In this document: piece by piece, positions 1 to 64,000 of the stretch
How the letters are laid out: each line of letters starts with the position of its first letter
Numbering within the stretch: the stretch's first letter is position 1
Assembly (NCBI GenBank): GCA_963700635.1
Contig: CAVOYH010000004.1
Location: 640,001-704,000 of the forward strand
Origin: an uncultured Bacteroidota bacterium
Lineage (GTDB): Bacteria > Bacteroidota > Ignavibacteria > UBA10030 > UBA6906
Length of the DNA stretch: 64,000 nt
Direction of reading: 5' to 3'
The notes under the pieces: model-generated
Told to the model about the DNA's origin: nothing
The model's input: only the letters and a program-made list of their open reading frames with translations
Databases searched by the model: none
Made by a program: the position numbers and the translations under genes

Positions 1-591
1 CACTCCGGCGATGACGAAAGTAAACATGGTCTTGCCGAGCCCCCGGTCCATCACCCGGAGAACTTTGTCAATCGGGCGGTTCAGAATCTTCAGGGCGCCG
101 GGAAGGTTCACCTTGCCGATAAACCGTTCCGTCACGATCGGGATGAATTCTATGTACAGCACCGTCATGTAGATCATGACGCAAATACCCACCTCGAACA
201 GGGCGGATGAGCCGTTCCACATCACGAGGGGATGCCAGATAAAATACCACCGTCCGATATCCACAAACACCGCAAACGCGACGAACGTATAACCGAGCAT
301 CGCCGTCAGCAGGGCAGGGCGCAGGACCGCGTGATATTCCTCGCGGTGCATAACGTGTCCGATGGCCGCGGTGGTAAAACCACCGGCTGCCAGCGCGACA
401 CCGGCCGCGACATCCACGGCTATCCACAATCCCCAGGGATACTGATCGTTAAGATTTGTTACCGATCCGATTCCAAAGAAAAACCGGCCGGCGAGAAAAA
501 TCAGTCCATTCAGTGCAAGAACGGAGAGAACAATGACACCCGGCGTGAAGAACTTTGCCTTGATGGGTGCTGGTTTCATGTGTGCGTGCAT
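1..591 (-). CDS. NrfD/PsrC/HybB-family integral membrane subunit (3' end runs off the window)
   Basis: My translation MHAHMKPAPIKAKFFTPG...TNLNDQYPWGLWIAVDVAAGVALAAGGFT...DIGRW...SALFEVGICV carries the NrfD/HybB motifs; AGGAG RBS (ctcct at 601-605); not in the ORF track because it is truncated. Confidence 0.85.
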   Translation of the reverse strand, partial: MHAHMKPAPIKAKFFTPGVIVLSVLALNGLIFLAGRFFFGIGSVTNLNDQYPWGLWIAVDVAAGVALAAGGFTTAAIGHVMHREEYHAVLRPALLTAMLGYTFVAFAVFVDIGRWYFIWHPLVMWNGSSALFEVGICVMIYMTVLYIEFIPIVTERFIGKVNLPGALKILNRPIDKVLRVMDRGLGKTMFTFVIAGV

Positions 592-603
592 TCTGTGGTA
601 CTC

Positions 604-1500
604 CTAGAGACCTTCTTCTTTGCGTGTTTTGGTCATCCACATGATGGCCCCGAGAATTGCGTAGAGGGCAACGGGAGGCATAAAATAGGCAAAAATGCCG
701 TGCTGGATTGCTTCGGAAACGCCCGGGGCGGGAGACGGGCTGAGCTTCGGGAATTGCAGATCGGTAAATTCCCTCCCCGCCAGGTACATCCACGCTGTTC
801 CTCCCACCTCGTATTCACCATAGATATGATCCACATACCGATCGGGGTAGGTCTTGATCCTTTGATGTGCTATCCGGATTACTTCCTGGCGCGGACCATA
901 GGTGAGGGCCTCCACAGGACAGATTTCCACACACGCGGGAAGCTGCCCCTTGGTGGTGCGTTCGATGCAGAAGTCGCACTTCCGGATATCCGGTTGCAGA
1001 GGGGTGAGAAATTCAAACGCAGGAATCTGGAACGGGCACGCAGCCATACAGTATCTGCACCCGATACACTTGTCAGTGTCCCAGACCACCGACCCGTTCT
1101 CCTCTTTGGAGAACGCGCCCACGATACACGCCGAGAGGCAGGCGGGGTGATCACAATGCATACACTGGACCTTTACATCAAACGGGAGGTCCTTGTTCCT
1201 GGGATTTTCATACTCATTCACGACGGTGAGTGCAGTCTCATCCGGACGGCGCATCCGTTCAAAGACCGAACGGTCAGCGTACGTGTCCAGCGGCTCTGTC
1301 GGAAGTTCGTGCGCGGTCCTGCACGCCCACTCGCAATTCCTGCAGCCGACGCATACGGTCGTGTCGACAAGCACGCCCATGCGGTCAGGTGAGAGAATAT
1401 TCTTGGGTGCGGCCTGCGCTGTTGAGGCATTAAGCCCTGCGACGGCGGTACCTGCTGCTGCGGCGGTCTTCAAAAACGTACGGCGGTCTTGTGCTTTCAT
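604..1500 (-). CDS. Tat-exported multi-4Fe-4S protein, HybA/NrfC/FdnH-like, with C-terminal TM helix
   Basis: DRRTFLK Tat signal; CVGCRNC, CMHCDHPAC, CIGCRYC, KCDFC...PACVEICP cluster motifs; GGAAAC-type RBS before ATG 1500. Confidence 0.9.
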   Translation of the reverse strand: MKAQDRRTFLKTAAAAGTAVAGLNASTAQAAPKNILSPDRMGVLVDTTVCVGCRNCEWACRTAHELPTEPLDTYADRSVFERMRRPDETALTVVNEYENPRNKDLPFDVKVQCMHCDHPACLSACIVGAFSKEENGSVVWDTDKCIGCRYCMAACPFQIPAFEFLTPLQPDIRKCDFCIERTTKGQLPACVEICPVEALTYGPRQEVIRIAHQRIKTYPDRYVDHIYGEYEVGGTAWMYLAGREFTDLQFPKLSPSPAPGVSEAIQHGIFAYFMPPVALYAILGAIMWMTKTRKEEGL

Positions 1501-1542
1501 GGGGTTTCCTTGGGCGGGATGTATGTCCGTATGCCGCGAACT

Positions 1543-1558
1543 CTCAACAATTGCGCCA
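1543..1558 (-). promoter_or_regulatory. sigma54-like -24/-12 promoter for the hybA/hybB-like operon (TGGCGCAATTGTTGAG)
   Basis: TGGC at -24 with GG-N10 spacing, but -12 reads TTGA rather than TTGC; about 40 nt upstream of the start codon. Confidence 0.55.
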
Positions 1559-1616
1559 TATTCGCCTGTTGAATTTTCAATCATTTAAGGGTGGCAGCGC
1601 TCGTTTTTGCCTCAGT

Positions 1617-1665
1617 TTTTCCCAAATTAGGGAAAACCTGTCATGTGTATTCCCACTTGTGGGAA
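1617..1665. promoter_or_regulatory. Tandem palindromes TTCCC-N6-GGGAA, candidate enhancer-binding-protein sites (UAS)
   Basis: TTCCCAAATTAGGGAA (1619-1634) and TTCCCACTTGTGGGAA (1650-1665), 31 bp apart. Confidence 0.6.
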
Positions 1666-1824
1666 AGCCCTTCCCCTTTTTAGCCCTAAATTTAAGGGTT
1701 CCCGTGGCATGCTTTATGAAATTTGGCCGTGTGCCGGGAGCTGAAGTGTTCTGATCACATTTGTCCGGCGAGTCAATGTTGCGGCAGGTGTGTAAGCTCC
1801 CGCGATACTGGAGGATATACGCTG

Positions 1825-3171
1825 ATGAAAAAGTCTGACCTTAAGATTCTCGTCGTTGACGATGAACAGATCGTGCGTGAATCGCTGATGAAGTGGTTTC
1901 AGGAGGACGGGTTCCGGGTTGAGAGTGCCGCGGACGGCGCCTCAGCGCTTAAAAAAATCCAGTCCGAGCCGTGGAACCTGGTGCTTGCGGATATCAGGAT
2001 GCCGGGCATGGATGGTATGGAACTGCTGCACCGGATAAAGAAGATGAACCGGCAGATTGTTGTCATCGTGATCACGGCATTTGCAACGGTGGAGACGGCG
2101 GTGCAAGCCCTGAAAGAGGGCGCCTACGACTACATCACCAAGCCGATTGATCCGGAATATCTGAGTCATATTGTCGTCAATGCTCTCGAACAACAGCTGC
2201 TGAACTTCGAGAACCAGCGATTGAGGGACGCGGTCAGCGAATTGACAGCGGGGGTGGAGCTTATTGGCGATTGTCCTGAGATGCGCCGTGTCCTGGAACT
2301 CGTGCAGACCGTGGCACAGACAAATACGGTGGTGCTGGTGAAGGGAGAAATGGGCTCGGGAAAAGAGCTGGTTGCCCGCGCGATTCATCAGGGCAGCGCA
2401 CGGCGCTTTGCTCCTCTTGTGACCGTCAATTGCGGCGCACTTGCGGACTCCATGCTCGCCGATGAGTTGTTTGGCCATGAACAGAACGCATTTCCGGGCG
2501 CCCTGCAGATGCGCAAAGGGAAGATAGAATACGCCGAAGGCGGGACCCTGTTCCTGGATGAAGTGGTGAACCTGGACTACAAGATTCAGGGGGATCTGCT
2601 CCGCATCATCGAGTCAGAACAGATGATGCGGCTGGGCGGATCTGAACCGATCCGGACGGACTTCCGTCTTGTTTGCGCCACCAGTGCAGATCTGGAAGAG
2701 GCAGTCCGCTCGGGCAAATTCCGCGAGGATCTGTATTATAGAATCACCGTATTGGAGGTGGTCCTGCCTCCTCTACGGGCACGACGCGGTGATGTCGCAA
2801 AACTTGCACATTTTTTCCTTGTAAAATATGCCCGGGCAATGAATCGCACGATGAACGGATTCTCTCCGGACGCCATGCTTGCGCTCAAAGCATACGACTG
2901 GCCGGGCAATGTCCGTGAACTGCAAAATGTCATCGAACGGGCGATGGTGATTGCTCCGGGATCCATGATCAACAAGGAGCACCTCATCCTGCATACCGAT
3001 CTGCCGTCGCCCAGCACGGGAAAGAGGATGGACGATGTCGAACACCGCCACATCGAACAGATCCTCCGGGAGACAGGCTGGAACATAAGCCGCAGCGCGT
3101 CCATCCTGGACATCGACCGGGTTACGCTGTACCATAAAATCGAGAAGTATCAACTCAAACGCGAGATCTGA
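1825..3171 (+). CDS. NtrC/AtoC-family response regulator (receiver-AAA+-Fis HTH) with degenerate GAFTGA motif
   Basis: ILVVDD...DIRMPGMDG receiver; GEMGSGKE Walker A; LFLDEV Walker B; FREDLYYR; WPGNVREL; HTH; GGAGG RBS. Confidence 0.93.
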   Translation: MKKSDLKILVVDDEQIVRESLMKWFQEDGFRVESAADGASALKKIQSEPWNLVLADIRMPGMDGMELLHRIKKMNRQIVVIVITAFATVETAVQALKEGAYDYITKPIDPEYLSHIVVNALEQQLLNFENQRLRDAVSELTAGVELIGDCPEMRRVLELVQTVAQTNTVVLVKGEMGSGKELVARAIHQGSARRFAPLVTVNCGALADSMLADELFGHEQNAFPGALQMRKGKIEYAEGGTLFLDEVVNLDYKIQGDLLRIIESEQMMRLGGSEPIRTDFRLVCATSADLEEAVRSGKFREDLYYRITVLEVVLPPLRARRGDVAKLAHFFLVKYARAMNRTMNGFSPDAMLALKAYDWPGNVRELQNVIERAMVIAPGSMINKEHLILHTDLPSPSTGKRMDDVEHRHIEQILRETGWNISRSASILDIDRVTLYHKIEKYQLKREI

Positions 3172-3219
3172 AACCTTCACCATTGTCCATCCCGATAGTT
3201 GCCCTCCTTCGGGGCTTCG

Positions 3220-3248
3220 TTGACTTTCAGGCCCCCTTTGCGTATTTT
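3220..3248 (+). promoter_or_regulatory. sigma70-type promoter of the lpdA operon (TTGACT-N17-TATTTT)
   Basis: Exact 17-nt spacing, 40 nt upstream of the lpdA ATG. Confidence 0.6.
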
Positions 3249-3288
3249 CTTAGACTTTCATCTGATTTTTGTTCTTTGCGAGGAATGC

Positions 3289-4686
3289 ATGCCACAAACC
3301 CAGTATGACATCGTGATTGTGGGCGGGGGACCGGGTGGATACACTGCCGCGATCCGGGCAGCCCAGCTCGGGATGCACGCAGCCATCGTCGAGCGCGATC
3401 GGCTCGGTGGAGTGTGCCTGAATTGGGGGTGTATCCCGACCAAGGCCCTGCTCCGAAACGCTGAGGTCCTCTCCCTTTTCCAGCATGCCGATGAGTGGGG
3501 TATCTCATTCGAGAACCTCCGAGTTGACTTCCCGCGTGTCATCAAACGCAGCAGGGGGATAGCCGACCGCATCTCCAAAGGGGTGGAGTTCCTCATGAAG
3601 AAGAACACCATCACGGTCATCCCTGGCGTGGCCCGGCTCCTCTCCGCCGATACCCTTGAGATCCGTGCCGAGGGAAAAACAACATCGACGGTGAAGGCGA
3701 AACACATCATCCTCGCCCCCGGTGCCCGGCCCAGACCGCTTCCCAACGTACCCATAGACCGTAAACAGATTCTTACAAGCACGGAAGCGATGACCTTGCC
3801 CTCGCTTCCTTCCTCCATGATCATCATCGGCGCCGGCGCCATCGGCGTCGAATTTGCCTCCCTGTACAATACGTTCGGCACCCGCGTCACTATCGTAGAA
3901 ATGATGCCTTCCGTCCTCCCGATGGAAGACAGTGAACTCACGAAAATTCTTGCTTCAAGCTTTACGAAACGGGGCATGGAACTTCTGACAGAAACCAGGG
4001 TTGAAAGCGCTCAGACCGATGAAAAGGGCGTGACGGTTCAGGTTCAGACTCCAGGCGGCGGGCGTGCGCTCTCGGCCGATGTTGCCCTCGTCGCAATAGG
4101 TGTCCAGGGAAATGTTGAGAACCTCGGACTGGAAACGCTCGGTGTCAGGACTGAACGGTCACATATTGTCGTGGACAAACAGTACCGCACGAGCGTGCCC
4201 GGCGTCTATGCGATCGGCGATGTTATCGGACCACCGTGGCTCGCACATGTTGCCGCAGCGGAAGGAATCAGCTGCGTGGAAGGGATTGCCGGGCGGGAAA
4301 CCGCCGGGGTCGATTATTCGAATGTTCCGGGGTGTACATACTGTACGCCACAGCTCGCCAGTGTCGGTTTTACCGAAGATGTGGCGAAGGCAGAAGGATA
4401 TGAAGTGAAGATAGGGCGCTTCCCCTATCGTCCGCTCGGCAAGGCCATGGCCATTGGTGAAACTGAAGGTATGGTGAAGCTGGTCTTTGATGCCCGGTAC
4501 GGTGAACTTCTGGGTGCGCACATTCTCGGCGCCGATGCGACAGAGCTTATAGCGGAAGCGGTGCTGGCCAGACGCATGGAGGCGACCGGGCCTGATATCT
4601 ACCGGACGATTCACGCACATCCCACACTCAGCGAAGCAATTATGGAAGCAGCGGCGGCGGCCTATGGTGAAGCAATCAGTATCTGA
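3289..4686 (+). CDS. lpdA: Dihydrolipoyl dehydrogenase (E3)
   Basis: GGGPGG, GGVCLNWGCIP redox-active disulfide, GAGAIG, HPTLSE. Confidence 0.97.
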   Translation: MPQTQYDIVIVGGGPGGYTAAIRAAQLGMHAAIVERDRLGGVCLNWGCIPTKALLRNAEVLSLFQHADEWGISFENLRVDFPRVIKRSRGIADRISKGVEFLMKKNTITVIPGVARLLSADTLEIRAEGKTTSTVKAKHIILAPGARPRPLPNVPIDRKQILTSTEAMTLPSLPSSMIIIGAGAIGVEFASLYNTFGTRVTIVEMMPSVLPMEDSELTKILASSFTKRGMELLTETRVESAQTDEKGVTVQVQTPGGGRALSADVALVAIGVQGNVENLGLETLGVRTERSHIVVDKQYRTSVPGVYAIGDVIGPPWLAHVAAAEGISCVEGIAGRETAGVDYSNVPGCTYCTPQLASVGFTEDVAKAEGYEVKIGRFPYRPLGKAMAIGETEGMVKLVFDARYGELLGAHILGADATELIAEAVLARRMEATGPDIYRTIHAHPTLSEAIMEAAAAAYGEAISI

Positions 4687-5365
4687 CCCCCCCCGCGGTG
4701 GTGCGCTTGTCGTCAACCGTCTCGGACGAACGCCGTACCGGGAGTGCTGGGAAGTGCAACAACTTCTCTTTGCACGCCGGCTCGCAGGCGAGATTCCAGA
4801 CACGCTCCTGTTGACCGAACATGAGCATGTGTACACGCTGGGCACGGCCGCCCGTTCGGAACACCTGCTGGCGGATGCTGATCGGCTGCGCTCGAGCGGG
4901 ACCGATGTGGTCGCCGTTGATCGTGGCGGCGATATCACATATCATGGGCCCGGCCAGCTTATCGCGTACCCTATTCTGGACCTGTCAAACCACGGACGTG
5001 ATCTTGACACATATCTCCGGCGGCTCGAGGAGGTGGTCATCCGGCTCCTCGGCCGGGTCGGCATCCGCGCTTCCCGCGTGGCGGGATATACAGGAGTGTG
5101 GGCTGCGGGCGATAAAATCTGCGCCATTGGAATTAAATCGAGCCGGTGGGTTACCATGCACGGGCTTGCACTTAATGTCACAACGGATCTCTCCTTCTTC
5201 AGAGGAATAATCCCGTGTGGCATCTTTGACCGCGGTGTGACATCGATTCTGGATTTGACGGGCGTCGCGCACTCGCTGACTCTTCTCGAAGACATAATGA
5301 TTGAAGAATTTGCGGCGGCGTTCGGCTGTCAGGTACAACACGAATCCCTCCACGTAGAAAGGTGA
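4664..5365 (+). CDS. lipB: Lipoyl(octanoyl) transferase
   Basis: EHEHVYTLG, RGGDITYHGPGQ, KICAIG, HGLALN, IIPCG; exact start uncertain. Confidence 0.95.
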   Translation: MVKQSVSDPPRGGALVVNRLGRTPYRECWEVQQLLFARRLAGEIPDTLLLTEHEHVYTLGTAARSEHLLADADRLRSSGTDVVAVDRGGDITYHGPGQLIAYPILDLSNHGRDLDTYLRRLEEVVIRLLGRVGIRASRVAGYTGVWAAGDKICAIGIKSSRWVTMHGLALNVTTDLSFFRGIIPCGIFDRGVTSILDLTGVAHSLTLLEDIMIEEFAAAFGCQVQHESLHVER

Positions 5366-5369
5366 TGGT

Positions 5370-7379
5370 GTGACATACTCACCGGAACAGTTGCGCGGTG
5401 CCTATACGAACGCCGTTGCTGCGCGGCTGATGGACGCGAAAATTCTGATTCTCCTGAAACAGGGGAAAGTGTTTTTTCATATCGGCTGCTCCGGCCATGA
5501 AGTCGCACAGGTGGCAATGGCAATGACTCTTCAGCCCGGGAAAGACTGGTCATACCCGTATTACCGTGACATGGGTTTCGCGTTGCAGTGCGGCTATACG
5601 ATTGAAGAGATCATGCTCGACGCCATGCACCGCGCAGGGAGCATCAGCAGCAACGGGTATTCCATGCCCTTTCACTATGGGCACAAACAGCTCCGCATGG
5701 TGGCACAGTCCAGCCCCACCGGAACTCAGTACCTTCAGGCAGTTGGTACGGCAATGGGCATTCAGAAAGACGGACTGGACGAGGTTGTGTATGTTTCCTC
5801 CGGTGAAGGAGCAACGAGCGAAGGTGAGTTTCATGAAGCCGTCAACTGGGCCGCACGTCAGCGCCTGCCGGTGGTGTTTTTTATCCAGAACAATCGGTAT
5901 GCAATATCCGTCCCGGTGCATGACCAGATTGCAGGAAGTTCCGTCTACAAAATGGTCCAGGGATACGAAGGCCTTCATCGCCTTGAGGTTGATGGCTGCG
6001 ACTTCAGCGCAATGCTGAACACTGCAACCGAAGCCGTGGGGATTGCGCGGCGCGGGGAAGGCCCGGTCCTCATTGAAGCCGAAACCGTCCGTCTCCTGCC
6101 CCACTCTTCCTCCGATGATCAGCGGAAATACCGGGATGCGGAAGATCTTGAACAGGACAAACAACGTGATCCGCTTCCGAAGATGGAGGAATACCTGTGT
6201 GCGCAGGGAATTCTGAAGGCGGAAGACATACAGCGCATCCGCGGCGAAGTGCAGGAGCGCATCGACCGCGCGGCGGAGGCCACCGAAAAAATTCCTGTGG
6301 CCGACCCGGCCGAAGTGGAAAAATTTGTCTATGCTCCCGCCGGCGAACCCGGCAGACGCACCGACCCTGAGCTTTCCGAAGCAGGCCCGCGCGTTGTGAT
6401 GGTGGATGCCATCAATCATGCGCTCGCGGAAGAGCTGGAACACAATCCGGGCATGCTCATCTATGGTGAGGATGTCGGAGGAGATAAGGGCGGGGTATTT
6501 ACCGCGACCAGGGGATTGGCCGCCAGGTTCGGGGCTGATCGAGTCTTCAACTCACCCCTGGCAGAGGCAAGCATCGTCGGCACCGCTTTTGGACTCGCCG
6601 TGCGCGGTGGAAACAAACCGGTTGTGGAGATTCAATTCGGCGACTATATATGGCCGGCATTCATGCAGATTCGGAATGAGGTGGCGATGCTCCGGTATCG
6701 CTCCTACAACCAGTGGAGCTGTCCGATGGTTATCCGGGTTGCGGTCGGAGGTTACATCCATGGCGGACTTTATCACAGCCAGTCGATCGAGAGTTTCTTC
6801 ACGCATATACCCGGTCTGCGCGTGGTGTTTCCCTCCACCGCAGCCGATGCAAAAGGTCTGCTGAAGACGGCGTGCCGGTCGGATGATCCTGTGTTGTTTT
6901 GTGAGCACAAGGGACTCTATCGCCAGGGCTTCGCGTCGAGCCCGGAACCTCCTGCCGATTATCTTCTTCCTTTCGGACTTGCGGCGATCCGGAAGCCCGG
7001 AGAAGATCTTACGGTGATCACGTGGGGGATGCTGGTTCAGCGTTCGCTCGAGGCCGCGCGTAAAGCCGAAGCCCGGCTCGGTGGAAGCGTTGAAGTGATC
7101 GACCTGCGAACGCTTAATCCGCTGGACAAGGAGACCATTATCGGGTCAGTGAGAAAAACCGGGAAAGTGCTTATTGTGCACGAAGACACCCTGACGGGCG
7201 GATTCGGCGCTGAAATTGCCGCCATTGTGGCCGCGGAAGCGTTTGACCGGTTGGATGCGCCGGTAATGCGCGTTGCGGCAAAAGATGCACCCATACCGTA
7301 CGCGCCCGTCCTGGAAAACGCAATGTTGCCCCAGGAAGCTGATGTGCTGGCGGCGATCGAAACGATGTTACGGTACTAA
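5370..7379 (+). CDS. Fused alpha/beta 2-oxoacid dehydrogenase E1 (branched-chain type likely)
   Basis: GEGATSEGEFHE..NN TPP motif, HSSSDD, beta half GEDV...GGVF, PLAEA, EIQF, GGLYHSQS. Confidence 0.92.
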   Translation: MTYSPEQLRGAYTNAVAARLMDAKILILLKQGKVFFHIGCSGHEVAQVAMAMTLQPGKDWSYPYYRDMGFALQCGYTIEEIMLDAMHRAGSISSNGYSMPFHYGHKQLRMVAQSSPTGTQYLQAVGTAMGIQKDGLDEVVYVSSGEGATSEGEFHEAVNWAARQRLPVVFFIQNNRYAISVPVHDQIAGSSVYKMVQGYEGLHRLEVDGCDFSAMLNTATEAVGIARRGEGPVLIEAETVRLLPHSSSDDQRKYRDAEDLEQDKQRDPLPKMEEYLCAQGILKAEDIQRIRGEVQERIDRAAEATEKIPVADPAEVEKFVYAPAGEPGRRTDPELSEAGPRVVMVDAINHALAEELEHNPGMLIYGEDVGGDKGGVFTATRGLAARFGADRVFNSPLAEASIVGTAFGLAVRGGNKPVVEIQFGDYIWPAFMQIRNEVAMLRYRSYNQWSCPMVIRVAVGGYIHGGLYHSQSIESFFTHIPGLRVVFPSTAADAKGLLKTACRSDDPVLFCEHKGLYRQGFASSPEPPADYLLPFGLAAIRKPGEDLTVITWGMLVQRSLEAARKAEARLGGSVEVIDLRTLNPLDKETIIGSVRKTGKVLIVHEDTLTGGFGAEIAAIVAAEAFDRLDAPVMRVAAKDAPIPYAPVLENAMLPQEADVLAAIETMLRY

Positions 7380-7439
7380 AGTGAAGACGGGAACAAGGGA
7401 GGGAAGAATACACTGCAGAACGATAAAGCAGAAACGCTG

Positions 7440-8408
7440 ATGGCGGCTGACTTGACACGGACACAACTGCTCGAGCTCTTCTACTATCTGCGTCTTACCC
7501 GTGCATGTGATGATGCCATCCTCCGCCTCTACAAACAGGGGAAAATGGTGGGTGGCGCGTACACCGGCAATGGAAACGAAGCAACCGCGGTCGGGAGTGC
7601 CTATGCGCTCCGCAAGGAGGACTACCTCTTTCCCATGCACCGTGACCTGGGAGCCCACCTTGTGAAGGGGCAATCGCTCGCGAATATCTTTCTCCAACAG
7701 CTCGGGCGTGCCGGGAGTCTGACCGGGGGGCGTGATGGGACGGGGCATTATGCCGACCCGGCACTCCGGATCTACGGTAATGTGAGTCATCTCGCGGCGA
7801 TGATCCCGGTGGCAGTGGGCGCCGCGCTGGCCTCTCGTATGAAACGGCAGAATGCTGTCGTGCTCAACTACATCGGCGATGGCGGGTGCAACGTCGGTGA
7901 TTTTCACGAAGGGTTGAATATGGCGGCGGTCATGAAACTGCCGTTCGTGCTGATCGTTGAAAACAACCAGTTCGCTTACTCAACGCCCGTCAGCCGGCAG
8001 CACGCGGCGACCCGGATTTCTGACCGGGCTTCCGGGTACGGAATCCCCGGTGTGACGATCGACGGAACCGACATCCTGCTGGTGTACGAGACGACGCGGG
8101 AAGCGGTGGCGCGCGCGCGGCGGGGTGAGGGTCCGACCCTGATTGAGTCTGTAACAATGCGGATGCACGGACACTCGGCGTCCGATGATGCCTCCTATGT
8201 CCCTCAGGATTTGCTTAAACGATGGCGGGACAAAGATCCCGTCCAGCAGTTCGAACAGGTCCTGCTCTCGGGGAAGACCGTGACCCCCGCTGAAAGAGAT
8301 TCTCTGGACCAGCGGATTCATGAGGAAATAGAAGCGGCACTCCACGCCGCGATGGAAGATCCTTTTCCTGTTCCCGACGGTGTGACGGAAGGGGTGTACG
8401 CTCCCTGA
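7440..8408 (+). CDS. 2-oxoacid/acetoin dehydrogenase E1 alpha subunit
   Basis: GDGGCNVGDFHEGLN...ENN TPP motif; RMHGHSASD. Confidence 0.92.
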   Translation: MAADLTRTQLLELFYYLRLTRACDDAILRLYKQGKMVGGAYTGNGNEATAVGSAYALRKEDYLFPMHRDLGAHLVKGQSLANIFLQQLGRAGSLTGGRDGTGHYADPALRIYGNVSHLAAMIPVAVGAALASRMKRQNAVVLNYIGDGGCNVGDFHEGLNMAAVMKLPFVLIVENNQFAYSTPVSRQHAATRISDRASGYGIPGVTIDGTDILLVYETTREAVARARRGEGPTLIESVTMRMHGHSASDDASYVPQDLLKRWRDKDPVQQFEQVLLSGKTVTPAERDSLDQRIHEEIEAALHAAMEDPFPVPDGVTEGVYAP

Positions 8409-9385
8409 TGGCAACGATGACGTATATAGAGGCACTTGCCCGGGGCATGTGGGAGGAGATGGAACGTGATCCCTCGGTGTTCCTTATCGGGGAAGATATC
8501 GGTGCGTATGGCGGGGCGTTCAAGGCGACAAAGGGATTCCGGGACCACTTCGGCGAAGAACGTGTGATCGATGCAACCCTCGCCGAAGCCGCCATCGTGG
8601 GCGCTTCCGTTGGCGCTGCGTTACTCGGCATGCGGCCGGTTGCCGAGATGCAGTTTGCCGATTTTGTGACCTGCGGTTTTAATCAGCTCGTGGTTAATGC
8701 CGCAAAAACCCACTACCGCTGGCACATCCCCGTTCCCATGGTCGTCCGCCTCCCGACCGGCGGTTACATTCACGGCGGGCCGTATCATTCATCAAGCCCT
8801 GAGGCATGGTTCCACCATGTGCCCGGACTGAAGATCGTGGCGCCTTCGACGCCATACGACGCCAAAGGACTGATGAAAGCGGCGATACGCGACAATAATC
8901 CGGTGATCTTCCTGGAATTCAAATACCTCTACCGGCGGATCAAGGGTGATGTGCCGGAAGAGGAGTATGTCGTGCCGATCGGAAAAGGCGAAATCAGGCG
9001 AAGCGGCCAGGATCTCGCCGTCATCACGTACGGTTCAACGACACATTTTGCCCTCGAAGCGGCCGGCCAACTGTCGGAGCGGGAGGGAATCGAGGCGACT
9101 GTTGTCGATCTGCGATCTCTTGCGCCGTTCGACAAAGAGCTGATACGGGAGGTCGTCGGGCAGACCGGCAAGGTGCTCGTGGTTCACGAGGACAACCTGA
9201 CAGGCGGCATTGGCGCGGAGATCGCCGCATGGATTGCCGAGGAGGCTTTCCAGGCACTCGACGCGCCGGTCCGGAGAATCGGCGCTGCCGATGTTCCAAT
9301 TCCCTTTGCACCTCCTCTGGAAGAGGCCGTGCTTCCCACGACAGCCGGTATTCTTACGGCAATGCACGAGCTTGCACGTTACTAA
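8408..9385 (+). CDS. 2-oxoacid dehydrogenase E1 beta subunit
   Basis: GEDIGAYGGAF, EMQFADF, GGPYHS; TGATG coupling with the alpha gene. Confidence 0.93.
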   Translation: MATMTYIEALARGMWEEMERDPSVFLIGEDIGAYGGAFKATKGFRDHFGEERVIDATLAEAAIVGASVGAALLGMRPVAEMQFADFVTCGFNQLVVNAAKTHYRWHIPVPMVVRLPTGGYIHGGPYHSSSPEAWFHHVPGLKIVAPSTPYDAKGLMKAAIRDNNPVIFLEFKYLYRRIKGDVPEEEYVVPIGKGEIRRSGQDLAVITYGSTTHFALEAAGQLSEREGIEATVVDLRSLAPFDKELIREVVGQTGKVLVVHEDNLTGGIGAEIAAWIAEEAFQALDAPVRRIGAADVPIPFAPPLEEAVLPTTAGILTAMHELARY

Positions 9386-9405
9386 CACTATCAGGACGGA
9401 AACGA

Positions 9406-10728
9406 ATGGCACGGATTGAAGTGATCATGCCCCAGATGGGCGAGAGCATCGCCGAAGGTACCATCGTTAAATGGCACAAAAACATCGGTGATTCCGTCAA
9501 GAAGGATGAGACCCTGCTCGAAATCAGCACCGACAAGGTTGACTCCGAAATTCCATCACCTTCCGCAGGAATTCTCGTGGAGATCGTCGTACAGGAGCAG
9601 GCCACGGTGGCTGTGCAAACGGTCATCGCCTACCTGGAGACGGACGCGGCGAACGCAGTCCTTGTGCGCGAGTCCGGAAAAGGAACCAAAGGGGCGGATC
9701 AGGGTGGCCCGACGCCGGCTGCGGCAACGAGCTCGGGCGCCGCATCTGCAGCAGCGCCCGGGGCGACTGCATCCCCCGCCGGACCGACGACACAGCAGTC
9801 CCCGCCGGGCAAGGGGAGATTCTATTCTCCGCTCGTTCTGTCGATCGCGCGCACCGAAGGGGTGCAGATGGACGAACTGGAGAGGATTCCGGGAACCGGC
9901 GAAGGTGGCCGTGTATCAAAAAAGGACATTCTGGGTTACGTGCGGGCGAAGAAGAGCGGCCGGGTGCCGTCTCCAGCGCCCGTGGCAAAACATGTGCAGG
10001 TCTCCGAACCGGCTGCGGTCGCCCGGAGTCAGGATGATGAGAGTATTACGATGACCAATGTCCAGCAAAAGATGGCCCAGCATATGGTGACGAGCATTCG
10101 CACGTCCCCTCATGTTGCCGCGATTCATGAAGTTGACATGACCGTTGTCGTGAAACACCGTAGGGAGCATCTTGGCGCATTCGAACAGACCGAAGGATTT
10201 AAGCTCACGTACACTCCGTACATCATCGATGCGGTTGTACGGGCGATCAAAAAGTATCCCCTTATCAATTCCTCCGTGGACGGGACAACGATCATTCGAA
10301 AAAGCGCGATAAACATCGGCATTGCTGTCGCGTCCGAGAACGGCCTCATCGTCCCGGTCATCAAACATGCCGAAGAAAAAAGTCTTCTCGGTATTGCCCG
10401 CGCGGTCCATGACCTTGCGGAACGGACCCGGACTCGCCGGTTAATGCCGGACGATATCCAGGGCGGCACGTTCACCATCTCCAATTACGGCGTCTTCGGA
10501 ACGGTCGTCGGCACTCCCATTATCTACCAACCCCAGATCGCCATTCTGGGAACCGGCGCGATTGTCAAACGTCCGATGGTGATCAATGATGCGATCGCTA
10601 TTCGTTCGGTGGCCTACTTCACGTTGTCGTTTGATCATCGCGTCGTGGACGGCATGCTGGGTGGAATGTTCATCGATGCCATCGTGAAGGAGCTTGAGGG
10701 ATTTGATGGCGAAAGCGAGATCAAATAA
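9406..10728 (+). CDS. Dihydrolipoamide acyltransferase E2 (one lipoyl domain)
   Basis: MPQMGES, STDKV lipoyl-lysine, Ala/Pro linker, E3-binding SPLV...[15 protein letters not shown]. Confidence 0.95.
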
Positions 10729-10814
10729 GGGATGAGATGCGGGGCCGGGTTGCGGAGACCGGGACACGAAGAGTGCCCGGAGCCGGAAGGAGAGAGGCCG
10801 ACAAAGAAGGAGTG

Positions 10815-11708
10815 ATGATGGAACGGGAAGGTACGGTGGCGCAGGAAAAGGGGGAGAGGTTGCAGCGGCCGGAGTGGCTGAAGGTGCGTCTGGCCTCCGG
10901 GGAGAAATACGCCCGGGTGAAATCACTGGTACAGGGACATCGGTTGCACACCGTCTGCGAAGAAGCGCGGTGTCCGAATATGGGAGAGTGCTGGAACGCC
11001 GGGACGGCCACGTTTATGATCCTCGGCGATGTATGCACACGCTCCTGCGGATTCTGCGCGGTCAAAACCGGCCGTCCGGAATATCTGGATCGTGAAGAAC
11101 CTGCCCGTGTCGCAGCGGCAATCAAGACCATGGGTGTGCGTCACGCAGTCATTACGTCGGTGAACCGGGATGAACTTGCAGACGGGGGAGCGGGTATCTT
11201 TGCTGAAACCATTCGGTTGTCGCGGGGACTCAATCCCGGACTCACGGTAGAGGTCTTGATTCCCGATTTCAGGGGAGATGCAGAGGCGCTCCGGACGGTT
11301 GCGGAGGCGTGCCCCGATATCCTCAACCACAACACGGAAACCGTGCCGCGGTTGTACGGGGCGGTGAGGCCGCAGGCGAAGTACACCCGGAGTCTCGAGC
11401 TGCTTGATCGCGCCAAACGGATGGGCATGGTGACCAAAAGCGGGCTTATGCTGGGATTGGGCGAAGACAGGGAAGAAATTGTGAAGGTCATGAGTGATCT
11501 GCGGGGCGTCGAGTGTGATCTGCTGACGCTCGGGCAGTATCTTCAGCCGACGCGGGAACACCTTCCGGTGGACCGTTATGTTCATCCTGATGAATTTCGC
11601 TGGCTCAAGGAGCGGGGACTGGAGATGGGGTTCGGTCATGTAGAATCGGGACCGCTTGTACGGAGCTCCTACCATGCCGCGGCACACATTTCTCCCCCGG
11701 AATCTTGA
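10815..11708 (+). CDS. lipA: Lipoyl synthase
   Basis: [12 protein letters not shown] and CTRSCGFC motifs, RSSY; AAGGAG RBS (start 10815 or 10818). Confidence 0.97.
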
Positions 11709-11733
11709 CATTTGTGGCATTTTTGGTTACCTT
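11705..11733 (+). promoter_or_regulatory. sigma70 promoter of the rplM operon (TTGACA-N17-TACCTT)
   Basis: Perfect -35 with 17-nt spacer upstream of rplM. Confidence 0.7.
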
Positions 11734-11784
11734 TTTAAGCTCATTGATTATCTTCATGCTTCACACACAGCAGGAGCACGATTC

Positions 11785-12222
11785 GTGGACAAGGCAACGC
11801 GCTTTTTCACCGTGAAAGACACGGAGCAAAAATGGCATCTGGTTGATGCCGAAGGCAAGACCCTGGGCCGGATTGCGACAGAGATTGCCCGCTTGTTGCG
11901 GGGCAAGCACAAGCCGGAATTTACGCCCAATGCGGATCTGGGCGACTTTGTTGTGGTGGTCAACGCCTCCAAAGTACGGCTTACCGGCAAACGCGCCGAG
12001 TTGAAACAGTATTTTCACTATACCGGGTATCCCGGTGGCGGGACCTGGGAGAAATTTCAGGATGTGTTGCGCAAACATCCGGAGCGCGTGTTCGAACACG
12101 CGATCAAGGGAATGCTGCCACACAACCGGCTGGGCCGGCAGATCTTCAAGAAGTTGAAAGTCTATCCGGGCGCGGCGCATCCTCATGCCGCACAGCAACC
12201 GCAGCCCTACCAGGTGTCATGA
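11785..12222 (+). CDS. rplM: 50S ribosomal protein L13
   Basis: WHLVDA...[29 protein letters not shown]; GTG start after AGGAG. Confidence 0.97.
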
Positions 12223-12261
12223 TCAATCTGACAGGAGTCTGACCGCAGTATGCATACACAC

Positions 12262-12642
12262 ATGTCAACAGCCGTCGGCCGACGGAAAACCTCAGTGGCC
12301 CGGGTTATCATGGTGCCGGGCACCGGCAAGATTACCGTCAACCGGCGTGCACTCGAGAATTTTTTCCCACTTGAAACTCTCCGCGCTGATGTTTTAAAGC
12401 CTTTCGAGGCGACGCAATTGACCGGAAAATATGATGTGCGGGTCAACGTGGAGGGCGGTGGAAGCACAGGCCAGGCGGGAGCAATCAAGCTGGGCATTGC
12501 CCGGGCTCTCGTTGCGCTGAGTGAAGACCACAAGCAGCCGCTTCGTGCTGCAGGCCTTCTCACCCGCGATCCCCGTATGGTGGAGCGTAAAAAATACGGG
12601 CAGAAAAAGGCCCGCAAGAGATTCCAGTTCTCGAAACGGTAA
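12262..12642 (+). CDS. rpsI: 30S ribosomal protein S9
   Basis: [26 protein letters not shown]-terminus (start may be 12250). Confidence 0.97.
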
Positions 12643-12673
12643 TCGTTTCGGAAGTGGTGCTGTAAAAAAAGCA

Positions 12674-12741
12674 TACCCTTGGATTCCGCCGGCCGTGTCC
12701 CGTACCGATGTACAGGATTCCGGCGGGAAGTGAAGAGGGTA
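12674..12741 (+). promoter_or_regulatory. Structured rpsB 5' leader (putative S2 autoregulatory element)
   Basis: TACCCTT/AAGAGGGTA, TTCCGCCGG/CCGGCGGGAA and GTAC/GTAC nested stems just before rpsB. Confidence 0.5.
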
Positions 12742-12769
12742 GAAGATCAACACAACCAGGAGTACACAT

Positions 12770-13534
12770 ATGCCTCGTGTAGAAGTTGCCGAATTGCTGG
12801 CAGCTGGCTGCCACTTTGGCCATCTTACCCGCCGCTGGAACCCCAAAATGCGCCCTTATATTTTTATGGAGCGCAACGGCATTCACGTCATTGACCTCAT
12901 CAAGACCCGCCAGTTACTCGAGGATGCGGCTAACGCACTCTCGAACATCGTTGCGGACGGCAAACGTATCCTCTTCGTCGGTACAAAAAAACAGGCGAAG
13001 GGTATTACCAAAGATGAAGCCGTCCGGACAGGGGAGTTCTACGTGAGCGAACGCTGGCTTGGCGGATGCCTCACCAATTTTAGCACGATCCGGAAGAGCG
13101 TAAAACGCCTCACGAACATCGAGAAGATGGAGAGTGACGGAACGTTCGACAAGATCACGAAAAAAGAAGCGCTCTTTCTTATGCGCGAAAAGGAAAAGCT
13201 GAACAACGTCCTCTCCGGCGTCGTGGAGATGAGCCGTCTGCCAGGCGCCCTTTTTGTGATCGACGTGAAAAAAGAAGCCATTGCCGTCAAAGAAGCGCGA
13301 CGCCTCGGTATCCCGGTGTTCGCCATTGTTGATACGAACTGCGACCCGGACGGCATCGACTATGTCATCCCGGCTAACGATGACGCCATCAAATCCGTTC
13401 AGGTTATTACCAAGGTCGTGGCCGATGCAATCGTAGAAGGCAAACACAGAGCCGCTGCCCATCATGCCGAAGTGATGGCAGAACATGAGAACAAGGACAA
13501 AGACACAGCACCTGAAGAGAAAACTGCGCGGTAA
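12770..13534 (+). CDS. rpsB: 30S ribosomal protein S2
   Basis: [34 protein letters not shown]. Confidence 0.98.
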
Positions 13535-13559
13535 CGATCAGAGGAAAGATTACAGACGT

Positions 13560-14426
13560 ATGGAAATCACAAGTGAAGTCATTAAACGCCTGCGCGACAA
13601 AACCGGCGCGGGCATGATGGACTGCAAACGGGCCCTCGAGGCCTCCAAAGGGGACATCGAGGCGGCCATTGAATATCTCAGGAAAAAAGGGGCTGCAGTC
13701 GGTCAGAAACGGGCCGACCGTTCCGCGAAGGAAGGTCTCATTGTCACCCGGGTGTCTCCGGACGCCACATGCGGTGTGGCCGTCGAGGTAAATTGCGAAA
13801 CCGACTTCGTCGGGCGCAGTGATGATTTTGTCGCCTTCGCAGGTCTTGTGGCCGACACAGTGCTCCGCGACCGGCCGGCGACGGTGGAAGCTCTTCAGAA
13901 CCTCAAAACCCCCGGAGGGAAAACCGTGGGGGAGCTGATGAATGACCTCCTTGCGAAAGTGGGGGAGAAACTTGACATCAGGCGATTCCAGATTGTGGTC
14001 TCTCCGGGAGGAACCATCAGCTCGTATACGCACCTCGGCAGCAAGATCGGAGTGCTCGTGGAATTCGTCGGACTTGCCGCCGCGGGACCCAATGCCATCC
14101 TCGGACGGGATGTCGCCATGCAGATCGCCGCGATGAGCCCGTCAGTCATCAGCCGTGAACAGGTCAGCAAATCTACCGTCGATCGCGAACTGGAGATCTA
14201 CCGCACTCAGGCCAAGAACGAAGGGAAGAAGGAGCAGGTGATCGAGCGGATCGCTTCTGGCCGGCTCGAGAAATTCTATCAGGAAGTGTGTTTGCTCGAG
14301 CAGACATTCATCAAAGATCCCGGGAAGACGATCAACGACATTCTTCAGGAGGCAGGCAAAATCTCCGGCAAGGCCGTCAGCGTCAGCAGTTTCGTCCGAT
14401 TCCACCTTGGCGAGGAGGTGAAGTAG
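13560..14426 (+). CDS. tsf: Elongation factor Ts
   Basis: [20 protein letters not shown]. Confidence 0.98.
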
Positions 14427-14431
14427 CCTGC

Positions 14432-15154
14432 ATGCCGAACCCGGTGTACAAGCGGGTCCTGCTGAAGCTGAGCGGTGAAGCGCTCATGGGGGAGCAGCAA
14501 TTCGGTATCGATCCATCCATGCTGCGCCAGTATGCCGTGGAGATTCAGGCAGTCAGAGATCTTGGTGTTCAGGTGGGTGTCGTCATCGGCGGCGGAAACA
14601 TCTTCCGCGGAGTTTCAAATTCCACAACCGGAATCCACAAGGCGACGGGCGACCAGATGGGAATGCTGGCGACCCTGATCAACGCGCTCGCCCTTCAGGC
14701 CTCTCTGGAAAACATGGGGTTGAGCACCCGGCTCATGTCTGCGATCCGCATGGATACCATCGCGGAACCGTTTATACGCCGCCGCGCTGTACGCCATCTG
14801 GACAAAGGCCGGATTGTCCTGTTCGGCGCAGGCACGGGGAGTCCGTACTTTACCACGGACACAGCCGCTGTGCTCCGCGGGGTCGAAATCGAAGCCGATG
14901 TCGTGATCAAAGGCACCCGCGTGGATGGCGTGTATGATTCCGATCCCGAACGGAATCCTGAAGCATTCCGGTTCGAAAAAATTACGTATATGGATGTTTT
15001 GAAGAAGGATCTCAAGGTGATGGATATGACTGCAATCACCTTGTGCCGCGAAAACAATCTCCCCATCCTGGTGTTCAACATGAACCGTCCGGGGAATTTT
15101 AAGAGACTTATCCTCGGCGAATCTGTCGGCACACGCGTAAGCGAAGTGCTCTGA
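14432..15154 (+). CDS. pyrH: UMP kinase
   Basis: [29 protein letters not shown]. Confidence 0.98.
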
Positions 15155-15187
15155 TGCCGGCGTGAAGAAAACGAGACGAGGAGTCCA

Positions 15188-15745
15188 ATGGTAAAGACAC
15201 TGTTAAAAGACTGCGAAGAGCGGATGCACAAGGCAACCGAAGTGGTTCGCCAGGAATTCGCAAAAATCCGCACAGGAAAAGCAACAACTGCCCTCCTTGA
15301 CAGCGTGAAGGTGGAATACTACGGGTCGGCGATGGCGCTGAATCATGTGGCCAACGTCGGTGTCTCGGACATCCACACGCTGACGGTCCAGCCATTTGAT
15401 AAGGGCGCGATGGACCCGATCATGAAGGGGATTCAGGCTGCAAATCTCGGCCTCAATCCGATGAAAGATGCGGATATCATCCGCGTCCCCATTCCTCCGT
15501 TGAATGAAGAACGCCGCCGCGATCTTGTCAAACTCACCAAGAAGTTCGGCGAGGAGGGGAAAATCGCCATTCGTAATGTCCGACGGGACACGATTGAGCA
15601 CCTCAAGAAGGCGGAAAAAGAAGAGCACTTTTCAGAGGATGAACGTAAACGCGGAGAGGCGGACGTTCAGAAGATTACCGACAAAGGGATTAAGGACATT
15701 GAGGCGCTCCTGGCTGTGAAAGAGAAGGAGATTATGGAAGTGTAA
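15188..15745 (+). CDS. frr: Ribosome recycling factor
   Basis: IRTGKA, VEYYG, PPLNEERR, IRNVRR. Confidence 0.98.
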   Translation: MVKTLLKDCEERMHKATEVVRQEFAKIRTGKATTALLDSVKVEYYGSAMALNHVANVGVSDIHTLTVQPFDKGAMDPIMKGIQAANLGLNPMKDADIIRVPIPPLNEERRRDLVKLTKKFGEEGKIAIRNVRRDTIEHLKKAEKEEHFSEDERKRGEADVQKITDKGIKDIEALLAVKEKEIMEV

Positions 15746-15771
15746 CTGTGCCAGCCTTCCCGTAACCATTC

Positions 15772-15811
15772 AGCCGGTCTTCCTCCTGGGAAGACCGGCT
15801 TTTCTCTTTTT
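15772..15811 (+). terminator. Rho-independent terminator after frr
   Basis: AGCCGGTCTTCC/GGAAGACCGGCT 12-bp stem followed by TTTCTCTTTTT. Confidence 0.85.
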
Positions 15812-15817
15812 CCCGGG

Positions 15818-15844
15818 TGCAACAATGCCACACCCTCGTGCGTA
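15818..15844 (+). promoter_or_regulatory. ECF-sigma-type promoter (TGCAAC-N17-CGTA) for the pspC operon
   Basis: AAC/CGT signature similar to SigW-class promoters, immediately after the terminator. Confidence 0.5.
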
Positions 15845-15886
15845 CATGAAGAGAGGAAGGCCACACTACAAGCTCCGGAGAATCCT

Positions 15887-16600
15887 ATGAACGGTTCAGA
15901 AAACATCCGACGTCTCACCAAAAGCCGCACTGACCGGATGATTGACGGCGTGTGCGGAGGTATCGCCGCTTATGCAGGGGTGGATGCGACGCTCGTCCGC
16001 CTCGCCTGGGTCCTTATTACGCTGATTGGCGGCTCCGGCATTCTGCTGTATATTGCGGCCATGATCCTGATGCCGAAAGAAGCAGAATCACCCGGCACCG
16101 GAACAACCGTGCCGCCTCCCGGGTCCCGCAAGACGAACACGACATTCTGGGGAATCCTTTTTGTCGGGGCAGGGCTCTTCTGGCTGGCCGTGAATCTGGG
16201 GATGCCTGTGTGGCATCACTGGTGGGGGTTTTCGATGCAGATCGTGGTTCCGCTGTTGCTTATCCTCATGGGAGTTACGTTCTTGTTCGGTGGGCGGAAT
16301 TACTTCTCCGTTGCCCCGGAAGATGCCTCTTCACCGCGGGGAACGGACGACGATTTTTCCCGTGAATCACCGGGCGCGGAGCAGTCTCGGTTGACCAGGT
16401 CGCGGACCGACAAAAAGCTCGCGGGCGTGTGCGGGGGCATTGGCGCTGCGATGAAGGTCGACCCGGTGATTGTGCGTCTGGGATTTGTTTTAGCCGCGCT
16501 GGCGTCAGTCGGAATTATGCTGGTAATCTATATCGTCCTTGCGATCGTCGTTCCCCTTGAACCGGAAAATACTCCCGAACCGGCCGGAGCCGGAATCTGA
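15887..16600 (+). CDS. Membrane protein with two PspC domains flanking a LiaF/DUF5668-like TM segment
   Basis: Two copies of L.(K/R)SRTD..(I/L).GVCGGI...VD...VRL. Confidence 0.88.
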   Translation: MNGSENIRRLTKSRTDRMIDGVCGGIAAYAGVDATLVRLAWVLITLIGGSGILLYIAAMILMPKEAESPGTGTTVPPPGSRKTNTTFWGILFVGAGLFWLAVNLGMPVWHHWWGFSMQIVVPLLLILMGVTFLFGGRNYFSVAPEDASSPRGTDDDFSRESPGAEQSRLTRSRTDKKLAGVCGGIGAAMKVDPVIVRLGFVLAALASVGIMLVIYIVLAIVVPLEPENTPEPAGAGI

Positions 16601-16610
16601 GGAACCACCC

Positions 16611-17129
16611 ATGACATCACCTCTGCATCGTACGCCCGTATTCTGGGGCAGCGCGCTGATCGGTATCGGCACATTGCTTCTCCTGCATAAGCTTGCTCTT
16701 TTGCCGTTCAGCGGATGGACTATCATCTGGGGCGGGGTTGCGGGGATAGCCCTGGTCATGCTCGTACGGCGGTTCCGGGAGCACGGCGAGGGCGTTTTCT
16801 GGTGGGTGTTATTGTTCTGCTTTGCGCTCTATAAGTTTGTAAGCGGCGCCGGACTATTGTATGTCCCCGTCTGGTACGGGTTCCCTCTGATGCTGATCGT
16901 CATCGGTGTTGGCTTTGCGGTCATGGTGATCGTCCGTCCGCAGGAATGGCACCTTGTCGTGCCGTCCGCCCTGTTTCTCCTGGTCGGCACCGCGATCCTC
17001 CTTGCCGAGATCGGGACGTTGGACCATGGAACGGTGCGGGAGATGATCAGCACCTACTGGCCGTTTGCCCTGATCCTTTTCGGGGGGGTGCTGCTGCTGA
17101 ATTGGCGAAAGACAAATCCGTCGGCGTAA
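16611..17129 (+). CDS. LiaF/DUF5668-like membrane protein
   Basis: FWG..LI.IG..LL and YWP..LI..G repeats; follows the PspC gene. Confidence 0.65.
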   Translation: MTSPLHRTPVFWGSALIGIGTLLLLHKLALLPFSGWTIIWGGVAGIALVMLVRRFREHGEGVFWWVLLFCFALYKFVSGAGLLYVPVWYGFPLMLIVIGVGFAVMVIVRPQEWHLVVPSALFLLVGTAILLAEIGTLDHGTVREMISTYWPFALILFGGVLLLNWRKTNPSA

Positions 17130-17145
17130 TCTATGTGGAGCCAGG

Positions 17146-19968
17146 CTACTTCGCGTCAAACCAGCTCCGCCCGGCTGCGACATCAACTTTCACCGGCACT
17201 GTAAGCGGCAACGCCTCCTGCATGACCGCCGCGACTAGACTCCTCATCTGCATCTCTTCACCCTCCGGCACCTCGCACACAAGTTCGTCATGGACCTGAA
17301 GCAGAAGGCGGCTCTGCAATGAACGGATCTGCAACTCGCGGTGAAGCCGGACCATTGCGATCTTGATCATGTCCGCCGATGTTCCCTGAATCGGCATGTT
17401 AATCGCCTGCCGTTCAGCATTGCCACGAATGTTCTGATTTTTGCTGTGTATATCAGGGAGGTACCGCCGGCGGCCGAGCAACGTCTGGACGTAGCCCGTT
17501 TCGCGGACGTGCGCGATGGTCTCCTGGATATAGTTCTTCACCCCGGGGAAACGTTCGAAATACCGGGCGATGATGTCCTTTGCCTCTGACTGCGGAATGC
17601 CGAGACGGTTGCCGAGTCCGAAGGGACCGATGCCGTACATGATGCCAAAGTTCACCTCCTTCGCCTTCCGGCGCATGTCTTTGGTCACCTCATCCGCGCT
17701 CACGCTGAAAACCCGTGCGGCAGTGGTTGCGTGAATGTCCTCGTCGTGAAGGAACGCCTCCCGCAGTGCGGCATCTCCGGAAATATGAGCCATAACGCGC
17801 AATTCTATCTGCGAATAATCAGCAGCCAGGATCTTCCAGCCGGGATTCCAGGGGATGAAGGCGCGCCGGATCTCGCGCCCCAGATCGGTCCGTATGGGGA
17901 TGTTCTGCAAGTTCGGATCACTGGACGACAACCTTCCCGTTGCGGCGACTGTTTGATTGTAGGAGGTATGCACGCGGCCGGTGTCGGGATGGAGAAGGAG
18001 AGGGAGAGCATCCACATACGTTGACTTCAATTTCGCAAGCTGGCGGTACTCCAGCAACGCGTCAACGATCGGATGCTGGCCCCGCAGGGATTCAAGAACT
18101 GTGACGTCCGTGGAATACCCCGTCTTGGTCTTCTTCAAAGGGGGTAAGTTCAGCTTCTGAAATAGAACTTCGCCCAGCTGCTGCGTGGAATTAACATTAA
18201 ACTGACCCCCGGCTTCCCGGTGTATCTCTGTCATCAAATGCTGTATCTGGCGGTCGAGATCTTTTCCCATCTCGTGTAAATGGTCCCTGTCCAGATTGAT
18301 CCCATGGTACTCCATGTCCGCCAGGACGTTTATCAGCGGGAATTCCACGCTTGAGGAGAGATCAAACATGCCCGCCTCCCGCAGCTGTTGTTCCTGAATA
18401 ACGCTCAGCCGCTTGGTGAAGTCGGCATCTTCGGAGGCATAGTTTGCCACGTCTTCCACGGGCACCGCAGTGATGGGAATCCTGTTCTTGCCCGTTCCGG
18501 TGAGGTCGTCGTACGACACCATCTTGTAGTGCAGAACATCGAGTGCCATGCTGTCAAGCGAATGCTGTCCGTCGGCCCGGAGGAGGTACCCGGCGACCAT
18601 TGTATCAAATGCCGGGGAGGGCATGGTGATGCCATGCCGGCGCATTACCAGCATGTCATATTTGATGTTCTGCCCGATGAACTTTTTGGTCCGATCTTCG
18701 AGCACCGGACGCAGTCCGCTGATAACCGCATCGAGAGGTAAGCCACGTGAGAGTGGCACTGTGTGCCTGGGGGAAAGATCTTCAAACAGTTCCGAGCCCG
18801 GGTCTGGCCCCGGGTGTTCAACCGGAACATACCACGCCTCACGGGGCGTAATGCAGAAGGAACAGCCGACCAACACGGCGCGCATGGCATCGGTTGATGT
18901 TGTTTCGGTGTCAAACGTGATTGTCCCGGCGTTTGCGAGACGTGAACACAGAGCACGGAAGTCCTCCGGCGTGCTCACACAGTGGTAGGTGTGTTCATCG
19001 TCGGCCATCGTGAGAGCTGGTTTTTCGGGCTCAACGGGTTCCGGGGACTTGACATTGTCCGCATGCTCCGGTTCCGTTCTTGCCGGGGCTTTCCCCTTGC
19101 GGATCCTCGGTAAAAGCGCCTTGAATTCCATTTTCTCAAAGAGGGCGAGCAGCGCTGACTGATCCGGTTCGAGGGCCTGGAGGTCATCCACCGAGGTACT
19201 GAGGGGCACAGCGGTGTCAATCGTGACCAGTGTTTTGGAGAGGAAAGCCAGGTCCCTGTGACGTGTGAGTTTTTCACGAACGCCCTTCTGCGGAATTTCC
19301 TCCAGATGAGCATAGAGGTTTTCGAGTGAACCCCACGTCTGGATCAACGGGATGGCGGTTTTTTCACCGATTCCCGGGACGCCGGGAACATTATCGGATT
19401 TGTCTCCGATAAGCGCCAGGACATCGATGACATGTTCCGGGTCCACACCAAACTTCTGCTTCACCCCTTCGACATCAACCCGTTCCAGATCTGCCGATCC
19501 TTTGACGGGGCGAAGCATCATGATGCCGGGACTCAGAAGCTGCATCATGTCTTTGTCAGCCGTTACAAGAAAGGTCACCAGCTTCTTCTGTTCTGCCTGT
19601 CTCGCGATGGTGCCGATGATATCGTCAGCCTCATACCCGGGGAGTTCAAGAAGCGGAGTGCGGAAGGCCCGGACGATGTCCTTGATCCAGGTGAGTTGGG
19701 GGACCATGTCTTCCGGCATCGATTCGCGTGTGGCCTTGTACTCAGGGTACATCGTATGCCGGAAGGTGGGCTCCTTTGTGTCAAACACCACGGCGATGTG
19801 TTCGGGCCGATCGTCGTCGAGTACCTTCATCAGCGTTGTCACAAATCCGTACACGGCGCTGGTGTTCTCGCCCCGGCTATTACGCAGCGGACGGTTGATG
19901 AAGGAATAGTAGGCGCGGTACACCAGGGCCATTCCGTCCAGGAGATAAAGACGTTCGATGTCTGCCAT
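17146..19968 (-). CDS. polA: DNA polymerase I (5'-3' exonuclease, 3'-5' exonuclease, polymerase)
   Basis: LLDGMALVYRAY, YEADD, FDTET, DYSQIELR, AKEVNFGIMYG, LQVHDEL. Confidence 0.98.
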   Translation of the reverse strand: MADIERLYLLDGMALVYRAYYSFINRPLRNSRGENTSAVYGFVTTLMKVLDDDRPEHIAVVFDTKEPTFRHTMYPEYKATRESMPEDMVPQLTWIKDIVRAFRTPLLELPGYEADDIIGTIARQAEQKKLVTFLVTADKDMMQLLSPGIMMLRPVKGSADLERVDVEGVKQKFGVDPEHVIDVLALIGDKSDNVPGVPGIGEKTAIPLIQTWGSLENLYAHLEEIPQKGVREKLTRHRDLAFLSKTLVTIDTAVPLSTSVDDLQALEPDQSALLALFEKMEFKALLPRIRKGKAPARTEPEHADNVKSPEPVEPEKPALTMADDEHTYHCVSTPEDFRALCSRLANAGTITFDTETTSTDAMRAVLVGCSFCITPREAWYVPVEHPGPDPGSELFEDLSPRHTVPLSRGLPLDAVISGLRPVLEDRTKKFIGQNIKYDMLVMRRHGITMPSPAFDTMVAGYLLRADGQHSLDSMALDVLHYKMVSYDDLTGTGKNRIPITAVPVEDVANYASEDADFTKRLSVIQEQQLREAGMFDLSSSVEFPLINVLADMEYHGINLDRDHLHEMGKDLDRQIQHLMTEIHREAGGQFNVNSTQQLGEVLFQKLNLPPLKKTKTGYSTDVTVLESLRGQHPIVDALLEYRQLAKLKSTYVDALPLLLHPDTGRVHTSYNQTVAATGRLSSSDPNLQNIPIRTDLGREIRRAFIPWNPGWKILAADYSQIELRVMAHISGDAALREAFLHDEDIHATTAARVFSVSADEVTKDMRRKAKEVNFGIMYGIGPFGLGNRLGIPQSEAKDIIARYFERFPGVKNYIQETIAHVRETGYVQTLLGRRRYLPDIHSKNQNIRGNAERQAINMPIQGTSADMIKIAMVRLHRELQIRSLQSRLLLQVHDELVCEVPEGEEMQMRSLVAAVMQEALPLTVPVKVDVAAGRSWFDAK

Positions 19969-19984
19969 AGGGTCCTTACAATTC

Positions 19985-21220
19985 TTATTCAGTGGGTGAG
20001 ACCGGCTCTGCGATCCCGGGTGCATGTGCGGCCTCCATCCCGGGGTCCAGCAGACGTGTCCACACGATGTAGCTCATGGAAAGCAGAAGAATGCCGTTGG
20101 CAATAAACGGGGCGCTGATGCCGAACGCTCCCGCCAGAATCCCTCCCATCGCGGGTCCGAGCAGGTTGCCGAGCAGGGTCATGCTGGAGGCGATCGCCAT
20201 CATTCCTCCCTGGCGTTCCGGGGGAGTGAAGACACTTGTGAGGGCATATAGTGTCGGGAGGATGCCGCCGCGGGCAAACCCGAGGAACGCACGGAGAGCG
20301 CCGAGCTGAACCAGTGAGCCGACCAGGAGATGACCCATGTAGCAGACGCCGATAACACCGAGCGCGATGGCGAGATTCTTCCGGTACCCGGTCCGGTCAT
20401 TCCGCCGGCCCCACCAGGGCGCAGATATGACCATAAACAGGCCGGAGACAGAAAAGATGCTCCCTGCAATCGTGGAGATATACTTGCTGTCCGCTTCGAA
20501 TCCTTCGACAAAAAGCACGAAAATCGGTTCGACCATCAGAACGGACATCTGCCCGACAACGAGGGTTGCCGCGACGATACGAAGCCTGCGGTCCCGGAAC
20601 ATCAGCCGTACATTTTCCCGAACCGTAAAGCGCCTGGATTCGGGATGGACCTTCTGCAATTCCGTAACAAGGAGCAGTACGAGGATTCCGGCGACCGTGC
20701 AGAATGAAGCGGTGACAAAGAAGATGGGCCGGTATCCGATAAGATCCGCGAGCAGTCCGCCGACAAACGGTCCGAATACCATGCCTCCGGCCGTGGAGGT
20801 TTGCATAAACCCCATGGCATAGCCCATGTGTTCGCGGGGAGTATTGGTCGATACAAGGGCCAGGGATGATGCAATAAACCCGCTGATGGCACCCTGGAGC
20901 ACCCGAAAGAAGAGGAGCTGATACACATCCTGGGAAAACCCCATGAGCAATTGTGAGAGTGCGAGACCGAAAATCGCCCGCACCACCATCGCCTTTCGCC
21001 CGTAACGGTCCCCCAGCGCGCCCCAGAGCGGTATTGCCACAAAGGAGAGGACGAACGGTCCGGAGAAGACAAGTCCGCTCCAGCGGGCGAGGGCATCGGG
21101 ATCGGTAACGCCGAGTTCACGAATGTAGAAGGGGAGAAAGGGGACGACCAGATTCATCCCCACCATTGCGAGAAACTGGGTGCCCCAGAGCGTGTAAAGG
21201 TTCTTGCGCCATGGTTCCAT
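19985..21220 (-). CDS. MFS transporter, MdtG-like (DHA1)
   Basis: WRKNL, PFLPFYI, WG.LGDRYGRK, about 12 TM helices. Confidence 0.9.
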   Translation of the reverse strand: MEPWRKNLYTLWGTQFLAMVGMNLVVPFLPFYIRELGVTDPDALARWSGLVFSGPFVLSFVAIPLWGALGDRYGRKAMVVRAIFGLALSQLLMGFSQDVYQLLFFRVLQGAISGFIASSLALVSTNTPREHMGYAMGFMQTSTAGGMVFGPFVGGLLADLIGYRPIFFVTASFCTVAGILVLLLVTELQKVHPESRRFTVRENVRLMFRDRRLRIVAATLVVGQMSVLMVEPIFVLFVEGFEADSKYISTIAGSIFSVSGLFMVISAPWWGRRNDRTGYRKNLAIALGVIGVCYMGHLLVGSLVQLGALRAFLGFARGGILPTLYALTSVFTPPERQGGMMAIASSMTLLGNLLGPAMGGILAGAFGISAPFIANGILLLSMSYIVWTRLLDPGMEAAHAPGIAEPVSPTE

Positions 21221-21228
21221 GTCGGATC

Positions 21229-21257
21229 AATTTACCCAAAACGCGAGGGAGAAGCAA
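21229..21257 (-). promoter_or_regulatory. sigma70 promoter (TTGCTT-N17-TAAATT) 8 nt from the MFS start codon
   Basis: Spacing seen directly; no Shine-Dalgarno between the -10 and the ATG. Confidence 0.55.
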
Positions 21258-21327
21258 AATCAGACGGCGTTCAGGGTCTGTGCATGGTGTCCGACAACCC
21301 TGACATACCGGTGCACGGGAGCACGTC

Positions 21328-23268
21328 TCATGGTTGCCGGGTGAGCACCAATTCCTGCTGATCGCGTACGCGCGCGGAATCAAGGAATTGCCGGAAGGCC
21401 GGATAACGCGGGGGGGGGATGTCTGCTCCGGAGATGGAATAGCCGCTCGTATACTCGAGAACGTTTCCGCGGGTGCGCCATCGCGTGTGCCATGTTCCAA
21501 AATCGGAGTGAAGGGAGTCCTGCCCCTCCGGCACAACGGATGTCCACCCGTCAGGTATGTGTAGCGTGAGCTGAAGGTCGGACCTTGATCCAAATCGAAA
21601 GCGTACCGGATGGGTTCGTGAGGCAGCGCGGAAATAATCGGAGAGGGAGCTCCCGACGATGTCACCCGGCCTGAGGATCATCGTGGAGGCCCTTCGCGTT
21701 GCGAACGCCGCGGAGCGAAAGAGATAGGAGACCATCAGGGAGTCCGTCTTCGGTTCTATCCCGGCCATGGTGAATGTATCCACCATGGCCACCGGCGTGC
21801 GGCGTGAAAGGTAATTCTCAAGCCATTCGCGACGGCCGGCGTGGTTTGCCGACCGGAACTCATGCCGGAGTTCTGTGGCGACCGCGCCTGTGAGTCTATT
21901 TGCGCCGGCGACGGTTGCAGCACCATGCTCATCCAGGGTGGCGGTCCAGCGTACCTGCAGGCTGTTTGATCCGGTGGAATCCAACGGAGTCACCAACGCC
22001 GCCGGGTCACCGCGTGGGGATGCGCACACAACGGAACGACCCTGATCGTACCATGGAAGTGTTGAGAACCGGCAGGCTTTTTCGGTGGCGTCCATCCAGA
22101 TGCCGCCCGGAACCACGTCCGGCGCAAAGGCGATAAGGTGATTAAACTGTAACGGTGAGGGGAGGGTGGTGTCGGGACGGCCATTCTGATGTGTGCTTAT
22201 CAGGACGGGGAGCACCCGGATGTCTGCATGGCGCGCCAGTGCACAGAGAACAACCACCATATCCTTACAGTCACCGTATCTTTTCGCCACTACGTCTTCC
22301 GCATCATGGGGCTGATACCCGCCAACGCCTATTTCAACAGCTATGTAGCGAACATGGTCGCGGACCCATTCGAACACCACCTTCAGTTTCTCTGCGGGGG
22401 TGTCGTGGCCGCGCGTGAGAGAATCGGCGAGGGCCCGAACCAACGATCCGCCTTTCATGCGGGGCGCTGCAATTTCGTGGTACCACGTACTGACATCAAT
22501 CCAGGTGGCGAATCCAACGGGTGAAAGGGCGAGGCGTGCAAGCACTTCCTGGGTGGGTGGCATGCCGAATTCCGGATTCAGCGGGGGGACGTCGGAGGTC
22601 TCCCAGACATGTCGTGACTTAAAACCGGCAGGAGCGGAGGTAACGGTCGGCTGGACGTCGCGCCCGTAGGTCCGGAAGAGAATGTCCCATTCGCCCGGCT
22701 TCACCAGGGTGAAGCGGGACAGGTTCACGGGAACCTCGTCCTGAAAGTTCCACCCATGCCAGAGTCCCCGGTTCTGGATCCTGATCCGGTACCGGTATTC
22801 GATGATCGATCCGTCCTCGATCGCCGGCAGCGTGAAGATCCGGGCCCGCTGGTCGGAGAAGAATACAAAATTCGGATACAGACTGACGTCATAGATATCC
22901 TGCGCTTGAAGCTCCACCGACTGACCTGACGGCGTGATCGTGCGGGCCTCAAGGTCGCTGACAAGGCTCGATGCGCCATACGGGATCATTACGTTGGCGT
23001 ACCGGTGTCCGCGGGGATTAAAAATTTTGACGATCCGGTGCCGGTCGAAGACGCTGAATCCAAGCTCCCCGCCGCCAAAAACTTCCATCGATCCTTCGTC
23101 AAGTACGACCATCGCCCCGGCGTCGGGTGCTTCCGGCGGGGGCTTGAGGGAGTGAAGTGTTACAAGAGGAGGCGTGGTCGTGCTATCCCACGCTGACGGG
23201 CCGCCGCACGCCAGGAATACTATTGCCATTACACCGACGCCCACACTCCATCGAAAGCCGATAGACAT
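21328..23268 (-). CDS. DUF3857 + transglutaminase-like domain lipoprotein
   Basis: LAC lipobox; GSIIEYRY; VRYIA...GDCKD, FNH, MDAT (Cys-His-Asp triad). Confidence 0.85.
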   Translation of the reverse strand: MSIGFRWSVGVGVMAIVFLACGGPSAWDSTTTPPLVTLHSLKPPPEAPDAGAMVVLDEGSMEVFGGGELGFSVFDRHRIVKIFNPRGHRYANVMIPYGASSLVSDLEARTITPSGQSVELQAQDIYDVSLYPNFVFFSDQRARIFTLPAIEDGSIIEYRYRIRIQNRGLWHGWNFQDEVPVNLSRFTLVKPGEWDILFRTYGRDVQPTVTSAPAGFKSRHVWETSDVPPLNPEFGMPPTQEVLARLALSPVGFATWIDVSTWYHEIAAPRMKGGSLVRALADSLTRGHDTPAEKLKVVFEWVRDHVRYIAVEIGVGGYQPHDAEDVVAKRYGDCKDMVVVLCALARHADIRVLPVLISTHQNGRPDTTLPSPLQFNHLIAFAPDVVPGGIWMDATEKACRFSTLPWYDQGRSVVCASPRGDPAALVTPLDSTGSNSLQVRWTATLDEHGAATVAGANRLTGAVATELRHEFRSANHAGRREWLENYLSRRTPVAMVDTFTMAGIEPKTDSLMVSYLFRSAAFATRRASTMILRPGDIVGSSLSDYFRAASRTHPVRFRFGSRSDLQLTLHIPDGWTSVVPEGQDSLHSDFGTWHTRWRTRGNVLEYTSGYSISGADIPPPRYPAFRQFLDSARVRDQQELVLTRQP

Positions 23269-23349
23269 ACATGCTCCGTTTCGTACATTCAGAAGATACA
23301 TTCCCCGGGGAAGAAATAAAAGTGTATGAGTGCGGCAAGCTCCTGATTC

Positions 23350-23395
23350 TTGCATTTGTCCCCGTTTCGTGTTACGTTTATGAAAAACGTGCTAC
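23350..23395 (+). promoter_or_regulatory. nikR promoter (TTGCAT-N17-TACGTT) overlapped by a candidate NikR operator GTGTTAC-N13-GTGCTAC
   Basis: Operator 23369-23395 ends 1 nt before the nikR ATG; -10 at 23373-23378. Confidence 0.7.
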
Positions 23396-23396
23396 C

Positions 23397-23819
23397 ATGA
23401 CAACCGAGGCACTTACCCGGTTCGGCGTTTCCATCGCGGCCGATCTTATCAAGAAGTTCGATCATTACATTTCCCGTGCTGGCTACAGGACGAGGTCGGA
23501 GGCCATCCGTGACCTCATCCGGGCCCGACTGGTGGACGAGGGAGCGCAGGACGCAGATGCGCTGGCGACCGGCGTTTTGTCGCTGGTGTACGACCACCAT
23601 AGGCGTGAGTTGGAAGACCATCTTACCGACCTCCAGCATGATCATCACGAACTGATCATCGCCACCACCCATGTCCATCTGGATCATCACAACTGTCTGG
23701 AAGTGGTGCTGCTGAAGGGGACCGTTGGGAAGATCCGGGATATCGGAGCGGCTCTGGCCAGCTTCAAAGGAGTGAAGTTTAGTAGTCTCAACCTGGTCAC
23801 GACACGTGAACTTACCTGA
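23397..23819 (+). CDS. nikR: Nickel-responsive regulator
   Basis: RFGVSI...RSEAIRDLIR ribbon-helix-helix; YDHH, QH, HVHLDHHNCLE Ni site. Confidence 0.95.
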   Translation: MTTEALTRFGVSIAADLIKKFDHYISRAGYRTRSEAIRDLIRARLVDEGAQDADALATGVLSLVYDHHRRELEDHLTDLQHDHHELIIATTHVHLDHHNCLEVVLLKGTVGKIRDIGAALASFKGVKFSSLNLVTTRELT

Positions 23820-23836
23820 CCGGGGGGGGGGCGCCT

Positions 23837-24382
23837 GTGAAGATACAGTTTCCGGTTCGGGGCGGCGGATTAACCGGACGTGAACTTGCGTTCGGGGCTT
23901 TGTTCGGTGCAGCGGCTCTTGTGTTCCCGTTTTTTTTCCATGTGCTCCACCTTGGCCATGTGTTCATGCCGATGTATATTCCACTCATGGCTCTCCCGTT
24001 TTTTGTCCGGCCCCGTGTGGCATTGCTGGTCGCGATACTTGTGCCGATCCTGTCGGGGCTTCTGACTGGCATGCCCCCGTTCTTCCCTCCGGTCGCGCCG
24101 GTGATGGCTATCGAGGTGGGATGCATGGCCTTTCTTCTCGGCTTCCTGCGGAACCGCTGGCCGGAAGTGCGGGTACTATTCCATCTTGTTCCCGTGTTAC
24201 TGCTGGGGAGAATCCTGAACCCTTCACTTCTCTATGTATCCTCGCTCTGGCTGGAACTGCCCGCCGGGTTCCTGGCGGGAATTTCATTTATCGCCGGGTG
24301 GCCGGGTGTTTTCCTGATTCTCGTTGTGTTGCCGCGAATAGCACGTTTGCACACGAGCGTGAGGGAGGTTCATGAACACTGA
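23837..24382 (+). CDS. ECF transporter S (substrate-binding) component, not NikM/CbiM type
   Basis: About 6 TM helices; FMPMYIP...P.LS.LLTGMPP..P..P.MA.E pattern; upstream of T and A components. Confidence 0.75.
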   Translation: MKIQFPVRGGGLTGRELAFGALFGAAALVFPFFFHVLHLGHVFMPMYIPLMALPFFVRPRVALLVAILVPILSGLLTGMPPFFPPVAPVMAIEVGCMAFLLGFLRNRWPEVRVLFHLVPVLLLGRILNPSLLYVSSLWLELPAGFLAGISFIAGWPGVFLILVVLPRIARLHTSVREVHEH

Positions 24383-24983
24383 ACATTCACGTCGGGAATA
24401 TTTTGAAGAACTCTCTGAGCGGTGGGACGGGTTCACTGACGGTGACCGTGTGAAAAGGACGTTAAAAAGTGTCCTGTCTGATCTCCCGATTGCTCCCGCC
24501 GAGCATATCGTCGATCTCGGTTGCGGAACAGGAAATCTCACTTCCGTTCTGATGGATATCCTCGGGCCTGCAGGAACCGTGACGGCGATTGACTATTGTG
24601 AATCGATGATCGAAGTTGCGCGTGCCAAGATCGGCGATGAGCGTGTGCGATGGCTTGTGGCTGACGCTGTATGGCTTCCCCTGGACGAGAGCAGTGTGGA
24701 TCGTGTAGTCTGTTTCAGCGCCTGGCCGCATTTTCCCGACCCGGCTGCCGTCACACGCGAGCTCTCCCGTGTGCTGGGGCCGGGAGGCATGCTCCATATT
24801 GTGCATATTGACTCGCGTGATAGAATTAATGCCATTCACGGAGGTGTGGGTGGCGCTATCGGCCGGGATCTCCTGCCCCCCGCTCATGAACTTGCCGGAT
24901 TGTTGACAGACCTCGGGTTTGCCGTGTATGAAGTCATTGATACCGGGGCAGAGTACAGGATAGGAGCGGAAAGGGTGGCATGA
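24372..24983 (+). CDS. Class I SAM-dependent methyltransferase
   Basis: VDLGCGTG, AID...MI, RVL.PGG. Confidence 0.9.
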   Translation: MNTEHSRREYFEELSERWDGFTDGDRVKRTLKSVLSDLPIAPAEHIVDLGCGTGNLTSVLMDILGPAGTVTAIDYCESMIEVARAKIGDERVRWLVADAVWLPLDESSVDRVVCFSAWPHFPDPAAVTRELSRVLGPGGMLHIVHIDSRDRINAIHGGVGGAIGRDLLPPAHELAGLLTDLGFAVYEVIDTGAEYRIGAERVA

Positions 24984-25648
24984 GAGGGGATCACAGGAAT
25001 CAGCCGCAACCGTTTGTCCGGCTCATCGGTGCTGGCATCCTTCTTTGCGGATGTCTGTGCGCCGACCATAAGACAGCGGGCGGCATCGTGGCGCTCCCGG
25101 CAGTGGCGATATTGAGTGTTGTTCTTAATCAGATCGGGGTCCGAGCGGTGGTGAAACTGATCCTGGCCGGAGGGATCTTCTATGCTCCGATGGTCTTCCT
25201 CGCATCGCCAGGGATCGCCATCAAAGGACTCTCAGCCACGGTTGTCGGCTTGGCGACGTTCACTTCCCTGGGATCCCAGGCACTCCATGATGGAATACTC
25301 CGATTGCCACTCCCCACAGTTGTCAGATTACTCGTTCTGCAGATGGTGCATCAGACCGCAGTCCTTCGGCGGGAGACGCTGTGTATACACCAAGCTCTCG
25401 TCGTCCGGGGTGGTGTGCATGGAATACGGGGCATATGGGAGTTTGGAAAAGCTCTTCCCCTGGTCTGGGTCCCGCGTGTGGTGTTCCGCGCGGAACGGGT
25501 AGGCATGGCGATGGAGATGCGGGAGTATGGAGCCATCCTCCCAACTTTGCCGGCGGTCTCCTGGAGGGGCCGCGACATCGCCCTGCTGGTTTGCACTTCC
25601 GGGATCGCCATGGCTGCTGTATATCTTTCCGGGTTTGTAGCGGGATGA
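24980..25648 (+). CDS. ECF transporter T component (CbiQ/EcfT-like, divergent)
   Basis: Hydrophobic; ALVVRG and RAERVGMAMEMREY coupling-helix motifs. Confidence 0.7.
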   Translation: MRGDHRNQPQPFVRLIGAGILLCGCLCADHKTAGGIVALPAVAILSVVLNQIGVRAVVKLILAGGIFYAPMVFLASPGIAIKGLSATVVGLATFTSLGSQALHDGILRLPLPTVVRLLVLQMVHQTAVLRRETLCIHQALVVRGGVHGIRGIWEFGKALPLVWVPRVVFRAERVGMAMEMREYGAILPTLPAVSWRGRDIALLVCTSGIAMAAVYLSGFVAG

Positions 25649-26331
25649 AGGACAACAAGGTAATGCTGCACTTCGAGAATGTTACCGTTCGCCATCATGG
25701 AAGCCGGTCTGATGCTGTTCGGAATTGTTCCCTGGGTATCAACGCAGGTGAGCACGTTGCACTGCTAGGTCTGAACGGGTCAGGAAAAACCAGCGTCCTG
25801 ATGGCGGCGGCCGGGCTGCTTCCGTATGAAGGTACAATCCACGTCGACGGCATCAGGCTGAGGGATGATTCCCTGGGCGCGGTTCGCCGGAAGCTGGGGG
25901 TTCTGTTTTCCACGCCGGAAGATCAGTTGTTGTTTCCGAGAGTGGCGGACGATGTGGCATTCAGTCTGATGCGGCAGGGGGTGGATCATGGTGAAGCACA
26001 ACGGCGGTCCGAACAGATCCTCATCGCGATGGGTATCGGAGAACTCAAGGATGCCGCGCCGTATGAACTTTCCCATGGTCAAAAGATGCGTGTGGCGCTG
26101 GCGGGCGCACTCGTCCATGAACCGGGATTACTTCTTCTCGACGAACCTTCAAGCGCGCTCGACCCGCCCGGAAAGCGTGCCCTGTCCGCCCTTCTGGACT
26201 CGTACTCCTCAACGATGCTCATCGCGACCCATGACCTCGCGTTCGCTGAGGAATGCTGTACACGGTACATTTTGCTGGATGCGGGTAGGGTCGCCAGGGA
26301 TACGGCCCGGATGGAAGAGATAACGCTGTGA
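25645..26331 (+). CDS. ECF transporter ATPase (CbiO/EcfA-like)
   Basis: GLNGSGKT, PEDQL...V.DDVAF, LSHGQ, LLLLDEP, ATHD. Confidence 0.9.
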   Translation: MKDNKVMLHFENVTVRHHGSRSDAVRNCSLGINAGEHVALLGLNGSGKTSVLMAAAGLLPYEGTIHVDGIRLRDDSLGAVRRKLGVLFSTPEDQLLFPRVADDVAFSLMRQGVDHGEAQRRSEQILIAMGIGELKDAAPYELSHGQKMRVALAGALVHEPGLLLLDEPSSALDPPGKRALSALLDSYSSTMLIATHDLAFAEECCTRYILLDAGRVARDTARMEEITL

Positions 26332-26348
26332 GGGGAGAAGTATGGACC

Positions 26349-27989
26349 CTACCTGCACACCTGCTTAAACACCCGCAGGTAGTTCTCTCCGAGGATCTTA
26401 TGCACGTCGGAGATGCTGTACCCGCGCCTCAGAAGTGCGGCGGTCAGGTTCGGCATTTTTGACACGTCTTCCAATCCCACCGGCACTGTCTCGATACCGT
26501 CATAGTCCGATCCGATCGCCACATAGTCAACGCCCACACGGTTCTTGATGTAGTCGATATGCCTTACGACAGTGTCAATGTTTACGCCGCCGCGCGAGGA
26601 GAGAAAGGGTGGATAAAAGACAACACCAATCACGCCGCCGCGCCCTGCGATGCTGTCGATCTGGACGTCGGTGAGGTTGCGGTAGTGATTGTTGAGCGCC
26701 CGGACTCCGGAGTGTGACGCGATGATAGGGTTTTTTGTTGTTGCCAGTATATCCGTTATCGTCCGGATGCCCGTATGGGACACATCAATGATCATGCCGA
26801 GGGTATCCATCGTCCTGATCACCTGCCTCCCAAAATCAGAAAGTCCAACCGTTGCAGACCGGCTATCCTGGGCAGAGACCGCCCAGGGGAGGCTGTTGTT
26901 CCAGGTGATTGTCAGATAGCGGGCGCCCAGGTCATAGAATGTTTTGAGCTTTGTGATGTCGTTCTCGATGGCATGCCCGCCTTCCACCGCCAGCACGCCC
27001 GCGAGTTTGCCGGAGGCGTGCACCTGCATCACTTCATCATAGGTCCGTGCCTGAGCCAGTGCCGACGGGTTCTGCCTGATCTGACTGTTGAAGGTATCGA
27101 CCATTGCGATCGTGTAGGAATAATACGGATGTGCAACGGAGTCGCGCCAGTCGGTCCACAGAGCGAACATCTGGGCATCCATGCCACCCTCGCGGAAGCG
27201 CGGAAGGTCGGATTGGTCCGTGGTGTGCCGGATTCCGAGCTGGTATCCGACCACCGCCTTTTCCATAACGTCGTTGTGGAGATCAAACAGGAATGCATGT
27301 TCATGCACGGTCTCGAGCTGCACGTCAAACACCGCGCTGCCCTGAAGGAGCGTGTGCACCGTATCCGGCATGTAGAGCAGTTTTGAAACGACGATGGAAA
27401 ATGCTGTCGCGGTTCCCCTCGCAAGAGAAGTCTCCCTTGCACGGCGACCGCTCGTGAGAACATTACCCAGTCCGCCGCCCCCGTGTCCGTCGAGTTGAAC
27501 CATCTTCCGGATGATACGTGTCTCGCCGAAGCTGATGGAGTAGAACAGCACTCCCGCCGCACCTTTGCTGGTCCAGTCCACCGAATGATCCCCTCCCTCA
27601 AGCACAACGGTTTTCTCATCCAAACGCTGGCCGATTGACGTGTACACAGCGAGAGTCACCGTTCCCGGGCCCGGTGTGGAAAACATAATGTGTGTTGAGG
27701 GATTAAAGGGGTTTGGATAGTTCTGTTCGACGGAAAAACTCCCCGGGACTTCCGGCTCCCCATCGACTGCCGTCAGGGCGAACGTGTACGACCAGAGGCC
27801 GAGCGCGTTTGTAAAGACCGAATACCGTTCGGCAGGGGCGGTCTCGTTGATGATCACGACCGCGGCGGAATCGATCGGCGTGAGGGATGACTTGTGTTTC
27901 ACCGAGCCGGAGAGAGTGATCGTCTCTGCCGATCCGGCAAGAGGAACAAGGAGTCCGAGCCCGATGCTCAAGGCGATACGTGTATTCAT
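26349..27989 (-). CDS. Secreted M19 (membrane dipeptidase) protein with an N-terminal T9SS-CTD-like domain
   Basis: Signal peptide; QNYPNPFNPST; DLHND, VEGG, YLTITWN, IDVSH, ASHS, GSDYDG. Confidence 0.88.
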   Translation of the reverse strand: MNTRIALSIGLGLLVPLAGSAETITLSGSVKHKSSLTPIDSAAVVIINETAPAERYSVFTNALGLWSYTFALTAVDGEPEVPGSFSVEQNYPNPFNPSTHIMFSTPGPGTVTLAVYTSIGQRLDEKTVVLEGGDHSVDWTSKGAAGVLFYSISFGETRIIRKMVQLDGHGGGGLGNVLTSGRRARETSLARGTATAFSIVVSKLLYMPDTVHTLLQGSAVFDVQLETVHEHAFLFDLHNDVMEKAVVGYQLGIRHTTDQSDLPRFREGGMDAQMFALWTDWRDSVAHPYYSYTIAMVDTFNSQIRQNPSALAQARTYDEVMQVHASGKLAGVLAVEGGHAIENDITKLKTFYDLGARYLTITWNNSLPWAVSAQDSRSATVGLSDFGRQVIRTMDTLGMIIDVSHTGIRTITDILATTKNPIIASHSGVRALNNHYRNLTDVQIDSIAGRGGVIGVVFYPPFLSSRGGVNIDTVVRHIDYIKNRVGVDYVAIGSDYDGIETVPVGLEDVSKMPNLTAALLRRGYSISDVHKILGENYLRVFKQVCR

Positions 27990-28043
27990 CAGAGTACTCC
28001 TTCTCCTGCGCTGACCCTGCGGGCTCTGTGTCTGGTGCCTGTG

Positions 28044-28658
28044 TTATTTAACAATCCGCTCGACCAGGTCGTCACGGTCCACGATGGAATTTTCTCCCAT
28101 CCAGATCGACCATAACACACGGGCAAATGTCGTATTCATTATGGCAGGATGGTCCGTTCCCTGCGTCTGAGCGAGGATCGTCCCGCCCGGGAGCCACTGC
28201 AGGACAAACCGGTCGTCCTCTTTGACGTCTTTCGCAAAATACCCCAGGAACTTCTCGACCATGGGGGCGATTTCCTTGGATTCCGCTGCAGTGGCATTCT
28301 CCTTAAATCCATCGCGGTATGCATCCTGGATTTTCGCCACATCCACGTCCCGGACAAACTCCATGGTAATTTGCCTGGCCTTGCCGTCAACCAGCATCGC
28401 GGCAAGCACATCATCTTCCTTCCCCATCACGGGGTCCTGCGTATAGTGCGCTATCCCGTACACCTTGATGAAGAACTTTTTGCGGACGGCCGTGCCCGTA
28501 AGCATCACCTCATACGACTTGCCTTCGTAGTTGATCGTCACCTGGACCGGGAACATCTTCTCAGTGGAGGGCTCCTTGACGGTGTTCTGGGCTCTCGACG
28601 AAACGAGTAGGATGCAGGTCAGGCATAACATGGTGAATCCGGTGAAGAGAGTTTTCAT
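28044..28658 (-). CDS. Secreted chalcone isomerase-like protein
   Basis: LTGTAVRKKFFIKVY, F...LWSIWMG; AAGGAG RBS. Confidence 0.8.
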   Translation of the reverse strand: MKTLFTGFTMLCLTCILLVSSRAQNTVKEPSTEKMFPVQVTINYEGKSYEVMLTGTAVRKKFFIKVYGIAHYTQDPVMGKEDDVLAAMLVDGKARQITMEFVRDVDVAKIQDAYRDGFKENATAAESKEIAPMVEKFLGYFAKDVKEDDRFVLQWLPGGTILAQTQGTDHPAIMNTTFARVLWSIWMGENSIVDRDDLVERIVK

Positions 28659-28695
28659 GGTGACTCCTTGAACGTGAAAGGGGAGGGGGTGGGAC

Positions 28696-28772
28696 ATTGT
28701 ACGGAGTTCCTGCAGGAGAAGCAACAGACGTCGCGAAGCCCTTTTGCAATTGTCGGATCCTATTACTACCAT
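28696..28772. promoter_or_regulatory. Divergent sigma70 promoters (minus: TTGCTT-N17-TACAAT; plus: TTGCAA-N17-TACCAT)
   Basis: Minus element 28696-28724, plus element 28744-28772, both with exact 17-nt spacers. Confidence 0.6.
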
Positions 28773-28849
28773 CAATACTGGACAACCTCTTCCCCGGCTG
28801 GCGTGGGTGGTCACTTGACAACCTCAGAATCACGAATCGGATTTCCTCC

Positions 28850-30121
28850 ATGAACACAACAATCAAACTTGACACGGCGTATGCGAACGCCCGCGAGCAG
28901 TATGCGGCTCTGGGTGTCGATGTGGATCAGGCCCTGAGTGCCCTGCGCTCGATAACGTTGTCCCTGCATTGCTGGCAGGGCGACGACGTGCGTGGTTTTG
29001 AACACAAACCGGAAGCGGCTTCCTCCGGCGGCATCCAGGTGACGGGCGGGTATCCGGGTGCCGCACGGACGATCGAAGAGCTCCGGAAGGATCTCCTGGA
29101 AGCGTACGGGCTTATTCCGGGGTCCCACCGTCTGAACCTTCACGCCATGTACGGTGACTTCGGCGGCAAGGTCGTCGACCGGGATCAAATCGAGCCGTCT
29201 CACTTCAGGAGCTGGATAGACTGGTGCAGGGAAAATCGGCTGGGACTGGATTTTAACGCTACCTGCTTCGGGCATCCACGGGCGGACAGCGGATTCACGC
29301 TGAGCAGCACCGATACCGGGACCCGGGACTTCTGGATCGAACATGTCCGCCGCTGCCGGGAAATCGGCGCGGTAATCGGGAAAACGCTCGGGACGGCGTG
29401 TGTCCATAATTTGTGGATCCCGGATGGCGCAAAGGATGTTACCGTACGCCGGCACCTGCATCGCTCAATCCTGAGGGATTCACTCGATACCATCTATGCC
29501 CGGCCCTACGACCCGGAAGACCTGCGCGATGCCGTCGAGAGCAAGCTGTTCGGAATCGGGAGTGAGTCCTTTGTCGTCGGGTCTCATGAATTTTATCTGG
29601 GGTACGCCCTGCGGAACCGGTTGATGCTCTGCCTCGACATGGGACATTTCCACCCGACCGAATCGGTGGCAGACAAGATCTCAGCGCTCCTGCAGTACAT
29701 GGATGATCTACTTCTCCATGTGAGCAGGGGTGTACGGTGGGACAGCGATCATGTGGTAATCGTGAATGACGATGTCACCGCCCTTGCGGAGGAGATTGTC
29801 CGGGCGGACGCACTGAACCGGGTCCGGATAGCGCTGGATTTCTTTGATGCAAGTTTGAACCGTATTGGTGCGTGGGTCCTTGGCTCACGGGCCACGCTGA
29901 AGGCACTACTTCGTGCACTCCTCGAACCCCGTGACCGGCTCCGATCGCTTGAAGCCGATGGTAATCTTTTTGCCAGAATGGCGCTGCTGGAAGACCTCAA
30001 GACCATGCCGATGGGCGCGATCTGGGACGCCTACTGCCATCAGGAGGGTGTTCCGACCGGCGAAGCCCTCCGCGGGGCCATACATTCCTATGAAACAAAG
30101 GTGCTTGCGCACCGTGGATAA
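28850..30121 (+). CDS. rhaA: L-rhamnose isomerase
   Basis: SLHCWQGDDV, NLWIPDG, VESKLFGIG, GHFHPTE, VRWDSDH. Confidence 0.96.
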   Translation: MNTTIKLDTAYANAREQYAALGVDVDQALSALRSITLSLHCWQGDDVRGFEHKPEAASSGGIQVTGGYPGAARTIEELRKDLLEAYGLIPGSHRLNLHAMYGDFGGKVVDRDQIEPSHFRSWIDWCRENRLGLDFNATCFGHPRADSGFTLSSTDTGTRDFWIEHVRRCREIGAVIGKTLGTACVHNLWIPDGAKDVTVRRHLHRSILRDSLDTIYARPYDPEDLRDAVESKLFGIGSESFVVGSHEFYLGYALRNRLMLCLDMGHFHPTESVADKISALLQYMDDLLLHVSRGVRWDSDHVVIVNDDVTALAEEIVRADALNRVRIALDFFDASLNRIGAWVLGSRATLKALLRALLEPRDRLRSLEADGNLFARMALLEDLKTMPMGAIWDAYCHQEGVPTGEALRGAIHSYETKVLAHRG

Positions 30122-30746
30122 AACACACGCGAAACCGCAATGGCTGGCCTGGGCGAGAGAATTGCAGGCCATGGCGCAGACGGGCCTGACGTTTGCCGGC
30201 GGAGAATACGATCTTGCGCGTTACCGCCGGTTGATGGAGATCGCGGCAGATATGGTGGCTCAGTCGGCAATGATCGCCGCCGAGCCGGTTGTTGAGGACT
30301 TTCTCCAGCAGCCGGGCTATGCCACGCCGAAGGTGGATGTGCGCGGTGCGGTCGTTCGCGATAACCGGATCCTGCTTGTCCAGGAGCGCTCAGATGGGCG
30401 CTGGTGCATGCCGGGAGGATGGGCCGATGTCGACGAACTCCCGTCCGCGATGGTGGTCAGGGAAGTGTTCGAAGAAAGCGGGATCACGGTCCGCCCCCGA
30501 AAAGTCATCGGAGTCTTTGACGCAAACCGGAGCGGCATGCCCCGGGCATTTTATCATGCCTACAAAGTGGTGTTCCTTTGCGACCTGCTCGGCGGGGAGG
30601 TTCGCGGAAGTGACGAAACGCTGGACGCCCGGTTCTTCCCATTCAACGACATCCCTCCATTGTCCGTTTCGCGCACACACGAACGGCACCTTCTGGAAAT
30701 CCAGGCGCATCTGGCCGACCCCGCCAGACCCGCAGCGTTTGATTAG
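30114..30746 (+). CDS. NUDIX hydrolase (YjhB-like, Nudix_N domain)
   Basis: W..ELQAMAQTG, GYATPKVDVR, PGG...REVFEESG; GTG start overlapping the rhaA stop. Confidence 0.88.
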   Translation: MDKTHAKPQWLAWARELQAMAQTGLTFAGGEYDLARYRRLMEIAADMVAQSAMIAAEPVVEDFLQQPGYATPKVDVRGAVVRDNRILLVQERSDGRWCMPGGWADVDELPSAMVVREVFEESGITVRPRKVIGVFDANRSGMPRAFYHAYKVVFLCDLLGGEVRGSDETLDARFFPFNDIPPLSVSRTHERHLLEIQAHLADPARPAAFD

Positions 30747-30782
30747 GATCCATCGGTATTCCGCAATCACAGGAGGCCGGCC

Positions 30783-31961
30783 GTGACACACATCCTGCTC
30801 CTCGTCTTTACCCTGCTGTTCGGGGGGACTCAATCATTCGACGAATTCCTCCGGCATCTGGAAACATTGTCTCCGGCGGAGCGCGCCCCCCACGTTGAGA
30901 AGTACCTTGCCGGACGGCGGCTTCCGGTGACGGAGAGTGATACGCTTCTTACCTTTGTGTGGTACGGCAGTGCAGACAGCGTATTCGTGAACGGGTCGCT
31001 GCAAGGCGGGTGGCGCTTCCCGGCACGCCTGCACGCTCTGCCGTGCTCCGGATTGCCCGGCGGCCCTTCTCTGTTCTATAAGAAATACACTGTGCCGCGG
31101 GATGCGCACCTTGAGTATCAGTTTATTGTGGACGGAAAGAGCACGCTGGATCCGGCGAATGTCCGTGTTACCCCCAACGGGGACTTTTCGAATTCGGAAG
31201 TTACGATGCCGGGCTTTGTGCGATCCGTGTACACCATACCCCGCGCTGATGTGCCCCGTGGCACCCTGGATACGCTGCGGTTCACTCCGCGGGATACGAC
31301 GATACACGCACGAACGGTTTTTGTTTACCTCCCTCCGGGGTATTCCGATGCGCACGATCTGCCGAGTCTGTACGTCCACGACGGGGAGACAGCGCTGCGG
31401 TTTATGTTTGTGACCACAATCATGGAGAACATGATTGCTGACAGGGCTCTTGGTCCTGCGATCGTGGTGTTTGTGCCCCCGGCAGAACGGCATGAAGAAT
31501 ACTTGGGAGGGAAGCAGATTCGTTATGCGAATGTTCTGGCCGATGAGCTGGTTCCCCTCATTGACCGGCGCTACCGGACCGCGGCTGCTCCCCAGCAGCG
31601 CGCCACGATGGGGATTTCCAATGGTGGGCACATTGCCTTTGTCGCCGGTCTCGCACGGCCGGATGTGTTCGGATCATGCGGCGGTCAATCATCCACCATC
31701 ACCCCTGTTCTGAGCGTCATCCTGGAGATGAGAAAACGGCATGCTCCGTTGCCTCACTATTTTCGCCTGTATCAGCAGTGCGGGCTGTTTGATATTGTTG
31801 ACCCCGAATATCATTTTCTTGAGCTGAACCGCGGTTTCAGAGACCAATTGTCCGGGCTGGGAATACGGCACATGTTCATAGAGTCCAGCGACGGACACGA
31901 TTGGCCAAGCTGGCGGGAACGGGTTCCCTCATTATTACGTTTCTTCTTCATACCCCATTAA
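30783..31961 (+). CDS. Secreted Fes-like alpha/beta-hydrolase (esterase) with N-terminal Ig/CBM48-like domain
   Basis: EYQFIVDG...DPAN, VYLPPGY, GISNGG nucleophile, GHDW. Confidence 0.85.
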   Translation: MTHILLLVFTLLFGGTQSFDEFLRHLETLSPAERAPHVEKYLAGRRLPVTESDTLLTFVWYGSADSVFVNGSLQGGWRFPARLHALPCSGLPGGPSLFYKKYTVPRDAHLEYQFIVDGKSTLDPANVRVTPNGDFSNSEVTMPGFVRSVYTIPRADVPRGTLDTLRFTPRDTTIHARTVFVYLPPGYSDAHDLPSLYVHDGETALRFMFVTTIMENMIADRALGPAIVVFVPPAERHEEYLGGKQIRYANVLADELVPLIDRRYRTAAAPQQRATMGISNGGHIAFVAGLARPDVFGSCGGQSSTITPVLSVILEMRKRHAPLPHYFRLYQQCGLFDIVDPEYHFLELNRGFRDQLSGLGIRHMFIESSDGHDWPSWRERVPSLLRFFFIPH

Positions 31962-31977
31962 TCCGAGGAGGTAATTC

Positions 31978-33401
31978 ATGCGGTTGACATTGATGGCGAC
32001 TGTTCTGTGTATCGCTGCTGCGGCGTCGGGGCAGACATCGGACGTGTATAGCAGGTACTTCGGAACGTCGACGATGCGTGTTGACTACTATCATACCGGC
32101 ATAAAAGGCGAAGAGCGTTTCAGCCTGGACCGTGTCTATGAGGAAGGCCCCTGGCCGGATCAAAAACCCAGCTGGTGGACCCGTTGAACCTGGGTGAGTT
32201 TCTTGTGCGGGTGTACGATTCTGCCACAAACGTGCTGGTATACTCACGTGGTTTTTCATCCATCTTCCAGGAATGGCAGACTACGGATGAAGCGGCCGCG
32301 GGCGTGTATCGTACCTTCGAGGAGACCGTGCGGTTTCCGTTTCCCCAGCGAACGGTCCAGGTGAGCATCTCCAGGCGCGACAAACGTATGGTGTTCCGGG
32401 AAATCTTCTCGACAACCATTGATCCGGCCGACCCCACGGTCGTGCGCAAGGAGAAACGTCCGGCTCCCTTTGCCGTCAAAGCCCTGATGCAAAATGGACC
32501 TCCGGCTCAGAAAGTCGATATCCTTATCCTCGGAGACGGATATGCCATGGCTGACCTGGAGAAGTTTCGCACCGATGCGGCGCATTTTAATGACGTGATG
32601 TTTTCGACCCGGCCGTTTGCGCAGCGGAAGAACGACTTCAACGTATGGACGGTGGAGGTGATTTCGGACGAATCGGGGATTGATGTCCCGGACAAGAACG
32701 TCTGGAAATCCAACGCTCTGGGATCGATGTACAACACCTTCGGGTCCGCCCGGTACGTCCTCACGACCGAGAATCGAGTGCTCCGTGATATAGCGGGAAC
32801 CGCCCCGTACGACTTTCTCTGTATACTCGTGAACGACACGCGGTACGGTGGCGGAGGGATCTTTAATCTTTATGCCACCACGTACACCAGGGAAGGGGTT
32901 GACAATCAGAAATGGCAGATGGACTATGTGTATGTCCACGAATTCGGCCACTCATTCGGTGGGCTGGGAGATGAGTACTACAATGCGTCGACGGCGTATA
33001 ATGAGTTCTACCCGCCCGGGATTGAACCATGGGAGCCGAACGTCACGGCATTGCTGAATCGTTCCAATGTAAAATGGAAATCCCATCTCTCTCCCGGTCT
33101 TGCGGTGCCGACGCAATGGCAGAAGGCGGCATTTGACAGCATCGAAGCGCTGCGGGGGAAGCTTGACCGGCTCGCACCCGACTACTACGAGAAGCGGGAA
33201 CCGCTCTACCGGGCTTCGATGGAGATTCTCCGCTCCCCTGAATTCGCCGGAAAGGTGGGGGTGTTTGAGGGATCAGGGTATGCCTCACAGGGGCTTTTCC
33301 GCCCCGCGCTTGATTGCAGGATGTTTTCGTTAAGCCTGGTGGATTTTGATCCCGTCTGCAGCGCAGCTCTTGAACGCATGATCAACCTTTACTCACGATA
33401 G
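31978..33401 (+). pseudogene. M64 (IgA peptidase family) metallopeptidase split by a 1-nt frameshift near 32157
   Basis: Signal peptide plus TMRVDYYHTG...EGPWP in one frame; GSKTQLVDPLNLGE...YGGGG...HEFGH in the -1 frame; may be a sequencing error. Confidence 0.8.
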
Positions 33402-33410
33402 GAGATTCTT

Positions 33411-34235
33411 ATGAAACAGATACTGCTGGTGGTTCTCATTGCTCTTCTGGCGGCCCCGCTCGCTGCGCAGACAACCCCCCGGGTTCCGCGTACGAGCCAG
33501 GGGGCGAAAGTCACACAATTTATCGGGCTCAGTGAAGTGTCCGTGTCGTATCACCGGCCCGGCGTAAAAGGGCGGGAAATTTGGGGTAACGTTGTGAAGT
33601 TTGACGAACCGTGGCGCGCCGGTGCCAATGAACCGACCCTTCTCACGGTCAGCGACGATGTGACCATCGCCGGCAAAAAAATTCCGGCGGGGGCATACCG
33701 GCTCGTGGTGCTTCCATCACGGGCAGGGGACTGGACAATTGTCTTGAACACTGAGACCAAGAACTGGGGAAGCATCTACGATGCCCGGTACGACACGTTG
33801 AAGATCGCCGTAAAGCCCGAAGCAGGCCAGCACGAGGAGTGGATGTCCTTTACCTTTGTTGACCTTACGCCGACATCCGCTCGACTCATTCTCGCCTGGG
33901 AGAAGATCCGGCTGGCACTCCCGATGGAATTTAATACCCTGGCGAAGATACAGGGTTCGGTTGGTTCGTGGCAGCTGCTTTCCAGCGCCGCACGGTTTGC
34001 GGCAGACAACAACCTGTATCTTACAGAAGGGCTCGGGTGGGCGGACAGGGCGATCGCGCTGGAGAAAAGCCCGCGCACTCTCCAGGTGAAGGCCGAACTT
34101 CTCGCCAAAACAGGGAACACCGCCTCCGCGATCACCGTCGCCGAAGAGGCGATGAAGCTGGCGAAAGCAAAAGATCCCAAGGCGAATACAGAGGCTCTCG
34201 AGGCTCTGCTTGCAGGCTGGAAGATGAAAAAGTAA
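33411..34235 (+). CDS. DUF2911 domain protein with TPR-like C-terminus
   Basis: PR.SQ...Q.IG, YHRPGVKGREIWG, WRAGANE. Confidence 0.88.
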   Translation: MKQILLVVLIALLAAPLAAQTTPRVPRTSQGAKVTQFIGLSEVSVSYHRPGVKGREIWGNVVKFDEPWRAGANEPTLLTVSDDVTIAGKKIPAGAYRLVVLPSRAGDWTIVLNTETKNWGSIYDARYDTLKIAVKPEAGQHEEWMSFTFVDLTPTSARLILAWEKIRLALPMEFNTLAKIQGSVGSWQLLSSAARFAADNNLYLTEGLGWADRAIALEKSPRTLQVKAELLAKTGNTASAITVAEEAMKLAKAKDPKANTEALEALLAGWKMKK

Positions 34236-34277
34236 ACCGTTGTTGCCGCTCTTGTGATTGTTCTGCGGCCGGAGTGC

Positions 34278-35987
34278 CTAGGCGTGTGACCGGGTCTCCG
34301 GCCGTTTTTGCGACTCTCCCAGCGTCCAGAGTATGGCCACCGTCACCACCACGGCGCATCCGATAACGTTGTACCAGAGCCACGCGATCGGGGTGAAGAG
34401 GAAACACGCGATGACCACCGCCTCTCCGAGCAACGCCCCGACAAATGTGGCCGTCCCGCCAATCCGCTTTCCGTAGAACGCCAGCAGAAAGATCCCCAGC
34501 ATGGTTCCGTAGAAGAGGGAACCCAGGATGTTCACCGCTTCGATGAGTGAACCAAGCCGGCTTGCATACTGCGCGAAGGCAATCCCGTAGATCCCCCATG
34601 CAGCCATAAACAGGCGGGACGCGCGCATATAATGTTGTTCCGATTTGTCGGCCCGGAGAAAGCGTTTGTACACATCCACAATGGAAATGGTGGCCAGGGC
34701 GCTTAATTCACCCGAGGAGGATGACAGGGATGCGGCAAAGATGCACGCAAAGACCAGTCCGACAAGTCCTACCGGAAGATACGTGAGCACGAACGAGAGA
34801 AAAATGTAATTGGTATCGGAGCGGTCCGTGGCCGGCATATGCTCGCCGAGAAGTGCAGAAGCCTCCATCCGGAGACGGTCAACAGTCTGCTGAGCCGTCA
34901 CGAGGATCTGCCGGGCGTCTCCCGTGGTGTGCGCGTCCGCGCTATGACGCGCGCGCACAAATCCTTCGGCCGCCGTGCGCCGGTCATTCACCGCGTTGTG
35001 GTGTCTGGCCTCCAGTTCGCGGTATGCTTCGCCGTGTGCTCCGTTTCTGGCCTCGGCGGCAGCCGTGGGGTTGAAAAAAAGCGGCGGTTCTGCAAAAAGG
35101 AAGAACACGTATACGAGGACACCGAGCAGGAGCATAAAAAACTGCATCGGGACTTTGGCGACGCCATTAAACAGGAGTGCCAGCCGGCTCTGGGTGATCG
35201 ATTTGCCGGTCAGATACCGTTGGACCTGTGACTGGTCTGTCCCGAAGTAGGCCAGGGCCACAAACGTTCCCCCTACCAGACCCGTCCAGAATGTATATCG
35301 GTTCTCAAGATCAACCTGGAAGTCGATGGTGTTAAGCTTGCCGGCGGCGCCGGCGAGACTCAGGGCGTCGGTAAGCGAAACATCGGGAGGGAGAAGCGCC
35401 AGGAGGACAATGCCCGCCGCAAGCATTCCCGCCATGATAATGGTGAGCTGAAGCACATGGGTGTGGTTCACCGCCTTCACGCCGCCGGTTGCCGTCACGA
35501 TAATGACAATCCCCCCGATGAGGATTGACGTGATGCGTACATCTATTCCGAGCATCACGGAGAGGACAAGTGACGGGGCATAAATTGTCATCCCCGTTGC
35601 CAGCCCGCGTGACACCAGGAACAGCCCCGTTCCGAGCAGCCGCATTTTTGGATCAAACCTTCGTTCGAGAAACTCGTAGGCGCTGTACACCCCGAGCCGG
35701 TGGAACTTTGGTACGGCGGTGATGGAAAGCAGGACCATGGCAAGTGGAAGGCCGAAATAGAACTGCAGAAAGCGCATGCCGTCCACGTAGGCCTGGCCGG
35801 GCGTCGATGTGAATGTGATCGCGCTCGCCTGGGTGGCCATGATGGAGAGTGCAACGGTACCCCAGCCGAGCGAACGGTCGGCGAGAAGGAAGCTCTGTAT
35901 TGACGCACTGCCCCTGCCACGCCACACGCCGTACAGCGTCATGGTGAGGAGTGTGCCGCCGAGGACGATCCAGTCAGGTGTGCTCAT
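34278..35987 (-). CDS. Sodium:solute symporter
   Basis: MATQASAITF..TPGQ, YFGTDQSQVQRYL, about 13 TM helices. Confidence 0.93.
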   Translation of the reverse strand: MSTPDWIVLGGTLLTMTLYGVWRGRGSASIQSFLLADRSLGWGTVALSIMATQASAITFTSTPGQAYVDGMRFLQFYFGLPLAMVLLSITAVPKFHRLGVYSAYEFLERRFDPKMRLLGTGLFLVSRGLATGMTIYAPSLVLSVMLGIDVRITSILIGGIVIIVTATGGVKAVNHTHVLQLTIIMAGMLAAGIVLLALLPPDVSLTDALSLAGAAGKLNTIDFQVDLENRYTFWTGLVGGTFVALAYFGTDQSQVQRYLTGKSITQSRLALLFNGVAKVPMQFFMLLLGVLVYVFFLFAEPPLFFNPTAAAEARNGAHGEAYRELEARHHNAVNDRRTAAEGFVRARHSADAHTTGDARQILVTAQQTVDRLRMEASALLGEHMPATDRSDTNYIFLSFVLTYLPVGLVGLVFACIFAASLSSSSGELSALATISIVDVYKRFLRADKSEQHYMRASRLFMAAWGIYGIAFAQYASRLGSLIEAVNILGSLFYGTMLGIFLLAFYGKRIGGTATFVGALLGEAVVIACFLFTPIAWLWYNVIGCAVVVTVAILWTLGESQKRPETRSHA

Positions 35988-36148
35988 GAGAAGAATCTGG
36001 AGAAGACATACACCAGGATCATGATGATCACCAGAATCGCGATGACGCCGAGATAGAGGTTCCGCCACGTTCCCAGGAAGGGGGGCGGCCCGTCATCATC
36101 GTTGCGTTTTCGGCGATCGTCCGTGCGTTGAGTGTTGTGGTTGTCCAT
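35984..36148 (-). CDS. Small single-TM protein (SSS accessory subunit-like)
   Basis: PPPFLGTWRNLY plus a TM helix; ATGA coupling to the SSS gene. Confidence 0.7.
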   Translation of the reverse strand: MDNHNTQRTDDRRKRNDDDGPPPFLGTWRNLYLGVIAILVIIMILVYVFSRFFS

Positions 36149-38624
36149 TCCGGAGTGCGAGGATGTTCGCAAAAAGCCTGTATGCCCCCTCCACACCGGC
36201 CGGAAGCTGCCGGAAGAAGGCGTAGGCATTGTACACAAAAACTCCCTTCCCATGCCGGGCAAGGAGCAGGCCGCCGTTCCGTCTGGGCTCGCCGCTGTCC
36301 TGACAGCTCAGAACACTGTCGTATCGACTGTCCCATCGATCCGCAAAATAGAGTCCACGCTCCTGGATCCACCCGTCAAAATCCTTCGGACCAATCCGGT
36401 TGGGGCTTCTGAACAGCGGGTGGTCCGGCAGGAGCATGGTCACGGGTGCGTCTTCCTCCGCGACACGGTCGCGTGAGAAAAAAAGTGGATACGGTCCGAT
36501 CGCCTCGGTCTCGCCGCGCTGCGTTGTGTTGTACTGCACAACGTATGTGCCGCCGCCGGCCACGTATTCCAGCAGGCGTTCGTGATTACGGCGAAGGGCC
36601 GGGCGGGTGTTATATGCACGGATTCCGGCGACGATAACATCAAACCCGGAAAGCCTGGTGAGCGCAAGATCGTCATCCGAAAGCATCTCAACATGGTAAC
36701 CGAGTTGTTGTATGGCAGCGGGCATTTCATCCCCGGCACCCATAATGTACGCGGCTCGTCCACCCGGGCTGCTGATCTTAGAATGAAGCAGATGGGTTTG
36801 TGCCGGGGCCATGACTATCTGACGCGGAATATGTTTGTACGTCACCGTTTCAAGTGCGCTGCGTGTTTTTGCCGGCCCGATTTCGACCTCCACGCCCGCA
36901 ACCCCCGCGGAGGCGCCTTGCGGCGGGGTAATAACCGTGCGGTAAAGTGCCTCTCCCGAGCCAGCGGAAAGGTCCACCGCATGCCGGGAAGGGGAGACGT
37001 GCCAACCCGGCGGAACGATAACGCGCATCGTACCGCGTACCGCCTGTTCACCTGCCAGGAGGGATACGTGAAGGGCTTTTGCGGAGTCACCGGAGAAGAG
37101 CAGGACTTTCTCCCGCATCCGGATGCTTACCGGAGGCGTTACCGCGAACGGAACATACACCTCGCCGTCAACCGGATCAACGGATTTATGCTGAAGCGGA
37201 ACGGTGAGGGTCAGGGCGCCTTCGGGATGGGAGAGACGAACCTGTGCAGCGATGCTGATGGGGGCCTCGGCAAGGCCTCTATGCTGCTGTGACGCGACGC
37301 TGTAGGCACCGGCGGTGTGAGGCAGCTCCAGCCAGTACGGCTGGGTGTACTGCTGGGTGCGGGGAAGAGAGATGACCGATTGTATCCGGACCAATGTGTT
37401 GGTTTGGAGAGTGGTGGCGACGATACTGTCCCGGCTCGCGAAGGGGAACCGCACGTTCTCAAGTCGAAACATCGGGCTGGAGCGACTCACCATGGACACC
37501 GTCACGGGAACATCAGAGCCCGGGGGTGCGGTGGACACTGTCGTTGTGGCCTCAACCCAGAGCCCCGCGCAGGCCATGATGAGATCGTCCACCTGGGCCT
37601 TCTTATACGTGACCCAGTAATGGGCGGGCAATCCGGCCAGAATGTTGGAGGCGCGAAAGAGCGGCGTGACACTTGCAGCGGGGTCTTCTACAAGAAAAGC
37701 CGCGCGTGCTTCTGCAATGAGTGAATCCACTGCATGGGCGCCGTCAATTCTGCTCCATGTCAGGGGAACACCATCGAACAGATCATGAAGAGCCGAGTCC
37801 CCGCGCATATGCTGGAAGCTGTTCAGAACCTCCCCGCGGTTTTGCGACGCTCCGAAGCCCTGGCTCTTATGCATACTTCTTCCTTCGCCGGCAAGTTCGG
37901 CAAATGACCGGCCGAGCAGCGGCGAGTACTCTCCAAGGTTGATGCGTACAACTCCGGGGCCGGGCGGAGAATCCGGAGGGTTGCCCCGGAACACATTCCA
38001 CAGAAGGCGTTTTGCCTGCCAGGGTTCCGTGAACCGGAGTTGTTCCGGAAATCGTGCCGGATCCGCCGCCGCATCAAAAGCTTCAACGGCAAGGATCGCC
38101 GACGCCGTGTGGTTTCCATGGCCTCCGAGCTGCGGTGTGAATCGTGTGACAATGACATCCGGCCTGAACGTCCGGATTATCCAGACAACATCGGACAACG
38201 TTGAGTCGTGATTCCAGAACCGGAGAGTCTCATCAGAACTCTTGGAATATCCGAAATCGATGGCCCGTGTGAAGTACTGCTCTGCGCCGTCGATTCTCCG
38301 GGCCGCAAGCAGCTCCTGCGTCCGGATAAGACCGAGAGGTGCGCCCTGTTCCGGTCCGATCAGGTTTTGTCCGCCTTCCCCCCTGGTGATGGAGAGGTAC
38401 GCTGTGCGCATCCCCCTGCCCCTGGCCATCGCCGCGAGAAAAGCGGTATTTTCGTCGTCGGGGTGTGCTGCGATGTAAAGGACGGATCCCAGCACCTGCA
38501 GGTGGTCGAGGGCGAGTTTGATCTCCGAGGAAGTGCGCGGGTGGACCGTCTGTGTGTGTACGGACGCCTGCCCTGCAAGAACGGCAGTGGCAATCAGGAT
38601 ACCGAGAATCTGGCGGAACGGCAT
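36096..38624 (-). CDS. Secreted PIG-L/LmbE-family deacetylase with C-terminal GATase-like domain
   Basis: AHPDDE, TRGEGGQN, DFGYSK, GHGNH, HKSQGFG, WIQERGLYF. Confidence 0.92.
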   Translation of the reverse strand: MPFRQILGILIATAVLAGQASVHTQTVHPRTSSEIKLALDHLQVLGSVLYIAAHPDDENTAFLAAMARGRGMRTAYLSITRGEGGQNLIGPEQGAPLGLIRTQELLAARRIDGAEQYFTRAIDFGYSKSSDETLRFWNHDSTLSDVVWIIRTFRPDVIVTRFTPQLGGHGNHTASAILAVEAFDAAADPARFPEQLRFTEPWQAKRLLWNVFRGNPPDSPPGPGVVRINLGEYSPLLGRSFAELAGEGRSMHKSQGFGASQNRGEVLNSFQHMRGDSALHDLFDGVPLTWSRIDGAHAVDSLIAEARAAFLVEDPAASVTPLFRASNILAGLPAHYWVTYKKAQVDDLIMACAGLWVEATTTVSTAPPGSDVPVTVSMVSRSSPMFRLENVRFPFASRDSIVATTLQTNTLVRIQSVISLPRTQQYTQPYWLELPHTAGAYSVASQQHRGLAEAPISIAAQVRLSHPEGALTLTVPLQHKSVDPVDGEVYVPFAVTPPVSIRMREKVLLFSGDSAKALHVSLLAGEQAVRGTMRVIVPPGWHVSPSRHAVDLSAGSGEALYRTVITPPQGASAGVAGVEVEIGPAKTRSALETVTYKHIPRQIVMAPAQTHLLHSKISSPGGRAAYIMGAGDEMPAAIQQLGYHVEMLSDDDLALTRLSGFDVIVAGIRAYNTRPALRRNHERLLEYVAGGGTYVVQYNTTQRGETEAIGPYPLFFSRDRVAEEDAPVTMLLPDHPLFRSPNRIGPKDFDGWIQERGLYFADRWDSRYDSVLSCQDSGEPRRNGGLLLARHGKGVFVYNAYAFFRQLPAGVEGAYRLFANILALRNGQPQHSTHGRSPKTQR

Positions 38625-38650
38625 AGCCCCTCATGTAGTGGTACAATACA

Positions 38651-38735
38651 CTGCCGCCGATTCACCCCGGTGTCCCTGCAAGAAAAAGGTCTCGCAGAGG
38701 AACGCCTGAGAGTGTATACAGTGAATCGGCGGCAG
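38651..38735. repeat. 85-nt imperfect hairpin closed by a perfect 15-bp inverted repeat
   Basis: CTGCCGCCGATTCAC (38651-38665) / GTGAATCGGCGGCAG (38721-38735). Confidence 0.8.
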
Positions 38736-38761
38736 CGGTACGACATTAGCTCTTCATATTA

Positions 38762-40033
38762 TCACGGCGCCGGAGCGGATGGCTTCACAGCCGGTGGTTT
38801 CGGTTTCCGTGAGAGTATCCACCAGAGCAGCAGTGCCACGATGGCCACGATACCGATATACAGCAGAAACTTCTTGTCCATCACGGGCGTGGCGAGGTCC
38901 TTCACCATCATATCCAGGGCTGCGTATTCTTTCGCGCCGAGGAGGCTCTCATGTGAAAGCGCGTCCTTCCACTCTGTATCGATCCGGGCTACCCACACAT
39001 CCTCGACGAATGCGGTAGCGTCTTCGCCGCTGTTCTTTACCTGTTCGACATACGCGCGAATGGAGGAAGAGAAGCCGGGTGCATCGGAAAACGGGATTAC
39101 TGCTGCTCCACGGACGGCGAATTCTTTTTCAATCGTGGACCAGAATGTTCGCCGGAGCACGGCATTCCATTCGGTGAGGAGTGAATCGATGCGCGCTGCC
39201 GGAACTGCCTTCGGTTGTGCGCCGGCGATGCCTGTACCGGCCTGCGCCCCCCGCCCTGCCGGTGTCTGGCTGGCAAGATACACCGCCTGCATCTTGCTGC
39301 TCAAGCCCTTCCACCGTGCGTTGAACTGCCGGTAGTTATCCAGGAGTGCGGCGAAATCTTTACCCTGAAGCTCCGTCGCGGTGAGGAACCTGACGTTATC
39401 CGAGGCAACATCGTACACGCGCGTCAGCACATTTGCCCTCTCAAGCTTTGCCGTGAGATCATCCCTGAGGACCTCACCGACGCTCGCGAGGTCCTTGCCA
39501 TAGGGCATGAACATGGAATCGACAAGGGCGAACAGCAGTTGATCTTTGGCCTGCAGGTTCGCCTGGAGACGGCGAAGAGTTTCACGCAGGGAAGCATTGT
39601 TCGCCCTGTTCTGCTGGAGCTCAGAGAACAACATATCCCGTTCTCTTGTGAGCGTGTCCAGCGATACCGTCAGTTCCTGTATCGTGGACTCCATGGCCAG
39701 AATCTGTGTCCCCTGGGTCTCCATGATGCGTGTTGACTCATACAGACGCGCGTGCATGTTCCGCAGCTCCTTCATTTTCTGGTCGAAGGTGGCGGGAAAA
39801 AGCGCTTTGTCAAGGAAGTCGCTATGGGACAGGAAGTCAAGGCCCAGTCCCTCAATACCATTGTTCAGTGAATCCAGCTGGGACGTGCTGGTTGCTGTTT
39901 CGACAAGGCGGGTGAGCCGCTCATGGCGTTCTTCAAATTCCTTCTTGAGATCGAAATCCGATTGTTGTGACGGAGCCGTGGCCGGCAGAATCAGAAGACA
40001 GCAGAAAAAAGTGACGAGCATGCGGCGAGTCAT
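38762..40033 (-). CDS. Hypothetical exported coiled-coil protein with C-terminal TM anchor
   Basis: Signal peptide, heptad-rich middle, hydrophobic helix followed by a basic tail. Confidence 0.75.
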   Translation of the reverse strand: MTRRMLVTFFCCLLILPATAPSQQSDFDLKKEFEERHERLTRLVETATSTSQLDSLNNGIEGLGLDFLSHSDFLDKALFPATFDQKMKELRNMHARLYESTRIMETQGTQILAMESTIQELTVSLDTLTRERDMLFSELQQNRANNASLRETLRRLQANLQAKDQLLFALVDSMFMPYGKDLASVGEVLRDDLTAKLERANVLTRVYDVASDNVRFLTATELQGKDFAALLDNYRQFNARWKGLSSKMQAVYLASQTPAGRGAQAGTGIAGAQPKAVPAARIDSLLTEWNAVLRRTFWSTIEKEFAVRGAAVIPFSDAPGFSSSIRAYVEQVKNSGEDATAFVEDVWVARIDTEWKDALSHESLLGAKEYAALDMMVKDLATPVMDKKFLLYIGIVAIVALLLWWILSRKPKPPAVKPSAPAP

Positions 40034-40494
40034 CGTTTATTCTCCTGGGAGAAGTCGGAGCTGGTCAGGTACCGCGGCGGCGCAGAACCGTCAAGCAATT
40101 CAATAAAGGGCGGGCGCTGGTTGAATGCGGGGGTCACGAGCCCGGTTGGTGAAACCTCTATTACACTCGCGCCGACGAGTGCGCCTTCGCCCGTCCGGAA
40201 GACGTATACGTGCTTGAACCGCGGTCCGGTGACAAAATAATATCCCTGTGCATTCCGGATAATCCGCAGGGTGGTTCCCCGCAAGGCCGTAGAATCTCCA
40301 AACTCCGCGGCGGCGAGCGGGGCGACACTCACGACGAGGGCATACCGGCCTTCCTCTATCATGTTCATACTATTCACGGCGAGGACGCTTTCCACGGGCC
40401 ATGAAAAGTTTGCGTTTTCCAGAGAAAGTGATGAACAACCAGGAAGGACCAAAAAAAGGGGAAACACGGCGAGAGTCAGCACACAGATGCGCAT
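40030..40494 (-). CDS. Hypothetical lipoprotein
   Basis: LPGC lipobox; AAGGAG RBS; 4-nt overlap with the downstream gene. Confidence 0.75.
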   Translation of the reverse strand: MRICVLTLAVFPLFLVLPGCSSLSLENANFSWPVESVLAVNSMNMIEEGRYALVVSVAPLAAAEFGDSTALRGTTLRIIRNAQGYYFVTGPRFKHVYVFRTGEGALVGASVIEVSPTGLVTPAFNQRPPFIELLDGSAPPRYLTSSDFSQENKR

Positions 40495-40542
40495 GGCGGG
40501 TAGGGTCTCCTTTGCGTGACAAATGGTGCCAAAAAGTATCCA

Positions 40543-40607
40543 ATGATACCAAGTTTCCCATGTCGATGCAAGCAGTTATTGCATTATTGGACCATTTGAA
40601 GTATCTT
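40543..40607. promoter_or_regulatory. Back-to-back sigma70 promoters (minus TTGCAT-N17-TATCAT; plus TTGCAT-N17-TATCTT)
   Basis: The -35 boxes form ATGCAA-N7-TTGCAT at 40566-40584. Confidence 0.6.
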
Positions 40608-40660
40608 GATAGTGCTTTCCTGCCTCACACGAATCTCCTCAACGACCCATGTTGGGCTCT

Positions 40661-41113
40661 ATGCCAAAAGCCGCCAAATCCGAAGCCAAGAAGAGTGTCC
40701 TCATTGTTGAGGACAGCATCGATTTTTCGAATCTCCTGAAATTCATTGTCGAAGACGATGGATTCCAGGGTATCCAGTTTTCGGTGCAAGAGGAGGATAT
40801 TCTCTCCGCCGTGAGGGAGCACCAACCGGCGGTGATTCTCATGGATCTTGCCTTACGCAGGAAGGGGGGGATGGACTACATCAGTGACCTGAAAAACGAT
40901 CCTGAGACAAAGGACATTCCCATCATTATCATCACAGGCCGGGATCTTGCACAGAAGGATGTTCTGGAATTACAGATGAAGGGGGTGAAGTACCTGCGCA
41001 AGGGAAGAGTGGAGATGCACGAGATCCGGAGAGAAATCAGGACCGCGGTGCTGGGTCCGGATGCCGCGGCGCCCGCAGCGCCAAAGACACCGCGCCCGGG
41101 AGGCGGTGCATGA
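40661..41113 (+). CDS. Single-domain response regulator receiver protein
   Basis: VLIVEDS, ILMDL, IPIIIITG, YLRK. Confidence 0.88.
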   Translation: MPKAAKSEAKKSVLIVEDSIDFSNLLKFIVEDDGFQGIQFSVQEEDILSAVREHQPAVILMDLALRRKGGMDYISDLKNDPETKDIPIIIITGRDLAQKDVLELQMKGVKYLRKGRVEMHEIRREIRTAVLGPDAAAPAAPKTPRPGGGA

Positions 41114-41586
41114 ACGTCTTCTGCCCGGTCCTGCTCAGCGGAAAATACCTGCCGACAAAATGTGCGCACCGGAGAGTAAGCGGCGGACAGAATATCGCTC
41201 CTCCCGTGGAGTGGGCTGAAGTACCCTCCGGCGTGAAGTCATTCGCGCTTTCCATCATCGACCGGCACCCGGTGGCAAACAACTGGGTGCACTGGTTTGT
41301 TGTGAACATACCGGCTGCTGTGAGGGAAATACACGAGGGTGCCTCGGGAATACGCGATCTTTTGCCGCCGGGGTCACTCGAAATACGGAACTCCTATGGT
41401 GACATCGGCTATGGCGGGCCCAACCCGCCCCGCGGATCCGGCGCCCATGTCTATGAGATTACGGTGTATGCTCTTTCCATCGGGTCAACCGGCCTGGGGC
41501 CGTTTGCAACACTGGACGAATGCCTCGCGGGGATACGGCCTCATGTCGTGGCGAGTGCGAATACCGCAGGAACCTTCGAGCAGTAA
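41110..41586 (+). CDS. YbhB/YbcL (PEBP/RKIP-like) protein
   Basis: WVHW.V.NIP, YGGPNPP.G...H.Y..TVYAL. Confidence 0.9.
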   Translation: MNVFCPVLLSGKYLPTKCAHRRVSGGQNIAPPVEWAEVPSGVKSFALSIIDRHPVANNWVHWFVVNIPAAVREIHEGASGIRDLLPPGSLEIRNSYGDIGYGGPNPPRGSGAHVYEITVYALSIGSTGLGPFATLDECLAGIRPHVVASANTAGTFEQ

Positions 41587-41609
41587 CATCCCGCAGACCT
41601 CCGCGCTGA

Positions 41610-44597
41610 TCAGGCGCCCCCTCCCGGCTTCAGGATCACCCCTTTGTTTTTGTGCCCGTTAATCTTCACGGTTATCGCTTCTTCAAAGCGCAGATGCCTC
41701 GTGAATACCAGTTCTTCCTCCGCTTCCTGCCGCTGGAGCCACTCCCAGTCGATAAACGAAGACGGCACCGCTGCATTCACGGTAAAGTACCCGACACGGA
41801 ATGAAGTGATGTTCTGAAAGAAATGTGACCCCTGGGAAGGAGTTACATGGATATCGCGGAATCCGGACTCGACGATCACGGCTGCCCCTGAGATCTGATC
41901 CCATGTCACGGGGATCCCCAGCCACGGATCCAGGCTGCCCCAGCGGCCGACGCCGATGATAAGATACGCACGTTTTTCCGCTACAAGTTTGGCGTTGAGC
42001 TGGCTTATCTCCTCGGCCACCTCGCGGCTCTTGGCCCGGTCAAAAGTCTGGATATCCACCACCACGATGTCAAAGATTCCGTCGAAGACGCCGTTGCCGA
42101 GTACCTGCTGACTTTCACAGATCAATTCCCGGGGCAGAATATCATCCACATCAAGTTCTTCCATTTCCAGGCTGAGCACCAGGGGACGGATCTGCAGGAG
42201 GGCAAAGTCGCGGGGCTTGTCGGGAGGAACGTTCATGTTCACAGCAAATTCCACTTCCACGTGCGTACCCATGCCCCACGTTCCGAGTTCGAGGATCAGC
42301 TCAAGGATTTCCGGGAGTGGGAAGGTCTTATGTTTCAGAACGGGGGCGAATGTGACGACACGTTTGCCCGGCCGGGAGATGCCGTCGTACACCGAATCGT
42401 TCTCGGAGGAGTACGTCGAGCCCACATAATAAAGGGTCTGGTCTTCTTCGGCTTTCGTCAGATCATATGTTTTGACGAACAGTTCCGGCTCGGGGTGCTC
42501 ATGCGGTAGGAGCCCCTGGGTGAGGTCAAGGGCGAGGAACTCCTGTTGTGCATTCCGGATGGTTTCCTTTGTTGAAAAAAACTGCATGAGGTGCCGGGGG
42601 TACTTCGGACAGAAGCGGACGGAATTTCCGCCTTCAACGACCGTCCGGCCGAGGCCCAAAACCACCTGTACGATCCCGTCAATGGCAGTCTGGGGGGGAA
42701 CCGGATAAAAGTTATACGATCTTGCCACACCCGCGAAATCAGGATAAAACCGGCTATTCCTTTCCGAGCCGACCATACGTTGTATGATCACCGCCATTTT
42801 TTCTTCTTCAAGGCGATAGGCGGTCGCCTTCATGTAGTCCCTTGCACGACGCATAAACGTGGAGGCGTACACACGTTTGATACTCTGCAGGAGTTCCTTC
42901 AGGCGGACATCGTGCTCGGGATGATTGTTGGGGATCATGAATGTGGAATAGACGCCCGCGAAGGGCTGATACTGGGAGTCCTCCAGCACGCTTGATGAAC
43001 GCACGGCGAGCGGTCCATGCATGAGTTCAAGGAACTCGGAGAGCCGGCTGAGTACCTCCTTCGGGAAATTCGGGGCAGCGAGAAATCGTTCGGCCAATTC
43101 CTTGTCATTACGCGCGCTGAGGGCATACCCTTCCAGGTTGTTCTCCGAAAGGAACCGGTCAAAAACGTCCGTGGCGATGACCGCCGCTCCGGGGACGGCG
43201 ATCTCGACGCCGGGGAAGTAATCCCGGATATGATACCGGTTGATGACCGAGTTGATGAACCCGAGTCCCCGCGCCTTGCCCCCGAGCGACCCGCCTCCGA
43301 TGCGCGAGAACCCGCTGACGGGATCAAAACTTTCTCGGTTAAACTCCGTGATCACTCCCCGCTGGCGGTTTTCCTGGTATTCCCGGAGCGCGGTCAGCAG
43401 TTCATTACGCAGGTCGGCGACGGAAGGGAAGTCCGAAACCTTGTGCGGGCGGAGCTTATGTGCCAGGCCGAACTCTGTGCGGGCCTTCAGCCAGTTCGAA
43501 AAATGATTGCGTGAAGCGTGGAACACGATGGACTCGTCAGGGACGACGTGCAGGAGTTCTTCCAGGCTTTTGAGATCCGTGGCCCGGCCTGCTTCCATCC
43601 CGTCGGATGATCGAAACACGAAGTCACCAAAGCCAAAATTGTCCAGCATGTACTGCCGGAGATTATGCAACAGCCGCGGTGATCCCTTCCGGAGAAATGT
43701 CGCGCCGATCTCCCGGGCCTTTTCCTCGTATTCTGAATTGCTGGACTGCAGGAGGATGGAAATATCGGTGTGCCGGTTCCGGACGTTGCGGGCGAACGCA
43801 AAGCCTGCGTCAGGATCCTTGAGGCCGTCACGCTTGAAGTTTACGTCGGTGATAATACCCAGAACAAATTCCTCGTACTTTTCATAGTACGCCCATGCTT
43901 CCTCATAATCGGTACAGAGGAGAATTTTGGGACGCGCGCGCATACGGAGGAACCGGTGCGTCATGTTCACTCCCTCCGAGATCAGGCGCTGTGACTGGTT
44001 CAGGATCTCCGTGTACACGAGGGGCAGGTACATCGAATAAAACTGCACACTGTCTTCGACCAGGATGATGACCTGCACGCCCACGGCCCTCGTGTCATTC
44101 TCCACGTTAAGCCGGTCTTCCAGGCATTTGATGATGGCAATAAGCAGCCGGTAATCGCCCTGCCAGAGGAAGACCTTTTCGAAGACGGAGGTATCATAAT
44201 GGGTTACCAGTTCCTTCCGCTCCTTGTTGTCGTAGGCCAGCAGGACAATCGGCGTGTCAATTCCCGCCTCGCGGACCATGCGCGCGAACCGGACAACGTG
44301 GACATCCTCAATATGAAGCGTGGTGATGATCAGGTCAAACGGCTCGCCGGAGCCGATGAGCTCGAGAGCCTCGCTTGCGCTGCTGACATGCGTAATTTCG
44401 GGGGGGTGACTGAGGTTGAGGACCTGAAATTCCTGACGGATAAGCTCGTACAGGCGTCCGTCTTCTTCAAACAGATACTGATCGTACAAACTCGAGACAA
44501 GAAGAATGTCACGGATTTTGTACCGCATCAACTTCTGGAAGTTCTGGGTCCGGGCGCCTAAAATCTCGTCTAATCGGGGTCGGACGTGCTTGGCCAT
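41610..44597 (-). CDS. Receiver-domain-containing PEP/pyruvate-binding (PEP synthase N-terminal-like) protein
   Basis: IILVEDS...TDVN receiver; GGSLGGKARGL, AVRSSS.LEDS..PFAG, MAVIIQ, EVEFA, LLQIRP. Confidence 0.88.
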   Translation of the reverse strand: MAKHVRPRLDEILGARTQNFQKLMRYKIRDILLVSSLYDQYLFEEDGRLYELIRQEFQVLNLSHPPEITHVSSASEALELIGSGEPFDLIITTLHIEDVHVVRFARMVREAGIDTPIVLLAYDNKERKELVTHYDTSVFEKVFLWQGDYRLLIAIIKCLEDRLNVENDTRAVGVQVIILVEDSVQFYSMYLPLVYTEILNQSQRLISEGVNMTHRFLRMRARPKILLCTDYEEAWAYYEKYEEFVLGIITDVNFKRDGLKDPDAGFAFARNVRNRHTDISILLQSSNSEYEEKAREIGATFLRKGSPRLLHNLRQYMLDNFGFGDFVFRSSDGMEAGRATDLKSLEELLHVVPDESIVFHASRNHFSNWLKARTEFGLAHKLRPHKVSDFPSVADLRNELLTALREYQENRQRGVITEFNRESFDPVSGFSRIGGGSLGGKARGLGFINSVINRYHIRDYFPGVEIAVPGAAVIATDVFDRFLSENNLEGYALSARNDKELAERFLAAPNFPKEVLSRLSEFLELMHGPLAVRSSSVLEDSQYQPFAGVYSTFMIPNNHPEHDVRLKELLQSIKRVYASTFMRRARDYMKATAYRLEEEKMAVIIQRMVGSERNSRFYPDFAGVARSYNFYPVPPQTAIDGIVQVVLGLGRTVVEGGNSVRFCPKYPRHLMQFFSTKETIRNAQQEFLALDLTQGLLPHEHPEPELFVKTYDLTKAEEDQTLYYVGSTYSSENDSVYDGISRPGKRVVTFAPVLKHKTFPLPEILELILELGTWGMGTHVEVEFAVNMNVPPDKPRDFALLQIRPLVLSLEMEELDVDDILPRELICESQQVLGNGVFDGIFDIVVVDIQTFDRAKSREVAEEISQLNAKLVAEKRAYLIIGVGRWGSLDPWLGIPVTWDQISGAAVIVESGFRDIHVTPSQGSHFFQNITSFRVGYFTVNAAVPSSFIDWEWLQRQEAEEELVFTRHLRFEEAITVKINGHKNKGVILKPGGGA

Positions 44598-44636
44598 ACG
44601 GTGTGAGCTGGTTGATGGAAATGTTTCAGTGTTGGC

Positions 44637-44704
44637 ATGATACGTGAATTGCGCCTGAGCCGCAAGCGGGAGAAGTTGATTTTGTCGCAGATGCTGGGTA
44701 TTTT
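44637..44704. promoter_or_regulatory. Divergent sigma70 promoters (minus TTGCGG-N17-TATCAT; plus TTGATT-N17-TATTTT)
   Basis: Minus element 44637-44665, plus element 44676-44704. Confidence 0.55.
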
Positions 44705-44812
44705 ATAATGATACACCTCCCTCAAAGGTGGCCCTGTGGGACACAATCAGGTCTGATGATTCTGTTACGTTGAGTTCACCGCTTCACTTGTATTTATCGT
44801 CAGGAGCAGAGT

Positions 44813-46015
44813 ATGGTCGACATTAAAAAAGGAAAAGGCACTCTTGGAATTCTCACCGGTGGGGGCGATGTACCCGGCCTGAATCCGGCTATTCGTGCCG
44901 TCACGATTCGCGCACTGCGCGAAGGGTACAGCGTTATTGGCATCCGGCGCGGATGGGCGGGGCTGGTGGACATCGTCCGCGAAAAGGACTACAACAATAC
45001 TGATAACTTCCAGGTTCTCTCAGAAGAGATCGTCAACAAAGCAGGTCGCACCGGCGGTACGTTTCTCCATACATCCCGCACGCGGCCCAGCCACGTGAAG
45101 AAGGCCAGCGTCCCCAAGCATCTGCAGGACAAATACAATGCCGAGACGAATGATCTGACGTCGGAGGTTGTGGCCAACCTTTCGTGGCTCGGGGTGGATT
45201 ATCTTATTCCGATCGGTGGCGACGACACGCTGAGCTACGGTGTGCGTTTGTATCAGGACGGCATGAAGGTTGTCGCTATTCCCAAGACGATGGACAACGA
45301 TGTGCCCGGCACAGATTATTGCATCGGATTCAGCACGTGTGTGACACGGACGATCCAGATGACCAACAGTCTTCGCACGTCCGCAGGTTCCCATGAACGA
45401 TTCCTTGTGCTGGAAGTGTTTGGCCGGTACGCCGGATTTACGGCCATGGTGCCCACGATGGCCGGAGCCGCCAACCGGTGTGTAATCCCCGAACACAAAT
45501 ATGACATGGAACATCTCACCGAGCTGATGGCCTACGATCGCAGGAACAATCCAAGTCGCTATGCCGTCGTGCTGGTCTCCGAGGGTTCGATGTTTCAGGG
45601 CGGGGAGATGATGTTCTCAAAGGAGACAACCGATGCCTACGGTCACAAGAAGCTGGGGGGGATCGGAGATCTGGTTTCAGAAAGGCTGAAAGAACTTTCC
45701 CCGAAATTCAACGACGGAAAACCCATCAATACGATTGCCCAGAAACTCGGTTACCTTGTGCGAGGCGGTGATCCGGATGCAGTCGATTCGATCGTGCCGA
45801 TGGCATACGGAAACCTCGCGCTGGACCTTATGCTGAAGGGCGTTCACGGGCGCCTGGTAGTGCTGAAGAACGGCAGGTATGATAACATGCCGCTTGATGT
45901 GGTGACAAGTTCCAAAAAAGTGGTGAATGTCCGCGAACACTATAACATCGAACGGCTTCGCCCGCAATATAACAGCTTCGAGATGAAGCCGCTTTTCCTG
46001 ACCACCAGTGAATAG
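44813..46015 (+). CDS. 6-phosphofructokinase, probably PPi-dependent
   Basis: TGGGDVPGLN, GGDDT, PKTMDND, EVFGR. Confidence 0.92.
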   Translation: MVDIKKGKGTLGILTGGGDVPGLNPAIRAVTIRALREGYSVIGIRRGWAGLVDIVREKDYNNTDNFQVLSEEIVNKAGRTGGTFLHTSRTRPSHVKKASVPKHLQDKYNAETNDLTSEVVANLSWLGVDYLIPIGGDDTLSYGVRLYQDGMKVVAIPKTMDNDVPGTDYCIGFSTCVTRTIQMTNSLRTSAGSHERFLVLEVFGRYAGFTAMVPTMAGAANRCVIPEHKYDMEHLTELMAYDRRNNPSRYAVVLVSEGSMFQGGEMMFSKETTDAYGHKKLGGIGDLVSERLKELSPKFNDGKPINTIAQKLGYLVRGGDPDAVDSIVPMAYGNLALDLMLKGVHGRLVVLKNGRYDNMPLDVVTSSKKVVNVREHYNIERLRPQYNSFEMKPLFLTTSE

Positions 46016-46045
46016 CGTGGTACCAGCCTGAATCCCGTATCTTTT

Positions 46046-46083
46046 GCAGCCCGGAACGCCGCGAAAATGGTGTTCCGGGTTGC
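46046..46083 (+). terminator. 15-bp hairpin after pfk (terminator or processing stem)
   Basis: GCAGCCCGGAACGCC/GGTGTTCCGGGTTGC with G-U pairs; weak U tract. Confidence 0.5.
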
Positions 46084-46101
46084 TTCACCCTTCTCCCGGA
46101 G

Positions 46102-48423
46102 ATGATTATGCGATTTCTCATGGTGTCACTCCTGTTGGCTGTTGTGCTTTCTCAAAGCGCCCCTCTCCATGCCCAGAATCGTGCAATCACACGGGAGGAA
46201 TACCTTAGCTATATGAAAGGCGCTGCGGACGATGGGTGGTCCACACTCCAGGCCGACCGTGAACGCTGGCGGAAAAACGTGGATGTGGAGTATGTGTTCG
46301 GCTACAACCCGCCCGGCAATGAAGTGTATCTTGCCGCCCTGTGTGCAAATCTGTACGAAGCGACCTCGAACCCGGAGTATCTCCAGCGCGCAAAACAGTT
46401 GATTCTGGAATTTGGCAAACATCGTGACGCCTATCCGCGGGATTTCGCCGCAACACGGCAGGAATACGGCGGGGCGCTCCCCGTGATCCCGAATATCTTC
46501 TATTTTGGAAAGTACTGTCATGCGTATGCCCTCGTGAAGAAACACCTCACCCTGACGCCGGCGGAACGGTCGACGATTGATGAAGGCATTGCCGGCAGCG
46601 CAGACTATATCGTGCGTTTTCAGGAGTGGGGCGCGATGAACCGGGCTATGCTCCGGGCGGAAGCCCTGTTGTATGCCGCAAAAGTTGTTCCGGATCATCC
46701 CCATCAACCCCGATGGCTCACCATGGGGAACGCAATCGCAGGCGACAACTTTGAAGAATGGGAAATTGAGGATGCCACCGGATACAACGGAATCTGGTTG
46801 TATTCACTCCTCGCCTACCTGAGCGATATCCGGGAGGAAGAAACATCCTACCGGTCACCAATCTTGCAATACTACTTCGAGTACTATCTTCAGTTGATTT
46901 CGCCCGCGGGAATTATTCCCGATGTCGGAGACGCCAACTGGGGGAGCGGGTGGGACCGGATGATTCCGTTTTTTGAAAAGGGCGCGGCAATCAACAAAGA
47001 CCCCCGGCTGCGCTGGGCTGCCGCGAGCCAGTTCAGAAAGTATATGGATCCCCAGCCTGCAAGAAAGAGCGTGTTTCTGGGAGTGATCTTTGCTGATGCT
47101 CTCCGCTGGGCCGACTTCTCGCTCCCGGCCACGGCGCCGACCAACGGGAGCAGGCAGGTTCTCGAGGACATCGTCGGAAAGAAAGTGGTCTTCCGGAATG
47201 GATGGACTCCCACGAGTACCTATATGCTTCTGAACTACCGGGATGAAGGAGACGGCGGGTGGCTTTTCCGCGAAAATCTCCGGACGGGCATTCCCGTCGA
47301 GGAAGAGAAGATGCACCACGGGCACTCGGACGAGAATAGTATCGCCCTGCTCATGCGTAACAACAGCATCCTGTTGCATGACGGTGGATACAGGGACTAT
47401 ATGCCAAGCGGTCCGTATGGCGCCTTCCGCGCCGACTACCACCATAACCGGCTTGCGGTGCGCGACGGGAAAATCGCGCTCGGCCAACGGCAGGGGGAGT
47501 GGCGGTATGCCACACCGAACCAGCATGCAGTTCCCGGACAGTCCATGCTGGACTACTTCCGGAACTCCGGAGCATATCGGGAGGTCCGCACGCGCAAGAT
47601 CGATTTCCTTGCACTCAAGGATGTCGACTATTCGCGCACCCGGTTGATCGATGAAGGGCTGGGGTACGAGTCCGACCGCCTTATCTATTATATCAAGCAA
47701 CTCGACTGGTTTGTCGTGCTGGATGTGCTCCGTTTTACGCGCCCGACATATCTGACCATGGCGAACCTCTGGCACACCCGCCAGGTGCTTGCCAGCGGCC
47801 CGGGATGGTATGACACCGCCTATGATTCTCTGAACACGCTGGATGTCCGGGGACCGGACCGTTTGCTCGTGCTTTTCCCCCAGCGCGCGCAGCTGGCGGA
47901 AGGTGTCGAAGACATCCAGCGCTACTATCAGTCTGAAAAGGTGGTGTATCAAATGATCGGGCGGCACGGCTACCGGAATGCCCTGCAGAGTTTTGTGACG
48001 GTTCTCATCCCGCACGGCCCCGGACAGAAACCCGAGGATCTTGCTGCGTGCGTGGAAATGCTCCCGACAGACGACCCCGCCCGCGCCGTTGCCCTCAAGA
48101 TCACCAGGGATGGTACCACGTATATACTCGGCGCAAAACTTGATCTGGAGGCCGAGCTGGTGCGCGACTGGCGCCGGCCAATGTATACATATGATTCGGG
48201 CAAAACGCGGTATGGTGAATACGAAACAGACGCCTTCACACTCTTCGCTGTGGAGACAAAGGCGTCGCTCCGCTACGCCGTTGTCGGTGCGGTCAAAGTG
48301 ACGCATCGCGGTACAGTCCTGCACGAACAACTGCCGGTGCGCGCGGGATTAAGTTTTGACGGAGGCCCCGATCAACCGGGCACACTCAAGATGCGGCACT
48401 GGGAGGGGGAAGTACGGCGATGA
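46102..48423 (+). CDS. Secreted heparinase II/III-like protein (putative polysaccharide lyase)
   Basis: Signal peptide; helical N-terminal half; P..GD, FRNGW, HGHSDENS, LLHDGGY, HHNRLAV. Confidence 0.65.
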   Translation: MIMRFLMVSLLLAVVLSQSAPLHAQNRAITREEYLSYMKGAADDGWSTLQADRERWRKNVDVEYVFGYNPPGNEVYLAALCANLYEATSNPEYLQRAKQLILEFGKHRDAYPRDFAATRQEYGGALPVIPNIFYFGKYCHAYALVKKHLTLTPAERSTIDEGIAGSADYIVRFQEWGAMNRAMLRAEALLYAAKVVPDHPHQPRWLTMGNAIAGDNFEEWEIEDATGYNGIWLYSLLAYLSDIREEETSYRSPILQYYFEYYLQLISPAGIIPDVGDANWGSGWDRMIPFFEKGAAINKDPRLRWAAASQFRKYMDPQPARKSVFLGVIFADALRWADFSLPATAPTNGSRQVLEDIVGKKVVFRNGWTPTSTYMLLNYRDEGDGGWLFRENLRTGIPVEEEKMHHGHSDENSIALLMRNNSILLHDGGYRDYMPSGPYGAFRADYHHNRLAVRDGKIALGQRQGEWRYATPNQHAVPGQSMLDYFRNSGAYREVRTRKIDFLALKDVDYSRTRLIDEGLGYESDRLIYYIKQLDWFVVLDVLRFTRPTYLTMANLWHTRQVLASGPGWYDTAYDSLNTLDVRGPDRLLVLFPQRAQLAEGVEDIQRYYQSEKVVYQMIGRHGYRNALQSFVTVLIPHGPGQKPEDLAACVEMLPTDDPARAVALKITRDGTTYILGAKLDLEAELVRDWRRPMYTYDSGKTRYGEYETDAFTLFAVETKASLRYAVVGAVKVTHRGTVLHEQLPVRAGLSFDGGPDQPGTLKMRHWEGEVRR

Positions 48424-49676
48424 GTCTGACGTCGCGCGAACGGCTTGCAACGACCCTCCGCCATCAGTCTCCGGACCGCGTGTGTGTGGATTTTGGGGCG
48501 ACGGCGGTGACCGGCATGGCGGCCAGTCTCGTCTCCAAGCTGCGGTGCAAAGTTCTGGGAAACCCCGGGTACCGGGTGAAAGTGACCGAACCATATCAGA
48601 TGCTGGGAGAAATTGATGATGAATTGCGCGAAGCCCTCGGCATCGACGTGATGGGAGTCGCGGCGCCCAGGACAATGTTCGGATTCGCCAATCGCGGCTG
48701 GAAGCCGTTCACACTGTTCGACGGGACGGAGGTGCTTGTACCGGAGGACTTTCGTGTTACGGTGGACGACCACCAGAATCTGCTCATCTATCCGGAAGGG
48801 GACACATCAGTCCCACCGAGCGGCCGGATGCCGGAGGGAGGGCATTTTTTTGATGCGATTCCGCGGCAGGAACCCGTCGTCGAAGAAGAGCTGGATCCGG
48901 CGGCGAATCTTGAGGAGTTTACCCTCCTGACGGAAACCGATCTTCACCATTATGACACCGAGGCCGATCGGGCCGTCCTGCGGGAGAAGGGATCCATCGT
49001 GGGCACTCCCGGCACGGCATTCGGTGATATCGCGCTCGTCCCAGCGGTGTGGAGAAAACACACGAGGGGGATCCGCGAGATCGAAGAGTGGTATGTCTCG
49101 ACAAGCGCCCGGAAGGACTATGTTTTCAAAGTGTTCGAAGGTCAATGCGAAATCGCCCTCCAGAATCTCGAACGCCTGATTTCAACCCTCGGCTACAAGG
49201 TGCAGGTCGCCTTTGTCACCGGCACGGACTTTGGAACGCAGACCGGGCTTTTTATCTCGCCCAAGGCCTACCGGGACCTGTACATGCCCTTCCACAAGAT
49301 CATCAACGAGTACATCCACAAACATTCACCCTGGAAAACATTCATCCATTCCTGTGGATGTGTGGTTGATCTGATACCGGATTTTATCGAGGCCGGCTTT
49401 GATATCCTCAATCCGGTCCAGACTTCGGCAGCCGGGATGGATCCTGTCTGGCTCAAGAAGACATACGGCAAAGATCTGGTGTTCTGGGGGGGAGGGGTGG
49501 ACACTCAGAAAACTCTCCCGTACGGCACTCCTGCGGAGGTGTTTGATGAAGTCCGGGAGCGGATCCGCATCTTCAATGATGGCGGAGGATTTGTCTTTAA
49601 TTCGGTCCACAACATTCAGGCGAATGTCCCTGTGGAAAACGTCGAAGCGATGTTTCGGGCGCTTGGAGAAGCATAG
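48420..49676 (+). CDS. URO-D/MtaA-CmuA family protein (methyltransferase-like)
   Basis: TSRER, PDRV, DFGTQ...ISP, FIHSCG, LNPVQ, FWGGGVDTQ, HNIQ. Confidence 0.88.
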   Translation: MSLTSRERLATTLRHQSPDRVCVDFGATAVTGMAASLVSKLRCKVLGNPGYRVKVTEPYQMLGEIDDELREALGIDVMGVAAPRTMFGFANRGWKPFTLFDGTEVLVPEDFRVTVDDHQNLLIYPEGDTSVPPSGRMPEGGHFFDAIPRQEPVVEEELDPAANLEEFTLLTETDLHHYDTEADRAVLREKGSIVGTPGTAFGDIALVPAVWRKHTRGIREIEEWYVSTSARKDYVFKVFEGQCEIALQNLERLISTLGYKVQVAFVTGTDFGTQTGLFISPKAYRDLYMPFHKIINEYIHKHSPWKTFIHSCGCVVDLIPDFIEAGFDILNPVQTSAAGMDPVWLKKTYGKDLVFWGGGVDTQKTLPYGTPAEVFDEVRERIRIFNDGGGFVFNSVHNIQANVPVENVEAMFRALGEA

Positions 49677-49720
49677 AAAGTGAAAGCCAGGGACACACGG
49701 GAAGGGAGCATGCGGAAGGT

Positions 49721-50404
49721 ATGGGGGCAGCGCGAAGCGTAAAGGCTGTGATGTTTGATCTGGATGGGACCCTGCTGGATTCGCTGGAAGATCTCGCAGA
49801 TTCGATGAACACTGTCCTGACAGAAAAAGGGTGGCCCCCGCATCCGGTTGATGCCTATCGGTATTTTGTCGGAGATGGCGCGGCAACCCTGATCCATCGT
49901 GTGCTGCCTGCAGACCACCGCACCCCCGCAGTAGAAGCTGAATGTCTGAGCCTGTTCCGGGCGGCTTACGCCACGCGATGGAATATCAAGACGCGCCCGT
50001 ATCAGGGCATCCCGGAAATGCTCGCTGCCCTCGCTGCCCGGAAAACCAGAATGGCCGTGCTTTCGAACAAGCCGCATGATGCCACGGAGCAATGTGTCCG
50101 GGAATTGCTCAGGGAGACCAGGTTCGATGCGGTACAGGGTCAGCGTGCAACAATTCCCAAAAAGCCCGCGCCCGACGGTGCGGTGATTGTCGCCCGTACG
50201 CTCGGCGTGGAACCCGGGGAAATCCTCTACCTCGGGGATACGGCCACCGACATGCAGACCGCCGTGGGGGCAGGGATGATTCCCATCGGTGCACTCTGGG
50301 GATTCCGGTCCGCCGGAGAGCTGCTCGAGCACGGTGCGCGTCGGGTGCTCGGGCATCCGCAGGAGCTTCTCCCTCTTCTTGACGACAGGACATTCTTCGC
50401 ATGA
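49721..50404 (+). CDS. HAD-family phosphatase (Gph-like)
   Basis: FDLDGTL, SNK, KPAP, GD...D. Confidence 0.92.
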   Translation: MGAARSVKAVMFDLDGTLLDSLEDLADSMNTVLTEKGWPPHPVDAYRYFVGDGAATLIHRVLPADHRTPAVEAECLSLFRAAYATRWNIKTRPYQGIPEMLAALAARKTRMAVLSNKPHDATEQCVRELLRETRFDAVQGQRATIPKKPAPDGAVIVARTLGVEPGEILYLGDTATDMQTAVGAGMIPIGALWGFRSAGELLEHGARRVLGHPQELLPLLDDRTFFA

Positions 50405-51381
50405 ACCGGCCGCCATTTTTTGTTCCCGTTGTGTATGAGCATGCTGCGCAACTTATCGGCAAGCGTCCGTGGGAAGTTTCCCGCGACGTTGACCTCCTTG
50501 TTGCAGCACACAGCGCGGCCTACACCCGGTACCATCACTCGCCGGTGATTGCGGGCATCGACGTGTACAATGTTGAAGCGGAAGCGTATGGTTCTGTCCT
50601 GGGTGACGCCGGCGGATTGTCTATCCCCTCGGTCGTCCGGTACGCCTGTTCCCGGGTCGGCGAAATTCTCGATCTTCCGCCCCCGGAGGTCCGCACCGGC
50701 GGACGATTCCCCAAAATTTTCGAGGCCGCACGCAGACTGCAGGATCGGTTTCCCACGACCAAGGTACGCGTCCCCCTGAGCGGTCCGTTCTCGATCGCGA
50801 GTAATCTTGTCGGTTTTGAAGAGCTGTTGTACGGGGTGATTGGTGAACCCGATCTCGTCAGCGAGGTACTGCTCCATCTTGCCCGGCACCAGGGTATCGT
50901 GGTCGGCGAGGCAAACGCAATGGGATTGGATGTTATTGTGTTTGAATCAGCGGCGACGCCTCCGCTCCTTTCCCCTTCGGCGTTCCGGGCGGTAGAACTT
51001 CCTGCGCTCCAGGTGCTGGCTGATGCCCACCGGTCTACCGCCGGCACGGGATTTCACCTGGTGGTCGGAGGAAATACGGTGTCTATTCTGGACAGTCTTG
51101 TCGGGCTTCAGCCGGCACTCCTGCTCTGTCCGTCTGAAACAGACCAGAAAACATTTATGGAACAGATGCGGCTTCATCCGGAAATCACCGTGCGGATCAA
51201 CATTTCGCCGATCGTGTTCACCGCCGCGGGGGAGAGTAGTGCATTCGTGGAAGCGGACAGCGCGCTTGCGCTTGCCGCCGGCCGCGAGAACGTGAATATC
51301 GGAACCGGCGTGCTTCCGTATGACGCTGATCCGGAAATTGTCTTACGCATTCAGTCTTATATCGAGGGGCACCGACAATGA
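50401..51381 (+). CDS. Divergent URO-D family protein lacking the HxC Zn motif
   Basis: D.YNVEAEAYG, GRFP, GPFSIA, ESAA...LLSP..F. Confidence 0.75.
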   Translation: MNRPPFFVPVVYEHAAQLIGKRPWEVSRDVDLLVAAHSAAYTRYHHSPVIAGIDVYNVEAEAYGSVLGDAGGLSIPSVVRYACSRVGEILDLPPPEVRTGGRFPKIFEAARRLQDRFPTTKVRVPLSGPFSIASNLVGFEELLYGVIGEPDLVSEVLLHLARHQGIVVGEANAMGLDVIVFESAATPPLLSPSAFRAVELPALQVLADAHRSTAGTGFHLVVGGNTVSILDSLVGLQPALLLCPSETDQKTFMEQMRLHPEITVRINISPIVFTAAGESSAFVEADSALALAAGRENVNIGTGVLPYDADPEIVLRIQSYIEGHRQ

Positions 51382-51701
51382 AACGGTATGGGATGATCAT
51401 CCGGGTGAAGGCGGGACAGCTTGAAGAATATCGCCGCCTTCACGCGGCAGTGTGGCCGGACGTCATTGCGACGATCACCGCGTGTAACATCCGCAACTAC
51501 TCGATCTTTCTCAGGGACAACACCCTGTTCAGCTACTTCGAGTACGTGGGAGTGGATTTTGCGGCGGACATGAAACGGATGGCTGACGATCCGGCGACCC
51601 AGCGGTGGTGGGACCTCACCAAACCATGTCAGGAACCGGTCCCCGGCGCACAACAGGGGGAATGGTGGGCGCCAATGGAAGAAGTTTTTCACTGTGTGTA
51701 G
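51378..51701 (+). CDS. rhaM: L-rhamnose mutarotase family protein
   Basis: EY.RLH..VWP, NIRNYSIF, LFSYFEY, WW..MEEVF. Confidence 0.88.
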   Translation: MKRYGMIIRVKAGQLEEYRRLHAAVWPDVIATITACNIRNYSIFLRDNTLFSYFEYVGVDFAADMKRMADDPATQRWWDLTKPCQEPVPGAQQGEWWAPMEEVFHCV

Positions 51702-51762
51702 TCCGGACAGGGTGTGCGTGAGCATGTGCTCAGCAGACACCCTTCGTCCGCCTTTGTCCGGA
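51702..51762. repeat. Intergenic nested hairpin
   Basis: TCCGGACA/TGTCCGGA, AGGGTGT/ACACCCT and TGAGCA/TGCTCA stems. Confidence 0.55.
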
Positions 51763-51805
51763 TGTGCGCACACGCGTTAGGTCACACGCATCAAAGGAGT
51801 TCCTC

Positions 51806-54049
51806 ATGAACATCCGCGTCTGTATTCTGTGCTTCTGCCTCTGTTCAGCGCCGGGCGCCGGGGCGACGGAGTTTTTTGTCTCACTGAGCGGTTCCGACAG
51901 GAACCCGGGAACACTCGAGCAACCGTTCCGGACGCTTGAGGGCGCGCGGGATGCCCTGCGTGCGCACGCCCGGAAAGGGGGCCTTCCCCCGGATGGCGCC
52001 ACGATTACGGTCCGGGGCGGTACGTACATGCTGTCAAAGACTTTTATGCTCGAGAAACAGGATGGCGGTACCTCCGATCAGCCCGTGCGGTATCGTGCCG
52101 CCGTGGGAGAGCAGGTCAGAATTATCGGCGGAAAGGATCTTCCTCTTGATACGTTCCGCCCGGTCTCTGATTCCCGCGTCCTCGCCCGAATCAGACCTGA
52201 AGCCAGAACGCACGTTCTGGAATGTGACCTCCGCACCCACGGCATACAGAACTTCGGCACGCACCGTCAGGCTGGACACGGACACCCCGTGCAGCCCGCA
52301 CCGCTTGAACTGTTCTTCAATGATACGCCGATGCCGCTGGCACACTACCCTGACACCGGGGAGATCATGATCGGTGAGATCATTGATCCCGGGTCGATCC
52401 CGAGAATTGGTGACTACGTCAACATCCGCGGGGGGACGTTTGTGTACACGGATCCGCGGCATGCAGACTGGCTCGCAGCGGAGGAGATCTGGTTCCAGGG
52501 TTATTTTAAGTGGGGATTCGCGGATGACAAGATCCGTGTCGCATCCATCGACACAACCCGCAAGAGAGTGACCTTTGCATCGCCGCACATGTACGGTCTC
52601 GGAACCGGTGAGCCGTTTAATGGCTATATCGCACTCAATCTCCTGGAAGAACTTACCATGCCGGGAGAGTGGTATCTGGATCGCACGCGGGGGATGCTCT
52701 ACTTCTGGCCGCCGACAGATGTCCAGACACCGTATGCCTCGGTGTCACTTCTTGAGGACCCGCTGATTGCCCTTGAGGACGTGTCGTTTCTGTCGCTCGA
52801 GGGGTTTACCCTGGAACTCGGACGCAGCATGGGTGTCGTCATCGAGGCTGGAAGCCACGTAACCATCGCAGGATGCACGGTGCGGAACATGGGAACCAGC
52901 GGAATCTTTTTCGGACAGGGAGCGGTACAGACGTTCCCCCATCTCACCGCTGACGATTACGAAGGAGTTCCGGCTTCACGCACGATGGGCGCGTTCCAGA
53001 TGCACTACTACAAGTACACGACATGGGATCGTAAGGCGGGATCCCACCATCGCGTGCTCTCCTGTGATGTGTACAACATGGGTGCGGGGGGGATTACACT
53101 CGGCGGGGGCAGCAAAAAGGACCTTGTCCCCGGCGGGTCGTCGGTCGAAAACTGCCGGGTCTACAATTATAACCGCCACCACAAGGCACAGTGGGCGGGC
53201 ATCAATGTGGACGGCTGCGGCAATCTGGTGGCACACAACGAAGTGTTTCGCGCAGACCTGCAGGCCATGTTTGTCAGGGGCAACGACCACATCTTCGAAT
53301 ACAACCACGTGCACCACGTCGCACAGAATTCCAACGACGCCTCCGCCTGGTATCTCGGCAGGGATCCCAGCGACCAGGGGAACGTGGTGCGCTACAACTT
53401 CTTTCATCATGTCGGACGCGCCGACCGCAAATGGATGATGGGCGTCTATTGCGACGACGCGACGTGTAATGTCCTGATCGAAGGGAACGTGTTCTATAAG
53501 GCGGCATCATATGGCACAGTCTACAGTAACGGCGGACACGACATCGTGGTGCTGAACAATATCTTTGTCGAGGGGTATGGCCCGGTGTTCCAGCTAAAAT
53601 CCATGTGGTACGATTTCGGAATGTTCCAGCTTCCATACTTCTTTGGTCCGGAGGGAGTGTACCGCCGTCGCCTGACAAGGGACATAGACATCCGGAAACC
53701 TCCCTACAGCGTCCGCTATCCGGGCCTCACCGATTGGTTCGACCTTCTGCCCGACAGTACCACGTACGTGGGGATGCGACCGCGGCGCAACAGATTCGAG
53801 CGAAATCTGATTGTGGGATATGAAGAGTCATACCGGCTGGTGGGAGAGTATGCGCAATGCGAATTTAAGGACAACCTGATGACCCAGACCGACCCCGGTT
53901 TTGTGGATGCTTCCCGGCTGGACTTCCGTCTTCGTGACGGAGCCGAGGTGTACACCCGGATCCCGGGGTTCAAGCCGATTCCATTCGATACAATCGGATT
54001 GTACCTGGATCAATACAGACGAACGTTGCCGGCGGCGATGACGCACTAA
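51806..54049 (+). CDS. Secreted right-handed beta-helix glycoside hydrolase (GH141-like)
   Basis: FFVS..GSD.NPGT...PFRT, GGTY, PGEWYLD, parallel beta-helix repeats, YCDD. Confidence 0.75.
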   Translation: MNIRVCILCFCLCSAPGAGATEFFVSLSGSDRNPGTLEQPFRTLEGARDALRAHARKGGLPPDGATITVRGGTYMLSKTFMLEKQDGGTSDQPVRYRAAVGEQVRIIGGKDLPLDTFRPVSDSRVLARIRPEARTHVLECDLRTHGIQNFGTHRQAGHGHPVQPAPLELFFNDTPMPLAHYPDTGEIMIGEIIDPGSIPRIGDYVNIRGGTFVYTDPRHADWLAAEEIWFQGYFKWGFADDKIRVASIDTTRKRVTFASPHMYGLGTGEPFNGYIALNLLEELTMPGEWYLDRTRGMLYFWPPTDVQTPYASVSLLEDPLIALEDVSFLSLEGFTLELGRSMGVVIEAGSHVTIAGCTVRNMGTSGIFFGQGAVQTFPHLTADDYEGVPASRTMGAFQMHYYKYTTWDRKAGSHHRVLSCDVYNMGAGGITLGGGSKKDLVPGGSSVENCRVYNYNRHHKAQWAGINVDGCGNLVAHNEVFRADLQAMFVRGNDHIFEYNHVHHVAQNSNDASAWYLGRDPSDQGNVVRYNFFHHVGRADRKWMMGVYCDDATCNVLIEGNVFYKAASYGTVYSNGGHDIVVLNNIFVEGYGPVFQLKSMWYDFGMFQLPYFFGPEGVYRRRLTRDIDIRKPPYSVRYPGLTDWFDLLPDSTTYVGMRPRRNRFERNLIVGYEESYRLVGEYAQCEFKDNLMTQTDPGFVDASRLDFRLRDGAEVYTRIPGFKPIPFDTIGLYLDQYRRTLPAAMTH

Positions 54050-54104
54050 TCCCGGTTTCGTTCGATATGTGGTGCTGAGTGGCGGCGGAAAGGACTGCAA
54101 GACC

Positions 54105-56372
54105 ATGGTCGATCTCGAACAACTTCTTGCCCGGGAGCTTGCAATAGAGCTCGTGCAGGTCCGGAATGCTCTGCAATTGCAGCAGGAGGGGGGGACTGTG
54201 CCGTTTATCGCCCGCTACCGGAAAGAGCGGACCGGGGAGATGGACGAAGTGCAGCTGCACGCGTTGTTCGACCGGTACGCGTATCTGACCGACCTGGAAC
54301 AGCGAAAAGTTGCGATTCTGGACTCTATTGACAAACAGGGCAAGCTGACCGACGAACTGCGAAGCCGGGTTGAAGCCTGTGCGCAGAAGACCGAGCTGGA
54401 GGATCTCTACCTTCCGTACCGCCCCAGGAAGCGTACCCGTGCGACGGTGGCAAAAGAAAAGGGTCTCGAGCCGCTGGCCGAGCTCATCCGGGCTGCGAAT
54501 GCCCCTTCGGTCACGGCATTCGACCTTATTGCAGCCGCGATACCCTTTGTGTCCGATGAAAAGAACGTCCCCACACCCGACGAGGCTCTGGCTGGAGCAG
54601 CCGATATTCTTGCCGAGGAAATCGCCGAGAACGCAGAGTACCGTGGCCACCTGCGGGGATATCTGTTTGATCATGGGGTCTTCACCTCTGATGTAAAGCC
54701 GGATTTCCCCGCGGGGAGTACAAAATTCGAGATGTACCGCGGTTTCAAGGTGAATGCCCGCGAGATCCACCCGCACAATATGCTGGCATTGCTGCGGGGG
54801 GAGAAGGAAAACTTCCTCACGTTTGATCTGGTGTTTGATGAAGAGGCCGTGCTTGTGTACCTGCGCGATGCTGTCACGTCTTCTGGTGCACCTTCCGTGC
54901 GGTCGTTTTACGAAATGCTGGCGCGTGATGCGTTCGACCGGCTTATGCGCGCTTCGCTTGTCGGAGAGGTCAGGGCTTTGTGCAAGGAAGCGGCAGACCG
55001 GGAATCGATTACGACGTTTGAAGCAAATTTGCGCCAGCTGCTGCTCTCGCCACCGGCCGGGATGAAGCCGACCATCGGCGTAGATCCCGGCTTACGCACC
55101 GGATGCAAGGTCGTGGTTCTGGATGCCACAGGGAAGCTCCTGGAACATGCCACAATCTATCCGCACAGATCGCCGGCTGAACGGACCGCAGCCGCACAAA
55201 CGTTGATCACTCTGATGCAAACTTCCGGCGCCGACCTGATTGCAATCGGAAATGGAACCGGAGGCAGGGAGACGGAATCTTTTGTCGCAGAAGTGGTGGC
55301 TTCGCTAGAACGGAAGCCGGTGCGTGTGATGGTCAACGAAGCGGGTGCGTCGGTCTATTCCGCAAGCACCCTCGCCCGCGAAGAGTTCCCCGATCTGGAT
55401 GTCACTGTACGCGGCGCGGTGAGCATCGGGCGCCGTCTTCAGGACCCGCTTTCCGAGCTTGTAAAGATCGACCCGAAATCGATCGGTGTCGGACAGTACC
55501 AGCACGACGTGGACCAGAAACAATTGCGAAAACGTCTGCAGGAAACCGTGGAAAGCTGCGTGAACTTTGTCGGCGTGGACGTGAATACGGCGTCGCGGGA
55601 GCTTCTGAAATATGTCGCCGGGGTGAACTCCGCCACCGCGAAAAATGTCGTCACCTACCGGAACGAACACGGCCCCTACAAGAGCCGCGAGGATCTCCGT
55701 CAGGTTCCGAAATTCGGATCAAAAACATTCGAACAAGCAGCCGGCTTTCTGCGTATCCGGGACGCCGCCAATCCGCTTGATAACTCGGCCGTCCACCCGG
55801 AAAGTTACACGATCGCGGAAAAAATTCTGGCAGACCTCGGGTCCACAGTCCAGACACTGACCCTCGAACCGGATCGTCTGCTGAACGTGAAGGTATCGGA
55901 CTACGTCACGGACAAGGCAGGGGAGCCGACGGTTCGTGATATCCTCAATGAGCTCAAGAAACCAGGGCGTGATCCCAGGGCCGAATTCCGTTATGCGACG
56001 TTCAAAGACGGCATCAAAGAGATCAAGGACCTCGCTCCGGGTATGGAGCTGGAGGGGGTCATCACGAATGTCACGAATTTCGGAGCATTTGTGGATGTTG
56101 GCGTGCATCAGGATGGTCTTGTTCACGTGTCGCAGATTGCCGACAGGTTCGTCCAGGATCCCAAGACGATTGTACATGTCGGGGAAGTTGTCACGGTCCG
56201 CGTGCTTGAGGTAAATTCTCAACTGAAGCGGATCAGTCTGACGATGAAGCGGGGAGGCGAGAAGCACCCGAAGCGCGCGAAGTCGCGTCACCCCGGAAAA
56301 AAAGCAAAGCCCGAGGATACGCACCCCAAGTTTACCGTCGATGACCTGAAGAAAAAATTTAACAACCGGTAG
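54105..56372 (+). CDS. tex: Tex-family RNA-binding transcription accessory protein
   Basis: TVPFIARYRKE, DPGLRTGCK, GVGQYQHD, S1 domain. Confidence 0.95.
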   Translation: MVDLEQLLARELAIELVQVRNALQLQQEGGTVPFIARYRKERTGEMDEVQLHALFDRYAYLTDLEQRKVAILDSIDKQGKLTDELRSRVEACAQKTELEDLYLPYRPRKRTRATVAKEKGLEPLAELIRAANAPSVTAFDLIAAAIPFVSDEKNVPTPDEALAGAADILAEEIAENAEYRGHLRGYLFDHGVFTSDVKPDFPAGSTKFEMYRGFKVNAREIHPHNMLALLRGEKENFLTFDLVFDEEAVLVYLRDAVTSSGAPSVRSFYEMLARDAFDRLMRASLVGEVRALCKEAADRESITTFEANLRQLLLSPPAGMKPTIGVDPGLRTGCKVVVLDATGKLLEHATIYPHRSPAERTAAAQTLITLMQTSGADLIAIGNGTGGRETESFVAEVVASLERKPVRVMVNEAGASVYSASTLAREEFPDLDVTVRGAVSIGRRLQDPLSELVKIDPKSIGVGQYQHDVDQKQLRKRLQETVESCVNFVGVDVNTASRELLKYVAGVNSATAKNVVTYRNEHGPYKSREDLRQVPKFGSKTFEQAAGFLRIRDAANPLDNSAVHPESYTIAEKILADLGSTVQTLTLEPDRLLNVKVSDYVTDKAGEPTVRDILNELKKPGRDPRAEFRYATFKDGIKEIKDLAPGMELEGVITNVTNFGAFVDVGVHQDGLVHVSQIADRFVQDPKTIVHVGEVVTVRVLEVNSQLKRISLTMKRGGEKHPKRAKSRHPGKKAKPEDTHPKFTVDDLKKKFNNR

Positions 56373-56388
56373 AGAAGGGAGATACAGA

Positions 56389-56514
56389 ATGAACGTTTCA
56401 ACAAGGGAAGGTTTCGTCAGCGCTCCGGATTGCGCGTGGGTTGTCGCAGGCGAAGGTATCCGGATGGATGTCCACATTCCAGCCCGTGAAGATTGTTTCA
56501 CGGGGGGGAGCTGA
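56389..56514 (+). pseudogene. kdgF: 41-codon remnant of a KdgF-type cupin with an internal deletion
   Basis: MNVSTREGFVSAPDCAWVVAGEGIR|MDVHIPAREDCFTGGS joins KdgF-like N- and C-terminal motifs; GGGAG RBS; 4 nt before kduD. Confidence 0.6.
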
Positions 56515-56518
56515 TCTC

Positions 56519-57274
56519 ATGAATCCACTCTTTGACCTTACAGGAAGTGTGGCATTAATCACCGGAGCCGGAACGGGACTCGGGGCTGGAATGGCGAAAG
56601 GCCTCGCGGGTGCAGGTGCGGATGTTATTCTTGTCGACCGCATGGATCCGGATGAGACAGCCGAACCAATCCGCGGAATGGGACAAAAGGTTCTTTCGCT
56701 GACCGCGGACCTGTCCGGCCTGCCGGCGATGCACGAGGTCGTCCGGAAAGGCCTGGAAGCGTTCGGGCACATCGACATTCTCATCAACAACGCCGGCATC
56801 ATCCGGCGTACGCCCGCCATCGATTTTTCGGAGACAGACTGGGATGAGGTGATGGCGATTAACGCCAAGACAGTTTTCTTTATGAGCCAGGCGGTCGCCC
56901 GGGACATGATCCAACGCGGGTCGGGGAAGATCATCAATATTGCATCGCTGCTGAGTTTCAGCGGGGGTATTACCGTCCCGTCGTATGCGGCGAGCAAAGG
57001 CGCAGTAACACAAATCACGAAAGCGCTGGCCAATGAATGGGCGCACTACGGTCTCAACATCAATGCGATCGCCCCGGGGTACATGGTCACAAACAATACG
57101 GCGAACCTGCGGAAGGATGCGGAACGCACACGGTCGATTTCAGAGCGAATCCCCGCAGGCCGTTGGGGTATGCCTGAAGATTTGCAGGGGGCTGCCATCT
57201 TTCTTGCATCGAAGGCATCGGACTATGTGAACGGGCATGTATTACTCGTTGACGGGGGATGGATGGCGCGGTAA
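56519..57274 (+). CDS. kduD: 2-dehydro-3-deoxy-D-gluconate 5-dehydrogenase
   Basis: TGAGTGLG, NNAGIIRR, YAASK, DGGWMAR. Confidence 0.93.
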   Translation: MNPLFDLTGSVALITGAGTGLGAGMAKGLAGAGADVILVDRMDPDETAEPIRGMGQKVLSLTADLSGLPAMHEVVRKGLEAFGHIDILINNAGIIRRTPAIDFSETDWDEVMAINAKTVFFMSQAVARDMIQRGSGKIINIASLLSFSGGITVPSYAASKGAVTQITKALANEWAHYGLNINAIAPGYMVTNNTANLRKDAERTRSISERIPAGRWGMPEDLQGAAIFLASKASDYVNGHVLLVDGGWMAR

Positions 57275-57319
57275 GAACTCACGAACATGTCATGGACGCA
57301 TTCAGAAGGATTACACGGT

Positions 57320-58279
57320 ATGCATGAAACACTTCGCACGCTCGGTCTCAACGGCATTATCCCGGTTGTTGCCATCGACAACGCCGCCCATGCGGTTCCG
57401 CTCGCCCGGGCCCTGGAAAAAGGGGGCCTCCCCTGCATCGAGATAACCTTCCGGACCGCCGCCGCCGCTGATGCGATCGCGGCCATAGCGCGCGATTGTC
57501 CGACAATGCTCGCAGGCGCGGGAACAGTGTTAACCGTCGATCAGGTTAAGGCGGCTCGTGACAACGGTGCCCGGTTTATCGTGGCGCCCGGACTGAACCG
57601 CAAGGTTGTCGAATATTGTCTTTCGATCGGTCTTCCGGTTACACCCGGCGTGGCGACGCCTACGGATGTCGAAGCAGCGCTGGACATGGGGCTCGAAGTG
57701 GTGAAGTTCTTTCCGGCTGAGGCCGCGGGGGGCATAAAATTTCTCACCGCGATGAGCGCACCGTACCGGCAAATCCGTTTTATCCCCACCGGCGGTATCG
57801 ACGAAAACAACCTGCTGTCATACCTCCGTCTGCCGCGCGTCCATGCGTGCGGGGGAAGCTGGATGGTGAAACCGGAGATGATCAATGCCGGCCGGTTTGA
57901 TGAGATTACAGCGATCACCACCAAAGCCGTCAACACCCTACTCGGACTTGAAGTGCGGCATGTGGGGATCAATTGCGGCGACGGCGAAACAGCCACGGCG
58001 CAGGCAACACTGCTCGCCGATCTTCTGCGGGCCCCTGTTCGCTCGGGGAATTCATCCATTTTTGTCGGGACGGGATTGGAGTTTATCAAGAACAAAGGTC
58101 GGGGTGACCACGGGCATCTGGCGATTGGCACCAATTTTATCGAACGTGCTGTGGTGTATCTGGAACGCCGGGGTGCGCGCGTGATCCCGGATACCAGGGC
58201 GGAGAAAGACGGCCGGTTGCACACGGTTTATCTTGATCTTGATGTCGCCGGTTTTGCGCTGCACCTCATACAAATTTAA
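57320..58279 (+). CDS. eda: KDPG/KHG aldolase with a C-terminal VOC-like extension
   Basis: EITFRT, GAGTV, KFFPA, PTGGI; about 105 extra residues (HVGIN...GHLAI). Confidence 0.92.
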   Translation: MHETLRTLGLNGIIPVVAIDNAAHAVPLARALEKGGLPCIEITFRTAAAADAIAAIARDCPTMLAGAGTVLTVDQVKAARDNGARFIVAPGLNRKVVEYCLSIGLPVTPGVATPTDVEAALDMGLEVVKFFPAEAAGGIKFLTAMSAPYRQIRFIPTGGIDENNLLSYLRLPRVHACGGSWMVKPEMINAGRFDEITAITTKAVNTLLGLEVRHVGINCGDGETATAQATLLADLLRAPVRSGNSSIFVGTGLEFIKNKGRGDHGHLAIGTNFIERAVVYLERRGARVIPDTRAEKDGRLHTVYLDLDVAGFALHLIQI

Positions 58280-58304
58280 GACGTCCGGAAAGGCCGTGGA
58301 AGTG

Positions 58305-59480
58305 ATGCGCTCATTCTTGCTGATTGCCCTTGTGATAGTCCTGGCCGTCCCGGGTCGTTCTGAAACGGATCCGCTGGCGACACGTGTGCGCCACTCCCTG
58401 GCGTATGCACAACAACAGTACCTGCACACTCTCGCCGAACTCAAGGATACAATTGTCTATCCCCGGTCGTCACCATTGGCCGGCGGCTGGAAGCATGTGG
58501 AGGGGGATGATTGGACAAGCGGTTTTTTTCCGGGAACACTCTGGTACCTCGCAGAATGGTCCGGGGACAGCACCCTCAGGGCTGCTGCAATCCGTTTTAC
58601 GGACGGCCTTGAATCCCAGCAATACAACTCCGGGACTCACGACGTGGGATTTATGATGTACTGCAGCTACGGAAACGGATACCGGATATCCCCATCCCGG
58701 CACTACAAAGACGTGCTCCTGCAGTCGGCAAAAACACTGGCCGGGCGGTTCCGCCCCGAGGTGGGATGTATCAAGTCGTGGGACTGGAGCCCGGACTGGG
58801 GATTTCCCGTCATCGTAGACAATATGATGAACCTGGAGCTGCTCTTCTGGGCTTCGAAGAATGGAGGTGGAGACACCCTGCGGTCGCTGGCAATACGGCA
58901 CGCCGAGACGACACTGAAGCATCACTTCAGGCCTGACGGGGGGACATACCACGTGGTGGATTTTGACACGCTTTCGGGGAGAGTCATCCGCAAACAAACA
59001 CACCAGGGGTTTTCCGATGAATCCGTCTGGGCGCGGGGGCAAGCCTGGGCGCTGTACGGATTTACCATGACGTATCGCGAGACACGCGACAGGAGGTTTC
59101 TTGATGCAGCCGTGCGCGCGGCGGACTTTTTTCTGAGCCATCTCCCCCCCGATCATATTCCGTACTGGGACTTTAACGCACCGGACATCCCCCATGCCGC
59201 GAAAGATGCCTCCGCCGCTGCGATTGCAGCATCCGGCCTCCTGGAACTGGCCGGGTTTGTGACCGGACAGGCACAACGTGATGCGTATACGGAAGGGGCT
59301 GCGGCGATTCTTACATCCCTGACCGCCTCGCCATATCTGTCTGAAGGCTCCCCGTCTGAGGGAGTCCTCAATCACTGCACCGGAAATCACCCCGGCGGAC
59401 TTGAAATCGATGTTTCTCTCATCTATGCCGATTATTACGTAGTCGAGGCGATGCTCCGCTATCTTCATCGGCTTAACTGA
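58305..59480 (+). CDS. GH88 unsaturated glucuronyl hydrolase, secreted
   Basis: DWTSGFFPG, HDVGF, IVDNMMN, WARGQAW, DASA. Confidence 0.92.
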   Translation: MRSFLLIALVIVLAVPGRSETDPLATRVRHSLAYAQQQYLHTLAELKDTIVYPRSSPLAGGWKHVEGDDWTSGFFPGTLWYLAEWSGDSTLRAAAIRFTDGLESQQYNSGTHDVGFMMYCSYGNGYRISPSRHYKDVLLQSAKTLAGRFRPEVGCIKSWDWSPDWGFPVIVDNMMNLELLFWASKNGGGDTLRSLAIRHAETTLKHHFRPDGGTYHVVDFDTLSGRVIRKQTHQGFSDESVWARGQAWALYGFTMTYRETRDRRFLDAAVRAADFFLSHLPPDHIPYWDFNAPDIPHAAKDASAAAIAASGLLELAGFVTGQAQRDAYTEGAAAILTSLTASPYLSEGSPSEGVLNHCTGNHPGGLEIDVSLIYADYYVVEAMLRYLHRLN

Positions 59481-59490
59481 ACCGGACTCC

Positions 59491-60648
59491 ATGCGCATCC
59501 CAATCCTGCTTTGCGGTTTTTTTCTGGCATTCAGCCTGCCCTGCACCGGCCAGTCCGATCTTGTTGTCACCGTCGTCAATCCGGGTGATTTTTTAAGGCA
59601 GGAGGAGACCATTGTCGTGCCCTGGGCGAGTATTCTGGCGAAAGCGCCTGCGTTGGCGCCCGCAGCAGTCTCGGTCTGGGACACGGAGGGCGAGATCCCC
59701 TGCCAGGTTATTGATGCCGACGCTGACGGGGTACCGGAGGAGTTCCTGTTTCAATCAGGATTTGCCGCGCATGAACGGAAACACTTTACGATAAGAGCAC
59801 ATTCGCCCCGGACCGTCTTTCCCGCACGGGTGGATGCGCGCTTCGTCCTCCCGCGCGAAGACCTTGCCTGGGAGAACGACCGTATTGCGTTCCGCGTGTA
59901 CGGTCCGGCCCTGGCCGGAGAGGTCCTCAACGGAATCGACGTGTGGACCAAACGTGTCCGCTCACTCATCGTGCAGAAATGGTACGAAAAAAGCCAGGCC
60001 GCCGCGCCGGGGAGCGACACCTATCACGTTGATCATGGAGAAGGTGCGGACTTTTTCAGCGTGGGGAAGAGTCTTGGAGCAGGTGCAAGCGGACTCTGGA
60101 AGAATGGAACGCTCCACCAGCCCGGCGTGTTTTCGTCGTACCGTATCCTGGCAAACGGGCCGATCCGGGCGATGTTCCGCCTTGTCTATGACGGCGGCGA
60201 GATTGAGGGAGCGCCGTTTTCTCTGGAGCAGACCGTGAGTCTGGATGCCGGGCAGAATCTTAACCGGATTGATGTGGTGTATTCCGCTCCCATCGATACG
60301 CTTGTTGTCGCTGCCGGCCTCGTGAGCCGGAAGAATGTGCTCTGCACGTCGGATCCCGAGCGGGGGTGGATGGCGCTCTGGGGCCCGGTCAACGATGAAC
60401 CGGTGAATGAATTCCTCGGAACCGGCATCGTCATGCCGGCATCCATTCGGCGGACGCCCGTCGAACAGGAAAACCAGCATCTCCTTCTGGGATCATCGCG
60501 GAGCAATGAGCGGTTGACGTATTACGCGGGCGCGGGTTGGACACGGAGCGGGGATTTTAGAGATCGGAAGGAGTGGGAGGCAACGCTGGCCGGTTGGGCA
60601 CATCGCCTGAGTTACCCCTTGATCGTTACGGCAGGATCTGTCCGATAG
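59491..60648 (+). CDS. DUF4861 family protein
   Basis: DLAWENDRIAFRVYG, GIDVW.K, YHVDHGEG.D, GPIR. Confidence 0.85.
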   Translation: MRIPILLCGFFLAFSLPCTGQSDLVVTVVNPGDFLRQEETIVVPWASILAKAPALAPAAVSVWDTEGEIPCQVIDADADGVPEEFLFQSGFAAHERKHFTIRAHSPRTVFPARVDARFVLPREDLAWENDRIAFRVYGPALAGEVLNGIDVWTKRVRSLIVQKWYEKSQAAAPGSDTYHVDHGEGADFFSVGKSLGAGASGLWKNGTLHQPGVFSSYRILANGPIRAMFRLVYDGGEIEGAPFSLEQTVSLDAGQNLNRIDVVYSAPIDTLVVAAGLVSRKNVLCTSDPERGWMALWGPVNDEPVNEFLGTGIVMPASIRRTPVEQENQHLLLGSSRSNERLTYYAGAGWTRSGDFRDRKEWEATLAGWAHRLSYPLIVTAGSVR

Positions 60649-60768
60649 AACAGGATCCTTCCGTCATCGACTCCTGCTGTCCGCCGGTGTGGTTTATCTG
60701 TGCACACGCCGGACTGCAGGATTCATATCGTACAATGTTCCATTGACAATCGTAGAGGAGTGAGCCTT

Positions 60769-61602
60769 ATGGATATCCGATATTCAACCGATCCTGCTGC
60801 GTTCAGGACGATGACCTCCGCGCAGCTGCGGGAATCTTTTCTTCTGGAAATGCTTTTTGTCTCCGACGCCGTTCCCATGGTGTATTCGGACATTGATCGT
60901 TCGATAACCGGCTCTGCTGTCCCGGTTCAAAAGGAACTTCCGCTGCTCGCGAGCAAGAAGGAAATGGCTGCGGAACACTTTGCCGAGCGGCGCGAAATCG
61001 GAATTATTAATATTGGTAATCCGGGCACGATTACGGTCGACGGGAAGAGCATTCCCATGGTGCACCGGGATGGATTGTATGTTGGGCGGGGAACAAAAGA
61101 GATTCTCTTTTCCAGCAAGGACGCGGCGCATCCGGCACGGTTCTACTTCGTGAGTTATCCGGCACACAAGAGCCATCCCATCGCACACATCCGGTTCGGA
61201 GATGTGGAGCGGGTCCAGATAGGATCACAAAAAGATGCCAACCGGCGGACAATTTACAAATACATCCATCCCCGCGGGGCTGCCAGCTGCCAGCTGGTCA
61301 TGGGGCTGACGGAGCTCGAAGAGGGAAGTGTCTGGAACACGATGCCCCCGCATACACATCAGCGGCGCTCGGAGGTCTACATGTATTTCAACATGCTTTC
61401 CGAAGGAGTCGTGTTCCATATGATGGGGACTCCCGCAGAAACAAAACACATCGTCATGCGCAATGAGCAGGCTATTCTCTCTCCGAGCTGGTCCATCCAT
61501 GCAGGCGTCGCAACGCAGGCCTACTCCTTCATCTGGTCCATGGGCGGAGAGAACCAGGTGTTTGATGACATGGATGGTGTAAGTCTGGCGAATCTGGGAT
61601 AA
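60769..61602 (+). CDS. kduI: 5-dehydro-4-deoxy-D-glucuronate isomerase
   Basis: RREIGIIN, CQLVMG, WNTMPPHTH.RR.EVY, SPSWSIH, GGENQ. Confidence 0.96.
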   Translation: MDIRYSTDPAAFRTMTSAQLRESFLLEMLFVSDAVPMVYSDIDRSITGSAVPVQKELPLLASKKEMAAEHFAERREIGIINIGNPGTITVDGKSIPMVHRDGLYVGRGTKEILFSSKDAAHPARFYFVSYPAHKSHPIAHIRFGDVERVQIGSQKDANRRTIYKYIHPRGAASCQLVMGLTELEEGSVWNTMPPHTHQRRSEVYMYFNMLSEGVVFHMMGTPAETKHIVMRNEQAILSPSWSIHAGVATQAYSFIWSMGGENQVFDDMDGVSLANLG

Positions 61603-61697
61603 GATAAAGGCTCCTAACACTACGCCAGAGACGCGTATATTTTCGTAAGGGCAGGCAGGGGGAAGAAGAGTCACGAAAACGACATCAGGAGACAGGA

Positions 61698-62783
61698 ATG
61701 GCACTGCAGATAAAGACTTCGCAAGAAACGGAATATGATGTTCTCACGCTTGGTGAATGTATGGTGCGGTTGAGCCCCCCCGGACATCAGCGGATCGAGC
61801 TGACGCCCGTGCTGGAAGTGTACGCGGGTGGGGGCGAATACAATGTCTCCTATGCTCTGGCGCGGTACGGATTGCGGACAGGCTGGATATCCCGTCTTGT
61901 AGATAATCCCGTGGGGCATATCATCAAGAATCACGCCCGCGCCAGCGGCATGGACATCAGCGAGGTGATCTGGGTTCCGTATGATGGCGTGGGACGGGCG
62001 GATCGGGTCGGGATAAATTTTACGGAGGTGGGTATCGGCGTGCGGGCCAGCGTCACGCTGTATGATCGTGGCCATACGGCGGTTGCGCATATGAAGCGGG
62101 GGGACGTGGACTGGAAGCGCGTGTTCTCGAAGCGGGGAGCACGATGGTTCCATACCGGAGGGATCTTCACGGCGCTGAGCGACTCCTGCGCCGATGTTGC
62201 GATGGAAGCCATGCAAGCCGCCCATGATGCCGGAACCATCGTCAGTTACGATCTGAACTTCCGCAGCAAACTCTGGCCGAGCAAGAAGGCCATCGAGGTG
62301 ACAAAGAAGCTGGTACCGTACATCGACGTGCTGATCGGCAACGAAGAAGACTTCCAGAAAGTGCTGGGGTTCGACGTTGAAGGAACGGACGAACACCTCC
62401 AGAAACTCCCCGTCGAAGGATATAAGAAGATGGTAGAGCGTGTGGTGGCAACGTATCCGCATGTTCGTGCCGTGGGGACCACCCTGCGCGAGGTGGTGAG
62501 CGGACTTGTGAACAACTGGTCGGCGATTATGTATTATGACGGACAGTTCTACAGCTCGCGCCGGTACGAACATCTTGAGATCGAGGACCGGGTCGGTGGA
62601 GGAGACGGATTTTGCAGCGGATTTGTGTACGGACTCCTTCACGGAAAGAACGCCCAGGAGTGCGTGGATATGGGGGCGGCGCATGGCGCTCTCCTGCAGA
62701 GCACGCGCGGTGACACAAGCATGGTGACCATGGAGGAATTAACACACGTGATGGCCGGGGGCAGTGCACGTATCAAACGATAA
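61698..62783 (+). CDS. kdgK: 2-keto-3-deoxygluconate kinase (PfkB family)
   Basis: GGGEYNV, YDR, DLNFR, NEED, DRVGGGDGF. Confidence 0.9.
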   Translation: MALQIKTSQETEYDVLTLGECMVRLSPPGHQRIELTPVLEVYAGGGEYNVSYALARYGLRTGWISRLVDNPVGHIIKNHARASGMDISEVIWVPYDGVGRADRVGINFTEVGIGVRASVTLYDRGHTAVAHMKRGDVDWKRVFSKRGARWFHTGGIFTALSDSCADVAMEAMQAAHDAGTIVSYDLNFRSKLWPSKKAIEVTKKLVPYIDVLIGNEEDFQKVLGFDVEGTDEHLQKLPVEGYKKMVERVVATYPHVRAVGTTLREVVSGLVNNWSAIMYYDGQFYSSRRYEHLEIEDRVGGGDGFCSGFVYGLLHGKNAQECVDMGAAHGALLQSTRGDTSMVTMEELTHVMAGGSARIKR

Positions 62784-62846
62784 CAGCCTGATGTCTCCCC
62801 AGGATTATGTGACACTCATGGACAAACGAAAGCAGGTGGTCACGGG

Positions 62847-64000
62847 ATGAATTTTGGCACTGTGGATTGGATTATCGTCGTGTTGTACCTGGCTGCAAGT
62901 GTGAGTGTGGGGGTGTGGGCGCGGAAATATGTGGAAAACCTGGCAGGCTATATGGTCGCCGGCAGGCGGGTGAAGGTCTCGCTCGGCATTGCGACCTTCG
63001 TGGCAACGGAACTGGGCACCGTTACGTTTGTCTATTTCGGAGAGCTCGGCTATGTCTCAGGTTTTGCCTGCTTCCTCATCGGTATTGTCTCGCTTGTTGC
63101 CTACACATTTGTCGGCAAGACCGGTTTTTTGATATCGGGACTCCGCAAATACAACGTCATGACGATTCCCGAGTTCTACGAATTGCGGTATTCCCGCTCC
63201 GTCCGGCTGATCGGAGGAATTGTCCTGTTTCTCGGAGGCGTCCTGAACATGGGGATCTTCCTGAAGTTCGACGGGATTTTCCTCACGGAAGTGATGGGCT
63301 TCGGTCCGGAAGCGCTTGCCATCATTATGACGGTCATGCTCCTGGTTGTCGTGCTGTACACCATCCTCGGCGGAATGTTCTCCATTGTGATCACGGATTT
63401 TATGCAGTTTGTGGTTCTAACGTTCGGGATGTTTGTGGCGACGGTCGCGGTGTTATGGAATGTTGGTCTTGTGGAAATCTCCACGGCAGTTGAGCAGACG
63501 CTCGGACCGGCGGGGTTTGATCCGGTGGTCAATCCGCGGTTCGGCTGGACCTTCATCGTCTGGCTCCTGATAAGCAGCATCGGGGCGGGTGCTCTCTGGC
63601 AGCCGGGAACATCAAAGGCGCTTGCTTCAGAGAGTCCGGCCGTGGCGAAAAAGGTCTTCTTTTTCACCGGATTGACGTTTGCGGGGAGGGCCATGATTCC
63701 GATGTTCTGGGGGATTGCGGCCCTGGCGTATTTTGGTCCGGGTCAGGACTCCGCTGCAGCGATGCCGCGCCTGCTGGGTCTCGTTGTCCCCAGAGGGTTC
63801 CTGGGACTTCTGGTCGCCGGTATGCTCGCGGCTTCGATGTCCACCTACAGCGCATACCTGCTTGCATGGAGTTCTGTGTTCGCACGTGATATCCTGGCGT
63901 GCACGCGGAAGGTGGATTTTTCGGAGAGAGCAACCGTCCGCATTATCCGTATTACCGCAGGGGTGATCGGAATGTTTCTCCTGGTGTTTGGTCTCCTGTA
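62847..64000 (+). CDS. Sodium:solute symporter (3' end runs off the window)
   Basis: My translation MNFGTVDWIIVVLYL...YMVAGR...ATELG...TIPEFYELRY...YTILGGM.SIVITD; open to the window end. Confidence 0.88.
   Translation, partial: MNFGTVDWIIVVLYLAASVSVGVWARKYVENLAGYMVAGRRVKVSLGIATFVATELGTVTFVYFGELGYVSGFACFLIGIVSLVAYTFVGKTGFLISGLRKYNVMTIPEFYELRYSRSVRLIGGIVLFLGGVLNMGIFLKFDGIFLTEVMGFGPEALAIIMTVMLLVVVLYTILGGMFSIVITDFMQFVVLTFGMFVATVAVLWNVGLVEISTAVEQTLGPAGFDPVVNPRFGWTFIVWLLISSIGAGALWQPGTSKALASESPAVAKKVFFFTGLTFAGRAMIPMFWGIAALAYFGPGQDSAAAMPRLLGLVVPRGFLGLLVAGMLAASMSTYSAYLLAWSSVFARDILACTRKVDFSERATVRIIRITAGVIGMFLLVFGLL

Follow-up and report, generated by a model that had tools for sequence, protein, structure and literature searches.

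In anaerobes, hydrogenases, CO dehydrogenase and urease are limited by the supply of nickel. The closest described relatives of the system reported here are NikMNQO and CbiMNQO, dedicated group I ECF modules, regulated by NikR or B12, that, as our locus appears to, have their T and A components encoded in the operon. Their S components, NikM and CbiM, carry an N-terminal Met-His metal-binding motif, and T components of the EcfT/CbiQ type have two conserved Ala-x-x-x-Arg-Gly coupling motifs. In deltaproteobacteria, NikMNQO and CbiMNQO are under the control of NikR boxes of the GTGTTAC type (PMC545781). The system found here would, like them, supply nickel to hydrogenase-bearing anaerobes. Unlike them, it has an obligatory methyltransferase (MT) and usually a TonB-dependent receptor. 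It lies in a 64,000-nt stretch of DNA (the window) from an uncultured Bacteroidota bacterium (Ignavibacteria; UBA10030; UBA6906), at positions 640,001-704,000 of CAVOYH010000004.1 in assembly GCA_963700635.1.

Other systems share single features with this locus. LhaSTA of Staphylococcus lugdunensis is a haem-scavenging ECF transporter (PMC7299338). Likened by its description only, it takes up an organically bound metal through an ECF transporter under the regulator of that metal, and is a precedent for metal-complex piracy through an S component. It differs in its metal, its Gram-positive host and its lack of an outer-membrane receptor, and the description cited mentions no methyltransferase. 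As far as we know, the inner-membrane partners of TonB-dependent nickel receptors are, where known, NikABCDE, NixA, NikZOppBCDE or the Cnt permease, and not an ECF transporter with a methyltransferase. Such receptors under NikR control include FrpB4 and FecA3 of Helicobacter and the predicted Bll6948, Daro_3944 and others (PMC11247825). These receptors bring nickel species across the outer membrane under NikR control and with energy from TonB, and most relatives of our cassette have a receptor of this sort directly upstream of S; the window genome, in contrast, has lost it.

The Cnt opine metallophores, staphylopine and pseudopaline, are comparable in that nickel, zinc or cobalt is taken up as a chelate, and the Pseudomonas Cnt receptor, CntO, is TonB-dependent (PMC11247825). 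However, genes for the biosynthesis enzymes CntL and CntM are part of Cnt operons, whereas the window-type cassette has no biosynthetic gene, and no nicotianamine-synthase-like gene (PF03059) was found in the host genome. If the cargo is a chelate, it would come from other organisms or by an unknown route. As for chemical alteration, E. coli acetylates deferri-ferrichrome after import, and ChuW carries out a SAM-dependent anaerobic breakdown of haem. In these cases, too, an imported complex is altered in the cytoplasm, which frees the metal or disarms the ligand, but the enzymes are separate soluble proteins with other folds (acetyltransferase and radical-SAM) and are neither fused to nor embedded in a transporter. 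In the literature searched, we found no description of an importer like the present one, nor of cargo alteration by ECF systems.

The operon and its candidate NikR operator

The operon comprises five genes on the forward strand at window positions 23397-26331: nikR (23397-23819, 140 aa), the S component (23837-24382, 181 aa), the MT (24372-24983, 203 aa), the T component (24980-25648, 222 aa) and the A component, an ABC ATPase (25645-26331, 228 aa from the ATG at 25645). A gap of 17 nt separates nikR from S, and the following genes overlap by 11 nt (S/MT), 4 nt (MT/T) and 4 nt (T/A); these overlaps and the domain matches given below bear out the gene set of the original prediction, in which the last four genes overlap. 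A longer ORF for A, from a GTG at 25381, overlaps T; the shorter ATG start suffices. The operon has no accessory NikN/CbiN or NikK/NikL gene, and its extra gene encodes a cytoplasmic methyltransferase.

The nikR product is a nickel-responsive ribbon-helix-helix repressor by its profile matches to RHH_1 (27.8 bits), NikR_C (106 bits) and the NCBIfam equivalog NF003381 (165 bits, above the cut-off of 105). It is the sole NikR_C match in the host genome. It contains HVHLDHHNC, which we take to correspond to the His-x-His...Cys nickel site of E. coli NikR.

The candidate NikR operator (23369-23395, forward strand) consists of GTGTTAC (23369-23375), 13 nt and GTGCTAC (23389-23395), with the heptamers in direct orientation. 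As predicted, it ends 1 nt 5' of the nikR ATG at 23397. Its spacer, CGTTT-ATGAA-AAACG, is itself palindromic. The deltaproteobacterial NikR operator is tabulated as an inverted repeat, GTGTTAC-N13/14-GTAACAC (PMC545781, Table 4), and the window operator has 3 mismatches to this consensus but 1 mismatch as a direct repeat. Thus, the predicted match to the deltaproteobacterial operator needs a small correction, the window site being a direct-repeat variant. With 3 mismatches allowed, the inverted form alone occurs in the window no more often than expected by chance (2 matches). The operator is the sole direct-type site with at most 1 mismatch in the 4.2 Mb genome, though chance alone would give about one such site there in each orientation class, and therefore its position is what counts. 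Its weight comes from this position and from conservation among relatives. Both heptamers are kept directly before nikR in loci L006/L030, L011, L060 and L088, where the flanks diverge, and they abut the nikR start wherever the printed upstream stretch reaches it.

A promoter-like region (23350-23379, forward strand; TTGCAT-17 nt-TACGTT(T)) overlaps the left heptamer with its downstream element. The sigma70 promoter predicted over the operator was not found by a simple scan with an E. coli-type consensus, and TTGCAT (from 23350) and TACGTT agree with only 6 of 12 consensus positions. What does stand is the conservation of TTGC and TAnnTTT at equal distance in L006/L030, L011 and L060, a pattern that resembles the -33/-7 promoter type of Bacteroidota.

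The claimed control by NikR gains support from related loci, of which 358 were confirmed and the best 80 kept for counts. In 688 kb of related-locus sequence, 49 distinct NikR-type sites with at most 2 mismatches were found, and 47 of these are in the 3.3-kb zones upstream of S, which together amount to 34% of the searched sequence. Counted by orientation class, these 49 sites give 57 matches, compared with 10-13 in shuffled sequences. Such sites are present in 44 of the best 80 loci and absent from 36, and 17 of the 49 are of the direct-repeat class. Boxes with zero mismatches lie about 2-3 kb upstream of S, where the gene maps place the operon start, in L022, L033, L057, L072, L080 and L090, which have no nikR within the fetched flanks (up to 5 kb), and at a similar distance in L044, L064 and L075, where nikR is downstream of the cassette. 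From these motif statistics we infer that NikR binds and represses the operons. In this one operon family, NikR half-sites are present upstream in all four relative orientations, which has a bearing on the way in which NikR reads DNA with its two DNA-binding domains.

The transporter components and the methyltransferase

The S component starts with MKIQFPVRGG. As the original prediction had it, the N-terminal Met-His motif of NikM and CbiM is absent, and there is no match to CbiM (PF01891). The predicted His/Met-rich loop is FHVLHLGHVFMPM, residues 34-46. In the HMM classification that had been proposed, S fell in neither CbiM/NikM nor a characterised vitamin family: no NCBIfam family matched at E <= 0.01, the generic PF12822 (ECF_trnsprt) was the only Pfam match (20.4 bits, below the cut-off of 30.7), and the window S gave no match to PF07155 (riboflavin S). 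RibU, ThiT, BioY, FolT, PanT, CbrT and others were considered along with NikM/CbiM and rejected, there being no family-specific match. A PDB profile search with S at E <= 10 returned no S component and only one spurious phage protein. The family has a signature of its own, namely FH..G..F(M/L)PM..P, TGMPP..PP, M..E and GWPG.

The AlphaFold model of S (pLDDT 88.6) has the six-helix fold of ECF S components, and six helices only, in contrast to NikM/CbiM. In VIA-align, the top 11 matches to the model are all S components, with RibU at Z 16.9 (rmsd 2.6 Å, 157 residues aligned). The vitamin-type S components score Z 12-17 (RibU, FolT and PanT 14-17), as against Z 9-11 for NikM (4m5c, 10.6) and CbiM (5x3x, 9.0). 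Hence the claimed vitamin-type resemblance is upheld at the level of the modelled fold. In Foldseek, 18 of the 19 rows listed ahead of rank 23 are ECF S components or ECF transporter complexes (TM up to 0.72); rank 23 is the first row among the matches listed that is not an S component, and the ranks have gaps. The nineteenth row, 4huq_S, is titled 'a transporter' only. In the pocket, only one His (H35) and several Met and Pro residues are invariant, and one acidic residue (E93) is invariant or nearly so, being invariant in alignment A1 and kept in at least 90% of A3. The conserved His/Met/Glu set is located in loops L1 and L3 and helix 4. However, these pocket residues may be structural and little informative on nickel, because they are also invariant in distant S relatives fused to other enzymes.

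The putative T component would be a divergent EcfT/CbiQ-like protein; its matches to CbiQ (17.2 bits, cut-off 25) and TIGR02454 (22.6 bits, cut-off 111.8) both fall short of the cut-off. An alignment of 16 T proteins gives the motifs Q..HQT..L..E, A-x-x-x-R-G and A-M-x-x-R-G/E, in which A139, R143, M178 and R181 are invariant and A177 is also kept. The second motif in the window is AMEMRE and does not end in RG. The A component matches ABC_tran (100 bits), and its best NCBIfam models are ECF ATPases, though TIGR04520 (154 bits, cut-off 315) and cbiO TIGR01166 (142 bits) are both below their equivalog cut-offs. By these matches, it is the EcfA/CbiO-type ATPase of the operon. Related loci, too, have a median T/A overlap of 4 nt, with a gap of at most 10 nt in 65 of 67.

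The MT matches Methyltransf_11 (80.9 bits) as a class I SAM-dependent enzyme. Across 32 sequences there is no variation in its SAM-site residues D48, G50, G52, G54 and D74, in the D-x-G-C-G-T-G motif or in W118-P119-H120, H145, N153 and H156, and H142 is near-invariant; H120, H142, H145, N153 and H156 are in the expected substrate pocket. The model (pLDDT 93.8) has a class I fold, with Foldseek E-values down to 5.5e-16, and the nearest structures are generic small-molecule methyltransferases. UbiE/MenG, BioC, ArsM, DVU_1556, CpaM and Tam were compared, and none is above its curated NCBIfam cut-off; the best subfamily scores are 61.2, 57.3, 54.1, 55.6 and 46.1 bits, with cut-offs of 235, 184.95, 510, 155 and 180, respectively. 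Retention of all SAM-binding motifs and the confident class I fold argue for an active enzyme.

The MT is closely coupled to S. The median S-to-MT gap in related loci is -4 nt, and it is at most 10 nt in 63 of 73 gaps. In 4 of the best 80 loci the two are fused, S being N-terminal and the MT C-terminal, and the long homologues in the database are, in 15 of 16 cases, such fusions with the MT at the C-terminus of S. Remoter S relatives (30-40% identity) are likewise fused to Methyltransf_11 domains, which keep the (W/F/Y)PH and H...N..H motifs.

Distribution of the cassette and nickel need of the host

The MT is directly downstream of S in 75 of the best 80 loci, and S-MT-T-A is complete in 59 of the 61 loci that have at least 2.6 kb of downstream sequence. 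By their MAG labels, the loci come from Myxococcota, Verrucomicrobiota, Kiritimatiellia, Lentisphaerae, Bacteroidota/Ignavibacteria, Aminicenantes, Planctomycetota and others. Thus, the synteny comparison proposed with the original prediction finds the order with an embedded methyltransferase conserved across phyla. In 62 of the 80 loci there is a TonB-dependent receptor from a single BLAST cluster, nearly always directly upstream of S, and its copies within the order of the window genome share 53-61% identity. It is absent from the window genome and its congener G001, and only a remnant is left in the congener G003; the cassette is intact in all three. The nearest models of the receptor are B12 and haem receptors, all far below cut-offs. 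Loci of the Myxococcota type add two lipoprotein-like ORFs. A search of the region before the cassette, in the window and in 8 loci, gave no riboswitch.

The host genome encodes two [NiFe]-hydrogenase large subunits with RxCGxC and DPCxxC motifs. Searches for other nickel importers in this 97%-complete genome gave no CbiM/NikM, NicO (NiCoT) or HupE/UreJ match. Among 41 related genomes, which are kin and not independent samples, NikR is present in 11 of 11 that have S compared with 5 of 30 that do not, and in 10 of the 11 nikR is no more than about 2.6 kb from S. However, 21 of the 41 have neither S nor CbiM, and many of these nonetheless have [NiFe] hydrogenases. Other nickel routes therefore exist, and the argument from complementarity is weak.

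Possible cargo and transport mechanism

We favour, with moderate confidence, the interpretation that the operon is a NikR-autoregulated nickel acquisition system around a new type of ECF importer, whose cargo, probably a nickel-ligand complex, would be methylated on entry. When nickel is plentiful, Ni-NikR would bind both heptamers and cover the downstream promoter element and the transcript start, and nikR and the four transport genes would be switched off. When nickel is scarce, the operon would be transcribed as a single, translationally coupled message. S would capture the substrate, T would serve as the scaffold and a dimer of A would hydrolyse ATP, as in a dedicated ECF-type ABC importer. 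The MT would be a fourth, obligatory subunit at the cytoplasmic C-terminus of S and would methylate the incoming cargo, most likely the organic ligand of the imported nickel complex, so that nickel is released, the cargo is trapped or the chelator is made harmless. In most other lineages, the dedicated TonB-dependent receptor would bring the same cargo over the outer membrane, which fits a bulky or scarce substrate. That nickel is part of the cargo, that it enters as a complex and not as the free ion, and what the MT methylates are the interpretive steps here; we consider a nickel-ligand complex probable. The original idea that a Ni-chelate or tetrapyrrole is methylated on import, or that S is a new nickel-binding class, gains support from the natural S-MT fusions and the usual upstream receptor.

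Because the window lineage works without the receptor, a free ion or small complex could also be carried. Import of free Ni(II) by a new NikM-independent metal S component, with the MT acting as a His-rich cytoplasmic nickel acceptor or gate, or as a regulator, on unmodified cargo, is a serious competitor, though we think it rather improbable. It would account for the three invariant and one near-invariant His residues, together with N153, in the MT pocket, for the intact cassettes that have outlived the receptor in the window genome, G001 and G003, for a host that has no other recognised nickel importer, and for the His/Met/Glu set of S. However, the SAM-binding motifs are invariant across phyla, which argues for catalysis; S has a single invariant His and not the N-terminal amine/His site of NikM/CbiM, and its modelled fold is nearer the vitamin type. 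In addition, most lineages add the receptor, and the Myxococcota-type loci the two lipoprotein-like ORFs as well, an envelope set more typical of chelate or cofactor uptake.

It is unlikely that the cargo is a vitamin or cofactor precursor free of nickel, with methylation as a step of its salvage and an incidental link to NikR. The vitamin-type fold, the weak generic ECF_trnsprt match, the sub-threshold similarity of the MT to UbiE/MenG, BioC and CpaM models and the B12/haem models nearest to the receptor are what it would explain. Yet NikR boxes stand at operon heads in 44 of the best 80 loci in several phyla, nikR adjoins the cassette in nearly all S-bearing relatives, the window and the 8 loci searched gave no riboswitch before the cassette, and S has no family-specific vitamin HMM match. 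That the system exports or detoxifies nickel on activation by NikR is very improbable. The direct-repeat operator is unusual, and Helicobacter NikR can activate genes, but the placement of the operator, over the promoter element and the start of the transcript, is that of a repressor site, known ECF systems and TonB-dependent receptors are importers, and the host, which needs nickel, has no other recognised importer for it.

A more far-reaching form of our preferred reading, methylation of an imported nickel complex, is offered tentatively. The cassette may be the first ECF transporter with import-coupled modification, that is, group translocation by methylation, in which the S-tethered MT acts at the exit, frees nickel and disarms the ligand. 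The complex could be a foreign nickelophore or a nickel tetrapyrrole (F430-type, from methanogenic surroundings), which would amount to a widespread NikR-controlled nickel piracy in anaerobes by an S family whose members are as a rule wired to cytoplasmic enzymes (methyltransferase, TM1506 and FmdE).

Many genomes with nickel enzymes have no recognised nickel importer, and the window genome is among them. A NikR-linked cassette present in hundreds of genomes of many phyla would fill part of this gap, and the ECF transporters would gain a new S-component family. That S is constantly paired with a methyltransferase, and occasionally fused to it, suggests a transporter that alters its cargo chemically on entry, and the natural S-MT fusion proteins make the idea of cargo methylation directly testable.

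The operon and its counterparts in other genomes

The operon consists of five genes on the forward strand of the window: nikR (23397-23819), followed by the genes for an ECF S component (S; 23837-24382), a class I SAM methyltransferase (MT; 24372-24983), an EcfT/CbiQ-like T component (T; 24980-25648) and an ABC ATPase (A; 25645-26331). These five genes form one unit, because both neighbours lie on the opposite strand, namely the gene for a 675-aa protein with DUF3857 and a transglutaminase core (21328-23355) and that for an M19 membrane dipeptidase (26349-27989). Near its N-terminus, at residues 91-164, the dipeptidase matches a T9SS type A sorting-domain model with 23.6 bits. There are 17 nt between nikR and S, and overlaps of 11 nt (S/MT), 4 nt (MT/T) and 4 nt (T/A), so the gene calls agree with the original prediction of a nikR gene followed by four overlapping genes. 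The assignment of NikR is solid, with matches to RHH_1 and NikR_C and 165 bits against the NCBIfam equivalog NF003381 (cut-off 105). MT matches Methyltransf_11 and stays under every NCBIfam subfamily cut-off, the CbiQ match of T is weak (17 bits), and the models nearest to A are those of ECF ATPases.

At least 253 homologues of S are found in a large protein collection, none with a functional name, and the ESM Atlas labels are generic ('ECF transporter S component', 'methyltransferase type 11'). When 1.84 billion cluster representatives were searched with a profile of S, 1322 proteins matched at E <= 0.001; 517 of these reached E <= 1e-10 and 39 reached E <= 1e-30. With one genome per species, 358 loci have a relative of S, and the best 80 of these 358 were compared. 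They come from metagenome-assembled genomes labelled Myxococcota, Verrucomicrobiota, Kiritimatiellia, Lentisphaerae, Bacteroidota/Ignavibacteria, Aminicenantes, Planctomycetota, Fibrobacterota and others. In 75 of these 80 loci, MT immediately follows S. Where 2.6 kb or more is available downstream (61 loci), all except L040 and L077 (59 loci) have the complete order S-MT-T-A. The median gap is -4 nt both from S to MT and from T to A. The synteny check thus finds the arrangement conserved elsewhere, in many phyla. MT is missing between S and T in L040 and L043, the latter a sequence that ends early; in L040 a class I methyltransferase does follow A, but it is unrelated to MT (24% identity) and lacks the WPH motif. 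S stands without an adjoining MT, T or A in L066 and L077. In L040 (668-4978) and L058 (587-4882), two loci with no receptor, the cassette is preceded by genes for NifU-like, cysteine desulfurase/PLP, radical SAM, ARMT1-like, Mrp/NBP35-type ParA, NifX-like and metallo-beta-lactamase-fold proteins.

In 62 of the 80 loci there is a TonB-dependent receptor, nearly always directly upstream of S; these receptors fall into a single BLAST cluster. Three stages are seen among close relatives. The order is receptor-S-MT-T-A with an intact receptor in G004 (L002:2-1468), the receptor is reduced to its C-terminal 353 residues in G003 (L011:3895-4962), and it is absent from G001 and the window genome, where nikR abuts S (23819-23837 in the window). 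These stages point to a stepwise loss of the receptor inside one genus. No orthologue of the operon-type receptor was found in the window genome, the best tblastn match being 26-27% identical. In Myxococcota-type loci, two lipoprotein-like ORFs, U6 and U5, are found some 0.5-1.1 kb before the receptor gene, as at L025:1862-2443 and L025:2534-3028. The pair is seen in L020, L025, L029, L035, L045, L048-L050, L063, L071 and L078, among others. U6 has about 170-190 aa and the motif NHQGPCPPEGV, and U5, of about 160-180 aa, contains SFNGC.W and, C-terminally, PGPYGH. Neither matches any Pfam or NCBIfam model. Both may serve to capture the cargo at the cell surface.

Candidate NikR operators and promoter

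The candidate NikR operator, on the forward strand, comprises GTGTTAC (23369-23375), a 13-nt spacer and GTGCTAC (23389-23395); as predicted, it stops 1 nt short of the nikR ATG. It was originally ascribed to the deltaproteobacterial type, a signal that PMC545781 gives as the inverted repeat GTGTTAC-N13/14-GTAACAC, with a variant of opposite orientation in Desulfotalea. The type of heptamer holds, but the arrangement does not, since the window site is a direct repeat: it has three mismatches against the inverted consensus and one when scored as a direct repeat. The inverted form at three mismatches, taken alone, is at chance level within 64 kb, and the weight of the window operator comes from the comparison with related loci. 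The same heptamers, in the same order, are conserved directly before nikR in L006/L030, L011, L060 and L088, where the flanks have diverged; in L085 their order is swapped.

We scanned the 80 loci for NikR boxes with up to two mismatches, allowing the half-sites all four relative orientations. This gave 49 distinct sites, with at least one in 44 of the 80 loci; the best orientation is inverted for 19, direct for 17, everted for 8 and reverse-direct for 5. Counted by orientation class, these 49 sites are 57 matches, against 10-13 in mononucleotide shuffles. All except two (47 of 49) are within 3.3 kb upstream of S, a zone that makes up 34% of the sequence. Perfect boxes about 2-3 kb upstream of S, at the start of the operon in gene maps, occur in L022, L033, L057, L072, L080 and L090, among others. 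In these six loci nikR is absent from the fetched flanks (up to 5 kb), and it is inside the flanks in 26 of the 80. Each heptamer is pseudo-palindromic (GT...AC), and all four relative orientations are seen before one orthologous operon family. There is good comparative evidence that the cassette is a member of the NikR regulon in many phyla, and the comparison shows the direct repeat to be a regular variant of the operator. Across the window genome, boxes with up to two mismatches are at about chance level and none is tied to an obvious nickel gene.

A sigma70 promoter had been proposed to overlap the operator. A simple sigma-70 scan gave no promoter there, but relatives keep TTGC...TAnnTTT at the same place as in the window, with the downstream element overlapping the left heptamer; this pattern is consistent with a promoter of the Bacteroidota type. 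Such an overlap would be the geometry of a repressor. With Rfam at gathering thresholds, the window and eight loci gave one tRNA match and no riboswitch before the cassette. In L031, two cobalamin riboswitches on the minus strand (2805-2976 and 3499-3684) precede a divergent BtuB-like receptor gene that adjoins S-MT-T-A.

The S component and its methyltransferase

S falls outside NikM/CbiM, as anticipated; the HMM check gave no NCBIfam match and a sub-threshold 20 bits for the generic ECF_trnsprt model. Its predicted structure is confident (pLDDT 88.6) and bears out the expected resemblance to vitamin-type S components, aligning best with RibU (Z 16.9), PanT (15.1), FolT (14.2), BioY (14.0) and ThiT (13.9). 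The scores are lower for BtuM (10.9), which is specific for cobalamin, and for the two metal-specific components, NikM (10.6) and CbiM (9.0). A sequence search of the PDB with the S profile had no usable matches. The residues invariant in the family are F34-H35, G40, F43-M44-P45-M46-Y47, G78-M79-P80-P81, M90, E93 and M97, which cluster in the first loop, the third loop and helix 4; given the usual S topology, the two loops are presumably external. H35, M44 and M46 of the predicted His/Met-rich loop are thus invariant, but its remaining His and Met residues are not. Most of the invariant residues are kept in relatives that are fused to other enzymes, and the conserved residues need not be nickel ligands.

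MT is modelled with very high confidence (pLDDT 93.8). Every SAM-binding motif is invariant in the family, which adds W118-P119-H120, H142, H145, R149, N153 and H156. Foldseek and PDB searches returned generic small-molecule methyltransferases, with no clue to the substrate. We rejected the idea that MT is a nickel-dependent client enzyme fed by the transporter, because there would be little sense in nickel-loaded NikR repressing an enzyme that needs nickel.

S and MT are a single ORF in 4 of the 80 loci. There are also 16 clusters of longer homologues (371-415 aa), and in 15 of these an N-terminal S is joined to a C-terminal MT by a short linker. Natural S-MT fusions include the proteins represented by P0121, P0131 and P0137. 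Distant relatives of S (30-40% identity, same signature) are fused to Methyltransf_11 domains with (W/F/Y)PH and H...N..H motifs. We infer that S and MT are physical partners. A prediction of the S-MT complex scored 0.00 with no controls run, and counts neither way. In solved S components, which have the same fold as this one, the C-terminus is cytoplasmic, and by analogy MT would be located on the transporter's inner side. In the proteins P0261, P0263, P0281, P0159, P0160 and P0176, a similarly distant S (30-40% identity) with FH..G..FLPM / TGMPP is fused to TM1506/DUF1893, FmdE or an ABC ATPase in place of a methyltransferase. The S family seems prone to being wired onto cytoplasmic domains.

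Nickel context, cargo and relation to known systems

The window genome (4.2 Mb, 97% complete) encodes two [NiFe]-hydrogenase large subunits with RxCGxC and DPCxxC motifs and a single NikR. It has no matches to CbiM/NikM, NicO or HupE/UreJ, and neither a further CbiQ-type T component nor a nicotianamine-synthase-like gene was found in it. Among 41 relatives, S is present in 11 and CbiM in 11, both in 2 and neither in 21. All 11 relatives with S have a [NiFe] hydrogenase and NikR, which is within about 2.6 kb of S in 10 of them; NikR is present in only 5 of the 30 without S. This co-occurrence is only suggestive, because the relatives share ancestry and 21 of the 41 carry neither S nor CbiM.

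The operon most likely encodes a NikR-repressed importer with a methyltransferase that modifies the cargo. Nickel-loaded NikR would repress the operon. Under nickel limitation, the ECF-type importer would be made and its S component would capture the cargo, which the S-tethered MT would modify on the cytoplasmic side. Methylation could make the ligand give up its nickel, trap the cargo or disarm a strong chelator. As the main alternative, the free ion would be transported and the His-rich MT would serve as nickel acceptor, a reading that the lack of a receptor in the window genome allows. We think that the cargo is nickel in a complexed form, since the cassette usually has a TonB-dependent receptor and lipoprotein-like ORFs upstream, S has a vitamin-type fold with few classical nickel ligands, and a catalytic methyltransferase is strictly conserved.

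The cassette would share its purpose and regulation with NikMNQO; its S is outside NikM/CbiM. There is a likeness in concept to the LhaSTA ECF transporter, used in haem piracy (PMC7299338), and to NikR-regulated TonB-dependent nickel receptors (PMC11247825). No paper in the literature searched describes an ECF cassette that is under NikR or that has a methyltransferase embedded in it or fused to it. ECF transporters and control by NikR are already known. What is new, within the literature searched, is the family of S, its obligatory partner methyltransferase and the combination of a receptor with an ECF transporter.

Follow-up and report, generated by a model that had tools for sequence, protein, structure and literature searches.

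A glycan-associated operon with two URO-D proteins

The window is a 64,000-nucleotide stretch of DNA (C4:640001-704000) from an uncultured member of the Bacteroidota. At positions 46102 to 54049 it carries six open reading frames, all on the plus strand, in the order p773-U1-HAD-U2-RhaM, with a β-helix gene as an optional last member. An ORF check and direct reading of the sequence confirmed the co-directional genes, the overlaps and the HSCG motif at the positions given in the first-pass annotation.

46102..48423, plus strand: p773, the first gene of the operon; 773 aa, secreted, distantly heparinase II/III-like (polysaccharide-lyase-like)
48420..49676, plus strand: U1 (URO-D #1); 418 aa, cytoplasmic, PF01208 (E = 1.1e-13, the match covering the C-terminal third only)
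49347..49358, plus strand: HSCG motif of U1 (H310-S-C312-G), read directly as CAT TCC TGT GGA
49608..49610, plus strand: H397 codon of U1, position calculated from the U1 start (48420)
49721..50404, plus strand: HAD-family phosphatase, phosphoglycolate-phosphatase-like (HAD_2, E = 2.5e-30)
50401..51381, plus strand: U2 (URO-D #2); 326 aa, PF01208 (E = 6.8e-18)
51378..51701, plus strand: RhaM-family mutarotase; 107 aa, PF05336 (E = 3.7e-35)
51764..54049, plus strand: secreted right-handed β-helix protein (Beta_helix, E = 9.4e-13)

ATGA overlaps are found at 48420-48423, 50401-50404 and 51378-51381, the last joining the RhaM start to the U2 stop codon. p773, which has a predicted signal peptide, had been described as heparinase-like. 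This holds as a weak similarity to NCBIfam HepC (E = 9.5e-4) and PDB heparinase III (4fnv; E = 0.0023), with no family assigned in the Pfam scan; language-model look-alike clusters in an atlas, labeled “Heparinase II/III family” (score 0.99), serve as a lead only. Of 80 loci, 7, all from close relatives, have this gene 5′ of U1, and 6 have the HAD gene sandwiched between the two URO-D genes. The HAD phosphatase scores 133 bits against the PGP_bact model (cutoff, 180) and has no place in the methyl transfer model proposed below. RhaM scores 51 bits against the YiiL equivalog (cutoff, 99.6).

The β-helix protein matches PDB entries 9rx2 (E = 2.2e-17) and BT_1002 (5mqp; E = 9.6e-7, confined to the N-terminal ~90 residues). 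Since the BT_1002 match is partial and the GH141_M score (16.4 bits) falls below the cutoff of 27, the earlier label “GH141-like” stands only in the sense of a distant relative. The gene is retained in 3 of 7 syntenic relatives, and the suggested link to rhamnogalacturonan-II is accordingly weak. Directly downstream in the window are uronate-catabolic genes encoding KduI, an SDR protein, KDPG aldolase and a GH88-like protein. The window contains neither heme genes nor a corrinoid protein, as first noted: no heme pathway family is found among its 43 scanned ORFs (≥100 aa), and all 10 PF02310 matches in the genome lie outside it. Activase and transporter genes are likewise absent from the window.

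Family, fold and conserved residues of U1 and U2

U1 and U2 share the PF01208 domain and the overall barrel with HemE, and neither of them is HemE. Both lack a match to the hemE equivalog in an NCBIfam profile search and group apart from true HemE, and their neighbors are not heme genes; a separate, high-scoring hemE is located on another contig (C5:101309; PF01208, E = 5.8e-141).

The U1 family is large (60 to 89% identity) and is found in Bacteroidota, Planctomycetota, Verrucomicrobiota and other groups. The best PDB fold match of the AF2 model of U1 (pLDDT, 89.3) is MtaA (4ay7/4ay8), and profile comparison with MtaA-like proteins gives a match probability of 97.4%; against the MtaA/CmuA family model, U1 scores 35.8 bits, far below the cutoff of 235.4. 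H310 and C312 align with the H-x-C motif of MtaA-like proteins and are invariant in 60/60 and 36/36 orthologs in two alignments. H397, also invariant in the ortholog alignments, aligns with the third zinc ligand of MtaA-like proteins, a Cys (“FVFNSVHNIQ” versus “FVISSGCDIP” in hhalign), and the whole triad is present in 60 orthologs. Judged by these alignments, His310, Cys312 and His397 form a putative metal site, probably for zinc, although zinc binding is uncertain because the third ligand is His and not Cys. In the phylogenetic tree, U1 is separate from the MtaA-like proteins and clusters with paralogs encoded immediately beside corrinoid proteins (subgroup support, 88/89).

The first-pass annotation had noted that U2 lacks HSCG; the alignment shows LVVGGN at this place, without a His-x-Cys motif, and U2 lacks all three zinc ligands of MtaA. 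Its fold is nonetheless that of a canonical MtaA/UROD protein. Among PDB structures, the U2 model matches MtaA best (TM, 0.77 to 0.80, with E = 9.8e-8 to PDB 4ay7 by sequence), and the score against the MtaA/CmuA family is 42.4 bits (cutoff, 235.4). In the alignment of the U2 family, 49 columns are invariant, and many of these hold polar residues. A paralog with 46% identity to U2 (C4:927233-928195) is encoded on the window's contig in an operon with Pterin_bind, MTHFR and B12-binding proteins. We propose that U2 is a second, zinc-independent, corrinoid-dependent methyltransferase.

Corrinoid machinery and sugar genes around U1 orthologs

The corrinoid partner, for which the first-pass annotation had suggested a search of the rest of the genome, has candidates there. 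The genome carries two modules of the form RACo-DUF1638-S-methyltransferase-corrinoid protein-URO-D, one of them on the window's contig. That contig encodes MtaA-like partners as well as RACo/RamA activases and corrinoid proteins. Of the 25 URO-D paralogs other than HemE in the genome, at least 10 have CAZyme or sugar transporter genes as neighbors.

In other organisms, U1 orthologs are found directly beside corrinoid modules, sugar porters and CAZymes. Two Opitutaceae loci (L097 and L095) have a divergent AraC gene followed by U1-XylE-like MFS-DUF1638-RACo-corrinoid protein-MtaB on one strand. In these two, MtaB is the second methyltransferase, an arrangement that an acceptor-side U1 would fit too. 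Five metagenome loci (L146, L153, L158, L159 and L176) show the order (DUF1638)-MtaA-like-RACo-corrinoid protein-U1; L180 and L191 have U1-corrinoid protein, and L139 has U1-MtaA-like. A PUL of genome G071 consists of FecR and, after it, a U1-like gene (45% identity), a corrinoid protein, a MetH-type activation domain, an MtaA-like protein, SusC and SusD, flanked by GH92, GH99, GH2, melibiase-like and GH67N-like genes. Overall, corrinoid-type genes are located within 8 kb of U1 in 4 of 80 genome loci (the other 76 have no corrinoid gene at that distance) and in 11 of 80 metagenome loci (the other 69 have none).

Sugar-porter MFS genes lie near U1 in 45/80 genome loci and 17/80 metagenome loci. 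The best NCBIfam match of the porter is XylE (444 to 461 bits, versus ~110 bits for aromatic-acid symporters). An AraC regulator is divergently encoded 5′ of U1 in 19/80 loci, and GH120-like, GH2, GH95 and sulfatase genes recur nearby.

The activase RACo (PF14574) is present in 37 of 40 U1-carrying genomes, versus 5 of 201 sampled genomes of the same phylum and 1 of 14 control genomes; related genomes among these count as nonindependent samples. In the Planctomycetota sample, it is found in 8/8 U1-positive and 46/143 U1-negative genomes; RACo, found in 54/151 Planctomycetota, may in part mark anaerobic organisms and not U1 as such. G077 (U1 with 56% identity; 100% complete) and G071 lack RACo, the latter having the MetH-type activation domain instead. 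Small B12-binding_2 proteins are encoded in all 5 U1-positive genomes without RACo.

Proposed function, alternatives and known systems

Taken together, these data make it fairly likely that the operon is a glycan utilization module in which U1 and U2 act not as decarboxylases but as corrinoid-dependent methyltransferases that serve the O-demethylation of imported methyl sugars. This agrees with the original suggestion of MtaA/CmuA-type methyl transfer on methylated sugars, which the genome and neighborhood comparisons support at the level of sequence. We propose that U1 is a zinc- and corrinoid protein-dependent, substrate-side (MT I-type) methyltransferase. The genes present, the fold, the conserved triad and the association with corrinoid machinery and sugar genes are observed; the direction of transfer, the metal and a sugar, whichever it may be, as the substrate are inferred. 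Secreted lyase-like and β-helix enzymes would cleave a polysaccharide and liberate an O-methylated sugar. The sugar would then be imported, possibly by a XylE-like porter such as that encoded beside U1 in most other organisms, and bound by cytoplasmic U1, where a metal, probably zinc, held by His310, Cys312 and His397 would polarize the ether oxygen. The methyl group would pass to Co(I) of a small MtaC-like corrinoid protein, and the plain sugar would be freed for the RhaM-type mutarotase and ordinary catabolism. The methyl-Co(III) protein might be unloaded by an MtaA-like, homocysteine S-methyltransferase-like or pterin-binding methyltransferase, and oxidized cobalt would be repaired by a RACo/RamA activase, these unloading enzymes and the activase being encoded elsewhere on the window's contig. 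U2 would be the same kind of methyltransferase without the metal site, acting on another methyl donor or at another step.

The direction of transfer could be the reverse, with U1 as an acceptor-side enzyme (an MT II/MtaA analog) that moves the methyl group from a methyl-corrinoid, loaded, for example, from methanol by MtaB, to a metal-activated acceptor. Acceptor-side enzymes of the MtaA type typically carry the H-x-C metal motif seen in U1, MtaB is the sole other methyltransferase in the L095 and L097 operons, and it is encoded in 17/40 U1-carrying genomes and in the genome studied here. However, 23/40 U1-carrying genomes lack MtaB, and L146, L153, L158, L176, L139 and the G071 PUL already have a canonical MtaA-like protein (H-x-C...C), which leaves U1 the substrate-side slot. 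The dedicated AraC regulator and sugar porter suggest action on an imported compound, the tree separates U1 from the MtaA-like proteins, and zinc is also present in some MT I enzymes, according to parts of the CdmB paper (PMC13222342); we regard an acceptor-side U1 as unlikely. Demethylation of nonsugars, such as lignin-derived methoxylated aromatics, O-methyl cyclitols (pinitol) or methylated amines and thiols, is doubtful, if slightly less so. Cyclitols are also carried by transporters of the sugar porter family, and the record titles of many U1 carriers point to fens, bogs, soils and sediments as their source. According to PMC13222342, every UroD-superfamily MT I characterized so far uses aryl methyl ethers or halomethanes. 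Against such donors stand the XylE-like scores of the neighboring transporter, the glycoside hydrolases, sulfatases and SusC/SusD that recur beside U1, the lyase-like protein, mutarotase and β-helix hydrolase in the window and the many paralogs of this genome next to CAZymes or sugar transporters.

A corrinoid-independent decarboxylase, isomerase or hydratase of a sugar acid or deoxy-sugar, with the corrinoid link an ecological coincidence, is improbable for U1, U2 or both. UROD needs no cofactor, most U1 loci have no corrinoid gene nearby, and the uronate-catabolic genes directly 3′ would suit such an enzyme. However, U1 is found repeatedly, in unrelated phyla, on the same strand within operons for a corrinoid protein, an activase and an MtaA-like protein, and the RACo distribution and the operon of the closest U2 paralog point the same way. 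Decarboxylation and isomerization, both entertained in the first-pass annotation, are disfavored because U1 co-occurs with corrinoid machinery. That annotation also raised a catalytic/noncatalytic pair. An obligate heteromer of metal-bearing U1 and a noncatalytic U2 would be consistent with the two staying together, with HAD between them, in 6 close relatives, and with URO-D-fold enzymes being dimers, as sections of PMC13222342 describe for CdmB. However, the U2 family was not found in 33 of 43 U1-carrying genomes, and the U2 paralog lies in a separate corrinoid operon without a U1-like gene; together with the missing metal site, this makes such a pair very improbable, and the polar residues invariant within the U2 family also speak against a noncatalytic role.

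Among known systems, the MT I enzymes OdmB and VdmB (Acetobacterium dehalogenans), MtvB (Moorella) and CdmB (PDB 9rui) belong to the UroD superfamily. As PMC13222342 describes, their TIM barrels carry insertions that follow the first strands, zinc is present in some, and their partners are a small corrinoid protein, another methyltransferase and an ATP-dependent activase. U1 orthologs hold the operon slot of these enzymes, with marginal sequence similarity to CdmB (E = 0.85). The donors known so far are aryl methyl ethers or chloromethane, used by acetogens, whereas U1 has sugar porters, AraC, CAZymes and SusC/SusD as neighbors, occurs in glycan-degrading phyla and carries a His/Cys/His triad. 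MtaA/MtbA (PDB 4ay7), a methylcobamide:coenzyme M methyltransferase, is the closest structure to both U1 and U2, and its zinc ligands align with the H-x-C of U1; U1 differs in having His for the third Cys and ~80 extra residues. These bacteria are not expected to contain coenzyme M.

The RACo-DUF1638-corrinoid protein modules of this genome resemble type 1 mlp gene clusters (Kountz and Balskus preprint, PMC10418091), which have been described chiefly from Firmicutes and linked to the metabolism of methyl-sulfur or methyl-selenide compounds; in a text search of the preprint, the terms sugar, Bacteroid-, Planctomyc- and DUF1638 did not occur. In marine Bacteroidota, a cytochrome P450 demethylates 6-O-methyl-D-galactose in the porphyran pathway, as outlined in parts of PMC6292453 and PMC10033563. 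The proposed task is the same, removal of a methyl ether that blocks catabolism, in the context of polysaccharide utilization. However, the P450 route is oxidative, requires O2, yields formaldehyde and relies on an unrelated fold, whereas U1 would pass the methyl group to cobalt in a nucleophilic reaction that needs no O2. If this assignment is correct, corrinoid-dependent O-demethylation of sugars would represent a route so far undescribed for carbohydrates.

Gene content of the operon

The operon consists of six plus-strand genes, two of which encode members of the URO-D family (Pfam ID PF01208), referred to here as U1 and U2.

Genes of the operon, in window coordinates
46102-48423, plus strand: p773, a secreted protein of 773 aa (open reading frame as read from the sequence)
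48420-49676, plus strand: U1, 418 aa, Pfam URO-D
49721-50404, plus strand: HAD protein, Pfam HAD_2
50401-51381, plus strand: U2, 326 aa, Pfam URO-D
51378-51701, plus strand: RhaM, Pfam rhaM
51764-54049, plus strand: beta-helix protein, Pfam Beta_helix

This six-gene row, the three ATGA overlaps within it, and the HSCG codons of U1 (positions 49347 to 49358), all described in the first-pass annotation, are confirmed by direct reading of the sequence and by Pfam searches. The operon lies between a phosphofructokinase gene on its upstream side and a Tex gene on its downstream side. The order p773-U1-HAD-U2-RhaM is conserved in only 6 to 7 close relatives, with the beta-helix gene present in 3 of these. 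Among the gene labels assigned earlier, URO-D (twice) and HAD hold, and "heparinase-like" and "GH141-like" denote weak similarity only. p773 has no Pfam match at an E value of ≤0.01, with Hepar_II_III_N, Hepar_II_III_C, and DUF4962 not above threshold; its resemblance to heparinase II/III, seen in weak matches and atlas look-alikes, provides leads. The beta-helix protein scores 16.4 bits against the GH141 domain (PF21231; cut-off, 27), and the GH141 founder BT_1002 (PDB ID 5mqp) matches it with an E value of 9.6e-7 over residues 34 to 123 only, so that neither the PF21231 score nor full-length similarity to BT_1002 places it in GH141. RhaM passes the PF05336 cut-off with 120.7 bits and scores 51.1 bits against the RhaM/YiiL equivalog TIGR02625, whose cut-off is 99.6; it is a PF05336 family member of uncertain sugar specificity.

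In domain scans, neither a B12-binding domain nor a heme gene turns up in the 64-kb window, in agreement with the initial observation that it lacks corrinoid proteins and heme genes. No Rfam family reaches its gathering score in the window, and therefore no cobalamin riboswitch is seen. A sigma-70 promoter and terminator scan of positions 44500 to 56500 yielded nothing usable; the promoters of this phylum lie outside its coverage. Elsewhere in the window, an L-rhamnose isomerase RhaA gene (E value of 3.3e-178; positions 28697 to 30121) is located 16 kb upstream of the operon. A uronate set found 3' of Tex (positions 56441 to 62783) includes a KduD-like SDR, KDPG aldolase, a GH88-like protein, DUF4861/BT3233, KduI, and a PfkB kinase. 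Just upstream of the phosphofructokinase gene, the minus strand (positions 41610 to 44597) encodes a 995-aa protein that combines a response-regulator receiver domain (below the cut-off) with PPDK_N, a PEP-utilizing, ATP-binding domain.

Family, fold, and metal-site residues of U1 and U2

Both proteins exceed the PF01208 gathering cut-off of 23.9 bits, U1 with 51.4 bits (over residues 269 to 415 only) and U2 with 65.2 bits. That either of them is a true HemE is ruled out by the lack of any match to the hemE equivalog TIGR01464 at an E value of ≤0.01 and by the presence in the same genome of a distinct, textbook hemE at position 101309 of contig C5 (E value of 5.8e-141). Searched by sequence against the PDB, U1 has marginal matches only, the closest HemE having an E value of 0.099. 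Scores against the MtaA/CmuA family TIGR01463, 35.8 bits for U1 and 42.4 bits for U2, do not reach the curated cut-off of 235.4. U1 and U2 are divergent members of the URO-D fold. The AF2 model of U1 (pLDDT, 89.3) finds its best match in MtaA of M. mazei, followed by UROD and MetE, and the model of U2 (pLDDT, 94) is a canonical MtaA/UROD barrel (TM scores of 0.77 to 0.80 to 4ay7/4ay8). In a 30-row tree, U1 and its orthologues group together (support, 100/99) inside a subgroup (88/89) with corrinoid-adjacent paralogues from the same genome; U2 falls toward MtaA/HemE, a placement that is weakly supported (74/76).

Residues His310, Cys312, and His397 of U1 are invariant across 60 orthologues. When U1 is aligned by profile to MtaA-like proteins (probability, 97.4%), His310 and Cys312 fall on the H-x-C motif and His397 on the third-ligand Cys. 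Of the earlier assignment of HSCG to an MtaA/CmuA-type site, the H-x-C part therefore stands and the third ligand does not, since U1 carries His397 in place of the downstream Cys of the MtaA-type zinc site (His-x-Cys plus Cys). The alignment of U2, said to lack an HSCG-type motif, indeed retains none of the three MtaA zinc-ligand positions.

The first-pass annotation had suggested that U1 and U2 might form a catalytic/non-catalytic pair, which is not borne out: only 10 of the 43 U1-carrying genomes have a U2-family gene, and the family keeps 49 invariant columns. The closest paralogue of U2 (46% identity) sits in an operon, at C4:918000-935195, with genes for Pterin_bind, the C-terminal part of MTHFR (DUF5981), MTHFR, and a B12-binding ORF, and this arrangement, with its two MTHFR parts, is kept in relatives. 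Given its fold, the invariant columns, this corrinoid-operonic paralogue, and the limited co-occurrence, U2 would therefore be neither an obligate nor a dead partner of U1; its sequence relationships point to a lineage-specific duplicate of another corrinoid-linked methyltransferase. Upstream of the paralogue's operon, the same strand encodes a 928-aa protein without a Pfam family.

Corrinoid and sugar genes around U1 and its paralogues

The genome (4.2 Mb, 6 contigs) has 24 matches to PF01208, and a profile made from its own copies retrieves 27 ORFs, which count as 26 URO-D genes because one gene is split. As many as 25 of the 26 are non-HemE; the majority contain an H-x-C or H-x-D motif, and there are several near-identical duplicate pairs. 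Examples of URO-D copies are C3:552601-553689, C3:449966-451030, C3:671425-672552, C3:1841538-1842641, C4:18241-19344, and C6:63113-64267. At least 10 other paralogues adjoin genes for CAZymes or sugar transporters (GxGYxYP, GH97, GH38, AXE1, beta-helix, MFS_2, SSF, and ABC). One U1-like paralogue (C3:332227-333455), whose neighbors are genes for GxGYxYP and a TonB-dependent receptor, is split into two overlapping ORFs of 335 and 123 aa; the split may reflect a frameshift, a pseudogene, or faulty assembly.

Corrinoid proteins, which the first-pass annotation proposed to seek in the rest of the genome, are encoded together with RACo (PF14574 activase) and MtaA-like proteins on C4, the contig of the window (C4:640001-704000), and on C3. 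The C4 module (positions 39110 to 59038) and its near-duplicate (C3:1862000-1881999) each combine two URO-D genes, one MtaA-like (H-x-C...C) and the other a paralogue with an H-T-D motif, with genes for RACo, DUF1638, a PF02574 S-methyltransferase, and a corrinoid protein (C4:50357 in the C4 module). They are flanked by genes for an SSF transporter, an SDR, a Golvesin_C protein, and a LytTR/histidine-kinase pair. A lone MtaB (within C3:76000-93000; E value of 7.5e-159), without an adjacent corrinoid protein, is found between GH97 and catalase genes, near a Hepar_II_III_C protein.

Across genomes, U1 and RACo tend to occur together. Of 40 U1-carrying genomes, 37 encode RACo; the figure is 5 among 201 genomes sampled from the same phylum and 1 among 14 control genomes. 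The phylum sample includes 5 genomes with full-length U1 relatives, 3 of them with RACo; among 151 Planctomycetota, RACo is found in 54 genomes and U1-like proteins (E value of ≤1e-80) in 8, all 8 of which are RACo positive. One-sided Fisher tests, in which related genomes are not independent, give P values of 7e-5 (own phylum) and 2e-4 (Planctomycetota), or 0.002 and 5e-4 without the U1-positive genome on which each sample was centered. All five U1-positive genomes without RACo encode small B12-binding_2 proteins. Only 17 of the 40 U1-carrying genomes have MtaB, which is therefore not required and is ruled out as an obligate partner of U1.

Gene neighborhoods tie U1 to sugars. The commonest neighbor is a sugar-porter MFS protein, which forms the largest neighbor cluster (36 of 80 genome loci, mostly immediately downstream); tblastn detects it close to U1 at 45 of the 80 genome loci and at 17 of the 80 metagenome loci. 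Its top NCBIfam match is XylE (444 to 461 bits; the equivalog cut-off of 608 is not reached). A divergent AraC regulator is found at 19 of the 80 loci, along with GH120-like beta-helix proteins (14 loci), sulfatases (8), GFO/IDH/MocA oxidoreductases (8), and GH2 (7).

Neighborhoods tie U1 to the corrinoid machinery as well. In two Opitutaceae loci, a divergent AraC gene is followed by U1-MFS-DUF1638-RACo-corrinoid protein-MtaB on one strand; one of these operons also encodes, between DUF1638 and RACo, an 832-aa fused FA_desaturase-Rieske-NAD_binding protein (L095:11276-13774). In a Phycisphaerales locus, MtaB-corrinoid protein-URO-D is located 4 kb upstream of U1. Among 80 metagenome loci, of which 42 are at least 8 kb long, 11 encode a component of the corrinoid machinery near U1 (corrinoid protein, RACo, MtaA-like protein, or MetH-type activation domain). 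Five of the 11 show the order (DUF1638)-MtaA-like-RACo-corrinoid protein-U1, with the corrinoid gene about 100 to 230 bases upstream of U1; one of these has a tandem U1 pair, one a PF02574 S-methyltransferase at its head, and one GH2. In G071, a genome from another family of the same phylum, an operon under an ECF-sigma/FecR pair encodes, in order, a U1-like protein (45% identity), a corrinoid protein, a MetH-type activation domain in place of RACo, an MtaA-like protein, SusC, and SusD (contig C66; L216, L121, and L217). Flanked by GH92, GH99, GH2, melibiase-like, and two GH67N-like genes, the operon forms a polysaccharide utilization locus in which the corrinoid methyl-transfer system is complete. 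A corrinoid protein, a second methyltransferase, and an activase adjoin U1 orthologues in L095, L097, L146, L153, L158, L159, L176, and G071; within the window no such set accompanies U1, and all of its components are encoded elsewhere on the window's contig. Inspection of U1 neighborhoods for B12-binding, activase, and CAZyme genes, a check suggested at the outset, finds orthologues that adjoin corrinoid protein, RACo, and GH or SusC/SusD genes.

The U1 family is large. A set of 5.8 billion proteins contains at least 8,000 candidates at an E value of ≤1e-5, the best 120 of which are 65 to 100% identical to U1, and among the representatives of 50%-identity clusters, scanned in full, 811 reach an E value of ≤1e-30. 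U1 relatives are encoded in 379 stretches of one-genome-per-species contigs, of which 80 loci were kept for the genome neighbor counts. By their titles, these represent Bacteroidota/Ignavibacteriota, Planctomycetota, Verrucomicrobiota, Kiritimatiellae, Lentisphaerae, Hydrogenedentota, Sumerlaeota, Armatimonadetes, and Fibrobacter; carriers include a MAG labelled Victivallis vadensis (L042). First-look counts of U1-like candidates, not confirmed genes, are 36 to 48 per genome in four Planctomycetota (G335, G350, G247, and G255), which hints at URO-D expansions even larger than the one described here. One Planctomycetota genome has 7 RACo matches.

Possible role in methyl-sugar metabolism

Methyl ethers of sugars obstruct glycosidases and catabolic enzymes. 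Examples include 2-O-methyl-xylose and 2-O-methyl-fucose of rhamnogalacturonan-II, 4-O-methyl-glucuronate of xylans, 3-O-methyl-rhamnose, 3-O-methyl-mannose, and 3-O-methyl-galactose, as well as 6-O-methyl-galactose of algae. The main idea of the first-pass annotation, methyl-transfer chemistry on methylated sugars, is supported by independent genomic evidence, and the classification that fits best is that of a corrinoid methyltransferase system which has been recruited for the degradation of glycans. We infer the direction of transfer, the metal, and the sugar nature and identity of the substrate as follows. U1 would be the substrate-side methyltransferase, demethylating an imported O-methyl sugar by transfer of the methyl group to a Co(I) corrinoid protein with the assistance of a putative His/Cys/His metal site. 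Unloading of the methyl group would then fall to an MtaA-like, PF02574-type, or pterin-binding enzyme, and reactivation of the cobalt to RACo, and U2 would carry out the same reaction on a second donor or at a second step. The freed sugar would pass to RhaM and ordinary catabolism; the HAD gene is outside this scheme. Hints as to the sugar conflict, with the XylE-like porter and GH120-like genes at U1 loci, RhaM in the window, and GH92, GH99, and GH67N-like genes in the G071 locus.

The known systems closest to U1 appear to be the UroD-superfamily substrate-side methyltransferases (MT I) of acetogen O-demethylases and the chloromethane system CdmBCA (PMC13222342), followed by MtaA/MtbA and type 1 mlp clusters (PMC10418091). 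None of these systems is known to be tied to carbohydrates. In the literature searched (subscription journals excepted), the only carbohydrate demethylase found is an O2-dependent P450 (PMC6292453), and no paper was found on corrinoid-dependent sugar demethylation or on a link between uroporphyrinogen decarboxylase and polysaccharide utilization.

A broader reading, offered tentatively and with more doubt than confidence, is that U1 and its paralogues constitute an unrecognized class of vitamin B12-dependent carbohydrate-active enzymes, namely glycan O-demethylases, each specific for a different methyl sugar and all sharing a corrinoid protein-activase-MtaA-like module. If so, the module would act as a net O2-independent methyl-ether hydrolase releasing methanol where MtaB is co-encoded, as in Opitutaceae, and elsewhere the methyl group would enter the folate or methionine pools. 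The corrinoid route would offer directly testable candidates and would account for what the 811 clusters of this very large, unannotated family do. It would also explain how anaerobic and microaerobic glycan degraders handle methyl sugars and would bring a B12-dependent enzyme class into polysaccharide utilization loci; in anoxic soils, sediments, and guts, B12 availability would then be linked to the turnover of glycans as well as to the supply of methanol and methyl groups.
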